A stretch of 64,000 bases of DNA from Chlorokybus atmophyticus. Its lineage: Eukaryota > Plantae > Mesostigma and Chlorokybus algae. Below the pieces are notes generated by a model. The model had not been told where the DNA came from, did no database searches, and worked only from the letters and a program-made list of their open reading frames with translations. This document shows, in pieces, positions 1 to 64,000 of this stretch. The translations under genes and the position numbers were made by a program. The DNA is taken from positions 1 through 64,000 of the forward strand of contig RHPI01000977.1 of the NCBI GenBank assembly GCA_009103225.1. The letters are read 5' to 3'. Each line of letters starts with the position of its first letter. The stretch's first letter is position 1.

Positions 1-54
1 AATGGTGTTGCTGACGCGCTGAGCCGGCTTAATGCAATTGAGGCACTCGCTCAA

Positions 55-1538
55 GTGCAGCCCGAGTGGACCGACCAGATTCGGCTAGTGCTTTTTGAAG
101 ACACGGAGGGTATGAAAGTGTTGCAAGAGCTGGAAAATGTAGCTACGGACACAAGTGGGCACTGGTCAATGCGCGACGGGCTGCTGTGGCACCATGGGCG
201 CTTGTACATCCCCAACGTCGCGCATATCCGTGTGAAGTTGCTGAAGGAAGCTCATGACGTGCCCATTGCTGGTCACCAAGGGTTGGAAAGGACTTTGGCA
301 AGCTTAAAACAGCGTTTTTACTAGCGAGAGATGCATCGCGATGTGCGCGACTACGTGGCGTTGTGCGACGCATGCCAAAGGGTGAAGGCAAGCAACCAAA
401 AGCCAGGTGGGTTGCTGCAACCTCTCCCTGTGCCATTGTCCAAGTGGGAGCAAGTTACCATGGACTTTATCACGGGGCTACCAAAGACAAAAGAAGGGTA
501 CGACGCTATACTTGTGTTCGTCGATAAAACCAGCAAAATGGTACGCTTGGCACCGTGTAGTGAGTCTTGCACGGCACCGGAGGCAGCACGCTTGTTCGTG
601 AAGCATGTATTTCGTTCTTATGGATTACCACGAAGCATTGTGAGTGATCGCGACCCGTGCTTTACAAGTAAGTTTTGGGAGGCGCTGCATAGTGCACTGG
701 GTACCACACTGAAGTTTGCACGGCATTCCACCCGCAAACTGATGGGCAAACGGAGCGGGCCAACCGTGTGATCGAGGACATGCTGCGTTGCTACGTTAAC
801 GCGCGACGAGACAATTGGGAGGAGCTGCTTGAGTTGGTTGAGTTTGCGATCAACAGCCCCCACAATGCAAGCACAGGTGTCACTCCCTTCCTTATGAACT
901 ACGGGCAACATCCATTGACACCGTTGACGGCATGGACACCGCGACGACATGACGTGCGTGTGGAGGCAGCTAATGACTTCCTTACAAAGTGCGCGGACAT
1001 TAACAAGGCAGCTAGGGATGCGTTATTGGTGGCACAAAATCGGCAGAAGCAGTACGCGGACGCGCATCGCCGACACCTCACGTTTCAGGAAGGCGACATT
1101 GTGTTACTCTCCGCGAAGCACGTCCAGGTGCGTACGGGAGTTCGCAAGCTGAATGAACGCTGGTTGGGACCATTTAAGGTCAGCAAAGTTATCTCGGACG
1201 TGGCGTACAAGTTGGAGCTACCCGACACCATGCGTGTGCACCCCGTTTTTCACGTCTCCCTTCTGAAAGCATATCGAGGACAACCGTCAGAAAGGCCACC
1301 CCCCGAAGTTGGCACGAACGGAGAACCCGAGTGGGAGGTAGAAGACATCCTTGGTGAGAAGTTTGTGCATGGCGTACGCAAGTTCTTAGTGAAATTGAAG
1401 GGCTATCCGCTGCATGAAGCATCCTGGGAGCCAGAGGCACACTTGACTAATGCTCAAGACGTTGTGCGTGCCTATCTTGCTCGACGACACCCTCGCGAGC
1501 TTCGAGGACGAAGCTCACCTGGGGGGGGAGGAGTGTAA
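55..1538 (+). pseudogene. Disrupted pol: integrase plus chromodomain
   Basis: ORFs 55-324, 331-771 and 768-1538 are consecutive parts of one integrase, broken by an in-frame TAG (FY*, W expected) and a frameshift near 720-770. Confidence 0.92.
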
Positions 1539-2206
1539 CAGTCAAGGCCAAATTCTGTGATTTTCATGGCCGTTTTAGGCCTTATTTGTAAGGTACATGT
1601 TTTTAATGACTTGTGGCGGATATCGGCGAGTTATGAGTCTGCCGCGGATATCGACCGGGGCCCCAAGACCAGTCCGGAAGGTGCCAGAAAACGGAGGGCC
1701 AGTCGAGAAGGGCTCGACCAGATTTCTGGAAGGGCCTGGCGCCAAGTAGTATAACTTGACCATATGAGCAGCAAATTAGGAGATCTTTGGTGCGTTGGAA
1801 AGGTCTAGAAGTGTACTACAAGATTCTGCAAGAATATCTTAGCTTCTAGTTCCGTCTAGCGCTAGAATCGTCTAGACAGTAGCATGTGCAGACTGGTAGG
1901 TATAAAAGTGACATTCTACAATTTGCAATACAACCTTTAGCTCCCTAGTTTCTTGTGTGCAAGCTTGGTGGTGGTTAGCAGGGGTTGCTAGCGTGTGCCC
2001 ACCGGTGTGTGCTTGCTTGTGTGACGATCCAAGGCGCTACACAAGTCGGTGTGTAGCTTCGAGCGCATGCGCGTGCGTACGCGAGTGGCGGGGCGCGCGT
2101 GTGTGCTTGGCAGAGGGGGCAAGGTTCCGGTGTGAATACCGTGTCTTGGTGAGAGGGTTGTGGATTTGGACCAACTCACAGGTGACAAGGCACGAGCACC
2201 GTCACA
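1534..2206 (+). repeat. 3' LTR of the chromovirus
   Basis: Starts TGTAAC right after the PPT and ends GTCACA, where the RT sequence of a different, minus-strand element begins. TATAAAA lies near 1901. Confidence 0.85.
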
Positions 2207-4846
2207 CCCTCTGCTGTGGGCATGGGGTACCGGTCTTGCTTGGTCTTGTTGTTGAGGGGGCGATAGTCGCCACACATGCGTCGCTCTGTCCAGTTGCCTG
2301 CTGAATCCTTCTTAGTGGCATGACGGTTGCTGCTGCGAAGTCGATGACGTACCCCAGGGGTCTGGAGATCTGGTGGTGTTGAAGGAGGTGGATGATCCTC
2401 ATCAGCTCCCAACAGCCTGTAGCGAGGGTTTTCGAGGCCTTGCCCCTTGCCTGCCCTGGAGTGCCCTTGGCATTCCCATCCAGCTATTAACAGGTCGACG
2501 TTGCCGAGGGACAGTAGGTGATCTTCAGTGATCAGCCGGATGTCCTGTGGCAATGTTTTGAGGCTGCCTTGCAACGCCGAGAGGGGTAGTTGACGTGGAT
2601 ACCTGGCGTGCAGTTGGCGTAAGTGGTGCTTGAGGACCGTTTGCGCGTGTGGGTCGCAATAATAGTATTTGACAACCTTCACGCCTGTGTTGAGGACCGC
2701 AGCAAGACCGCTGCCAATGCCTCCAAACAACTCCAACATTGTGATGCCCTGTTGCCTGCGAAAGGTGTGGAACTCCACCACTCCGGTGGCCACCATATGG
2801 TGGTCCTGCACCTTGACGTGGCTTCGGTAGTTGGGGAAGCGCGTGGTGATCAGTGGATGGCTGAGCAAGATGTGTGCGTCCACCTGTGCGCGCCAGCGCC
2901 GTTCAGCTGGGTCTTGTAATGCTACTTCCACGGTGGCATCCTCCTGCTCCTCGTTGTACGGGATGGGAGAGGAGTCGCCGGTTCGACACGGGGCCGTGGC
3001 ACCAGCAGCGACTTGCGTCCGAGCGCCGTCGTATGTGGCCATTACAGCCTTCCGGGTGCGGGCGTGGCTTCGTGTGGCCATGGCAGCCATTTTGCGTTGG
3101 GCGCGCGTGCGCGAGACCAACTCGAGAGGCAGGAAACCCTGTACCTCTCCGTCATCCTCATCCCAATGTGGCCGAAACCACGCTCGCTTTGTCCAGCAGT
3201 CGAGGCCCATGCCCACAGGAAGGTTGAAGTCCTGCCCAAGCAAAAAGTCGAAGGAGCCGGCATTGGTGACCACACATTGCTGGACGATCTCGGTTGTGTG
3301 GGTCGGGTCCAGCCCTGTCAACCGAATGCAAAAGGCCTCCCTGGTGACTCCCATCACCTTATCTCGGCTACCTGTGGCAGTGTCCAACACGTGCGGGCAA
3401 GGCACCAAATCGGAGCTGGTTATGCCGAAGGATCGCGCGAGGAAGCGCCCGATGATGACAGGCTGTGCTCCGGTGTCCAACATTACTCGCTTGGGTGCCA
3501 GGCCGGTGATGGTAACGTGCTTGCCTTGGTTGGCCACCATGGCAGCATTGGCGTCGATACGCAGCCTCTTCATACGAGCTGTCTGCGCCTTTGCCTCAGT
3601 TGTCTCAGCTGGAGATGCTGAGCGCATGGCAGCCGGAGTTCCTCTGCCTGCTGTTCCGGAGAACCCCCTCCTTGCCCTCTTCCTCTGCCAAACCGACCTT
3701 GTCGTGGTGGTTGGTAGCCCCGGGGGGGCCTCGGTGCTGGAGGTTCCGGCGCTGGTTGTGGTGGCGGCGCAGGTGGATGCCGCCTCTGCGAAGATGGAAT
3801 CATGCGCGCGGGTGTACCCAATGGCTGTGGAGGAAACCCCGGCGGACCCGACGTTTGTGGGCCTGCCTCGCGTTCAGCTTGCTCCGCGGCGTACGTCCAG
3901 CGGACAGCATGAGCCGTTTCTCTGACCAACGTCCCTTCCCACGTGGCCGTGGGCTCGGTGTCCGTGTCGGTCCAATGATGATATTGAGGCATGGGCTGCT
4001 GGTATACGGCGCGTAGTAGCTGTCGCCGCATGTCGTGAGTGATGGTGGGGACTCGCAAGATCCCTGCCATATAGGCATCCCACCTTCCTTGTACCACTCC
4101 CACATCGAGCACGGTCATGGCGCGCGCGCGTAGGGTGCGCTGGAGGTCAGTCTGCTGTGCGTGTAGCTCATGAGCAATGGCGATGCGCCGCCGTTGCCGT
4201 GCGGCTTCCACCCCTGGCAGCTCGTGCGGCGCTGCCCTCTTGCATCCCCATCATCTGTCTTAACGTGTTGCCCTCAGGCCTGTGCAACATGACTGCTTGC
4301 CGGATGAGTGCGGTACGGAGTTGTTGCTCCCCCACCATACCAGCTCCTCCTCGTTGTGTGGTGTCCCCTTGCGGGGTGAGGTACCCTCGCCCTGCATCGC
4401 GTTGATCCTCGGGCATGTTTGCGACCAAAGGAGGCAGCAGCGGGGCGATTACCCCCCTCAATTGTTGCGCCAACGCCCTCGCTTGGTCTGCAACAGTTGC
4501 TTGCCTTGGTTGTTCGATGGCAACTGCCGTGGAGTACGTTGTGGTCAGCGCCGTGGAGGCGCTGGCAACTTTTGCCGGCGCTACGGTTGGTACGATAACG
4601 GCGTGTGCTGCTTCGTACGCATGTAGGCGCGCGTCCACTTGGGCAGCTTGGTCCATCCGATAACAATGGGCCTGTTCGAGGGCAGAGAAACGCTCTTGAC
4701 GACTGTCTGGAGTGAGCCCCCGGAGAGCGGGATCAGCGCCCAACGCAATGTCAGACATGGTCACCACGAGGTCTTGTATTTTGTGTCGCTGGAGGCCGAG
4801 TGGGTCCAGTGGCGAGGGCTCGAAGTCGATCTGTTGAGCGGGCATG
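2207..4846 (-). mobile_element. Truncated and internally deleted DNMT-carrying Ty3/gypsy element (copy 1)
   Basis: ORFs 4168-5079 and 3570-4211 are homologous to the gag-protease linker of copy 2. ORF 2176-3627 has protease VMLDTGAQ, MTase motif I LELFGGIGSG and motif IV LLIAGWECQG, then a deletion jumps to the RT start (RRMCGDYRPLN...RYPMPTAEG). Confidence 0.87.
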
Positions 4847-5078
4847 TGTAACAGCCTGGGGCATTTTTTGTATTTTATTGTACATAAAGTACTCTTTATG
4901 CCTTTTTTGCTGGCTTGATGAGGGCTTTTATGAGCTTTATTAAGCCCATGTGGCGCCTGCCCCTGCTGCCGCGCGCGACTCGCCTGCGACCTGCCTACGC
5001 GGTGTTCAGTGCAGTGGACGAGCCGATGCCGCTCGCCACCTTTGTGTACAGACTGTGTCGTAGTGCACACAGTTAACA
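4847..5078 (-). repeat. Short 3' LTR-like segment of copy 2
   Basis: On the minus strand it follows the purine tract CTTAGGGGGGTGGCT, starts TGTTAAC, contains AATAAA signals and ends CTGTTACA. It is homologous to 14590-15697. Confidence 0.65.
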
Positions 5079-5129
5079 AGCCACCCCCCTTAAGATTCTG
5101 GGGTAGCCCTCTGCTCCAGAAATCAGTTC

Positions 5130-5672
5130 CTACCGACTGTGTGAGGGACCGTTGATGCGGCAGTCATCGCACCAGTACTCCCACAAGGGTACTGCGTCCA
5201 GTGGAGGGTCAAGGCAGTAGCAGTGCATGCCTTGATTACAGCCGCCGCATAACATCATTAATGGGTCGTTGTCGGCACTGCCACACTTCTCGCATCGGGT
5301 GCTGCGCAACGGACGCGGGTGCTGGATCTTGGTGAAGCCAGCAATGTAGGGGAGATGACATGGCGCGCGGTTGACCATGTTGTCCTTCATGCGCTCGCCT
5401 CGTTGTCCCAACAGGTCCAGTACCCCTGTGGGGTGCACCTTTAATACCTTGTAGACAGCACGCCCGACGGAGGTATCGAGGGTGTCGTGTGTAGACGCCA
5501 TACGGTAGACGAAGTCTCCTGCCTCGAAGCGGTGCTCCCGCTCCTTGTAGAAACCACTGCGCACACGCTCGTAACGCAGCGCGTCGCGGTGCTGCGCGAT
5601 GCGCAGGTTGTTGAAGGCCATGGGGACTGTGTGTTCGAACAGCGCACTGCGCACTGTTAGATCATACAACAT
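5130..5672 (-). CDS. Integrase C-terminal region with a PHD finger (frameshifted from the main pol ORF)
   Basis: C4-H-C3 pattern CEKC...MMLCGGCNQGMHCYCLDPPLDAVPLWEYWCDDC, preceded by the integrase tail FEAGDFVY. Confidence 0.87.
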   Translation of the reverse strand: MLYDLTVRSALFEHTVPMAFNNLRIAQHRDALRYERVRSGFYKEREHRFEAGDFVYRMASTHDTLDTSVGRAVYKVLKVHPTGVLDLLGQRGERMKDNMVNRAPCHLPYIAGFTKIQHPRPLRSTRCEKCGSADNDPLMMLCGGCNQGMHCYCLDPPLDAVPLWEYWCDDCRINGPSHSR

Positions 5673-8600
5673 ATCGTCGGGGTTTTTCGAGATTGTCCAC
5701 CACTGTGTCGACCTCCTGCTGTGCGCGGAAAGGGAGCAATGGCTGCCTTTCGAACAGTAGATAGTATGGGCTGTACTCTCGCAGGGCTGCCTGCTTGGAC
5801 AGCCGGTAGCCCATTGCTACCCATGGGAGGTGATCATTCCAGGTATTCTTCTCGTAGGCGAGGACGTACTTGCGCAGTGCCTTCTTGATGGTCTGCACGG
5901 TACGCTCGGCGAGGCCGTCGGCCTGCGGGTGGTCGCGTGAGGTGCGACGGTGGTCGATGAAGCATCTGTCGATAAGCTTGTCGAAGGCTCCTCTGAACTC
6001 CGTACCCTGGTCGGTGATGACTTCAGCGCAGCTGCCGAAGCGTCCGAGTACATGGGAGAGGAAAGCCTGGGCTACTCCCTCACTGCTCTTGTCGGGCAGG
6101 GGCACCAGCTCCACCCACTTGGAAGAGAAGTGCTCGATCATGACGAGGATGTAGCGGTTGCCTCGCGCTGAGGGCGCTAGGTCTCCGAGGATGTCCAGTC
6201 CCCAGAGGTAGAACAACCCGGAAATGGGAAGGGGATGCAAGGTGGCATTGCGCGTGTTGAAGCTGGCGCGAACCATGTCACACTGCTGATAGTTGCTGAC
6301 GAACTCCCGCACCTGTCTGTGCACCCCATACCACCAGTACTGGGTCCTGACCAGGCTGACCGTGCGCTTCACACCGAAGTGCCCGAGCTCGGTGTGAAGG
6401 GAGGAGATGATGCCTTCACGTGCAGCTGGTGTGGGGACCTCCTGATCTGCATCTTGTATCCGTCGATACAGCCTGTCGTTGGCCCAGCCGTAACGCTGAG
6501 TGCGTTGCCGGACGCGGTCCTTCTCGCGTGCGCTCATGTCTGGAAATTGTCCAGTCTGAAGCAGTTGGAGGGATGGCTCGTCCAGCCGGATGTCTTGTCG
6601 TGTGTCGGTGGGTGCCAGCTCCTCATCATCCACCTCAGGGTCCGCAGTGATTGCTTCTTCTGATAAAGGATCGGTGGTGGTGATGGCGGGCTCAAGAGCG
6701 GGCATGTCCCCGTCTGCTGCTGCCTCAGCGATCTGAGTCCTGCGTCCTGAGCGTAGCGCAGCAACAGCGAACATGGTGGCCACACCTGAAGGTGCAGCTG
6801 TAGGACCCAACTCATGTCGGGCGCCTGTGGCGTCGTTGGTGCTGAGGTGGGGGTTACGGCTGAGGCCATCCGCATCCTGGTTGGCAAGGCCTGCGCGGTG
6901 TTCTACCTCGAATTCGTACTCCTGGAGCAGCAACGCCCATCGTGCTAACTTTCCTGTTAGGTGCTGGTTGTTCATTAACCACTTGAGGGGTTGATGGTCA
7001 ATGACCAGTTGAAACTGCCGTCCAAACAGGAAGGGTCGGAAGAAGGAGATGGCCCACACTGCGGCGAGACACTCCCCTTCGTAGCTGCTGTAGTTGGCCT
7101 CAGCACTGTTGTTGCTGCGGCTGGCGTATGACACTACGCGCTCCTTCTTGTAGTTGTCGTGCTGTACGAGCACGGCCCCCATGCCGAGCTTGCTCCAGTC
7201 TGTGTGCAGGATGAACAATCTGGTGTAGTCAGGGCGTTGCAGAATGGGAGCTGTGGTGAGGCGGAGCTTCAGCTCCTGAAAGGCCTCCTGTTGTGCCTCC
7301 TTCCACAAGAACTCGGTGTCCTTCTTCAGCAGTTCGTTGAGAGGCCTTGCGATCTTGGCAAAGTCCTTGACAAACCGGCGGTAATAGTTGGCAAGGCCGA
7401 GGAAGGCCCGCAGCCGCGTGAGGTCTGTGGGGGCAGGAATAGCCACCAGTGCCTCCACTTTGGCCTGCTGTACGTGCACACCATGGGGCACAATCATGTG
7501 TCCTAGGTAGGGTACCTTGTGGGTGAAGAAGGTGCACTTGTCAGGGTGCACCGTCATGCCAACTTCCTTCAGCCTCTGTAGCACCTCTTCGATATGCTGG
7601 AGATGCTCCTCATTGCTGTGACTGAAGATGAGGATGTCGTCAATGTAGCAGCGTGCGAAGTCCAACCCCTTGAGGGCTTTGTCCATGACGCGCTGGAACT
7701 TGGCCGGAGCGTTCTTCAGTCCGAAGGGCATAACCTTCCACTGGTACAGCTGCCGGTTTCCCCAGAAGGAAGTCTTGTGCTTGTCCTCCTCCTTGATGGC
7801 GATCTGGTTGTACCCTTGGCGCATATCCAGGATACTAAAGACCGTGCAGTCTCCTACATCGTCAAAGATGCCTTCTGCGGTAGGCATTGGATACCTGTCC
7901 TGCTTGGTCTTGTTGTTGAGGGGGCGATAGTCGCCACACATGCGCCGGTCTGTCCAGTTGCCCGCTGAATCTTTCTTCAGGGGCATGACGGTCGCGGCCG
8001 CAAAGTCCAATGTGGACTCCTCGATCAGGCCTGCATCTAGCAGCGCCTTGCACCTCTGTTCCACCAAGTCTTCTTCTAGCTTGGAGAGGCGGTACTGTCT
8101 TCTGAATACCGGTTCGATGTCCACTAGTTCAATGTCCATCTGGTATGCTGAGCAGATGCCCAGCTCCTTCACACTGAAACTGAATTGGCTCCTCCACTTG
8201 TTGAGGAGAGCCTCGAGTTGCTCTCGAGTCTGGCCTGTGGCCAGCGGGCCAATGGCGTGGGACCACGAGGTAGCGTTGGCGACCACTGGAATGTCTTCCA
8301 CAGCGACTGCTGCCTGCTCCTCCATGTGGGCGGTCTCGAGGGCGGTGTGTGCTGCTTTGGTCTCTGAAAAGCGAGCAATCCACCCCCCAGCCAGGTGTTC
8401 GAGCTCCAGGAAGGACACATGGCGGTTCTGGAGAGCAAAGCACATTTCCAAGTACCACACCATGCTGTTTTGATCCATGGCGCGCCCTAACAACTGACAC
8501 TGTTGACTGGTTGTCAGCGTGGAGCCTGTGATGCTGCCTGGGAAGAATCCCATAGCACGCTCGCGCTCACGGGCATTGGGTTCTTCCAGCTGTCCAGTGT

Positions 8601-8829
8601 TTGAGTCTAACACCATGCCGTCGCCTCCATTGCGGAACGCGTAGGAGCCTGGATACAAGCGTGGGTAGTGCGCGGCGCGGCTGACCAGGCTGGTTGCACT
8701 GGTAGAAGTGGTGGCAGTCAAGGCGTGTGACCGGTCGCGCTGTGCGTCCAGGGTCCAGGATGTCATCGACGACGAGATTTCGTGGCCAATCGCTGTATAG
8801 GTATTCTGCCAGAAACAGGTCCTCCACAA
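5662..8829 (-). CDS. pol: MTase C-terminus, reverse transcriptase, RNase H, integrase
   Basis: ERERAMGF and LLGRAMD (MTase IX/X-like); RT motifs MPFGLKNAP and CYIDDILIFS; RNase H motifs LHTDWS, YEGECLA and DADGLSR; integrase motifs H-H-C and DQGTEF. Confidence 0.95.
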   Translation of the reverse strand: MWRTCFWQNTYTAIGHEISSSMTSWTLDAQRDRSHALTATTSTSATSLVSRAAHYPRLYPGSYAFRNGGDGMVLDSNTGQLEEPNARERERAMGFFPGSITGSTLTTSQQCQLLGRAMDQNSMVWYLEMCFALQNRHVSFLELEHLAGGWIARFSETKAAHTALETAHMEEQAAVAVEDIPVVANATSWSHAIGPLATGQTREQLEALLNKWRSQFSFSVKELGICSAYQMDIELVDIEPVFRRQYRLSKLEEDLVEQRCKALLDAGLIEESTLDFAAATVMPLKKDSAGNWTDRRMCGDYRPLNNKTKQDRYPMPTAEGIFDDVGDCTVFSILDMRQGYNQIAIKEEDKHKTSFWGNRQLYQWKVMPFGLKNAPAKFQRVMDKALKGLDFARCYIDDILIFSHSNEEHLQHIEEVLQRLKEVGMTVHPDKCTFFTHKVPYLGHMIVPHGVHVQQAKVEALVAIPAPTDLTRLRAFLGLANYYRRFVKDFAKIARPLNELLKKDTEFLWKEAQQEAFQELKLRLTTAPILQRPDYTRLFILHTDWSKLGMGAVLVQHDNYKKERVVSYASRSNNSAEANYSSYEGECLAAVWAISFFRPFLFGRQFQLVIDHQPLKWLMNNQHLTGKLARWALLLQEYEFEVEHRAGLANQDADGLSRNPHLSTNDATGARHELGPTAAPSGVATMFAVAALRSGRRTQIAEAAADGDMPALEPAITTTDPLSEEAITADPEVDDEELAPTDTRQDIRLDEPSLQLLQTGQFPDMSAREKDRVRQRTQRYGWANDRLYRRIQDADQEVPTPAAREGIISSLHTELGHFGVKRTVSLVRTQYWWYGVHRQVREFVSNYQQCDMVRASFNTRNATLHPLPISGLFYLWGLDILGDLAPSARGNRYILVMIEHFSSKWVELVPLPDKSSEGVAQAFLSHVLGRFGSCAEVITDQGTEFRGAFDKLIDRCFIDHRRTSRDHPQADGLAERTVQTIKKALRKYVLAYEKNTWNDHLPWVAMGYRLSKQAALREYSPYYLLFERQPLLPFRAQQEVDTVVDNLEKPRRYVV

Positions 8830-9390
8830 TGGCCAGGTTGGTCCATTGGGCGCGGACGCGGTGTGCGCGAGATCTATGACGCGCGGCGTTAATTTTCAAA
8901 GGATGCCCCAGCAAGGAGCATACTTGTCGATAGGCCTTGGCGACGTGATGCCGCTTGTCATCCTCGGAGTGCACATTCTCGATGATGTACCCCAAGGGCC
9001 TAGCGATCTGACTGGTCTGCACGAGTTTAATGACTCTCATTAGCTCTCAGAACAGCTGTGAGCAAGGATCAGAGAGCCCTTGGCCTTTGCCTGCCCTGGA
9101 GTGCCCTTGACACTCCCATCCTGCTATCAGCAGGTCAATGTTGCCGACTGCCTGCAGGTGATCCTTGGTAATCTAGCGGATGTCCTGCGGCAGAGCCTTT
9201 TGGCTCCCTTGCAGTGCCGACAGTGGTAGCTGCTGCGGGTAGCGCTGGTGCAGCTGTCGTAAATGATGGCTCAGAGCCTCCTGTGCATGAGGGTCAGGGT
9301 CACAGTAGAGGTACTTGGTGACTGTTGTTCCTGTGTTGAGGACAGCCGCAAGCCCACTGCCTATGCCTCCAAACAGCTCCAGCACGGTGA
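8440..9390 (-). pseudogene. DNMT3-like C5 cytosine methyltransferase domain inside pol
   Basis: Motif I VLELFGGIGSG (~9353-9385), IV DLLIAGWECQG (~9100-9135), VI YIIENV, VIII AHRVRAQWTNL, then IX/X-like motifs. It is split over ORFs 9173-9973, 8567-9040 and 5662-8829 by stops and frameshifts. Confidence 0.85.
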
Positions 9391-10145
9391 TGCCTTGTTG
9401 TCGGCGGAACATGTGGAACTCCACAACTCCAGTAGCTATGTGGTACTGCTCCTGCACTGTAGCCTGGTCTTTGTAGACAGGGAAGTGTGCAGTGAGCTGA
9501 GGCCTGGTCAGTAGCATGTGTGCTGCTACTTGTGCGCTCCAGCGACGCTCGGACGGCTCCTGAAAAGCCACCTCTTTGGTGACAGTCTCTTGAGACTCAT
9601 CGTACGGTGTAGGAGAGTCCTCTTCAGCGTTTGGGCTCGGGCTCGAGCTCGTTGCAGTTGTCCTCGGTTGATTTCGGGCACGAGGCACACATGAGCTTCT
9701 TGTAGGACTGTAGGTGGCTGCTTCGGCCGACCTTCGTTGCGAGCGGGCCTTGGCCACCAGTTTGAGAGGTAGGAATCCCTGCTCCTCTCCATCATCCTCG
9801 TCCCAATGCGGTCGAAACCATGCCTGCTCAGTCCAGCAGTCCATCCCCATGCCGACAGGGAAGTTGCAGTCCTGTCCCAGCAGTAGGTCAAAGGACCCGG
9901 CATCGGTGACCACACACCTTTGTACAATCTCGGTGCTGTGGGAAGGTTTTAATCCAGTGAGGCGGATGCTCACAGCCTGCTTGGTAAGCCGAGCCCCTTG
10001 TCGCGGTTGCCGGTTGCGGTGTCCAGCTGGTAGGGACAGGGAAGCAGCTCAGCGCTGGTGATGCCGAGATCTCGTGCGAGGTAGCGCCCAATGATGACAG
10101 GCTGTGCTCCAGTTTTCAGCATCACGCGTTTGGGTGCCCGCCCAT

Positions 10146-10547
10146 TGTTGAAGATATTCCTACATCCGGTCAGCCTGCCCTGCATACAAGAGAGAAGAGA
10201 AGGGACCTCGATGGGAGGACCTCGAAGACTCCGGACATAAAGGTCCTGGCGCGGACTGCAGAGAAGGGTCCTAGGAGAATCGTCATATCTCCTAGAGTAC
10301 TCAGTCATTTGGGACGTGGCATAGCTTGTTGGAAAGCTTATCAAGTCAGCTACGTGTCACATCTTACAGCGTAGGATTCGGTTCAGTAGATCGGACGCTG
10401 TTGCGTGTAGACCAGCAGTGTGTACAAACTGTGTACTGACTGGCGGGTATATAACCCCGCGGTTTGTTGGTAATAAATCGGGAAGTGTGTTGCCTTCTCC
10501 TGTGTGTCATTGCTTGCCCTCTTCACTTGCATGCTTGCTTCTCAACA
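10146..10547 (+). mobile_element. Solo LTR inserted just upstream of the protease active site of copy 2
   Basis: Ends are TGTTGA...TCAACA with a perfect 5-bp TSD CCCAT (10141-10145 and 10548-10552). Removing it restores GKHVTVNGRAPKRVML. TATATAA (~10450) and AATAAA (~10471) are on the + strand. Confidence 0.92.
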
Positions 10548-10552
10548 CCCAT

Positions 10553-13500
10553 TGACGGTCACGTGCTTGCCTTGGTTGGCGATCGTGGCTGCATTGGCGT
10601 TGATGCGCAGCCTCTTGAAGCGACGGAATCTCTTGCGTGGAGAGACTGTTGCTTCACTCTCATCTGCGGGGCCTGGCCGTAGGGCAGCCAGGGCTCCTCT
10701 GCCTGATGGATCTTGTGCACCTCCTTGTCCTCGGCTTTGTCTAAACCGTCCTTGTCGCGGTTGCTGGTACACGCGTGGTGGCCTAGGCACTGCAGGTGCT
10801 GCTGCAACCTGTCCAAGTGGAGGTGCAGGAGGGTTGACCCTCTGTGCAGCTGTTGTCATGCCAGGAGGAGTGGCCAGTGGCTGTGGCGGGAACCCTGGAG
10901 GACCTGGTGTTTGCGGAACTGCCTCTCGTGCAGCCTGCTCCTCTGCATAGGTCCATCGCACAGCATGGGCAACCTCTCTGACTAGTGTACCTTCCCATGT
11001 AGCCGTCGCATTGTTGTTCACGTCTATGTAGCGATGGTTCTAAGGCATGGGCTGCAGGTACACGGCGCGTAGGAGCCGCGCTCTCATGTCGTGAGTGATG
11101 GTGGGCACCCTGAGGATCCCTGCCATGTAAGCATCCCATCTGCCGTTGACCACTCCCACTTCCAGCACTGTTATTGCTCGTGCGCGTACAGTGAGGCGGA
11201 TCTCTGGCTGTCGGACATGCTGCTCGTAAGCAGCGGCGATGCCCCTGCGCTGACGCCCAGCCTCCACTCCTGGCAAACTCAGTATAGCCTCCAGAGCTCC
11301 CTCCAGAGTGTCAGTGGCGGCGCAAGCCGCTTCATCATAGGCTTGCCGTATGGAGCGAAGGAATGCGTCCACCCACGCTATTCTGGCGCCGAAGGCGAAC
11401 AACGGGACTGCGGGATGGTTGGTGACCAGCCACGTCACTAACCGCGCGCGTGCCGCGTTGCCATTGTCTCGCATCCCAAGCATCTGCCGAAGCCCAATGC
11501 CTTCTTGCCGATGCAGCATGGTTGCTTGTCACAACAGAGCAGTGCGTAGTTGTTGCTCTCCAACCAATCCTGCTCCAAATCTTTGTGTACACCCTTGTGG
11601 TGTAAGGTAGCCCCTCCCTGGCTCCCTTTGGTCCTCAGGTAGATCCTCCACCAGCGCAGGCAGCAACGGGGCGATCATCCCCCTGGTTTGTTGAGCCAAC
11701 GCCCTCGCTTGGTCAGAGTTGGTCTCGACGAAGAGCGGAGTGGTGCTGGAGGATGGACCAGCAGCTGGTGATTGAGGTACTGGTGCACGCGTAGCTTCAA
11801 GAGCTTGTTCACGTGCAGCAATGGCGGCAGCTTGATCTTGCCGCCAATGATATGCTTGTTCCAGTGCGTGGTAGCGCTGATGAAGGCGAGCGGTTGTAGG
11901 AGGTCCGAGTGCTTCATCAGTGCCCAAAGGCAGGTCGGCTGCGTCGGCGATGCGCTGCTGGACGGTGTCTCGGCGGTCCCGATACGTGTCCAGCGGGCTG
12001 GGTTCAAAGGTGGTGGTTGGCATGCGTGCAGGCTGGTGCGGGGCGGTCTGCATGTTATTGTGCAACGCCCAAAACAGCTGCAGGGCCAACTCCAACTCTA
12101 CAGGTGGGCTGTAGCTGATCAAAAACACTCTGTCACGCATCGGAGGTGCAATGCCAGCAAGGATCTCATCTTCCAATTGGTGTTGAGTGAGTGCTGGAAG
12201 GGTGTGAACCTCTGGTAGCGGGAAGACGCGATCATCGCGGGCGACACGCGTGGTGCGCTCCCCCCCCCGACCGAAGGCGATGGTAGTGGGGTCTGCTCCG
12301 CGCAGGATGGTTTCCCATGCTCGCTCAGCTTGCTGACCAGTTGGGACAGCCTGAGTGACGTCGAGAGCGGGCAGAGTGGCTGCGCGTGTCGCTGCAGCAA
12401 CAGCGGACTCGACGATGGAAATTGTGGCAGTTGCGACGGTACCGGTCCGTGGTGCGAGAGTTGCCTCAACGCCTACGGACACAGGCACTGCTGCAATGGG
12501 AAGTGCACCGCCCATTGGTGCAGATTCGGTAGAGATGGCGGCTGTTGCCATTGTGCTCACCAGTGTCGGCGTCCCGGTGTCCATCGGTGTACCGGTTTGT
12601 GGTGCAACTGGAGTGGGTGCTGCTGACGTTGGTGGAGTCGACGTTGTAGCCGGTGTGGCTGTTGCTGCGGAGGCAGCACCACTGGTGGCTTCGGAGTAGG
12701 TGCCTGCTGATGGTGTTGCAGCTTCCCCTGGTGCTCGTCGTGATGGTTGCACGCGGGACGGAGTGTTCCTGTCTCTCTCGCGTTTTGCAGCCATCACCGC
12801 CCGTCGGGCAGCGTAGCAGGCACGGTAGTCCTGCTCCTTGTCTTCCTTCAAGCGTACCATATGCGCTATGAGGGCTGCCATATGGTCATCAGCTGGTGGG
12901 TTGGCTGAAGCCTTGGCGGCAACAGCAGCAGCGCGCGGACGTGTCTCTGGTCCCTTACGCTGAGGAGGTCTGTTCTTCCCCCTGTAGCCTTGCTCTTCCT
13001 TGCGAACACTGGCGTTGTTGTTGTTGTTACTGCCACCAGCGTTGTTGCTGTTGTGGGCTCCAGTGTTGTTGCTGTTGTAGCCACCGGGGTAGTTGTGGTT
13101 GTAGCTGTGGGCGGGCCTCAACTCTGGGAACTTAAGTCAGCAGACTGACTCAAAATGACCAGTCTTGTGACAGTGGTCGCAAACCAAAGTTGAGTATTCT
13201 TCGGTGCACTCCTTTTGGTAGTGCCCATGCCGTCCACAGCGATGACACAGCACAGGGGCAGCAAGTGCAGCATGAGCTGACCGTTTCCCTTTGTCGCGTG
13301 CTGGTGGAGCGTCCCGGCCACGGTCGCGGCGAGGAGGCTCAGTTGTCGTGCTGACTACAAGCCGTGCGGCGCTGCGGTTGGTGTTTAGCACTGCCTTCTC
13401 ATACACCAAGCGCTTGTGGATGGCTTGTGCAGTCTCAAAGGCTTCTTTGAGGGTGTAGCCAAGGGGCCTGCTGTAGTTCAGAGTCAGGCGTCTCGACTCG

Positions 13501-14531
13501 CTCAGAGCAGCATCCAACTCATTGACGTATATCACTGCAGCAGCCTCCTCACTGACATTCTTGTAGTCAGTGTCCTTCAGCAGACCTTCCAGTCTGGAGT
13601 ACAAGCGGAGGGGATTCTCATTGGGCTTGCGTCGGAAGCGTCTCAGCTCCTCAACCTTGCTGGTGGTCTGAGGAGGGAAGGTGCGGCGCATGGCAGCGTA
13701 CAGGTACTTGAGTGGAGAATCAGAGATGGCAGCACCTACGGTGATGGCTGGTGCGCGCAGTGCTACTGACCCGAGGGTGAAAGCGCTGCCTCTTGCACAA
13801 GAGCCAGGTGTTGCTGGAGGTAGAGGAGTACCCCACTCTGCGGCTGCCGCTTGCTGTACAGCGCTTTGTTCCTCAATGATGATGGCAGCACGGTCACGGA
13901 TGCGGACTCGACGTGTGGCCTCCTTGGACTCAACTTCTGCAGGGGTCAAGTTGACAAGTACCAACTCTGGTTCCTCCTCCTCTGCCTGCTTGAGAGCTGC
14001 AGCTATGGACAAGCCTGTTACTGCAACTAAAGTGGCAGGTGGAACGACACCTGCTGGACGTTGCTGAGATGCAAATGCTATAGTGCTGGCAAGCTCGCCA
14101 TAGCCGTTTACTCGATGCAGTTCAGCAACGGACTTCCAGACATCGTGTGCTTCATGATTAAGATACTGAGCAGCAATGTGGAAAGAGATCTCATCTGACC
14201 AGTCTTTGTTCTTCAGAGCTTGCTGCCGCATCTTGGAGTGGAACTTAATGATGAACTCATCCAGCGAGGTGGTGCCGGCACGTCCGGAGAAGCGCAGGGA
14301 TGTGGTTGAGCTGGAAGACTCCATCTCGTTGTCGTCGCTGTCCGATGATAGTGGAGAAGCTTGATGACGAGGAGTAGAGTGGAGCGGGGTGAAGCTGGAG
14401 ATGGAGCGCGAGCCTCTGCTGCTGCGGTCGATGCTCCCGTCACTGGTCCGCTCGTAGGTGAGGTTGGTGGTTGGGCTCCAACTGCTGAGGTCACCCTCGT
14501 CTATTGGGGAGAACGGGGTGGGCCTGCTCAT
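10553..14531 (-). pseudogene. gag and long gag-protease linker of copy 2
   Basis: ORF 13137-14531 ends in two zinc knuckles (CHRCGRHGHYQKEC and CDHCHKTGHFESVC). After one TGA it continues in frame into 11529-13121, then into 11040-11519 and 10542-11021 through disruptions. Confidence 0.85.
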
Positions 14532-14589
14532 ACAGCTGGTCCAGAGGTGAAAGGGTAGAGTGCTTGTGCTCTACCGTCTATCCTGATGC

Positions 14590-15697
14590 TGTTACCACCC
14601 AACACACTAGTGCTTGTGCGCACTATGTGATGACAATGATAACGAATGCCCAGCGATGTATCCCTGGGTGCAGACTGCACAATCTGATGCAGATTGCAAC
14701 ACACTCACTTGTGCAAAGAGGGTGACACTGTAAGTCGACAAGCCACTACGATAGGTAGTGCTGTGGACACAGTTCTTTGCATGAGTGGATAGAATGATAC
14801 ACTGTTAAGTGAGGTGAATGAGTGTGCAACACGTGGATACAACACCCTGACTACTGAAACAACACACCACCGTCAAGCTCACAGCAATGACAGGCACAGC
14901 GCACAAGAGCATGCACCGTGTCTCACGCAGTAAGGGAATTCTTGGCAACCGGGGCAGCGTGCTTCCAGTTCAAGTCGCTTCACAAGCTCTTTAGAAACAG
15001 AGTCTTTACTTCTTAGTACTCCTAGTACTCACAGTACTCACTTACAGTGTCACCAGCTGGTCTGGTGACGTGACTTCCTACTTATACATGTCAAATTATG
15101 ACTGTGCAGTGCCACGCGCGCACTAGGCCAACGGTCACATCGAGGCCTCATGCTATTTCGGAAATCTCCTAAGACTCGATATAGCACATGTGTTATTAAC
15201 AAACTTACAACTAATCAGCTACGCGCGGTCCCTACAGCCAGGTCTATAAAGTAGCCCTAGCTACATAAGCGGTACAGTAGCTAGCAGTAGGCTGGGGCTC
15301 GCGCGGTCTTCATGCTGGTAGCCCGGGCGTGGGGCTGGGTGTAGGCATGCTCGAGAAGGGCTGGCATGCGAGGGTAGATGGCATAACAGAGTACATTTCA
15401 CGCGGCAGCTGACTAGGCAGTCCGCGTCACAAGATATTGCGCAGCGGTAGCTGATTACGCAGTCCGCGTCACATGGCAGGTATCGTGCAATCTGATCAGC
15501 TGCGTCACCGCTGCCTCAGTAGGTCACGTCGCAGACAGGCAGCTGCCGGGCTGGTCGCAGGCGAAGTCACGCGCGGCAGCAGAGAACGCTTGTACAGCTT
15601 GTAAAAGCCCTTCATAAAGCCTTAATAAAGCAAAAAAAAAAGGCAAAACACATATTGTACATGTAGTAAATTATGGAAAAAGGTCCAAGCTGTTACA
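14590..15697. repeat. LTR-like sequence, homologous to 4847-5078 but in inverted orientation
   Basis: On the + strand it runs TGTTACC...CTGTTACA with TATAAA (~15246) and AATAAA (~15624). Its reverse complement shares TGTAACAGCyTGG, TGCCTTTTTT, GGGCTTTTA and CTGCTGCCGCGCGyGACT(T)CGCCTGCGACC with 4847 onward. Confidence 0.6.
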
Positions 15698-15794
15698 GCA
15701 ATCTAACTGAACGTGTATGGCACTGGTTGAAGACGTTGCGCTTGTCAGTATACCAATGACATCTGCTATTGTTCGTTTACACCCCAAAAGGGGT

Positions 15795-17545
15795 ACCGAT
15801 GGACTAGGATGGGTATGTCCCACCCTCTCCGCAACGACTTAATCAAGGCATACAATATCGACACTGTGTCTCATCATCTGACATGATTGTACTCTACACT
15901 GGCCTACTATACATGATGGCAAGTTTGTTAGCACCCATGTGCATGTGTGCTCGTGCACATGCAACCGCATCACGCCCCCGTCACAGGCTACCAACCTGTT
16001 GCCGGATTGCTATCGTTAATTAGGTAAGGTTGTCCAACATGCAAAGCTTCAATGGCTGACTATAGTCGCTGCTAAGGCTATGCGCACTAGCTAGGTTAGC
16101 TGCTGCAGGTTGGGTACCATAAAGCTCACTCCAAGCTGTATCAAGCGAGCTCGCCACCATCGAGAAGGTGACAACATGTCACCTTCTCAATTGTACAGTT
16201 GGCAGTACAGCTTTTGCAGGAGGTAGTACCGTCTTGGCCGGGTACAACTGTCCGCTGGGTCATGGCGGAGGTAATGCTTGGGTTTCGCACTCGTGTAATA
16301 GCGCCCGTACCAATTAGCAAGGTCAAATGGTTCAACGGCTACACGGTGGTTGTTGCCACGCTGTAGCCATGTGCTTTTTCTTGAAGACAGGAACCCAACA
16401 AGGAATGATCCGCTATCATGAACATCTGTCACCCAGTCCCAAAACCCCGCCAGCAAGCGTCGGGCATCCTCCACTTGCTGGATGTCACTATCTGCAGCTT
16501 GTGACAGGGCTCTGGCAGCTCTGAACTCCTCATAATGAGTATTGGGTTACTTTCTTTTGAAGCAAGAAATGGTCGCATGGCCTCAATCGTTTTTCTCGTG
16601 TATTGCGTGTGCAACTGCCACATCAACTCCAACTTGCGGTCGCGGCGGCTGAACCATATTGTTACCAGTGAAGAAACAAATCCAAGCGCACCCAACACAG
16701 CGCCAAGAATGCTAATGGAGTTTACCATGATGGAGAGCTGCAAAATAACACTGCAGCTTTCCCAGCGCTGCCATGTAAGGAGTTGGAATGGCTTACTCGC
16801 ATGCTGCATCCAATCAAGAGAGTAGAATTGTTTGCGTACACTCACAATGTGATTTGATACATGCAAAATGCAATCACATATCTTTTATGCACAGCACAGC
16901 ACCGAGTATGATAGTGTGCAAAGGTGCTGTCAACTGTAGCAACCTCCGGAACTGGTTGTTGGCAAGGGGAAGGGCTACAACAGAACAAACACGTAGTAAT
17001 AACATACCTTCATGTTCGAAAACGCTGCACCCTTGGACGTGATACAGACGCAAACGTTAAGGTAGATTCAGCCCTTACCATTCATTCACACATGCAGTCT
17101 CGCGCGTACAGCTTTGAACGTGCATCCCGACATACACTGCTCTCTCTCGCACTAACACTTGCATAAGCTTGCATGCAATTCAAGTGACGCATTTTTGCTA
17201 ACACACTCGCCCCACACGCAGCATCACCAACATTCGCTTTCGGCCCCATACACGCATATTCTCCGCTCACTCTCATGCACAGACAGCGCGCTGGACTCCA
17301 AACAAGCTTTCGTAAGATACCTCTAGCTGGTCACCAGCTGGATGCTTGCAAGAATGAATGCATGCGTGCAAGTGTGGGGATTGAGAGCATGAGAAGCAGA
17401 ATTGGGAAGGCGGACGAGTGGGCGGCCAACCTGTGCAGCAGTGCTGTCAAGCTTAAAAGTGAAGCCAGCAAGCCGGCAGGCAGCGATGACGCCTACTCAT
17501 GCACGGCGCAGACGACAAGGCCGCCGCCGCCCCCGGCCAGCATGT
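15795..17545 (+). repeat. Dispersed direct duplication, paralog of ~52070-53705
   Basis: Colinear shared blocks, e.g. AGCTTCAATGGCTGACTAyAGT, GGAATGATCCGCT (GAAATGATCCGCT in the other copy), AAACGCTGCACCCTT and ATGACGCCTACT. Confidence 0.85.
16187..16728 (-). pseudogene. Frameshifted small protein with an N-terminal transmembrane helix (copy A)
   Basis: MVNSISILGAVLGALGFVSSLVTIWF is followed, after a frame change near 16540, by QQVEDARRLLAGFWDWVTDV...WLQRGNNHRVAVEPF. These motifs are conserved in the 52.4-53 kb copy. Confidence 0.55.
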
Positions 17546-18074
17546 CTAGCTGAGTCAACTCAGCTTGCCTTGACTTCGTCCTCTCAGAAGGAGTTTGCTT
17601 TCCTTAGCAAGCGGTACAACTTATTGCGTGCATGAGACAGACGCGTGCGGTTGAGGCAGCCTGAGGTAAAGTGGATGGACATCTGGTTGATTGAATGGTT
17701 TTAAAGTGGTTTTAAAGTTTCGATTGTCATTGACTGTGTTTGTGCTTATGAAGTCAAGTAGAGCAAGCACAGACTCAGCCCTCGCATGTGTAATGCCATG
17801 CTGGACACTGAGACAACCTGTCTGCAATAATAAGGCGTGGATACTGAGTGTACAACAAGTGTGCAATCATTAATGATTGGAAAAAAGCTTATCGCAATTG
17901 GTAAAACTTCAATGTAATGTTTCCTGCTCCCATCTGCTTATACATCACGGCAACAAGCACAATTTGAATCAATCCTTTTTCAAAGCATGCATATATTTTG
18001 CGAGCTCACAAACGCACGCGCACTCACCCCCACCTATACATCTACCAAACTTGGTGTGACACACACAGTCCCGC

Positions 18075-18584
18075 TGTAACGGGAGCAATAATAATAGGGG
18101 TATTATTGCTACCTAAATAACACATTTTGTATGAATAAGTATTTAAATATGCTTATTTATACCTCTTTTTAACGGTTCCTCGCTTTTTAAAGGCTATGAT
18201 GCTTTATCATAGCTTAAATAAGTCTCAATGGGTGTAGAACCGCTTATTCAAGCATATTTAGTGTCACATTTGATATAATGTGATCACTATCTTATTAGGT
18301 ACCTTACAATAGGTATTTTATGATAGGTACCTTATCTGAGCTGTGATTGGCTCACGCTATATTTCCTAACTACCCTATCTGTAGGGTCGATGTCTAGTTG
18401 TGAGTTAATTATCGAGAGGTATATAGTTGATATACTCTTGATATAAAAGGTCACCAATCTGATGTGGGGACTTTTCAGTTCTTTGCTCAGTGGCGGCCAC
18501 ACCGTTGAAAGGCTTGTCGTAGGCGGTGTGGGTGTTGGGGTAGAGGATTGAAGGGGCATCACCGGCGACGGTGGTGCTGTTACA
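18075..18584 (+). repeat. 5' LTR
   Basis: Direct repeat of 24637-25172; the visible differences are mostly transitions. Confidence 0.95.
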
Positions 18585-18860
18585 TTGGTATCCAGGAGCT
18601 GGGGGGTGACGTGGGTACTTATAGGGGGCGGCGACCTGCTTTCAGCCAGAAGGCGTCAGCGGCGGCCTCCTATTCGTCCCCGCAGCCCAAGCTTCAAGTT
18701 CGCTTCCCTGCGCTACCTCCACGTTGAAGCCACCTATCAAAGAGGCGGCCTTTCCACGTGTGAGGTACCATCACACACGTCGGTGACTTGCCTGCTTGTC
18801 AGCTGCTTGCCAGGTACTTGCCAGGTGCACGTGTGTACTTTTACACACAGTGACTTGCCA

Positions 18861-19086
18861 GTGCACTATCATTGCTTGCAATGATTGCCTGTCATTGCAT
18901 GCGATGATTGCAGCTTGCTAGTGCGCCATCACTGTTTATCACACTTGGTGCACTTTCATTGCTTGCAGTGATTGCCTGTCATTGCATGCGGTGATTGCGG
19001 CTTGCTAATGTGCCATCACTGTTTATCACACTTAGTGCACTATCATGGCTTGCAGTGTTTGCCTATCATTGCATGCGGTGATTGCT
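18861..19086 (+). repeat. 87-bp tandem repeat (~2.6 units) in the retroelement leader
   Basis: GTGCACTwTCAT units start at 18861, 18948 and 19035. A separate 98-bp-spaced duplication (AAACCCTCCCCCTC) is at 19250 and 19348. Confidence 0.85.
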
Positions 19087-19630
19087 TATCATTGTGCTTG
19101 CCAGTGCATGTCACAGTTAGTCACCATACGGCTTGCATGTTGCATGCCTGTGGCTTGCCTGTTGCATGCCTGTGACGTACCTGTGACCTGCCAGTGGCTT
19201 TGCCGGGTCGCTTGACCCGGGTCCGTAAGTTTCAAGCCAGACTGTTCATAAACCCTCCCCCTCTGGCTTCGGCCTGGAGATCGGGACTTGGTTAGAACAG
19301 TTGTGGGGAGATTCTAGGACAATCTGTTCCCAAACCCTATTAGTCTAAAACCCTCCCCCTCAGGCTTCGGCCTGGAGATTTGGACTTGGTTGAGGACAAC
19401 ACAGGGTTAGGACATTCTGGTCCCACTCAGACTTGTTCTGTCTGATGACACTCCAGATCCAACCTTTCCTATTTTGGGACTGATTGGACTCTGTTTGGGA
19501 CTTTTACAAGTTGGGGTCATTTTGATCTTCTCGTTGAACCTGGTCCATTGGTAAGGTTCTCACCATCCCATTCTGCCTGTTTTGCAGACAAATGGAAGAA
19601 AACTCGGTGCCCACCTAAAAAGGGGAGAGC

Positions 19631-20767
19631 TTGGAAAAAGAGCAACTTTCCCATGAGGAGGAATTTCCATCCATGGAAGATATTCCGAAACCGGATGATG
19701 CACCTGATGAGTCTCAAGCTGCCAAAGCTGCGGAAGCTTCAGTGGATGATAGATCACCTTCTATAATCCCAGAGTTTTCTATTCGCATGACACAGCAGGA
19801 CTTGATGAAGCATTTCCTTAGCATCTATGATCAGGACCCTCGTGAGGCAATTGTCTCATTCATGAACTTTCTCTTCCTTTCAGCAGAAAAAGTTTTAAAG
19901 CTCACCACCTTTATGGGGCGAGATTGGGAGGGGCAGATGGGTGAAGGCAAACGTGTTCTGAACATAATCGAGCGTCTTCAACGTGCTGACGGTGGTCCAA
20001 CTGTTCAAGAACTTGCGCGTCCTGCCAAGTTTTTTCTCAACAAGCAAGCGGCCATCTTGGACTGGCTTGTGAAGTTGCGACACTATGTCAACTCCCTTCA
20101 CATCTCTGAGGAGGGGAAATTGCGTGCAGCTGAGTTGCTGATCCCAAACGATGCTCTGGCAGAGTGGTACCGCCGTAAGCAACGGGATACAAACCTCGGG
20201 TGGGAAGTAAATCAATTGTGCTCGTTCATGGAGCAGCGCTATGGTGGCGCAGATCCTGCTCAGGTTGCTCGCAACCAGCTGCACAACCTGCGTCAGAACG
20301 GGCGTCCGGTTCAGCAGTATATTCAGGATTTTCAGTCGTTTGTCAGCAAGATCAATGCTGGCAAACTACCTATCAGTGATGCTGATCAGCTGTATATGTT
20401 CAAGCGTGGCTTGGATACAGATCTCGTGCAGCATGTGGCCGTCAACCCCGCGAGTTTGCAAGGGTGGGCCTCAACGGATTTACCAATGCTGATGCAGATG
20501 GTTGCTGCTGTGGACGGTGTAAAGCGCTCTCACGCAAACATGCAAACCACGGCAAAAGAGGCAGCCCCGGTTTCAGCTGCAAAGCGCCCGGCCACTGACA
20601 ACAAACCTTTCGTGAAAGAGGCGAGACCATCTCATCCTGCTAGCCCCTACAACGCGGCCATATCCATCATCACTTGCAGTTTCTGCAAGAAGATAGGTCA
20701 TGGGGAGGCTAAGTGCTATGCAAAACAGAATTCACAGAAGGCCAAGCAGCAGAGAGACAAGAAATAG
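19631..20767 (+). CDS. Gag (378 aa)
   Basis: Retrotransposon gag features: ARNQLHNLRQNGRPVQQYIQDF, MFKRGL, and the knuckle CSFCKKIGHGEAKC. Confidence 0.9.
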   Translation: MEKEQLSHEEEFPSMEDIPKPDDAPDESQAAKAAEASVDDRSPSIIPEFSIRMTQQDLMKHFLSIYDQDPREAIVSFMNFLFLSAEKVLKLTTFMGRDWEGQMGEGKRVLNIIERLQRADGGPTVQELARPAKFFLNKQAAILDWLVKLRHYVNSLHISEEGKLRAAELLIPNDALAEWYRRKQRDTNLGWEVNQLCSFMEQRYGGADPAQVARNQLHNLRQNGRPVQQYIQDFQSFVSKINAGKLPISDADQLYMFKRGLDTDLVQHVAVNPASLQGWASTDLPMLMQMVAAVDGVKRSHANMQTTAKEAAPVSAAKRPATDNKPFVKEARPSHPASPYNAAISIITCSFCKKIGHGEAKCYAKQNSQKAKQQRDKK

Positions 20768-20770
20768 GAA

Positions 20771-23700
20771 TTGTCCGTGGTTGGTAGCTTAATCGAGCAG
20801 AACGACTTTACAAACTCTGTACTTCTTGATAAAGTTTCCTCTCTTTGTGATGTATCAGATGTATGGACTGATATGAGTACACCACCTGTGTTGAGAAATG
20901 CAAACGGTTGTGTTTTAATCAATGTTCCATTCTCTGAATTAGCAACTGCTGTTAAGCACTTACACGAGTTGCAATTACAGCATGCTGTCACTGCATGTGT
21001 AGTTATCCCTCGATATCATGGCCCGTGGTCGCGATTGTTAAAAGGGGGAGAAGTAATCATGCAACTCTCACGCAAAGATACAGGAGCTTCACCGTTGCAA
21101 GTGATCTTTATCAAGTCTGTTACCAATCACGGCACTCCAACATTAGCTACATTTGATGGTCACTCAGTGCCACTCAAATGGAGATTTGAGAGTCAACTTA
21201 TGGGTACACCATGTACAGCATTGATTGATACTGGTGCAAACCATAACTTTGTTGAACATGCTTGGGTGAAACGTAATAACATTCCTTTCACACCAATCAC
21301 GTCATATGTACGTGCTGCTGGTTCCACTCTCAATGCAATGGGAGAGGTAAAAGGGCGTTTTATTATTAATGGCCATAAAACCCGACCAGCCTTCATCGTG
21401 GTGGATATTGGTATCCCCGGGGTGGATGTTGTTTTAGGGGAACAATGGCACACTGAAGCAGGTTCACAATTAGACTCTCGAGCCAACACGTGCACCCTTC
21501 GTAAAGGGAAACGTAGGATGACTTTAACAGCATCTGTACTTGCACGTATACCTCGCGATAATGTTCCGTTCCTCTCTGCTATGCAATTGAAACGTTGCAT
21601 GCGTAAACGTGAGGAAGTATACTTACTGCACTTACGACAGGTGGAAACACCTGCTGAACAGGCTATCAGTGACCCTGTGGTGCAGTCACTTACGGAACAA
21701 TACGCAGATGTATTTCAGGATGAACTCCCAGAGTTGCCTCCCGATCGAAACATACATCATACCATTCCGTTAGAGGAGGGGGCAAAGCCACCTTGGCGGC
21801 CTATATACAGGCTAAGTCCCTTAGAACACGCGGAGATGGAAAAACAGCTCAAAGAGTTATTGGACAAAGGTTTAATAACAAAGAGCATATCTCCTTTTGG
21901 TGCACCAATTTTGTTTGTGCCCAAAAAGAATGGCAAGCTACGCATGTGTATTGGTACCGTGCGTTGAACAAGGTCACTGTGAAAAACATATACCCTTTGC
22001 CTCGGATTGATGATTTGTTTGATAAGCTGTCAGGTGCAACAGTGTTCAGCACGCTGGATCTAACAAGTGGTTATCATCAAATCAAAATCCACCCATCGGA
22101 TATACAAAAAAATGCATTTCGCACCCCACTAGGACACTTTGAGTATAAAGTGTTACCATTTTAGTTAACAATTGCACCGGCTACATTTCAGACAGCAATG
22201 AACGCGGTGTTTGCTGATGAATTGTACAAGTTTGTATTGGTATATCTCGACGACATTATTGAATTTAGCAAAACCCGGGAGGACCACCACAGGCATGTAG
22301 AATTGGTTCTAGCTAGGTTACGCGAACACAAATTCTATGCCAACCTGTTCAAATGCAACTTTGCAAAGGATAAAGTACCCTTTTTAGGGCATGTGATTGG
22401 TAAAGAAGGATTGAAACCAGATCCTCACAAGGTGTGTGCGGTAAAGGATTGGCCACCACCTAAGGATGTACATCAGTTACGTGCTTTCTTGGGGCTAGCC
22501 AATTATTTCCTCAAGTTCATGCGAGCATATTCTGGCATGGCAAATCCACAAATTTAACATCTTTACTAAGAAAAGATGTTAAATTTGTGTGGACGGAGGC
22601 ACACGAGGTTGCTTTTACACGCATTTAAGATGCATTAACGCAAGCCCCTGTGTAAGCCTTCCCCGACCACACCAAGCCTTTTGTGGTGATTAGTGATGCT
22701 TCCACCATTGGGTGTGGGGCAGTCCTTCTACAGGATGACAGACCATGTGCATATGAAAGCAAAAAGTTCATTCCTGCTGAACGTAATTACACAACCACTA
22801 AGCAGGAATTGCTCGGGGTGGTGCACGCGCTGCGCACATGGCGTTGCTACTTGGAAGGGGTGGAGTTTTCAATAATTACTGATCACAAACCGCTCACATT
22901 CTTTCATACGCAACAAAATCTGTCGAGGCGGCAAGCTAGGTGGAATGAATTCATTTCTCGTTTCACTTTCACTTGGCAATACCGTCCGAGTCGCACCAAT
23001 GTGGCGGATCCATTAAGTCGCAGCCCTGCTCTTTTGGCACTTACGCGCTCTCGAAGTACGCGTAATGTACAACAGCCTGAAGATCCTTTCTGAAAGGGAG
23101 TGTCCACGGGTTATAACTCAGATGATTGGTTTAGCAGTCAAACCAACTTGCAACAGCTTACTGCTGTTAGCAATCTGTGGTATAAAGGGGAGCAGTTGGC
23201 AATTCCCAACTCGGGCGACTTGCGTAAGCAATGCTTACATTCAGTGCATGACCCGCCGTATGCTGGGCATTTGGGGAAACACAAAACACTCAAATCTGCG
23301 CAACAGTTATACTGGTGGCCGTCAATGTCAGCTGACGTGGATCAATATGTTCGCACATGTGACGTGTGTCAACGTAATAAGCCACTACGACAAAAACAAG
23401 CGGGATTGCTTAAACCATTGGCAATTCCAGAATAAAAGTGAGATAGTGTCAGTATGGATTTGATTACTGACCTACCTTAAGCAGCTAAATACACTGCTAT
23501 TGTGGTTTTGTCGACCGTTTGACAAAAATGGTGCATTTTGCCCCGTGTTGCACAACTGTAAGTGCACGGGACTTGGCACACTTATTTGTGTCCACGGTCT
23601 TTCGCGTTCACGGTGTACCGCGTGAACTTGTCACAGATCGTGATCCTCGGTTTGTCTCCAAGTTTTGGCGAGAAGTCTGTGAATTGTTGGGGGTAAAACA

Positions 23701-24460
23701 AAGCATGTCGACTGCTTTCCACCCGCAAACGGACGGTCAAATTGAGCGAGCAAATCAAATATTGGAAGAAATGCTTCGCCACTATGTGGCGCCTAATCAT
23801 GCTGATTGGGACAGGTACTTGCCAATGGCAGAGTTCGATGTGAACAACGCGTGGCAGGAAAGTGTAAAGGAAACCCCATTTTTCTTGAATTATGGGATTC
23901 GCCCGAACACACCAGCGTCATTGCGTGTACCTCGCAATGCCCTGACTGTACCAGCGGCAAAGGAATTTGCCACTGATATGCAAGAAAATTTGGCTCGAGC
24001 CAAGCTGTGTCTGTCAGAAGCACAGGACAGGCAAAAAGCTTATGCTGATACACATCGAAAAATGGCCACTTTTCATGTCGGCGATAACGTTTTGCTTAAT
24101 GCAAAGAACATAACCATCAAAGGTACGGGTGCTCGCAAGTTGCTGCCCCGATGGTTGGGTCTATTCTCTATCACTGATTGAGTTGGTACGCACGCTTATC
24201 GACTGCAATTGCCCCCAAGTGTGCGTATACACAACGTGTTCCATGTAAACTCGTTGAAACCTTACCGCTCAGACGGTAGAACACAGCCTCCACCACCGCC
24301 AGTCGAGAGCTTGAATACGAGGTGGAAGCTATATTGAACCATAAGCTAATTAGTCGAGGACGCGCAACTCGCTATTTGGTGAAATGGAAAGGGTATGGCC
24401 TGGAACATAACAGTTGGGAGCCCGACAGGCATCTTACGCACTGCCGCGAGTTGCTTCGAG
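20771..24460 (+). pseudogene. Disrupted pol: protease, RT, RNase H, integrase, chromodomain
   Basis: Motifs LIDTGA, VYLDDI, SDASTIG, ADPLSR, H2C2 finger, TDRDPRF and the chromodomain YEVEAILNH...YLVKWKGY...SWEP (~24316-24460). Many stops and frameshifts. Confidence 0.93.
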
Positions 24461-24636
24461 CTTATTGGGATTCATGTCCTGTCCCATAAACTGTGGGCTT
24501 GGTTTTATGACAGACTGGCAGTGCAGTTTCATTACCACCCTGTCATTTCCTGCTATCTCACTGGTTACAATTACTCGAAATCAAGCCTGATCAACTTGAG
24601 TTCACCGAGGACGTTGAAAACCTAAGTGGGGGGGAA

Positions 24637-25172
24637 TGTAACGGGAGCAATAATAATAGGGGTATTATTGCTACCTAAATAACACATTTTGTATGAATAA
24701 AAAAAAAACAAAAAACAAATGCTTATCTATACCTCTTTTCTACGGTTCCTCGCTTATTAAAGGCTATAATGCTTTATCATAGCTTAAATAAGTCCCAATG
24801 GGTGTAGAAACCGCTTATTCAAGCCTATTGAGTGTTACATTTGATATGATGTGATCACTATCTCGTTAGGTACCTCACAATAGGTATCTTTGGATAGGTA
24901 CCTTATTGATAGGTACCTTATCTGAGCTGTGATTGGCTCACGCTAGGTTTCCTAACTACCCTATCTGTAGGGTCGATGTCCAATTGTGAGTTAATTGTTG
25001 AGAGGTACATAGTTGATATACTCTTGATATAAAAGGTCACATCAATCTGATGTGGGGACTTTTCAGTTCTCTGCTCAGTGGCGGCCACGCCGTTGAAAGG
25101 CTTGTCATAGGCGGTGTGGGTGTTGGGGTAGAGGAACAAAGGGGCATCACCGGCGACGGTGGTGCTGTTACA
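24637..25172 (+). repeat. 3' LTR
   Basis: Follows the PPT, is a direct repeat of 18075-18584, and is followed by the TSD. Confidence 0.95.
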
Positions 25173-25669
25173 CCCGCAAATGGACATTTGACCTTTTCAC
25201 GCATGCATGCTATTATGATACAGTATGCATGCTATTATGGTAATATCAAGATTGCAACAATACTTACGTTATACAAATTACCGAATAGATGCTCCAACAC
25301 TTGAGTCCCACGCATGCGCTAGCTTCTAGTGGCACAAATGCACGCGAAATCATGCAAAATGCAAGTCTGATGCATTAGCACGAGACCACTTGTCAATGAT
25401 TCACTGGAACTAGCGTACTGCACCATTTCGGTCACATGAGTGACGGGGAGGTAGCGCATGCGCGAGAAACAAGTTTTGCAGCGGCCAATTGGTATTTGGT
25501 AACGTTGAAGTGTTGTGGCAATAACGCCCATGCGAAATGACACACGCCGCGTCACAAGCCATGCTCACCATGGACGGGAGCACAAGGATGCAATTATGGC
25601 CCGCACGCAACCACCAATGACATGGCCACCCAAATCGCCTCGCCCGCCGCGATGTCACACGGAATTTTT

Positions 25670-26030
25670 TCCACGGACCAGCCCTGATCCGCACGTACGG
25701 ACCAGGGCCAAAACGCCAGGGCGGCTTGGGGCCCGGACCAGGGTCGCCCGCCTTGGTCCGAGCGCGGGGACCAAACCTGGTTCACAAATGCGGGTTTGTC
25801 ACGCTTGGTCCTCGGGCTCGAACAAGTCCTGGTCCTGGCCAAGAACCGATCAACATTGAAGCAGGACTGGTCCCGTTGGTAAAATTCGTTGTAGATGATC
25901 AATATAGGTACGGACCATGCCTAACTGCAATGTTTCATGAGTTTATAGGGACCATGTGTGAAGCGCTACCGGTCTTTCAGATTTCCCAATCGGCTACAGG
26001 CTGTAGCCTACAGCCGGACCAGCATGAGAG
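25670..26030. repeat. GGACCA/TGGTCC motif cluster; similar clusters at ~31930-32100, 32880-33150 and 34400-34710
   Basis: About 11 GGWCC sites in mixed orientation within ~360 bp (hand count). Confidence 0.75.
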
Positions 26031-27841
26031 ATTGGCCGGCGGCGGCTAAAAATGGTGTGCTTAGTTGACAGTTTAACTTTAACTATACTTTTACAACTAA
26101 CTGCGGTCAGCTGCAGCAATCACGCAGCAGCTGACCGCCGTCAGGCCGCCGCTGCTGGTGGCCTGGCAGGCGGCCTGGTGCTCCACACATAGAGCACCAG
26201 GCGACGCTGCTGGCCTGGTCATGCTGGCCTGGTTGCGACCAGGCCAGCATGACCAAGGCCAAGGGCTTGGCAGTCGCTTGCCCATAGGCATGGCCATGAA
26301 CTTCTACCAACGCCGCCGCCGCAGTTGCAAGCCTGGTCAACAGCATGCACCGGGACACAAGCACATACAATCTCCCAAGGCCCCTCATGCAGGTCTGCTG
26401 ACGCCTAAGCCACACATACACACCATCAGGCCGTGAATCACCCACCGCTAACAGCAAGCAACAATTACGCATGCACGTAAATAAGCAGTAAAATAGTAAA
26501 ATAAAGTGGGTACAGCGTTAATTTGACATGTAAACAAATAGTGCGACATGCATGTCCTGCATTTGATGTACACTACTGTAGCGTCAACCCTTTATGTATT
26601 AAGCAGCAGCTGCAAGTAGTCTTTAAGTGATGCTAGTGACACTAGCTGAATCCGTGTGATTAGCACATGCTGTTGAGCACGCATGCGCGCAATCACGCTC
26701 GTTTCTTACCAGCTGCCCCAGCCTTGTGTATCTTCACTGAGTGCTGCACCTCCTGCGTATGCGGGCTGCCAGAGACGGTAATCGCGAATGCAAGCATGTT
26801 CACTCGATGCGCATGTGTGCGTGGGACAAAGGGATATGTTGTTGCACGGTGGGCATACATATGCATGTGTTTCTATATGTGTGACTGAGCACGTGCTACA
26901 TGATATGTGCGTGGGCTCAACTGTTCGCAAGCATGTGTGCGACCTTTGAGATGAGGTTGTGCAACCAATGCGCAAAGGACGTCGTTGATGTGTGAGTGTG
27001 TATAGGCAGTGAAGTGTCGCTGTCTGCGTGTGCACGCCTGCGCAAGCGTGCAAAGGTTTGTGACTGTCATTGTGTGCTTTACTCGTGCGGTTGCCTGCAT
27101 GTGTGCGGAACTGTTGGTATGAGTATGTGCGCAAGTGCGTGTGCGGGACTGTTTACTTATGTGCAACCGTTGTTGTGAATGTATTGCATGTGTGCAACTG
27201 TGTGTATGCAACAGTTCGTATGTTTATATGCGTGTGACTATTGCGTAAACATGTGCATGTGTGCAGCTGAACGTGTGCGAGCGTTCATGCATGCGTGTGT
27301 GCAATTGTTTATATGTGCAAGTGCACATATGTTCATGTGTGCTTGGGTACATGACCTTATGCAGAACTCACATTTGCCACCATTCAACGGAGACCAGCCT
27401 TAGCTCTGCCATTAGCGCAGACTCATCAGCAGCGCCGCGAGTGGACACCAATGTCACCGCTCCTTGCTGCACCACCATCACATGGGAGTGGAGCGTGAGT
27501 TACAAACCCTTGAGCTCAACTTCCAACTCGCTTGCTTGTGAGCAGGCACATGTCTGCACATACAGGGGTACAGATGTATAGTCGAATAGAGCTGTGCGCA
27601 ATTACAAACATAAAGCACACACCAACGTGCTGCTGCAAGCACGAAGGACAAGTTAGTCGTCGTATCGTGCTCCTTGACCTGTCGTGGGAGGCACATTCTG
27701 CATGAAGGCCTGAGAGAGGGGCGGGTGCAGTCTGCATACCTGCACAAGCGCATAAGCGTGTGCATGTGCGTATGCGCGTTGCAGAAGGAGGAAAGGGGNT
27801 GGGGGGGCAGCTGCTTCAATACATAGTGTATGCCGGACTGT

Positions 27842-28625
27842 CTCATAGGCCGCACTGACCAGTGCGGCCTATGAGCCAGCCGATAGTATCTGCTCATAGG
27901 CCGCACTAACCGGTGCGGCCTATGAGCCAGCCGATAGCATCTGCCTTAAAGACCGCACTGGACAATGCAGCCTGCGAGGCAGTTGCTATTCGTCTATATC
28001 TCAATTATAACAAGTTTGGGTACGTGCGTGCATGTCTGCATGACAAAGAGCCCATGAAAGAGAGTAAGAGAGTGTACGAGAATGCATGCTTGCACGCGCA
28101 TGCCCATATGCGTGCGCGCACGCATGCGTAGGCGCGCACACATCCTCCCTCTCGCCCTTCCCCCTCTGCTCACCTCAGGTGCAGGCTGCGATTTAGCTTT
28201 GAAACCTCGTTGTAGCCCCCCCCGGTCCCAAGCGCTCTGAAGAGCAGCAGCGGCAGGCTGCCCCCACCAACGGTGACGCACTGATGCAGCATGAGATCAC
28301 CACCGCGCTGCCAACCTTGCGCCCACCCTCTAAGGCGGGCTGGGAATGTTTGTGTCGGGGACAGGTAAGTAAGCATGTACATACATGTGGAGTTGTCTAG
28401 AACCACAAATGTGCGGTCTGTGCAACCACCTCATAGGCTGCACTGGACAGTGTTGCCTATGAGGCCGCTATGGCAACCGCCTCATAGGCCGCTTTGTACA
28501 GTGCAATCTATGAGCCCCATTCAATTAGTGTATGCATGTGTGTGTCATGAAGAGAACGCGTGTACTTGAGGGCGCATGCACATATGCATATGCGCGTGCA
28601 CATGCGTATGCACGCACATATCCCT

Positions 28626-28672
<47 letters not shown>

Positions 28673-30266
28673 NAAGTCCAGCAGATGCATTCATGCGTCC
28701 ATTGCAGCGCCCCCCGCTCTCGGACCGGGCGCTTTTAGAAGAGAGCTTCTAGAAGAGAGCAACATCGGGCTCCCCACCAACAACGACGTCCCGAATCACC
28801 TGTGCAGTGACTGTTTTAGACGCGTGCACATTGCGTGTGAATGCGCACAGTCACGCCTACACACGCCTAGCACAGCCGCACGCATATATGTGTGGTAGCG
28901 CACGTGCACACCGTAAGTTGGTGTGTATACAACATACGCGCACACGCGCATGCGTAAACATGCACACGCATGCGCGCGTGCATTCAAGCATTGTGGGGTG
29001 GACCTCATGCACAAGTATACACGTGCTCACATGTAGCCACCTATGACTTTTGGAATTCATAACCTGGCATCGCTGGCTCATAGGCCGCGATGGTCAGTTC
29101 GGCCTATGAGGCAGCCTCATAGGCTGCACTAGATAGTGCGGTATATAGCCCAACGCGTGCGTGCGTGCCAAAGAGAATGCTTGTGCGGACAGTGCACATG
29201 CCTGTGTGGACAGTGCGCATGCCTGTGTGGACAGTGCCGTCTATGAGCCCAATTGTAAGCTTGTGCGTGCACATTCACACACAAGCATTGTCCCATCAAT
29301 CCACACACGCACACGCGTATGCACGCAAGCGCTGAGGTGCATGCGCTTACTCATGCGCATGCGCACACACACTCATCGCACCTTAAAAGATGGTGGAGAG
29401 TGCAGACAGCTGGGGCAAGGTAGTGCCTATATATGCAAAGCCGTGCACTACCAACTTGTTCTTTGTTCTCTTCCCAAGCGGTTGCTGACTGCCAGCTTGG
29501 GAGACAGTCCGCGTACCTACGCGTAAGCGTAAGCGCATGCACGTGTGCGCATTCACATGCACGTGTTGTATGTGTTGCAATGGTTGAGTACTTCAATTTG
29601 ACACACACACACACACACGTGCGCACGCGCACGCACATACACACTGAGCGGGACTGCAGCAACCGCCTCACAGGCTGCACTGAATAGTGCCTATGAGGCG
29701 GGCTCATAGACTGCAATGTTCATAGCAACCGCCTCATAGGCTGCACTGAACAGCCTGTGAGCCCGCCTCATATGCACTATTCAGTGCAGCCTGTGTGAGG
29801 CGGTTGCTAACAGTCTCATGGGCTGCACTGGATAGTGCCGTCTATGAGCTTATTTTCAGTTGTGTGTATGTGTGTGCATGCATTCGCGACGAAAACACAT
29901 CGATACTTGCACACGCAAATGCGCACGCACACTCCTCCTTCCCCTCCCCGTTCCCCTTACCCGTCCACTTACCTTGATGTTTAGCAGGTGCACCTAAGTG
30001 CAGCGCCCCCCGTTCCCATGCCTTACGAGAATAAGCAGCATCAGGTTTCCCCAACAGCGCCCCGGATTACCACTGCGCTGCTGCTCTTGTGCGGCGTCAA
30101 GAGCAGGCCCTCCGCGGCAACTAGCAACGCTTGTGTTGGGGACATGCGCATCTGTACGTGAAGAAATAGAGTTGCCAAGAGTCTCCGGGGGGGGGGGGNC
30201 CGTTCACATGCATAGCGTATATACAAAACTCCCTCATAGACTGAACTGTCCAATTCGGTCTATGAC
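27842..30266. repeat. Array of ~34-bp palindromes CTCATAGGCYGCACT-N4-AGTGCRGCCTATGAG in a degenerate ~600-bp periodic repeat
   Basis: Groups start at 27842, 28430, 29077, ~29666 and 30233. The first copy has perfect 15-bp arms. Confidence 0.8.
28627..28672. repeat. Poly-C run next to an N
   Basis: Homopolymer directly followed by N at 28673, so its length is unreliable. Confidence 0.8.
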
Positions 30267-31093
30267 GCAGTGGACAGCAAGCGGGTGCAACAAGTGCGTG
30301 CATGTGTGTACCGTGGACACATGACATGACATGACGTGTATGCGTGCGTTCTGAAGAGCACATGCATGCGCTTGCACATGCGCGTGCGTATGCAACCACG
30401 TATCCTCCCCCTCGCCCTTCCCTTTCCCATCTGCTCACCTGCTGTTCATCATTTGCATGGGCTCACTGCTGGCTGGTAGCATGCATCCTGCAGAAGCATC
30501 TGGCAAAGTGCAAAGGCGTTGTGAAGTCTGAGCAAACAACATTCATACCTGCTTGCAGAAGCCAGGGTTGGGTCGGGCCTAAGAATGCCGCAGCCGCATT
30601 GTAACCAATGCATCTGATCCACATTATCACGTCACTTGAAGCCAAAGCTACAACATCATCAGCTGGATTGCTGACACCAAAATGGTATCACAGGCTCACG
30701 AGCAAAAGCCAAGTGCTCCGTCCTCATCATGTACGCTAAGATCACGGAAGCACTGCAAGCGACAGTGTTACCGTACATAATGCTGGGCTTGGCAGGTGTA
30801 CATAACAAGACACACCTTTTGAAAACTCCCGCAAGGCAGTGCACGAGGCATCCGCCCTTTTCAACGCCCTGCGCAACGAAGTTGACTGCCAGCGGCTTCG
30901 GGCAGCCGCAACAGCCAATTTGCATTTGACATGTCCCAAAGCGGGATGCGCAAAAGGTGCATAGGCTCTGCATGCGGTTCACATCACAACTTCAGTCAGC
31001 TGCTTAAGTTAGAAAGCAAAAGCAGGCATGCACGCATAATCAGGCGGGCAAGTAAAGAGGTAAGCAGTAGCAAGCCAGCATGCAAGCTGACGA

Positions 31094-31161
31094 AGTACGA
31101 GCGCGCAATGCGATTGCGCGCTCGTACTAATCTAGCTGGGTTGAGTCAACCCAGCTAGATT
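31094..31161. other. Two abutting perfect 16-bp-stem hairpins
   Basis: AGTACGAGCGCGCAAT-gcg-ATTGCGCGCTCGTACT, then AATCTAGCTGGGTTGA-g-TCAACCCAGCTAGATT. Confidence 0.9.
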
Positions 31162-33300
31162 GAATGCGCGCTCATGGCCAGCGATTTATGCGCAAGCAAA
31201 AGAAGCAAGTGAAAGCACGCAATCAACCTGATCGTGCCTGCGATTTACCGTGAACAGCAGCCTTCTATACTACCGTGGCTGCTGCTGGAAACTGTGTTGT
31301 TATGCAAAAACGCAGCAGCAACAGGCGCAAATACAAACACAACCACAAATACACAAATACAAAAGAATACATAACAGTGCATCAACGGCCAGCAGCACCG
31401 GCAGCAAGAGCCGCTTCCTCCAGCACTAGCTGCTGAACCAGCTGTTGTACCAATGCTAATGCTAGAACTACAAACTGAACAGCAAGCAACAAACAGTGCA
31501 TAAAGTTTGAATGCAATGAAGCTTCAACACCACCGTAAGTAAGCACTTGGTGGGCATACCCTCAGCACCGCCGCCTCCGGCGCCGCCTCCAGCTCCAGGT
31601 GCTTGCCGCTAACATCCAAGAACGACGCAAGCAGTGCCTCAGTGCGAGCCATAGTGACTAGGGTTTCGTTAGTGGATAAGTACAGTTCATACTTACCGCT
31701 CTGCTGACGTGTATCAGATCGCAGCATACTGTCGCTGCAAAGCATCGCAGATTACACTGTACGACGCGCGGTACGTATCATGTCTGGTTCTCGGAGACCG
31801 CTAGTGTACGAACCAGGCTCTAAGTCGTACACAGCGTACAGTATTTCTCCGCTGGTTCGCAAGCTGCGGGGGGCGCGACCAGCCCAAGTCCTGCCGGTTG
31901 TACCGCGTACGGTACCAGTGCTGCACTGGTGCATAAGCCGCGGAGCACGCGACCAGCCCTGGTCCGGTCAAACGGACCAGGCTGTCCGGCTCCGGGGCCG
32001 GACCACTGGTGGTCCGGTCACGCCGGATCAGTCGCGGCACCGGTACGCTACAACGTACCAGACGTGGTCTGCGGGCTGCGTACGACTGGTCCGCGTAAAA
32101 ATCCCTGTGTGTATTCATGATAATCAGAAACAACGCAAGGCTCGCTGACAGTCAGAAAGCCAGAGGCCTTCCCTATGGCAGATTGCAGGAAATGGTCGGT
32201 CGAGATGGATGCTCGCGTCGTACGTAGGCCATGAGTAACGTGTGAGCATGGGTGAACTGGGGTGATCGACAGCCGTGGTGTCTGTAAGTTTATCGTTGAT
32301 TGTCGGCGGTGTTGGTAAGGTGAACAGCGTAAGTTAACGCCCGTTTACGAGCGGTGTTGCATCAACGATCGACTGTGTGCGTTGTTGGTTGTCGTTTGCA
32401 GTCGCCGTTGCTCACGGCAAAGTATATCACTGTCGTCGATGCGGAGGCGCCGGTGTACCCTGATATCAGCTTATGCCAACGGTGGTGGTATTCGAATTTG
32501 CAAGTGCAGATGAGGCGGGGTGTTTGCAGTGTTGGCTGGGCTGTGTGTTGTGGGCGGCGGCGTCGATGGCGGATGATGCTAGTCTAGCGTCGCTTTTGGA
32601 GGAGCAACGACAGAAGCTCGAGTTGATAGAGGCGGCGAGGAAGGGTCGCAATACAAGCCAGCGTGACTANATGACTATGCCAGGCGCCGCCGTGAGGAAG
32701 ATAAGAATTACATTCAGCAGCTGAAGGAAGAGTGTGGGCTGGTGAAGTCTCGGATGAACGCAACTGGCGTGTTTCTGCATGCATTGACATGTGGGAAGAC
32801 TTGGAGATGGCAAGGAGATAACCTTGTTTTGGTTCAGGTGCGTGTGGAGGGTGCAGCGTATCACACCGATTGACGTCAAAGGACCATAAGTGGTCCGTAC
32901 TCTCGAACCGGGATTTTCCCCTGCTAAGTGAATTCCGTGGACCATGTCTGGTTGGACTGTCATTGACAGTCCGACCATGCATGGTCCAAAACTCACGTGA
33001 ACGGTCCCATGTTTTTTTGGGGTCGCACCATGTCTGGTCCGGCCTGTTTACGGTCGCATCAGGACCAGGTACGAGCCAGTCAGCGGACCAGGGACTTACC
33101 AAAAACATTTAGTTTAACAATCATTACTGGTCCGGCCAGCGGACCATTGACCGCAATATTTATTCATAAGCATTAGATGTAATACAAATGACGGAAAAGT
33201 GCTCTATCTTGAGCCGGCAGCACCGGCCACGCCCGACCCGCGGGGCCGCAGGCTGCAGCGCAGGCCGCGGCGTCTTAGACGTGATTAGTGAAGAACGCAT

Positions 33301-33372
33301 GCATCCACCGAGAGTCGAACCCAAGACCTTTGGAATACAAACACGACACCCTAACCACTAAGTTACATGTGC
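33301..33372 (-). pseudogene. Degenerate tRNA-like sequence (Thr-TGT-like pseudogene or SINE head)
   Basis: 72 nt with an A-box-like TAACTTAGTGG, a B-box GGTTCGACTC and loop TTTGTAT. Acceptor and anticodon stems pair poorly. Confidence 0.55.
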
Positions 33373-34972
33373 ACGTACCGGTAGGGGCGTTGCAGTACTT
33401 GCATAATAGACTGCACCGACGGCCGCTTGGCGACTGTCGGCGGCGGAAATTGCACAGGAAGTCGGCGTTGTGAATTGACAGGCCCATAGGCAGTGCATGC
33501 GCTATCAATGTGCATAGGCTGTACCAGTACTAATCCACGGTATCACATTATTTTACGTCATTATTGACACAGGCAGCCGCAATTCGGCGGCTGCCAAGGT
33601 GTCTAAACTATAATGCTTTGTTGGGGGCTGCTCATGAGTATGTAACCTTGTTTGGGGTTGTCAATATCCTGCTTGCGTGCGCATACACACACTTACATGT
33701 GTACATATGTATATATATACGTATCAACATACGTATATATATACATATATACGTTTACATGATATAAATACGGGACGACGAGCATTGCGGCACCAATGTA
33801 GGTATCTACTAGCTGATTGGACACAATGTTTGGTCGGGGCTGTCAATCATTCTGCGGTCTCATAAAAGGCTATTTTAATAAGTGACATGACTTATGTATA
33901 CTTCTTATACATATGTTTACATGAGACATACCTTGTACACGGCTCACCCCATAATACGGCTAATATAGCCATTTGAAATGCTTAAAAATTTTGCCCCATC
34001 CATTTGTGCACACGCTAACGTTTATATATACGTATTATATGATATATTTTTAATCTTCATATATACGTAGATACTTAGATGAACGCATAGAACATAATAA
34101 TGGTGCATGTTCACAGATTGTTGAAAATACACGTACGGTACTATGAAGTATGTTAATTGCATAGACAGCCCCTTACAGCTGAATTGACAGCCGGCTGGCT
34201 GTCAATCAGCCGCCGACCATTTGCGGCTATCCACTTGCGGCTGTCCACGGGTGTATAGCCGACAGTCGGTGCGGCTTGTCAACTAACACGTTAAGTGCAC
34301 TTGTGCAATCAGGTATTTAGGCAATCTATTGTACCTTACGTAGGTTGGTGCTACCTACTCATGATAGCGGCAGGGCCGCGGTCACTGGTGCGTGCCGCAA
34401 CGGACATGGTGCGGCGCGGACCGTGCGGCACCATGTACGGTGCGTGCTACAGTGTAGTAGGGCCACAGGACTGCGGGACCGCACCTGGTCCGCGTTCAAG
34501 GGCCAGGATACATACTGGTCCGTGCCGCACCATGGATGGTGCGGCACGGACCATGCGTGGTGCGCGTCGCCGCGCCAGCCATTGACGGGCCGCGGGGCCC
34601 CGAATGGAACAGGAACGGTCCGTCCCCCGCGGACCAGGTAGTCCCAGCCCGCGGGGTACGGATCATGCATGGTCCGGGGGGTCCGTGAAAGGACCATGCA
34701 TGGTCCTTCAACGTCAAGCCGTGTGTATGTTCATGCGTGTGTATTGTGTGTATCGTGCATTGTCTCCACTTGTGACTGCGGTTTGATTTGGCAGCTGATA
34801 TGGATGAGAAGTGTTTTGTGCTCTACATACTGACTCTAATGTATTGTGTGAGCAGGATACCTTGCCATCTCCTGGTGGCGCACCTCTTGGACTATGTGCG
34901 CAGGTGAGGTGCGGTTGCATGCTGCATGCTGCGTAGCACTGTAGTTGGCTGCAAACCCGTGCTCAATGGTGC

Positions 34973-36183
34973 ATGTTGCAGGAGAATGATGTTGAATTGG
35001 CTCTGTCGTCGTCTGACGAGGAGGAAGATCAGGAGAACATCCATCAAGTACTTTCGCAGCGTAAGAAGCAGAAGCAGCATCATGCGCCTCATCAGCAGCA
35101 AGTACCACCAGCCTCTGCACTGCACCAGACACCGCATGGCAATGTGCGCCATGATCAGAATGGCAACCGTGTCGTGTTGGGACCGGCCATGTCTCGGTTG
35201 AACACAGCGAGAGGCGTGCCTAAAACGCCCAAGACACCACTTGGCACCTTGCCAGGTGGGCGCTTAGCTTAGCCTGATTTGCTTTGCTAGGCGGTACCCT
35301 GAGAGACCATGAATCATGTGTAGTAGATGAGACGATGTTGTATACCTATTGCCTAAATGTGGATTTGAGAACTAGTTTCCACAGCTTGATGCATGTGTTG
35401 TGTGCAGACCAGGTTCGTCGTGCCAGCGTGCATGCGGATGATGCGTACAGACAGACCCGTGTGTTCAGCCAGCTGGAGGTATAGCGGGAGTGGGGGGCAT
35501 GCAAACAAGTAAACATGCTGTGTAGTTGATCCTTCAATGCACAGTCATCTTGTCAGCAGCTTGTGTTAGGTTTGATGTATTGGCGTTCGATGTAGAAAAT
35601 GGGGATGTGGTCTGTAGATTTGCCAGGCATCCATACTCAAGTCACCATGTGGAATGGCAGAGTGGTATGAACAGGTGTCATTATAGTCTACATCACTATG
35701 TATGTAAGCATGTTTTCAACAGTAGTCGGCAGATTGCGAAATAGGGGACTACAGCCATATGAAAATATATGCTCTGGGCGCCCAACCACTGTGTCTACGC
35801 AGTCAGCGACTATACAAGTTCAGAGTTTGAGGGCGGAGATGGCTTCAGTCAAGCAGGGGAGAGATCGTGTACAACGCGACTTGGATGCGGCGCTGGAGAG
35901 GCTGCGTGTCATGGAATCAAGCGGCAGCTCCAACACCAACACTGCCTTGCAGAATGCCTTGCAGGAGTTGCTGCAGTTGCGCACACAATGCGAGGTTGGT
36001 GTTTGCCTAATCCTGTTTGTATGGTGTATATTTGGGTTTGACTTACCTCTGGCTTGCATGGTGTAGGACTTGCGAGATCAGCTCACACAGAATGTATGTC
36101 AAGATGCTTAACGCCGCGCAGAGTCCGCACGGGCTGTTGGGGAACTGGAAGAGGAGTTGGATGCAATGACCCTGCATGCCGAG
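34973..36183 (+). pseudogene. Putative 5' exons (acidic and coiled-coil) of the Academ-like transposase gene
   Basis: Coding-like blocks 34973-35255, ~35750-35995 and 36067-36183 end at GT donors. The GTGAGT donor at 36184 and the CAG acceptor at 36264 join in phase to 36265. There is an in-frame TAA at 36109. Confidence 0.5.
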
Positions 36184-36264
36184 GTGAGTGGGTGCACAAC
36201 CTTGCATGCAATAATATATTGACTATCAGAGGCCTCTATGTCCTGAAGTCGAACATATCACCAG

Positions 36265-39200
36265 GTGTTGGAGACCAGGGTGGGCGAGGAAGTGGACGCT
36301 TATAACGCTGAGAGGAGACACCGGCTGCAGGTGGAGTGCAATCTGTCAGGATACCGTGGCAAGTTAGTGGAGCTGGAGGACGTGATCGCTGGTCTACGTG
36401 AGACTGTGCGCACAAACAGGGCGTGCCATCCATCGCAGCACGATGCACGTGTGGCGGACGAGGTGCGCCAGCTCTATGAGGACGATGTGCAGCGAGCAGC
36501 CAATGAGGACTGTCACGAACCTGTCGCATGTGCGGTGAGAGATGTTGCATCCCAGTTGCTGCAGAGGGATGCCGTTGTATTCCTGACTGCAGTAGCAGTC
36601 AAGTACAATATTGCACCTGCGCGTGTACTGCTGCGTGCTGTGAACCAGCGCTTACCGGGAGCGGGTGTGGTAGTGACCGGCGCCAGGCAACAGGGTACAC
36701 TTATGATTGCTGCTTGGGCCGATCCTTTGGCATGCCTGTTGCGCCATGGGATGAGGGTTACTGAGGTGCCGGCCAGCACACAGCCAACTCGTACGGGTAC
36801 CAGCGCGGTTGATGGCGACCAACTGCCTGCTGCGGTACTTCGTCACCTGAACAGGGTTATGGAGGCGGAGAGGCAACGGCATGTCGAGCGCAACAGACAG
36901 GACCCTGATCTGCGCTGCGTGAATTGGCAAAAGGAGTGGGAGAAATGCGGACCTGTAGCGCGACAGTTGATGGGCACACTGACTGGCTACAGTCAGATGG
37001 AGCGATTGCCATCTCCTGGTCCCAAACGGGCTCGTGCTTTAACAATCCTGCGCAATAAGACCGTGTTCCTGATGCACTGTGCATTGTATGCAAGGAGCAA
37101 GTTTGCATACTCTCCATTGCATTTGGCGGTCACGGACGAGGTGGACACACATTCTGAAGGGAACAAGTTAATCAGGACCCTCAACCGCCTGGGTGTGACA
37201 GTAAGCCGAAGCCACATCGACCGACACATACACACCAGGGCGCTTCACAATCTGAACAGCATCGCTCGATTGCAGCCCCGACCTGGTATACATGTGCTGG
37301 CATCGATTGATAATCTAGACATAAAGGCAGGCCACCAGGCACGCTACAAAGGCAGGAAAGCAGGAGACATCCATGCCACTTCAACTCAGCTTACCTCGAC
37401 AGCCGCTCGGATGCTTCCAGAACAACTGACTCTGCAGGTGAGTTGTCAGACAATGGTGATCAGGGAGACCCATTACTGCGAGTACAGGTCAGTCAAACCC
37501 GCATCTTGTGGGCAATTCATGTACTCATTGTTGGTGTTGTTGCAGCCATCGAGGAATCGCACGCTGGCAGAGTCACTGGTGGCTGAGCCGTGCGTCAACA
37601 ATATGACTCCTCCTGCGCCCATGCAGAGAGCACCAGTTGTTGTGCGGAGCGATCCAATCTTGAACTTAATGCCCGAGGAGGTTGCGGCACTCGAGAGTTT
37701 CCAAAAAACGTTACACAATGCCGTGTTGATGCGCATGCAAGAGCCGGACCAAACATGTTTGCCAACACTTAAGGAGGATTGGGCACGGTGGCTGCAACTG
37801 GCCACAGGCAGAAGCACTGAAGTTGCCAACGACATTGAATACCTGCCTGTGTTGCCTTTCTGCCCTGACAATATAGAGAACCTCAAGTTTGCGCTCTTGC
37901 AACTGCGCGCCAAGGTTGGCATCACGGATTCAACAAGCAAGATCTGTGTTACTGGGGACCAGAAGACGTTTGCCCTGATGCAAGCACTAAAAAGGGCAGA
38001 GCCGGGCTACTGGGACTGGGTGGTGCCTTTCCCTGGCGATTTCCATGTTCTGATGAACATGCAGCCCGTCATTATGAAGATGGCCTGGGACGCTGGTCTC
38101 GATGCTATGTCCTTGGAAGCCGGTTTTTCTGCAGCCACGGCACGCAATCACTTAACAGACGGCTCTCATTGGAAGAAGATACACAATTTTCTGTGTAAAG
38201 TCTTGGAGGCACTGTACAGACATATGTTCAAGTTGCGGCAGCAGGCAGAAACCGCAGAAATCAAGAACTTGTGCAGAGCTGACCTGGAGGAGAACGTGAT
38301 CAATGCCTCAAACTCTGCTTCCTTCTTCCGCGAATGGTGCGAGGGTCAGTGCAAGACCGATCATACCTGGCAGTTCTGGTGGAACTTCGTGAGCCGTGAT
38401 ATGCTGCATTACTTTGGGCTATTTTGTGGTGTTCGCCAGAAGATCTGGCATCTCCGACTGGCCAGCTGGAAGGGTCTGAGCCCGCTTCCATTCGCCTGGG
38501 ATCGCTACCATTATCAGAAAGTCATGACGCTGCATCTTGCAGACCTGCAGAGCATGCCGCGCTCTTTGCTGGATATGCTAGCCGAAGGTGGCTTTGCAGT
38601 CAGTCTAACAGGATCGGCTGGCAGACTGGTTGCTCTTGATGAAGCCCACGAGTGCCAGGTCAACAGAGATATGAAGATGTCACTGTGCAGGCCCACCACC
38701 GAGCAGCTCCGTCAGAAGTCATTGTACTTGGGGGAGCGCAGTCAAGCACACAAGCAACTAGAGCGTCAGCTACTGCTTGACAACAACCTGGTCAACAACG
38801 AGCTGGATGATGACGCCGACGACGACCACGAGAGGGTAATGCGGACACTGGCTACCGACGCCGCCAGGTGTGGCAGCGATCTAATGCATCTTGCTGAGCT
38901 GCTGGAGAATATACAAGCCTTGGCAAGGCCACACGCGCTGCACTTGACGCATCTTACCACCGGTGTACCAGCGGCGGCTGCTGCTTCAGCAGATCTTGCG
39001 CGACACTACCAGGTTGGTGTTGAGGCCATGAAGTCCTTTGTGGAGGTTGACGTCTGCCGCGAGGCACCTGCGTGCAAAGTCAGTCGCAGATTCAACTTGA
39101 AAACAATGGCACCTGCTAAGAAGCGCATGAGCAAACAGGCCACCGTGATCAAGCAGTACCGTCAAGAGATGTTGGTGGCCAAGCGCCTGGCTGCCAATGG

Positions 39201-40938
39201 TGCTAGTCAGGAGACCGTCACAGCAAGATACTGCGAGCATCCATGGGCGCTGTTTGAGGAGCTCACCGGCAAGATGCGGTCTGGCGACAAGGCCAAGTTT
39301 ATGGCGGAGGTAGCTCCTCTCGACAACACATGCTGGAGCCGCATGTCCCCGCAGGGCGTGGAGTGCATCATCCTGGAAGGCATGTTCCTGATTAATCAAG
39401 AATGCCACATGCTGCAAGGCACCATCAAGGACTATATCCAACACCTGATGCGCATCTGCGTGCTCAGCCGGCTCGCCAATCAGACCGTGCGCAGCGTGCA
39501 AGTTGTGTTTGACACTCCACGACTCCAAACGGGGGTCAAGTCTTCACTGCAACGCGCACGTGACGGTGCGGCGCAATCCTCTGGTGGTCGTCTAACTCTG
39601 GACACTGAGCTGCCGAGATTGTGGCGGGATCTGCTAAGAGATCGTAGCTTGAAGCGATCTCTGTGTGAACTGATAACATAGCACATGCCCAACATGATTG
39701 CGGAGTACCTGCACCCCGACCAAGAGGTTGTATTCGCTGGCGGGTCAGATCTAGACGAAGTTGGAGACCTTGCGCGTGTCGTGGCACGCGATTCGGACAG
39801 CCCTGCACGCGTATATTTTGTGAACGACTATGTTTGTAACCATGGAGAAGCTGACTCTCGCATCTGGGTGCATGCGCACAAATGCCCCTACAACAACATC
39901 CTCATATACTCACCTGATACCGATGTGACCATGATTGGCCTGGCGATCACCGACGGGTGGGATGCAGTGTTGAAGGACGTCACAGTACAGGTGGCACAGC
40001 ACTCCAGTGGCTCCACTCGACCACCCTTCCTGCACTTGTCTACACTGCAACAACAAGTCAACAGCATGCACCAGGTGCAGAGCATCGCCACCGGGTTGCG
40101 TGGCTGGTGGCTTCTTCTGGTGTATGCAGCAACTGGTTGCGACTACACCTCATTCATTGGCGGCATCTCGAAACAGTTTATCTGGCGCACGGTCCTGGCA
40201 CAGCATGCAATATTCATCACCGGCAATGTTAGTGTAGTGGAACATGAGATGTGTTTCGCTATACTGCGCCTCATTGGGTGCTCTTACTTCGAGAAGTACA
40301 GGTCCAGCTTCGACAGCGGCACTCCTGCATCTCTGTACTTCGAGTTGCACGGGCCTGAATCAACCACCAGCGATAAGGGACGATTGGCAGACTGGTTAGA
40401 GGCAATCCACAAAACAGTGTGGAAGAAGATTGCCACGCCACGAGATACCATGCCCACAGTCGATGCACTATGGCTGCATGCACTTCGCTCGGTGTATGCA
40501 GTGCAGATGTGGATGCAGAGCTGCAATGGTGACATGCACATGCCTGACTTGTCTGCTTATGGTTTCACTGAGGTCGATGGGCTATGGACTGCTGTCCAAG
40601 ATCTGCCAGAAAACATGGTGGAGGCGAAAGCTAGGAGGCAATTGCTGATGAAGGGTTGTGGATGCAAGACTGGACGATGTATCAGCAAGAGATGCAAGTG
40701 TCGCAAGGCAGGACAAGCATGCACCGACAGCTGTTTGTGTTTGGGATGTGACAACCACGGCAATCACGTGGACGAGGACGCTAGTGCAGCTCCTTGTTGC
40801 CACACAACACCCCCCCCGCCCGTGGTCAACCCAACAGCGGAACAGTCAACACAGGCAATGGACAACGATGATCCCGATTCTGTCAACTCAGACAGTGATG
40901 AGGAAGACCTCACCATGATGGATATGGACGACGTCTAG
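36265..40938 (+). mobile_element. AcademX-like DNA transposase (DDE-like core + XPG/FEN1-like nuclease + Cys8 finger), with one premature stop
   Basis: The 1138-aa and 417-aa ORFs share a frame and are separated by a single TAG at 39679. Core motifs SIDNLD, GDQKT, FPGDFH and LDEAHE; XPG-like HGEADSR, SPDTDV and TGCDYTSF; Cys8 CGCKTGRCISKRCKCRKAGQACTDSCLC. A likely in-frame intron spans 37438-37545. Confidence 0.8.
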
Positions 40939-41325
40939 GGCGGCCTGCTACTCTCGCAGAAGGCGCCGCGAGCAGCAAGTTCTACCATAGCCACCACGCC
41001 CCACTGCACCTCACCCGACCCGCCCAACCACCGGCAACCCAATCTACTGCACCTGTCAACGCCGCCGCCACCGGCAGCATCCTCATCCGCAACCTCCTCC
41101 GCAACCGCCGCCGCCTCCGCCGGATGCCCAAACCGCAGACACACAACCACTTCAACAGAAGGTGCCGCCTCCGCCGCCGCCACCGGCCGCTTGCTCCCCC
41201 GCCTCTGCCTACACCCCCGCCCCCGCCAGCCTCGAGCAGAGATCTGTGCTGGCTGGTATGTAGCAAGCGCATGTTTTTAGGGTTTGCAACGCGTGTTTTT
41301 AGGGTAGTGCAGCTCAGCAACATGT

Positions 41326-43137
41326 GTGTTACATTGCAAGGCGGCGGAGTTGGCGGAGTGCAGTGGCACCAACATGGAGACGGCGGGCACGGTCAAGAAG
41401 GTCATGGTTTGTGACGTGTGCCATTCCTATGTCGTCAACAACGGTCAGCGTTCGCGCCTTCAGAAACATCAGGCTCAGTGCAAGGCTTACCAGGAGCGCT
41501 TTGGATACACTGCCGCATGCTGGCATCACCACGCTGCAGGTCATCACATCCTGCACTGCCGAGTGAAGCTTAGGTGTGCGCAACCAGAGTTTTTTAATAT
41601 GCAGTGCGCATGCCATCAGTGCGAAAGCTCTCTGTTTGAATGGCACGGCCTACCCATGCGATACATGCCTTACGTCCGCCCCACCACCATGATTGAAGGG
41701 ATGCAATGCCGCCTGCTGGCGGTGAGTGGCACAGATGGCACTGATGATACTGCACGCATTTGTGCCAACACTAATACTGTATATACAACTTGTGCGCCAG
41801 GGCCAGCGCGTGCGCTGCGGACGCGGTGACGCGCAGACCGTTGTCATTCTGCCAGAGATAACGGCTGTTGCATCAGATTTCCTCGAGGTTGGTGTTTCAA
41901 CGTGAACGTGCATCGCACCTAGTGCATTACACAACAGCATTGTAATTGTGGACAACCAGACTGAACGAGAAGGAACCGATGCCGCCAGCGTGCTGCGCCA
42001 GCGTTGCGCGCGCGGGGGTGATGCATTGGAGGGCCTCGATGTACTGGTGTACTGGCCGATGGACGAGACTTGGTATACCGGAGTCGTCTACATTTACAAC
42101 CCACGCAATGGTGAGTTATGCATTGTCAAGAGCATTCACACGTGACACCGGCCATGGACTCAACATAGCGCACTGCAATTGCAGGGCGCCACAGTGTGCG
42201 CTTTGTTGACGGCGACAAGCAGCATATGAAAATCGACAAGCACAACATGGTGGTTGTGTTCTGGCACCAAGGAGGTCAGTGTTGCCACCGCGTTGGTGGT
42301 CAGCGCGTACCCACTCACCGCAAGATCCCTCCGCCTCTGCCGTGTCTCCCGCTGTGGTCGTCATCAGCGCCATTGCTGATGACACACACTCCTGTCAGAA
42401 TGGATGGCACACCGCACCGTCCCAAGGTCCTTGACCTGTGCTGCGGCGGGGGAGGTGCTGGGATGGGGTTGTACCGAGCAGGGTTCGACGTTACCGGCGT
42501 TGACATCAATCCACAGCCCGAGTACCCGTTCCCCTTCATACAAGCTGATGCCCTGGTAGTCGACCTGGCGCCATACGACCTGATTTGGGCTAGCCCCCCT
42601 TGCCAGGCATATGCCCGATGCATACCAGATTCACGACGTCACCAGCATTCTACACGGTGGAAGCACAGCACACTGCTGCCATCGCTGCGATTGCGCCTTC
42701 ATGAGTCAGGGAAGAACTACATCCTGGAGAACATACCAGATGCTGCATGTCACATGCAGCACAACATGGTGCTGTGCGGCACCATGTTTGGACTGCCAAT
42801 CTTCCGGCACAGGCTTTTTGAGACACACCCCAAGATGGTAGCCGACCTGGTGTGCGACCATACGTCCAAGAGTCTAGGTCCACTGTCGGGTCATGTGTCC
42901 AGCACTGCCAGCCGCACACTGAACAGCACTACCCAGCAGATGTACCCCGTGTATGGCTCCGCTGCATCGCGCGGTACCATATCCGGCTGGCAGCAAGCAT
43001 TAGGCATTGACTGGATTGATGCTGATGCCACACTCGTCGAATGCATTCCGCCTGCATACTCTGAGTATATTGGGCGGTGCATGTTGCAGGCAATGGGATA
43101 CACATTGAACAGCGGCCCCATATCATGGGGCCGCTGA
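41326..43137 (+). CDS. Spliced Tudor domain - C5 cytosine DNA methyltransferase fusion (prokaryote/phage-type catalytic domain)
   Basis: Phase-consistent GT-AG introns at 41722-41800, 41888-41959 and 42111-42184. The Tudor VLVYWPMDETWYTGVVYIYNPRN|GRHSVRFVDGD is complete only after splicing. MTase motifs I (DLCCGGGG), IV (SPPCQ), VI (ENI), VIII (RHRLF) and X (ECIPPAYSEYIG) are intact. The start codon is uncertain and may be in 41040-41255. Confidence 0.85.
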
Positions 43138-43469
43138 GTATCAATCCGTGCATGCATATTTGTGTTAGTTTACAAGTCTATTTGTACACTGGTGCACATT
43201 GATTCTCAATGCACATTTCCTGGTCAATATATGGTTGCAACCTTGCATGACCACAACATTGCATTCGCGCTCACACATCAACGTCAGTTTTCCATTGCCG
43301 CTCACACACAGCACCAGACATCCTATGCGCACGCCCATGCCGGTCTAACTACACAACGTCACCGTCCAGTTGATGCGGAATAGGGGACATGCATACACTG
43401 CGCGCAGTCACCTAGCGAGCAGACACACGTGTGATGTACAAGTAGCTTGTTGCGCACAGTGCACACTGC

Positions 43470-44398
43470 CTAAGACACCACAGCTGCACTGGCATCATCA
43501 CTGCCCTCCTCGCTGGTGTCACACCCTGCCTGCGATGGAGTCTTTTTGTCGTATGCACCAAACCACTGAGCCTCATACTCGGACTGGTCATAGTCAGTGT
43601 CGTTGTCCATGTCTCCGAACACCTGGGTGAGGTCGTCGTGAGCAAGCATCCATTCCACAGGCTTGAGTACATGTGACCCAGACACACAATACCATGATCA
43701 ACATCACCCATTTAGAAGCGTCTACCTGTATCATACCCTACCTGTCAAGCACCCTGATCCATATGCCTGGCAGACTGAATCACCAGTGTAGCCGCAGCTT
43801 GCACATCGCATGCGACTCGCAACCCAGGCCACGCGCACGAGACAGATCACAACCCAGCTGATCGGCATTCCAGTGCATATGCATACATTGATAAGGGGCA
43901 GAATACAACTGAGTCTCGTGACACAACACACACCCAATCAATTTATACACGCACCACATTAATTACAGTTGCAACACACATACGTGCGCACATACCAGGG
44001 TCTGCAGGCACGACAGGATCCCAACCTCCACCGACAACTGCAGGGGGCGGGTGGGGCAAGCCAGGATTATCTGATTGGGCATCGTCGCCACCCTGCAGTG
44101 GATGCATGCTCCACTGACCGACCTCAAACGGGCTCCAATCAGTGTCATGCCACTGCTCAAGCCAATGCCGTCGCCTTCCAGGTTCCACATCACAATCAGT
44201 GGCGATCACCCAACGTGCCAGCACCACTCCACCCACCACATGCTCCAACACCAGCAGATCACTACTCAAACGCATTGGCCTGCCGCCTGCTCGTCGAACC
44301 CTATGCAAGCTGTACCTAAACCCAAACCCACCCAAAAGCTCCACGTGCAGCTCCTTGACACCATCGCCAGACTGCACTCCTGACCCAGCAACCTGCAA
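43470..44398 (-). CDS. Fragments of an unknown spliced gene convergent on the MTase gene
   Basis: A 151-aa Trp-rich block is bounded by a CAG acceptor (~44393) and a GTATGT donor (~43993); an acidic block lies at 43470-43685. No recognisable family. Confidence 0.3.
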
Positions 44399-47091
44399 CG
44401 GCCAGCCTAGCGAAACCTACACAAGACCGGGGGACAATATCACATGCCACGCATCCGCCTATACAGAGACTAAAGCAGCACGTGGCTGCACAACGACAAA
44501 TCATGCACATTACTTAACGCTGACTCACCTGCTCGTATGCAGACTGGTAGAATGTGCTACTCCGATGTATGTGAGGGAGTGCCCTGCTGTCAGCAATAGT
44601 AACTGCCAAGGGGTTGTCGCCGCCCCCGCCGTCGACATCCATCACACCCACCCACCCAACGCAATCGCCGCCCACCAGCACCCCGCCGCCCACCAGCACC
44701 ACCCGCCAAGCAATGCCCCCATTCACGACCGATATATCAACGCCAAACAGAAGTCAGCACGCTGATATCCACCAGACGGCGGCAACATTCACATCCGACC
44801 AACAGCGTCAACCGCCGTTTACTTAACAGAACCACACGCACCTTCCACCATGCAACAGCGTTAAACATCGCATGAACATGCGTGGACAACAGCGTTGTGT
44901 CGACCACTCAACACGCTTAGCCGACGCTGATCGATCAGCGCAGACACTAGACAATGCACCGTTAATCACCCGATCAACTACAACCAGGTCAGCGGTGTCA
45001 ATAAACGTTGCAACACCGCCATCCCACGCGTTTCAGCAGACCAACACCAACAGCAGCCGCGCGCACAGCGCTGCCAGGCTTGGCCTAAGCTTTGCCCGGC
45101 GAGAGGCCTCTGGCTTTCTGACTGCTGATGACCTGCGTGCAAAAGAAGATACGCATATGTTGCCGTGTATGCGGCGTGGTTCACAGAGTGCCATGCACCA
45201 TAAGAATTGTCCGGCCAGCCGGACAGCTAATGCCAACCAGCCGCACCACTAAATATGCAAACTCGATAAGCAAGGTTTGCGAATGGTGGCAGCACCTTAG
45301 AAGCTCTCCTAGGTTGCAAGCTACCAAGGGCTCTGAAAACGTTTTTCTGCTGGAGGGATGGCGGTCGCATCAAATTGGAAACAACCATCGAGATGGCAGA
45401 TGGCTCATGTGCAATTTATTTTTAATACTTACAACGTTGCACGACTTGTTATCAAACAACCTATCATCTGTACCGAAAGGATAATAACATGCTTGATATA
45501 TCCATATTGCGGCACCTTACCATTGATGTGCATATGATTACATCCCGGATGTAACTTGGCAACATCTGCATTATAAAAAAGTTTTAGAAACATGTGATTT
45601 GGAATTGTTATTCCGGAGATATAAAGCTGAATTTGATACTCTCATGTAATCATTCTCGTGTTTATGCCAAGTGCAAAAGGCGTGCATCACATCGCCCGCT
45701 ATTACATGCAGGATTGGTATAAAGCAAGCATGTAAGCAACGTTACACTGTATGATGCATGTCTTCATGTCTTCATTATACACGACGATGTGTAAGATGTG
45801 TTGAACTAAGGGATGGAAACATTCGGGATCGATTGCGAAATACTACCTACCTACCGGAAGGTCGAACAGCGAATTGATAAGCCTCAATGCTACCAGGTGT
45901 TGTGACTCATAACTTCTGAGCCGCACATACGTAGGCGATGCTTGCGTCTGGCACGGGGAGCAGCACCCGCGACTATATATAAGTTTGGTCTTGCAGTGGG
46001 AGGCGCGGGCCTCCCTTGCAGTAGTGCTAGCGAGCGAGTTACGCTGCACACTACTCGGCATGCAGTGCAGATACGGGCCGTATCTTACAGGCAGCGGCAC
46101 CCTAAGTTAGGTGCCTAATTAAGCCCACCGCATGCATACGGGTCGACCAGCCAGAACCAAACCGCGTCGAACCACCTGACATGGCTAAGTACCACCCTGC
46201 GTGGCGTGGCCTGGTTGCTTGGCAAGAGGCGGTGGCGGCGGCGATAGCGGCACGTCAAGAGGCTGCTGTTGTGGAGGCGCTTGCTGTGCTGGACGTTATT
46301 TGAACAGAAGGTAGTTGTCCGTATGCTGTGCTGACCGTGGGCGGTGTTGCCTTTAAAGCTGGTCCCGCTTTGGCACGTCTAAGCAGGTATGAGGCAGGCG
46401 TTCAGGCTTTCAACATCAGCATCAATCTGTGACATTCATGTCCAACTTGTGCGCAGTCTTGTACAGTTCGTGGTGTTGACAAACACCGTGTAGTGCCAGT
46501 AGCTTTGCCAAAGCAAACAATTGCAACAACAACAACCTGCATGCATGCACTGCACGGTTACATATCAGCACGCATGCACGATGCGGTGGCTTTTCTATAA
46601 ACACAGTTGTTGTGTGGCATACAGTAAAAAACCAAGGCAACGCGTTCATCCTTTACATGAGCGTGCGCAAAGCACAAGTTGCACCCCATGCAAGCCGTGA
46701 TTATGTGGCACTTCGCACTGCACATGCACTGTGCATGCTCAGCGCTTGGCGTAAAGTTCTCTTTCCTCTCAGCCAGAGGCTCTTTGCATCACGGAGAGGC
46801 TGAAGCAAAGGCAGCAACAGTGGGGACGTAAGCGGAGGGCTGCAGCGTGACGGCGCAGCATTCAGCTGCGTGGAAAGGCAGCACGCCGCAGGGTTTGATT
46901 CCTCAGCTGCAGGTATGCTTCCAAAGCAGTGCTGCTTGAAGTTGTGCTGCGCACATCGTGCCAGCTCAAACACTCACTGCCAGGCTGTGTTTGGACAGAT
47001 CACCCTCGCAGTCTCCATTTGACCCAATGCCGTGCTGAGTTGCTGCTGGCGGTGGCAGGTTGGTTGCGGGGGCGTACTGTGAAGTGGAGTC

Positions 47092-50000
47092 ATGGCTGTG
47101 CATCAAGACAAACAGTACGACGTCTTTCTCTGCCATCGGGGTCCGGACACAAAGAGACACTTCAGCATCTGGTTGAAGTGCGAGCTCGAGAGGCAGAAGC
47201 TGCAGGTGTTTTTTGACGATAGGTCATTGCAAATGGGAAATGATTCGCCTCAAAAGATGGACTCCGCCATGCAGACAGCAACATGCGGTGTTGTGGTGCT
47301 GTCTCCGAGCTTCTTTGCCAGCCAGTGGTGCATGAAAGAGCTCCGCACCTTCTTGGATCGTGGAAATTGTTTGCCAGCCTGTTACGACGTCACCCCTTAC
47401 GACATTAATGCAGAGAACATCAAGAATAAAGCAGGTACGATGCGCCATTGTTTGTAACTGGACTGGCAACCCTGAATCCTCCGGTCCTCAGTCTGACCAT
47501 GGTGCATGCATTTATTTCAGTAGGTACAGTCTGGGAGCAACACGGGGGTCAGCTGTGGACAGAATGCCGTATGACTGAGGCAAACTGGACACGAACAGTT
47601 CAAGATCTTGCAACTGTATGCATGAGTGTGGAGAAGAAATTTGACGATTACGAGGACAGCTACGCCGATGCGATTGTCCGTGATGTTTGCCAGCGGCTCG
47701 GACGACCGTGCACCACAGGGAAGAGAGTCAACATGACGCCATACCGCGACAATACGCGGTTTGTTGGAAGGGACAGGGAGCTGGTAGACCTGGAAATTAT
47801 GTTGAGAGGTGACTGTGGCTGCGTCTGCATCCACGGCATGGGTGGTGCCGGCAAGACGCAGCTGGCATTGAAATATGTGTATAGCCATAAGAGCCAATAC
47901 GACAAGCTGCTATGGATCGATGCCAGCAAAGAGGCGTTGCACAGTAACTTCCTGGGGTTGGCAAAGCCACTGGGCATTGACTTAGGCGCTGAAAAGAAAA
48001 GGTAAGAGCCTCTGGCTTCTTTTGGGCAGATATCCTACTCCCTGCTCTTCATGGTTTGCAGGTGTAGAAGACCAACCTCAGTATGAAACTGATTAACAAT
48101 GTTACACAGGTCGTGGCTCCCAAGTATGTTGCGACCCACTCAGGACAAAGACCGAGACATTGTTGCGGAGATTCGAACAGCATTGGAACAGTTGGAAACC
48201 CCTTGTCTTCTGGTGTTGGACAACGTGGATGATGAGTGGCAGTATCCGGGATACCTACCGAGGGAAGGACCTTGCCATGTCATACTGACTGCTCGTCAGC
48301 GAATGCCTGGCAACTTTCATGTCCTGGAGCTGAAGAATCTTGAAGAGGCGTCTGCGTGTGAGTTGCTGAGATCGGGGCTGTCGCCCGAGACGCCCAATGA
48401 AAAGATCAAAGAGCTGGCTGTGGCTCTAGGGTGCCACGCTTTATCCCTGGCGGTTTCTGCTAGACTGATGTTCAAGGGTCGGCACGGTCCGGAGTGGCTT
48501 CTGACAAAGCTGAGAACAACAGAGGCAGTAGCAGTCTTTGACGGAGTGCCGGACGACCCTGATTTCCAAAGGAAGTTCGCGGTTGACGACTCTGTTTCAT
48601 ACAAGTCTGACTATGATGGTCACAGACAATTGCGAGGCGGAGGTGGCGGAGGTGGCGGATCTGGCCAGAAAGCTTCTATGGTTGGGTGGATGGTTCGCTA
48701 CAGTTCCTATACGTTCAGATCTGTTAAAACATGCCGCGGGCATCTTGTTGGCGAAGGACTATACTGATGGTGATATTGAGGCTGCATCGGGATTGCTTGT
48801 GGAGCACGCACTAGCCGAGCGGTCACGGGACGGAGGTACAGCTTTCCACCCTCTGGTACAGAGCTTTGGCAGATGGGAGGGGAAAAAAGCGGGAGATCAC
48901 GTCGCCAAGGCTGTCGTTATGGCCATTGCCGATGTGGCCAAGGTTAGAGAAGACACGGAACATGTTGCACATGCGGTGTCCATGGCTCTTCCGGATGGTG
49001 ATAACCCCAGCAGTGTCAGGGTTCAACTTGATGAGGACGGCTTGCTCAAGGTCATTGACATTGCACTGCCATTGGCGGAAATATATGCCAATTCCTATCA
49101 GACAGTAGAGGCTTCAAGTATATTGGACAGATGTGAACGCGTGTTGCAGCGGGTTGAACCTCAAGACACGTCGCATTGGTTCCGCCTTTGGTGTTTGCAT
49201 TGTGAGTGCTTCAGACGTGAGGGCAAGTACGTCGAGGCTGAGGCCCTGTACAGACTAGCACTGGCGAGTAGTGAAGCGCGGATGGGGCGGGACCACCTCG
49301 GAACTGCAATGATCTCCAACAACCTGGCAAGCGTGCTGCACAGTTTGGGCAAGTTTGTTGAGGCCGTAGCATTACACAGACGGGCCCTGACAATTGTACA
49401 AGCGGAGCTGGGACCGGATCACCCCTATACTATGTCGGTAATCAGCAATCTGGCATTAGCGCTGGGAGATCAGGGTGATTATCGCCAAGGCGAGGCCCTG
49501 TACAGACAGGCGCTGGCAAGTTGCGAAGCCAGGCTGGGGCATGACCACCTCCAAACCGCATTAATCTGTGGCAATCTGGCACTCATGCTTCCAATCAGGG
49601 TGAGTATGGTCAGGCTGAGGCACTGAATAGACAGGTGCTGATGATCAGAGAAATCAAGCTTGGGCCGGACCACCCTGACACCGCGACGAGTGTCCACAAC
49701 TTGGCATCCGTGTTGCAAATGCAGGGCAAATACCGCGAGGCTGAGGCCCTGCATAGGAGGGCGCTGGTGATCCGCAAGGCGCAGCTGGGGCCAGATCACC
49801 CCAACAGTGTATTGACAATGAACCATGTGGCAAGCGTGCTGCTCAAGTGCAGGGTAAGTACGGAGAGGCCGAGGCATTGAACAGACGTGCATTGGCCATC
49901 CAAGAAGCGAAGCTGGGGCCGGACCACCTTGATATTGCTAAGATGATCCTCAACCTAGCACTCGAGCTGCATAAGCAAGGTCAATATGGCGAGGCCGAAG

Positions 50001-51301
50001 CATTGAACCAACGTGGGCTGGCGATTCAGGAAGCGAAGCTCGGGTTGGACCACCCTGACACTGCGACGGGGATCAGCAATCTGGCACTCGTGCTGCATGA
50101 GCAGGGTCGATATGGCGAGGCCGAGGCCCTGCTCAGACAGGTGCTGGCAATCCGTGATTCAAAGTTGGGGCCGGACCACCGTGACACCGCAGACACCTTC
50201 AATGACTTGGCATTTGTGATGGAGAATCAGGGCAAGTATGGCAAGGCTGAGGTCCTGCACAGGCGCGCACTGGCGAGTTATGAAGCCAAGCTAGGGCCAG
50301 ACCACCCCGCCACCGCGAACTCCTTCAACAACCTGGCAATGTTTCTGCACAAGCAAGGTAAGCTTGGCGAGGCCGAGCCATTGATCAGACGGGCGCTGGC
50401 GATCCGTGAAGCAAAGTTGGGGCCGGACCACCCCGACACCGGGACATCCCTAAACAACCTGGCAATAACAATAACAGAGCAGCACAAGTACAACGAGGCT
50501 GAGGCCGTGCTCAGCCGGGCATTGGCAATTTGGGAAGCAACGCTAGGGCCGGACCACCCCAATACCGCGACAGCTTTTGACAACCTGGCAGTTGTGATGC
50601 GAAGGCAGGGCAAATATGACGAGGCTGTGGCCCTGCACAGACGCGCACTGGCGAGTTATAAAGCCCAGCTAGGGCCAGACCACCTCAACATCGCGTACTC
50701 CCTCAACAACCTGGCAACCGTGCTGCAAGAGCAAGGCAAGCTGGACGAGGCCGAGGCATTGGCTAAGCGGGCGCTGGCGATCCGCGAAGCAAAATTGGGG
50801 CCGGACCACCCCGACATCGGGCAATCCCTCAACAACCTGGCAATGGTGATGCTAGATCAGCACAAGTACGACGAGGCCGAGGCGCTGTTCAGACGGGCGT
50901 TGGCGATATGGGAAACGATACTGGGGCCGGACCACCTCAACACCGTGACAGCTTTCGACAACCTGGCACTGGTGTTGCAAGAGCAAGGCAAGCTTGACAA
51001 GGCCGAGGCCCTGCACATACAGGCGCTGGCGATCCGCGAAGCAAAGTTGGGGCCAGACCACCCTGACACCGGGACATCCCTAAACAACCTAGCAATGGTG
51101 ATGGCAAAGCAGTGCAAGTACGGCGAGGCCGAGGCCGAGGCCCTGTCCAGACGGGCGTTGGCAATTTGGGAGAGACGCTGGGTCCAACACTGTGACAGCT
51201 TTCAACAACCTGGCACTGGTGCTGCGGCGATGACGATGAAGACGATGCCGCCGCCGCTGAAGACCGATCCTATAATAGACAAGGGTGATTGGCGCTCATA
51301 A
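47092..51301 (+). pseudogene. TIR-NB-ARC-TPR (TNP-type) gene with frameshifts
   Basis: TIR motifs YDVFLCHRGPDTK and SQWCMKEL (catalytic Glu present); P-loop GMGGAGKT; Walker B LLVLDNVD; GCHALSL; more than 12 42-aa TPRs (LGPDHPDTA). Introns near 47433-47523 and 48002-48110; frame breaks near 48600, 49620 and 49850. Confidence 0.92.
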
Positions 51302-52069
51302 ATAGTCATATGCTCTGAAACCTGTGCTATTTCATAGTAATTGGAAGTATGGTAAAACATGTGCTCCTTGCCATCTTGTCTGTCACCAAATAATGTATGC
51401 GAACTGGAGAGCGTTTTGAGAGACAAGATGGCGGCAAATTCTACTATTACTACATTGATGTAGTGGTTGTTATTGACAACGTTGTATCAGAATGGCACAA
51501 GGATTCCAACATGCCCCGGTTGGATGTTTCATAAGCCTCATCAGATCAGGTGCTACCACAAGGTTGTTGAACATCTCGGTTTGCTTAGACACTCTGAGTA
51601 GCACTACATAGCCACAAATTACCACCCGACGAGAATCTGCCTGCACGGCCCTGGCCTGCTGGTATAAAGCCCCACTCACCTGTAAGAGCAGGCAGAACAA
51701 CAAACCCCCAAACCACATTGCGCAAATGCACCTTTGCATGGCGGTAACTGGCAGCCACAAGTGCTGGGTCGTGCAGTACTGCGAGCTCACATGCTGCAGT
51801 ATTCGCAGCTACGGAACCGGGTTTCACAATATGTACTACAACTGCTGCAAAGGCATCCGTGCACAGTGTGCACCGACCGATATCCAATGTGCGGTGTGCA
51901 CTGCACACCGCACATTGGCAGCTTGTGCAATGCCGCTCATGCAAAAGAGGCCTCTTTCCCTGAAGCCTTCGTGACAGAGATCTGACTGGACGTGTAGGGC
52001 GCTTGCCGAAGACTTTGGGCCCTTGACGTACAATGACTTACAATACTTCAATTACTTGACAACCTACAA

Positions 52070-53705
52070 CGGGTGGACTGGGAGGGGGATGTCCCAACCT
52101 TTCTGCAATGATTCATTGAAGGCATATACAATTGATTGAGTACCGTGTATCTCATTGTCTAAAAAGGTTATAAGTTACGCTGGCATACTGTACATGCCAA
52201 ATCCGTTGGCACCCATGATCGTGTGCGTGCAACCGCATCCCGGGCTACAACCAGTTGCCGCACAGCTATCCTTAGGTAAGGTTATCCAACATGAATGAAG
52301 CTTCAATGGCTGACTACAGTTGCTGCTGAGGCTATGCGCACTAGCCACTCGCTCTCCTGCAGGCTGGGTACCATACTCGTTCCAAGCTTTATCAAGTGAG
52401 CTCTGCACCTGTTTGTCACCTTTACAAATGCACACTGGGCAATACAGCTCTTGCAGGAGGTATTACCTTCTTGAACGTGGACACTCGCCTGCTGCGCTGT
52501 TGCGCAGGTAATGCTTGAGGTCCTTATGCGTTTCGCAGAAGCGCGAGTATCAATAGCAATGCCGAAGGGTTCAACAGCTACGCGGTAGTTGTTGCCACGC
52601 TGTAGCCATGTGCTTCTCCTTGAAGATAGAACCCAATAGGAAATGATCCGCTGTTATAAACATCTGCCACCCAGTCCCAAAACCCTGCTAGCAAGCGTCG
52701 GGCAACTTCAACTTGCTGGAACTCGTCATTTGCAGGTTGTTATTCCGGAACTCTTTCTGCCAATCTTGAGTCCAAACACAATGAGCATCAGGGTCATTGC
52801 AGGTGCACTGAGCCTGACTCATTTCACTCGTGCATCGCGCGTATAAATGCCACACCAAATGCAGCTCGCAATCAGGGCGGCCAAACAATATAGTGACCAG
52901 CGAAAGAACAAATCTGAGCGCACCTGATACAGCAGCGAAAATGCTGATGGAGTCCGCCATGCTGGTTGCTGCAGATTGTGTATTTCTAGTTGCACCTCTG
53001 CCCAGAGCTGCTCTGTCATCATTGCAATGGTTGGGAGGCTTACTGGCATGCTGCATCATGGTAGCGAGTAAAGTTTTTGTACAATGCTGCGGTGTCAGAC
53101 ATGCAGAATTGAGTAACATCAGCTGCACAGCATCGATCGTAGTAGAGCTTGGTACATGGCAGTTGGTAACAGGACAACAGCAGGTCACCCACTCAACATA
53201 CAAGTAGATGCATGTGTTGAGAAACGCTGCACCCTTCAACATGTATACACACCCACTAGCTTGAAACTCTCAGCGCTACACGCTACCAGTCAACATCCGC
53301 ACAGACAGCTATACGCGCAATTTCTCCAACCACACACGCACAGACGTGTGTACATCCTCACTTTACTGGCTAACATTCACACACACACTTGCACGCAGTC
53401 ACGCATTCTCTGTAGCACACACCCCGCAAGCAAAATCGATCCAACAACCTCTTGCAACTCGACATGCATGTCCGCTCACAATGCCCCTCTTAAACAGGCA
53501 ATGGTCCTGAGGATAAGTCCTAAGAGTGCAGGACAGCTGATTGCGTGCAAGTGTGGGAACAAGAGCAAGCCAGTAGCAGGAGAAGGCGGCGACGTGTGGG
53601 GCCAGCCTGTGCTGCAGCTGTAGCCCGGGGTGGAGGCCGCCAGGCGGCGAGAATGACGCCTACTTCATCGACGGCAAAGGCGACAAGGCTGCCGCCGCGC
53701 CCGCC
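52070..53705 (+). repeat. Dispersed direct duplication, paralog of 15795-17545, containing copy B of the TM-protein pseudogene (minus strand, start 52960)
   Basis: MADSISIFAAVSGALRFVLSLVTILF and QQVEVARRLLAGFWDWVADV match copy A. Confidence 0.85.
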
Positions 53706-55067
53706 CACAAGGACAAGCTGATTATGGTGAGCGCCATAGCATCCTTATCATCACCGGCCGGCAGGGAGGCTGGGGGCGGTGGCGGCGGCGGCAGGAGGCA
53801 AAGGAGGAAGTAGGTTTATGGCTGTAATGTGTGTAGCAACAACTACTGCTACTTCTTGAGTAGCAGACATCAACCTGCCGTCCTCCCATCTCTCTTTCTC
53901 TGTTCCCCTTTTCGCTTTTCTTTTCCCCCTTCCCACTCTTTCTTGCTTTCTCGTGCGCACCCTGGTCTGTCGCTGCCTCTCTTGTATACATCTACGCACA
54001 CACTCTTGGTAAACCACAGCCCTTGTACACGCACACTCATGCGCGCTCTCACACACACAAGCGCACCTGCCTGCATGCGCACGGCATGGCAGACAGTAAA
54101 TTCAAGGCGACTCTCAATGAAACAAATGCAACCCCATACTTCCTCTAGGCGCCCACTGCTTGCGATAAATCCAATCGTCACTGGATACCTTGCTCCCTGT
54201 ACCCACTACCTCCAAAAACTCGCGCCGTTTGTACTCTATGGGAGTCTCTTCTACTCTGCGCAACCAGTACACACTGTGCGTGTATGTGTGCGTGTTATCT
54301 ACATAATCTGTAAACTTTCGTGTACATGGCATGGGTGGCAGGGTACACGTAAATTACGTCACGTGTGCAAGTTGTAGGAGCGGGGTTGTAGCTGCACTGT
54401 GCCAGTGGTAATGTGGGCCTCCCCGCGTGGGACCATTGCTACTGTTGGTGCTGAGCTTGGTGTGGATAGCGGCCACGGGACGGTTGTCACACAGACTTGT
54501 GGAGCTCCTTCCCCTGGGGCTCAGGGATGATGCGAACGGGGTTGTACCACTGTCTTGACAATGGTGTTGAACGTCGTGTTGAAGGTATGGAGAAGTGCGA
54601 GTCAGTGTTTCACACACGCTTACAAGCACACGTGCGGCACTGTTGTGAGAGTCTGCACTTGCTTGCACAGAGAGGGAGTCATCCAAGGTGATGGTGATCT
54701 CCGAGATTGCATGCGTGCACAAGCAAGCACACGCATACATGCGCATGCGCACGCACAGCAGAGCGCGAGAGGGACGGTGCACAGCCTCTTATGTGACAGA
54801 CAGCCTCTCTCACTAAACAGCTACTGCTTACATTTGCGCAAGGGTCGTCTTGTACACGGAATGGTGTGAGAGATGAGGTATAGCGGCGGAGTAGTACTCG
54901 GTAATACTCAGGGGATTCCCCTTCAGTCGCTGTGTGAAACCATTGATAAGACGCCAAGATTGGTGGTGATGTTTTGCCCCTTGTTACACACTGTCTGACA
55001 GCACCGTTGTCTCACAGGCCTCCTCTGCCTGACCTACAGGTAGAAAGGGTGAGCACCCTGTTGTTGC

Positions 55068-55401
55068 TTGGCATGCTTGAAACGACACACGGCCTGCAGG
55101 CTGGTGGCGCTGCCAGAGTTCTTCGGCAAGCTCGCTGTTCTGCAAGAGCTGGACCTTCAGCCAGTGCGACAGTTTGGCGGTGCTGCCAGGATCCTTGATC
55201 AATCTTCCTGCTATGCAAAAGCTGGACCTGAGCCGGTGCGGCAGCTTGGCGGCGCTGGCGGAGTCCTTTGGCGAGCTTACAGCTCTAGAGACGCAGGCTC
55301 GAACAGGGTGCTCCAGCTTGGCGGCTCTGTTGAACCCTCTCCGTAAGTTGGCTCCTGATGTTGTTGCTGTTCTGCTGCAGCAGGAGGAGGAAGAGGAGTA
55401 G
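55068..55401 (+). pseudogene. NLR-type leucine-rich-repeat fragment
   Basis: About three 24-aa repeats across one frameshift: LVALPEFFGKLAVLQELDL / CDSLAVLPGSLINLPAMQKLDLSRC / GSLAALAESFGELTALE...GCSSL. Confidence 0.8.
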
Positions 55402-58329
55402 GAGGAGGACACAACAAGTGTGCTTGAACCTCAGATTCGCCAGTGGACTTGCAGCATTAGCAGGAGCAGAACGGAAGCAAGTACAGCGACTTGGCGTCGG
55501 TGCCAGTATTCGCGCCAATGCCGTTGTCTCACTGTTACGTGCACCAAATGTGTACGCGGGTGAGGCATATTGGCGCTGCCGGTATGGTTCCCTCTAACAT
55601 TATCAGGGTAAGAGCCCGACACACATGCGCGATCTGCACAGCTGCTTTAACTGGCATACACAGACGCACAAGTTCACGCATATGCAGATACATCAACACA
55701 TCTTACAGACTGACTGACATATGTGCTGTACCTGGCACAGCAACCAACTTGCACAAACATGCGTTAACCACGGCAACAATGCAAGCGCGTGCTTACGCAC
55801 ATACGCTCTGCTACAAAGACTGACACGAGAAGCAGAGCTGGGGCTCAACGACTCCAATAACATGATGGCCCTCAACCACTGGCATCGTGCGTATGCAGTG
55901 CAAGTACGGTGAGGCATAGGCCCTCCGGGACAGACATGAGTAGTAGGCGCTTGCATAATCAGTCATAGGCTTTGACGATTGTTCTGTGTCATAGCGCCTG
56001 TAAGTACAGCAGATTCTGTGCCGATTGCCATTTTTGCTGTGACTGTTACAACGATATGGGAAACCTATGAAGAGCGTTATGTCAGGTCGGCGGCCATTGC
56101 AACAATGCAATGTCATATCAAAATATGCTTGAAACTGGTGTAGCATGCATGAGACTGCACAAGGCCTCTGACATGCTCGGGTTGGCTGTGTCGAGAGCAC
56201 TACAGCATGATGGGCAAAGAGTGCAACTTGCTGCGACACTCCGAGCGCGACCACCTAGCCGCGCATTATCAAGGATGGGATCGGCCTGTACAGGTCTGGT
56301 GAACAGATCCCTGCGAAACCCGTGAAATCAGGCAAGGACATCCCCTCGCCGCCCGCTCCACCTTGCTTGCGAACAAGGAGTATAGGCGAGTGTACTTCTG
56401 CTGTGATCAAGTGGACTACAGTTCGACTACAGTTCTGGTTCCAGCAGCACCTCCTCGCCATCAAGGCCCCAGCCTGGCATGAGCAGGGAAGCAACCGTTG
56501 CTTTCGGGCTCCCTCCCGCCCACAGATATTGTGGCACAACACTTGTGGGCGGGAGGGTGACGGAAACCGGTTGAAGGGCGACCCGTATTGCAGTTGTGAG
56601 TAACTCCATGTGGCTAGTGTGAGAAACAGGCTGCATACAGTGTCCGGAGGGATCTGCTGCTGCTCCACTAAGGGAAAAGCCGGAGCAGCTCGCAGCTTAA
56701 AGACAAAGTCAGTGCATCCCTGCAACTTACTGGTCGACAACGACATGGTGGAGCTGATTGACGAAGTCCTTGGCACGAACAATCGCGTGCATTGCAGGCT
56801 CGACTCAGGCAGGTCAAGGTCGTCTTCAGTTTCTGCCCTGGCACAAGACCGACTATCTGTCGCAAAGGACAGGGCAGCCAACCTTACTAAGCAAGGAGAT
56901 CAAACAGCAGGTGGGCATGTGTTACAAGTGGTAGTCACCTGCCCATATGCTTCTTGCTATTGGAGGACACCTTGTGCTATCTGCTGACAATACCCCGGTG
57001 CGCCAGTGCGTAGCACAAGTTTTGGGAATGCAACTGGTTTGCGCGAGGCAGCGCCGAGGCAACCTTAGCGGGAGCTTGGAAATGGCACTCAACCGGAGCT
57101 GCAATGCAGGTGCATGTCCTACTGCCGTAATGCGGCATCTTGAAGGTCGCGAACCACCTTTTCTCGACGCAGCACCTCACCTTTCTTGCGCTTGGTCTTT
57201 GGCAGCTGGGTGTGGCAAAGCTTCAGAAATCTCCTTGCTACTCAACGTATGCATACCTGTTGCATTGCAATACACATACCTTAACACCGACACCATATCC
57301 ACCCCTCTCAATAGCAGCGCGGCGTCTAGCAATCCAGTGCCTTTCTCTCTTCCGCTTGTTCTGCAGTGTACTCACATCACTTACTGCATTCAATGCAACC
57401 ATCTTGACCTAATGCAAAAGTGACGCACTTGCTTTGCCTGGTCGCTGCCTGCAGCCTGTGCACTCGTAGACACAAGCACCTCCTGCCCCTGCGCACAATG
57501 CATACCACCGTCACTGCTATCTTCCTCGCGCGTGCATGCATGCGCGCGTGCGTGTAGCATACCGTCGCTTGCATTGCGTTCCTGTGCTTGTCGACTTGAC
57601 ACGTAACCAATAGCGGCCTTGAACATGCCTCGTTTTTCTGACGGCAAACTCACGGTCAGCTGAGTGTCAAGCAAGATTGGTTGTGCCACGGCATAACAAA
57701 CTCTAATCGTGTTGAAACAGTTACGTAACATAATTAGGAGAATGCGCTACACCCCAACACATGTTATGTGCGTGGTAGTACAGATACAGCTAAGTGGGAG
57801 GACCACAACAACCATCACCTTCAAGTTGCATTCTTCGATTCTCCCACATACAAAGTTACGCTTCTCCCATGTGTCGACTATCAGACAATTGAAATCGGTA
57901 CCTGTTGCACGTTATGTTATGTACAACATGGGACGGATAGCGTACGACAACAGTAGCTATCAACACTTACCTTCACCATGAATGGGTTTGAGATTCCAGC
58001 AATCGCCATGAACCCAATGACGGCATTTGATGCACTGGACAAGGTTTGCGAGGTTGCCTTTACTTTCGCCGCTTGTACCGCTGCTGTCACAGTCGTCGTT
58101 GCCGCCGGGGTTACGTCGTCCTCATTGGATTGGCTGACTGCTTGTGCCATAGCGGCAACCAGCTCGCTAATGGTAGTGGAATTGGACGCCTCAGCTCTTG
58201 TGGTAAATCTTGTTGCTCGGGTGCCTTTGGCAGATGACTTACGAATGGTTGACGCCTGCTAAGGTGCCAATGTAAGTGGTTGTATGTGCTTGCATGCACA
58301 TGTGCACACCTTGTCATTATGAGTGAGTT

Positions 58330-59140
58330 TTGGCGTGCGCACGCTTGCGTGCACAGTTTAACGCTTGTGTGTGCATGCAAGCATGCCACATACAGTGTGT
58401 GTGCACTCCTGACTCACGGATCCGACCGCGTGTGCACGTGCGTGCGGTAACAGAAGTGGTTGCGTGGGCATACGAATGCGTACCAATGGACGAGCCGCCT
58501 TGGCCTTCCCTTTAGCGCTCTTGCTGACGGCCTTGACCATCTGCAGGGTTTGATGAGGTGTCAGTGCCTGCGTGCAATGCTGCTAATCACAGAAGTGCAC
58601 GCGCAGCACGTGCTCAACTATGTTGGCGTGCGTTAATGTGTGCATGCTTGTACGTGTGTATGCGTGCTTACATGTGCGTACCACACTACGCTTAGCTGCA
58701 TTCGCCTGAGTGCTTGCACCAGCTGTTGCTTATTAACTTGCCCCCTAAGTAGGTGGAGTACTTAGGTGGACAAGCACATGTGTTTAAATGAGTGCACGCA
58801 CGCGCGCATGTGCGTGCGCACACGCCCGTGCAACAACTTCAAGTGGTTGCGCGTGCATGTGTGTTGATGAGTGCGTACCACTGTGCGCGCAGCTTTCTTG
58901 GCCTTGTTTTTGGCTCTTGTCGAGCTCGTCCCATCGGTTTCTGTCTTCTGCTTAGGTGGACAAGCATGTGTATTTATACGAGTGCACGCACGCGCGCATG
59001 TGCGTGCGCACACGCGCGTGCGACAAATCAAGTGGTTGCGAATGCATGTGTTGATAAGTGCGTACCACTGTGCGCGCATCGTTCTTGGCCCTACTTTTTG
59101 CGCCTTTCGAGCTCGTACCGACCGTTTCTGTCCTCTGCAT
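58330..59140 (-). repeat. Tandem ~190-bp exon+intron units in an unknown Lys/Ala-rich gene
   Basis: Units 58761-58950 and 58951-59138 are highly similar, with a degenerate third at ~58330-58540. Each minus-strand unit is a short coding block ending AARTV or AARPL, followed by GTACGC...(CCTAAG). Confidence 0.7.
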
Positions 59141-59441
59141 GCGTTTACGAAGTTTAAAGGCCTTCGTGCGTCCGCTTGCAAGTGTAAGGGCATGTGTACT
59201 GCATTGTTTACCTCAGGTGGCGGTAGGCGATCAAGTCCATGCACACCAGAAACACGGTCTGGGCTCAGCTGTCGTGCATACTCCTCGGCCAACTCTCTTT
59301 TGCAATAGCAGGATATGTTGCGCTCGTCCCTCTTTTCAACGATGCTTGTCTGATCCGTCCCCCACACAAGCGCATTAGCCGCTGCTAGGTGCACAAAAGT
59401 GGCTTTGCTGTGCCACGAGAATGGACCTGCGCATCAACCGG

Positions 59442-59444
<3 letters not shown>

Positions 59445-59486
<42 letters not shown>
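59445..59486. repeat. (AG)21 microsatellite
   Basis: Perfect dinucleotide run. Confidence 0.95.
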
Positions 59487-59488
<2 letters not shown>

Positions 59489-62400
59489 GGTCCAGTATGT
59501 AGATTACCATGTGCGTATTGCATAGTAGCACTTACCAATGCGAAGTGTGCCTCTATCATAAGCAGGGTCACGCCATGCCTCCTGATCCTTTTTCATATAA
59601 TACATAAACCCGTCGCCTCCTGCAAAGCACCAAGCCTCGGTTCTTGATAATGTACCCGATTTGAGCCGCGTCTCTTGCGTTTCGATGGTAGCCACGGCGC
59701 GACAAACATCTTTGTGCACTCTCATGCCAGTGTTCTTAGTGTCAACCTGTGCGAGTGTACATCAAAGAGACATTCAAAGTGCACTCGACAAACCGTGGGT
59801 TATGGGATGTCAAGCGCACCGTTTTTCCATATGTGATGTTCGTGAAGTCGTCGTTCTCTTCAGTTTGATGGCAGAATAAGAAATCCCGATTGAACCTGCC
59901 ATACCCGCATCATATTAACAGTATGTTCAATGTGAACAGGATAATGTAATAAGAAATCCACTATCGTAAGCTTACTTTTGTTCGTCAGGGAAACTGTGCG
60001 TTGCGGTCGTGAATTTGCTGAACTTTTCTGAATCATAAAGCCACTGAGTGATAATTTCAATGAGGGCGTCCACATCAAAGCGTCTCTCATTGCGGTAGAA
60101 GGTGCCCAACATGATGTCATCAGCTGTAGCCCAGCATGCTAAGGGCCTGCATCAGGAACAAGCAATGTGAATATGCACGATACATACGGTAATATTCGCA
60201 AGTGTGTGCAAGCATGCAATTGATGTGAAACTTGTAGAAACGGGGAGCATACCCAAACTCCTTATAGATAATGAATAACTGCTCGCTGACATTCTTACGC
60301 CCATTGCCGGCGAACAGGTCTTTGTCGTACAACAAGCGCGGCAAACGAATCTTTCGTTCTTTTGCATTGAACTCCGAAAGTTTCTGCCTCAGATTCTCTC
60401 TCCATGCCTCATTTGCTACCTGTTTCAGATAGTGGTTCAAAGGCACATTGCAGTCAACTGTCAACATACAATTGCTACGGGTGTCAGTTGTCACACCACA
60501 ATTCTTGTCACACCACTATTGATTACCTGCATGTCAGGTCCCCAGTTTGCCAGATGTGACAACACTTGTGGCAGAGCAAGCACTGTCAGCCTATCGACCT
60601 TACGCCTGCTCTCCATAGGAGTCTGACAGAGCGGCCAACTGATGAGGTGTGTCTGCCAGAAAGCGATGTTGACGTGTCCAGTGCAGTCAAGCAGGACGAG
60701 GTACTTGCACTTTGCATTTGTCAGCTCCAACACCAATGACATGCGAGAGCATGCATTGTGCTCTCCATAATATCCGCAAGGGTAGGTGTCAATATTGTCA
60801 TATGTGTCGAGTGCAGCACCTGTGTCAACCGATCATTAGCGAGATGAACAACAATACAACGCAGACAGCATGTGCATTACACCCACCGGTAGCGGGATGC
60901 ACTTGAAGAACGAGTGCCTGCGTATTGGAGACTAAAAACAACAAATACACACTTTTCGCTGATTTGTAACAAGCTAAGACAGGTCGCGGTGTTCCGCCGC
61001 CGCCGCAACGGTCACACAACCAGCAGACAGGCGGTAGAATACTGTGCTCGAGAGGATGAAGTGAGGTTGTGCACCCGGGCGTCCATGCATGAGCAGACTG
61101 TCAAGGATTACTCCAATCCACAAGTTGCTTGGCTTGGCTTGGCTGAGCGGCGTTGGGCGGCGATGGCGGCGGAGGAGCGTATGTATGTTTGCGGGCGGCC
61201 CCCTCCTCTTCCCTCCTATCTTACGCTGCGGCGTTGGCTGCTGTTGGTTCACTGCAAGCCGCAGGTGATGCTGCTGTGGGTGGATGTGTGGGTGTGGTTT
61301 TCTTTCCTGCATGGCACGCAACCCTCACATGTGCGTTGCCGGTAACGTTAGCTAACATGCAGTTGCACAGCGTGCATTTCCAATCGGATGCGAAACGCGA
61401 TTCATACCTTGCCAATACCTGCGCGGGTCAAGTCAGATCGCATGCTGCACACAGGTTATCCTGTGAATGCACCACATGTGGTGCGCCTTGAATGAATACT
61501 ATCACTGCGACAGTGTCACATACTTTGCGGCGAAGCGTCATGTGTGTGACCCTCGCACAGGGCGTGTTGTACAATGACACAGTGCGCGCGTGTGCGTGTG
61601 CATGCGTGAGTACACACGTGCGCACGCATGTTGTGCGACGCGTGAGTACACACATGTGTGCTCCACACCATGCTGAATCCCCGTCCCCCCAATACGTAAG
61701 CATGTGCATGCGTGTGCGCACGTGTGTACATGTGTGTACATGTGTGTCTCACACACTCAAAAGCGTTGTATTGTTGCAGTTTGCAACGGGTTCCACGACC
61801 ATGGCGTTTATCTGGGCATGACGGACGGGGGCTGTTTTCCAAAGTCGTCGAGTCCACACTTGACACACACCACTTTGAAGGTAAGACAAGCACATGTGCA
61901 CAACTCGCAAACATTACACCGGGTTGTTACCTGTCACGAGCTTGCGTGCGCGTGTGACAACCACAGACCTACCAGGTTCGAAAGGAATGTGTACGAGCGC
62001 GACCACGCCCTCATCATGCCCGAAAGCTGCGTCTTTCGCCCGCTGCACGGCTGGTACACTGACCCGGTCCCGGTGTGGCACACCCGGTATGGCACACTCA
62101 CATTTGTTCCTTTTGACGCTGGTTGTAACATCTCTACAAAGAACAACAACAACTACAACCACAGCGGCAATGCGGATGTGGCGGTGATGGCAACGCGCGC
62201 GACGGGCACGCACTTCATTATGGCACTCGCCAAGCTCAGAAGTGAGTGCGGATTTTGTTCACAGTCACTTAAGCTACAAGGAGGAGAGTGATCCACTGTA
62301 CTGTGACAAGTGTGCATGCAGTGTAGAGTGTGTGTTGTCTCTCATCTGTACCAGCTGCTTGCCCGCAGGCAACGCCTCTCCCCCAGTACCATCCGAAGGC

Positions 62401-64000
62401 GTGGAAAGGTCACGCTCACGCACACGACGGCGCCATCAACTTGCACTCAACCAACTTGTCTCCACATGAGCTACAGGTGAGAAAGACAACGGTCACTTTA
62501 TGTTTGACACCCATCATTGTTTGGGGTGTGTTACTGAGTGGTGTGAGCGACATGTGCCATTGACGCGCAACTCCCTCATAGGTTGATGGGTACGCTTACT
62601 TTCCATCAGGCCACAAGCCCTCCATTGAGTCCACGCACGGTGCCATCCTTTGGTTTGAGAGCAAGTGGGTGGATCAGACGTGTGTGCGTGCATGTGCATG
62701 TGCATGTCCGATTCCAAGTCAGTGCGCACACACACGTGAATGTGCGCGCATGTTCATCTGCATCATGTATGTATGTGCGTGTGCGCATATGCACACGTGC
62801 ATGTTTGCCAATGGCCGCTCTTGCGTGCTGAGTGGAGAGATAATGTGCATGACGCCGATCTCCCTCTCTACTTATGATCTACTTTGCCATACAGGTGAAC
62901 CCGGTTGGTCTCCTCTACTTTCATCCGGGCGGCCAGCACAACCCAGGCCTCCGTTCTTACAACCACCGCCAAGTTCACACCCACCTCGGCGGACTTTGGC
63001 GACGAGGCCTTTTATATGTGGGTTGGCACACAAGTGCATAAGCAACCTTACTGACAAGATGCTGCTTGACATTGCTTCAACTCGCGCCAGTCCGGACCAC
63101 ATCTTGCTCTGCCACATGCTGCGTGCTTTGGCACAGAGTGTGTATGCGCTGGGGCCGCTTCCTGTCCTGCGACAGCCTTGCAATCGTAAGCTCGCAGACT
63201 CTGCCAAAACCGCAATCAATCCTAATTCTGTTCGGTCGTGTGAACCAGCAGCCTCCTTATTTTGCACCATATACCCGCTCGTACCGGGGGCTCCACGGCA
63301 ACATTAGCCCTGTCGCCCCGGTACTCGGTGTATATCTAGTACGTGTTATGATAGGCTCAGGCTACCACTGGTGGCATGCGTCTCCTGGTTCATAGGTCAA
63401 GCACGTCATGGGTTGGGGTTGTCGTGACAAAGTCAAGACAACCCCAACCCATTCGTTAATGCATTCCAGGTTGGATGCCGCTTACCTGTTCAACGACCGG
63501 ATCTGCACCCGCGCGCGGCACTTTGTCCCGGTACCTGTCACTGCGTCAGCCTTAGAGGACGCAGCGGGCGGCATGGGCGCGGACCAGAGCGAGCGCGTGA
63601 GCAGCGGCGGGGCGGAGGGGCGACGACGACGCACACACAAGCGGGGGGCACCACGCAGCCAGCTGACACCGCACCGGGCGAAGGTGCGTTGCCGTTTGTG
63701 GTTCGTGAGGCCGCTGCTTGCGGCGAGCACAGCATGCCAGAACAGCATGCCAACTAGCTAGCCACACCTAGGGAAACCATGCAATGCTTGACAACGTGCA
63801 TGTCACTCGGTGCAAGATGGGGGTGCTGGCGTTGGTTAGTAGTGGTGCATGGCAGGACAATTGCTAGTTCATCTTGTAAATTGCATGTGCATGCAAATGA
63901 GCAGTTCATAAGATGTCAACCGTTCAGTGAGTGTTAGGGTTGGCCGCAATCTCAGTGCAGCCGCCCGCTGGTTGCGTGTTGTGAATCTTGGAGACTACAC

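Follow-up and report, generated by a model that had tools for sequence, protein, structure and literature searches.

The window analysed here, a stretch of 64,000 nucleotides of Chlorokybus atmophyticus DNA (assembly GCA_009103225.1, contig RHPI01000977.1, positions 1 to 64,000), contains an element of 12,976 bp (32149-45124) that has perfect 21-nt terminal inverted repeats (TIRs), is flanked by a 4-bp CTGA target-site duplication (TSD), and carries two genes on the same strand. One of them encodes a DUF6589-type (Academ-like) transposase, whereas the other is predicted to encode a protein joining a Tudor domain to a small C5 cytosine methyltransferase (MTase). The features of the locus are the following:

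32145-32148, left TSD (CTGA)
32149-32169, + strand, left TIR, 21 nt
32881-34706, left arm with seven copies of a 16-nt palindrome (GGACCATGCATGGTCC type), in two clusters at 32881-33040 and 34527-34706
34973-40938, + strand, transposase gene, with long ORFs at 36265-39681 and 39685-40938 (5' exons aside; the start at 34973 is provisional)
37894-38262, + strand, DUF6589 (PF20231) core of the transposase
39679-39681, + strand, in-frame TAG that splits the transposase in this copy
40651-40758, + strand, Tesmin/TSO1-type CXC domain near the transposase C-terminus
41374-41721, + strand, exon 1 of the Tudor-MTase gene, Cys/His-rich N-terminal region, residues 1-116
41801-41887, + strand, exon 2, residues 117-145
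41960-42110, + strand, exon 3, linker and first half of the Tudor domain (from about 42014)
42185-43137, + strand, exon 4, second half of the Tudor domain (to about 42270), Pro-rich linker, C5 MTase domain (42400-43134) and stop
43138-45103, right arm, 2 kb, no recognisable gene
45104-45124, - strand, right TIR, 21 nt
45125-45128, right TSD (CTGA)

The two TIRs are 100% complementary, and a search of the window with up to 3 mismatches returned only these 2 matches, against 0.00 expected by shuffling. The same 4 nt directly flank both TIR ends, and no second set of ends was found between the two genes. Furthermore, a contig of an independent DNA run (X2, one of two low-depth DNA runs kept as short contigs, the other being X1) stops exactly at 45124. 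In X2, the element sequence, including the MTase gene, is present while this flank has no depth; in X1, the element is 1-3% diverged while the flank is identical, which is unexplained. No second copy was found in the window by tblastn or blastn. The palindromes of the left arm number 7, against 0.51 expected, and all lie in that arm; a role as transposase-binding sites or as a promoter is only inferred. In the right arm, ORFs on both strands (43412-44765) have no Pfam match. CpG observed/expected is 0.79 in the element and 0.74-0.81 in the flanks, and therefore shows no contrast that could be read as a footprint of methylation.

The two long transposase ORFs encode 1138 and 417 aa. The DUF6589 core exceeds the Pfam cut-off (E=2e-10), and its Atlas neighbours are DUF6589 clusters whose models resemble ISL3 and MULE DDE transposases. 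The CXC domain also exceeds the cut-off (Pfam TCR, E=9.3e-6) and is carried by 4 of 8 homologues. The second part of the transposase has invariant acidic SPDTD and GCDY motifs, and its nearest Atlas clusters resemble XPG/XRN nucleases in predicted structure; however, it gave no Pfam hit and no PDB-profile hit apart from the CXC region, and its AF2 model (pLDDT 44) was too poor to search with. No KDZ or Plavaka family was found by Pfam at E<=1 on either transposase ORF. The interruption of the transposase amounts to a single TAG between the two long ORFs, which reads GAG (Glu) in contigs of both X1 and X2.

The second gene starts at an ATG (41374) located 435 bp from the transposase stop (40938). 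Its three predicted introns are GT..AG and measure 79, 72 and 74 nt; the spliced CDS of 1539 nt encodes 512 aa plus a stop, and retaining any one intron gives an early stop. All three introns lie in the N-terminal and Tudor part, the MTase exon having none. Exons 1 and 2 rest on frame continuity alone, apart from the GT donor at 41722 and the GT-AG borders, and the two X1 differences in exon 1 are synonymous. The search for sequencing runs retrieved no RNA run, and splicing is therefore a prediction from the DNA. An additional splice between the Tudor and MTase domains (42275-42398) was rejected because it would break the frame, the two domains lying in one continuous exon, and an upstream exon spliced from 41124-41255 does not join in frame. 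The N-terminus, which includes the CDVC...HQAQC segment (residues 13-35), matches no Pfam family and has no convincing Atlas neighbour; it is better called Cys/His-rich than a zinc finger.

The spliced Tudor stretch matches PDB 7DE9, the Tudor domain of Arabidopsis RDM15/PDS5C bound to H3K4me1, at E=1e-7 over 48 aligned residues, without a gap across the exon 3/4 junction, although Pfam Tudor families (including Tudor_KDM3B) score only below their thresholds. The cage of 7DE9 consists of W616, Y623 and Y641 plus D643 and D645. The aligned residues are W177, Y184, F202, D204 and D206, whereas Glu647, which contacts H3R2, is replaced by Q208, so that 5 of 6 positions are kept.

The MTase domain matches thousands of compact C5 MTases at E=1e-45 to 1e-68, with 4304 relatives at E<=1e-3. 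It displays, in the expected order, the SAM-binding motif I CCGGGGAG loop, PPC of motif IV with the catalytic Cys (C335), EN of motif VI (E377, N378), RHR of motif VIII (R403-R405) and IPPAY of motif X, and keeps all 24 invariant columns of a 19-sequence alignment. Pfam DNA_methylase (PF00145) reaches only 12 bits against a 22-bit cut-off (E=0.14), but many close relatives do carry PF00145 and the family profile reaches DNMT2, HhaI and HaeIII, DNMT2/HhaI only at E=1e-5 to 1e-3, so that the link to the superfamily is transitive. The predicted class I methyltransferase fold is confidently DNMT-like: the AF2 model has a pLDDT of 84.5 and a pTM of 0.86, and the top 50 Foldseek PDB hits, with probability 1.00, are all C5 MTases (DNMT1, DNMT2, DNMT3, the CP-933R prophage MTase, HaeIII, HhaI, DIM2 and similar). 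Identity to solved DNMTs is 10-23%, the nearest sequences are phage, bacterial and giant-virus-like, and Pfam found none of the companion domains of the eukaryotic DNMT1/DNMT3/DNMT5/CMT/DRM families (RFTS/BAH, PWWP/ADD, SNF2, chromo, UBA). On these grounds, which do not include a joint tree with reference eukaryotic DNMTs, the domain is not one of the eukaryotic DNMT families.

The MTase belongs to the roughly 210-aa family common in actinophages: 323 phage records match at 38-40% identity, mostly from Mycobacterium, Streptomyces, Arthrobacter and Gordonia phages. More generally, the compact enzymes of about 210-225 aa from actinobacteriophages and bacteria show full-length homology at 38-47% identity, the same motif order and the same near-absence of a target-recognition domain, but the phage proteins are stand-alone, intronless and devoid of a reader domain, and the window protein has clade-specific inserts shared with the giant-virus-like branch. 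In IMG/VR, only such short phage-type relatives were retrieved, on contigs of about 40-60 kb, with no MBD or Tudor forms among the best 80. The nearest relatives (39-52% identity) are not phage proteins but MTases located on giant-virus-like metagenomic contigs (P0001, P0121, P0124 and others), which encode a D5 primase-helicase and topoisomerase II. They share with the window protein an insert after motif IV, the CxHxxKSLG and MYPVYG motifs and the GYTL tail, but carry a methyl-CpG-binding domain (MBD) between motifs VIII and IX, where the window protein has about 20 residues, and have no Tudor. In the tree, the window sequence is sister to this MBD-insert clade (97/68), inside a 99/85 clade. 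The best viral model is a C5 methylase of Pithovirus LCPAC201 (35% identity, E=4e-18). Word-indexed searches and an exhaustive HMMER search of public protein sets, which evidently lack paralogues from this genome, found no relative above 52% identity and no Tudor-bearing relative.

What the earlier note had observed, namely an ORF restored by three introns that joins a Cys/His segment, a PDS5/MSH6-style Tudor domain and an intact C5 MTase just downstream of a transposase, is therefore confirmed. Its interpretation is only partly supported. The short phage/bacterial type of the catalytic domain, its distinction from eukaryotic DNMT families, the type of the Tudor domain and the status of transposon cargo in this copy, which was only suggested, all hold, the latter because perfect TIRs and a TSD enclose both genes. 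However, the origin has to be refined in favour of the giant-virus-like branch, and the selection or domestication that the note read from an intact MTase beside a transposase with stops is not supported. Indeed, the MTase gene shows 5 synonymous and 5 non-synonymous differences, without any sign of purifying selection, and one related contig has a frameshifting 2-nt insertion in exon 2.

Several known systems can be compared with this element. Retrotransposon-borne DNMTs (Gypsy-DNMT3 of streptophyte algae, SymbioDIRS-DNMT3 and SymbioLINE-DNMT of dinoflagellates; de Mendoza et al. 2018, PMC5890265) and EpiLTRs (bioRxiv 10.64898/2026.05.21.726589) also encode their own C5 MTase, which in EpiLTRs sits together with a chromodomain; in these retrotransposons, however, the DNMT lies inside pol or ORF1 and derives from eukaryotic DNMT3/DNMT4-like families, whereas here a TIR DNA transposon carries a separate gene, predicted to be spliced, with a Tudor reader and a catalytic domain of the phage/giant-virus compact family. 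KDZ/Plavaka DNA transposons are reported to carry TET/JBP genes in fungi (Iyer et al. 2014), and IS607-type viral transposons encode a DNMT (Bao and Jurka 2013, cited in PMC5890265); these also carry a DNA-modification enzyme as an accessory gene, but differ in transposase family and in enzyme or host setting, and have no histone reader fusion. DNMT5b proteins of microalgae (Hoguin et al. 2023, PMC9998398) combine N-terminal Tudor domains and a C5 MTase in one polypeptide, but DNMT5 is an ancestral, SNF2-coupled eukaryotic family encoded by a host gene, neither phage-type nor transposon-borne. In RDM15/PDS5C and MSH6, whose Tudor domains read H3K4me1, the Tudor belongs to a cohesin cofactor or a mismatch-repair protein rather than to a DNA MTase. 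Lastly, AcademX transposons (Kapitonov and Jurka; Kojima 2020, summarised in PMC10045372) have a very long transposase, TIRs and a 3-4-bp TSD, features with which the element is consistent. AcademX also has an XPG-type nuclease domain, which neither Pfam nor a PDB profile confirms here. No Academ carrying an MTase, and no description of the present combination, was found in the papers searched.

The explanation that we favour, with moderate confidence, is that a cut-and-paste DNA transposon carries a gene for an MTase guided by a Tudor domain. The analysis shows that 32149-45124 is one such transposon, with the long DUF6589-type, DDE-like transposase gene and the Tudor-MTase gene within its borders, whereas transcription and splicing, enzyme activity, the substrate (DNA or RNA), its sequence context and the histone mark bound are all inferred from sequence. 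In this view, the catalytic module, which has no target-recognition domain to speak of, came from the phage/bacterial family and is closest to the branch found on giant-virus-like contigs, while the Tudor is of the plant lineage type, so that the fusion was assembled in, or for, a green-lineage host. The Tudor cage would dock the enzyme on nucleosomes carrying low-methyl H3K4, most likely H3K4me1, and the MTase would then deposit 5mC on nearby DNA with little sequence specificity of its own. This could serve to mark the copies of the element or their insertion neighbourhoods, which might damp its own expression and damage to the host, or couple transposition to replication through hemimethylation; the choice between these is speculation.

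Other explanations appear less likely. The gene could be an inert passenger, captured once, copied along with the element and intact here only because this copy is young: perfect TIRs and a single transposase stop point to a recent insertion, and the 5:5 ratio, the frameshifted related contig and the lack of any retrieved RNA run agree with this. However, all catalytic residues and the cage residues are kept, as are three introns with clean borders, and ten differences are too few to exclude selection, so that this reading is doubtful although it remains the main alternative. It is still less likely that the Tudor-MTase is a cellular, multi-copy gene that lies in transposon-rich DNA and whose position between the TIRs reflects nesting or a rearrangement, not joint mobility. 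The divergence of the element beside an identical flank in X1 could be invoked in its favour, but a single TIR pair with a matching TSD encloses both genes, which lie close together on the same strand, and in X2 the element is present without this flank. An integrated giant-virus fragment (GEVE) was rejected, since the gene has introns and a plant-type Tudor, lies inside TIRs, and no viral hallmark gene was seen around it.

It also seems unlikely that the enzyme methylates RNA or tRNA as DNMT2 does, or another substrate, or is catalytically dead despite its motifs. Admittedly, the best profile matches among solved structures include DNMT2 tRNA methyltransferases, the domain has almost no target-recognition domain, and no member of this compact family with a solved structure or a cited assay was found. 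Nevertheless, phage relatives are annotated as DNA methyltransferases, the sister proteins carry an MBD, which makes sense only for DNA, and fusion to a histone reader points to chromatin.

A broader hypothesis, possible but tentative, is that a family of autonomous DNA transposons in an early-branching streptophyte alga encodes its own histone-mark-guided 5mC writer, whose core was taken from phages or giant viruses and welded to a plant-type H3K4me1-reading Tudor, and which would actively shape the methylation of its own copies or of marked host chromatin. This would be the first DNA-transposon-borne reader-writer of DNA methylation, and a natural minimal, targetable methyltransferase.

Mobile elements encoding their own cytosine MTase are so far described for retrotransposons, with DNMT3-like or DNMT4-like enzymes, whereas here a cut-and-paste transposon carries a different, prokaryote/virus-derived enzyme already coupled to a putative histone reader. 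The locus also provides an exactly bounded reference copy for annotating related copies in this genome. If the enzyme is active, it would show a further route by which 5mC machinery enters eukaryotes, from phage to giant virus to transposon or host, would give a concrete case of a transposon manipulating, rather than only suffering, host chromatin, and would offer a 245-aa MTase core whose targeting is supplied entirely by an add-on domain, a Tudor here and an MBD in the viral sisters.

The stretch 41326-43137 of this window from Chlorokybus, an early-branching streptophyte alga, was read in all frames and a spliced model was built from the window sequence. From the first ATG, at 41374, three introns with GT..AG borders join four exons into a CDS of 1539 nt and 512 codons that ends at 43137. 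These introns are:

41722-41800, intron 1, 79 nt
41888-41959, intron 2, 72 nt
42111-42184, intron 3, 74 nt

Retaining any one of them leads to a stop within a few dozen codons. The Tudor and the methyltransferase lie in one continuous exon, and a candidate intron between them, at 42275-42398, was rejected as it would break the frame. The gene starts 435 bp after the stop of the transposase gene (40938) and is carried by the same strand. The same 14-mer, CGAGGTTGGTGTTT, occurs at the predicted donor of intron 2 (41884-41897) and at the end of an upstream transposase ORF (35991-36004), suggesting a shared GTTGGT-type splice donor in both genes. The observation made in the earlier note, i.e. a single spliced ORF joining a Tudor domain and a compact C5 methyltransferase next to a transposase, is upheld.

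Exon 3 alone gives only a sub-threshold Pfam match to a Tudor family, whereas the spliced stretch of 63 residues gives sub-threshold matches to six Tudor-type families. Against solved structures, this spliced stretch matches one chain, 7DE9, at E=1e-7, with an alignment that covers 48 residues, has no gap and runs straight across the predicted exon 3/4 junction. 7DE9 is the Tudor domain of RDM15 (PDS5C) from Arabidopsis, bound to an H3K4me1 peptide. In the paper describing this structure, Trp616, Tyr623 and Tyr641 are named as the aromatic cage, Asp643 and Asp645 as the pair that selects monomethyl-lysine and Glu647 as an H3R2 contact. The corresponding positions of the algal protein are W177, Y184, F202, D204, D206 and Q208, respectively. 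The earlier note was thus right in proposing a PDS5/MSH6-style Tudor, and the colinear match provides independent support for intron 3. However, introns 1 and 2 and the Cys/His-rich N-terminus, a region that matches no family, rest on frame continuity only.

Residues 268-512 (42400-43134), which correspond to the methyltransferase, find thousands of relatives, and an exhaustive search returned 4304 representatives at E<=1e-3 and 428 at E<=1e-30. Most of these relatives are stand-alone proteins of about 205-235 aa that display 42-47% identity, and many of them carry Pfam DNA_methylase. Some prokaryote-type relatives (proteins P0122, P0123 and P0170) are tandem fusions of two complete copies of the compact methyltransferase in one protein of about 450 aa. 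Full-length matches with 38-40% identity, annotated as DNA methyltransferase, were found in 323 phage genomes, mostly from Mycobacterium, Streptomyces, Arthrobacter and Gordonia phages, and IMG/VR adds hundreds more on phage-sized contigs. This confirms the resemblance to the short orphan methyltransferases of actinobacteria and their phages proposed in the earlier note. Although the window protein itself misses the Pfam cut-off (E=0.14), it keeps all 24 invariant columns of a 19-sequence alignment, including the Pro-Cys, Glu-Asn and Arg-His-Arg motifs. Furthermore, the family profile hits DNMT2, a prophage MTase, HhaI and HaeIII, and an AlphaFold model (pLDDT 84.5) retrieves only C5 methyltransferases from the PDB. 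The segment between motifs VIII and IX, where C5 enzymes have their target-recognition domain (TRD), is about 20 residues long.

The best hits (39-52% identity) form a clade whose members have a methyl-CpG-binding domain (Pfam MBD) inserted exactly at this position. The closest relatives with this insert are the proteins P0001, P0121, P0124, P0005, P0012, P0002, P0004, P0172 and P0208, with the loci L002:2874-3716 and L003:8803-9858. An MBD in the TRD position suggests an enzyme drawn to already methylated CpG sites. The members of this clade share several small inserts and the C-terminal GYTL tail with the window protein. Their contigs, which are compact and intron-free, encode a D5-type primase-helicase, a PLOD-like glycosyltransferase and topoisomerase II, a gene content that is giant-virus-like. 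The best viral structural match is a C5 methylase from Pithovirus (35% identity, E=4e-18). In a maximum-likelihood tree of 68 sequences, the window protein is sister to the MBD-insert clade (support 97/68) inside a 17-member clade (99/85), while the rest of the tree corresponds to the short prokaryote/phage type. As this tree is rooted at the midpoint only, it does not give the direction of transfer between virus and alga. None of ten longer relatives examined carries a Tudor.

A repeat search over 30000-47000 revealed an inverted pair of 21 nt with 100% complementarity, which delimits an element as follows:

32149-32169, left terminal inverted repeat (TIR), 21 nt
45104-45124, right TIR, 21 nt
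32149-45124, element of 12,976 bp, flanked directly at both ends by the 4-bp target-site duplication (TSD) CTGA

The 21-mer has no other match in the window even with three mismatches, against 0.00 expected by shuffling. The element encloses both the transposase and the Tudor-MTase gene, and cargo status is therefore shown for this copy. In its left arm, upstream of the transposase start, lie all seven copies (0-3 mismatches, 0.5 expected) of the 16-nt palindrome GGACCATGCATGGTCC, at 32881-33040 and 34527-34706, which could be transposase-binding sites or a promoter array. Elsewhere in the window, 5662-8829 (-) carries a Ty3/gypsy pol ORF with RT, RNase H and integrase domains. If a DNMT3-like domain sits in this element, which would match the published streptophyte Gypsy-DNMT3, two unrelated methyltransferase-carrying mobile elements lie in one 64-kb window.

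The transposase is encoded by two long ORFs (1138 and 417 aa) that are separated by a single TAG at 39679. The first one carries Pfam DUF6589 (E=2e-10), and its Atlas neighbours are DUF6589 clusters from fungi, molluscs and cnidarians whose predicted structures resemble ISL3 and MULE DDE transposases. The second one carries a CXC domain and invariant SPDTD and GCDY motifs, and its Atlas neighbours have models resembling XRN/XPG nucleases, although the presence of an XPG domain could not be confirmed. The 4-bp TSD fits AcademX, which makes 3-4 bp, whereas no Plavaka or KDZ family matched. "Academ-like" is therefore a reasonable label but not an established membership.

Only two low-depth DNA runs, both kept as short contigs and hereafter X1 and X2, were found to hold the region. 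Both read GAG instead of the TAG at 39679, so that the transposase is open at this position in related copies. However, the related copy in X2 has its own nonsense change in the transposase (39525-39526; CAA to TAA at 39526, next to a second C>T), and one of the X2 contigs has a 2-nt insertion in exon 2 of the Tudor-MTase gene (41805). Copies therefore decay independently in both genes. The ten listed differences in the MTase gene split into 5 synonymous and 5 non-synonymous ones, the latter lying outside the core motifs. This is too few to show selection and gives no support for the domestication suggested in the earlier note, whose interpretation is thus only partly supported.

At the right end of the element, one X1 contig crosses the TIR tip into the same flank, whereas an X2 contig stops exactly at 45124 and this flank has no depth in X2, which fits a real element boundary and another location in that organism. 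In X1, the element sequence is 1-3% diverged: the contig that crosses the right TIR (44737-45173) differs from the window at 9 places, 8 of them listed inside the element, while contigs of the flank further out (45373-45946) are identical to the window. This contrast remains unexplained, gene conversion among copies, a larger duplicated block or an assembly consensus all being possible. No second copy lies in the window.

Transposon-borne DNMTs are described for retrotransposons, with eukaryote-type DNMTs, and DNMT-encoding DNA transposons are mentioned for marine viruses. A Tudor-bearing DNMT5b exists in microalgae, and TET/JBP genes ride on KDZ transposons in fungi. The Chlorokybus genome paper mentions neither methylation nor Academ, and a recent DNMT survey does not mention Chlorokybus, Tudor or MBD. 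Full-text literature searches revealed no description of a DNA transposon of a cellular eukaryote that carries a Tudor-fused C5 methyltransferase of the phage/giant-virus type. What appears to be new is therefore this combination, whereas mobile elements encoding a DNA methyltransferase are already known.

The analysis establishes a bounded DNA transposon with two genes, an intact-looking reader-writer ORF with conserved catalytic and cage residues, a phage/giant-virus ancestry of the catalytic core and a plant-type Tudor. Expression of the gene, binding of the Tudor and catalysis by the enzyme are, by contrast, only inferred from sequence. Rival explanations are that the gene is a neutral passenger, that it is a host gene and not truly cargo, or that the substrate of the enzyme is not DNA. 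In the most likely scenario, the Tudor would dock on H3K4me1-type nucleosomes and the TRD-less enzyme would methylate nearby cytosines, the add-on domain supplying the targeting, just as the MBD would in the viral sisters. The advantage for a transposon is a matter of speculation: the element might use this protein to mark its own copies, to damp its expression, to time transposition through hemimethylation or to mask itself.
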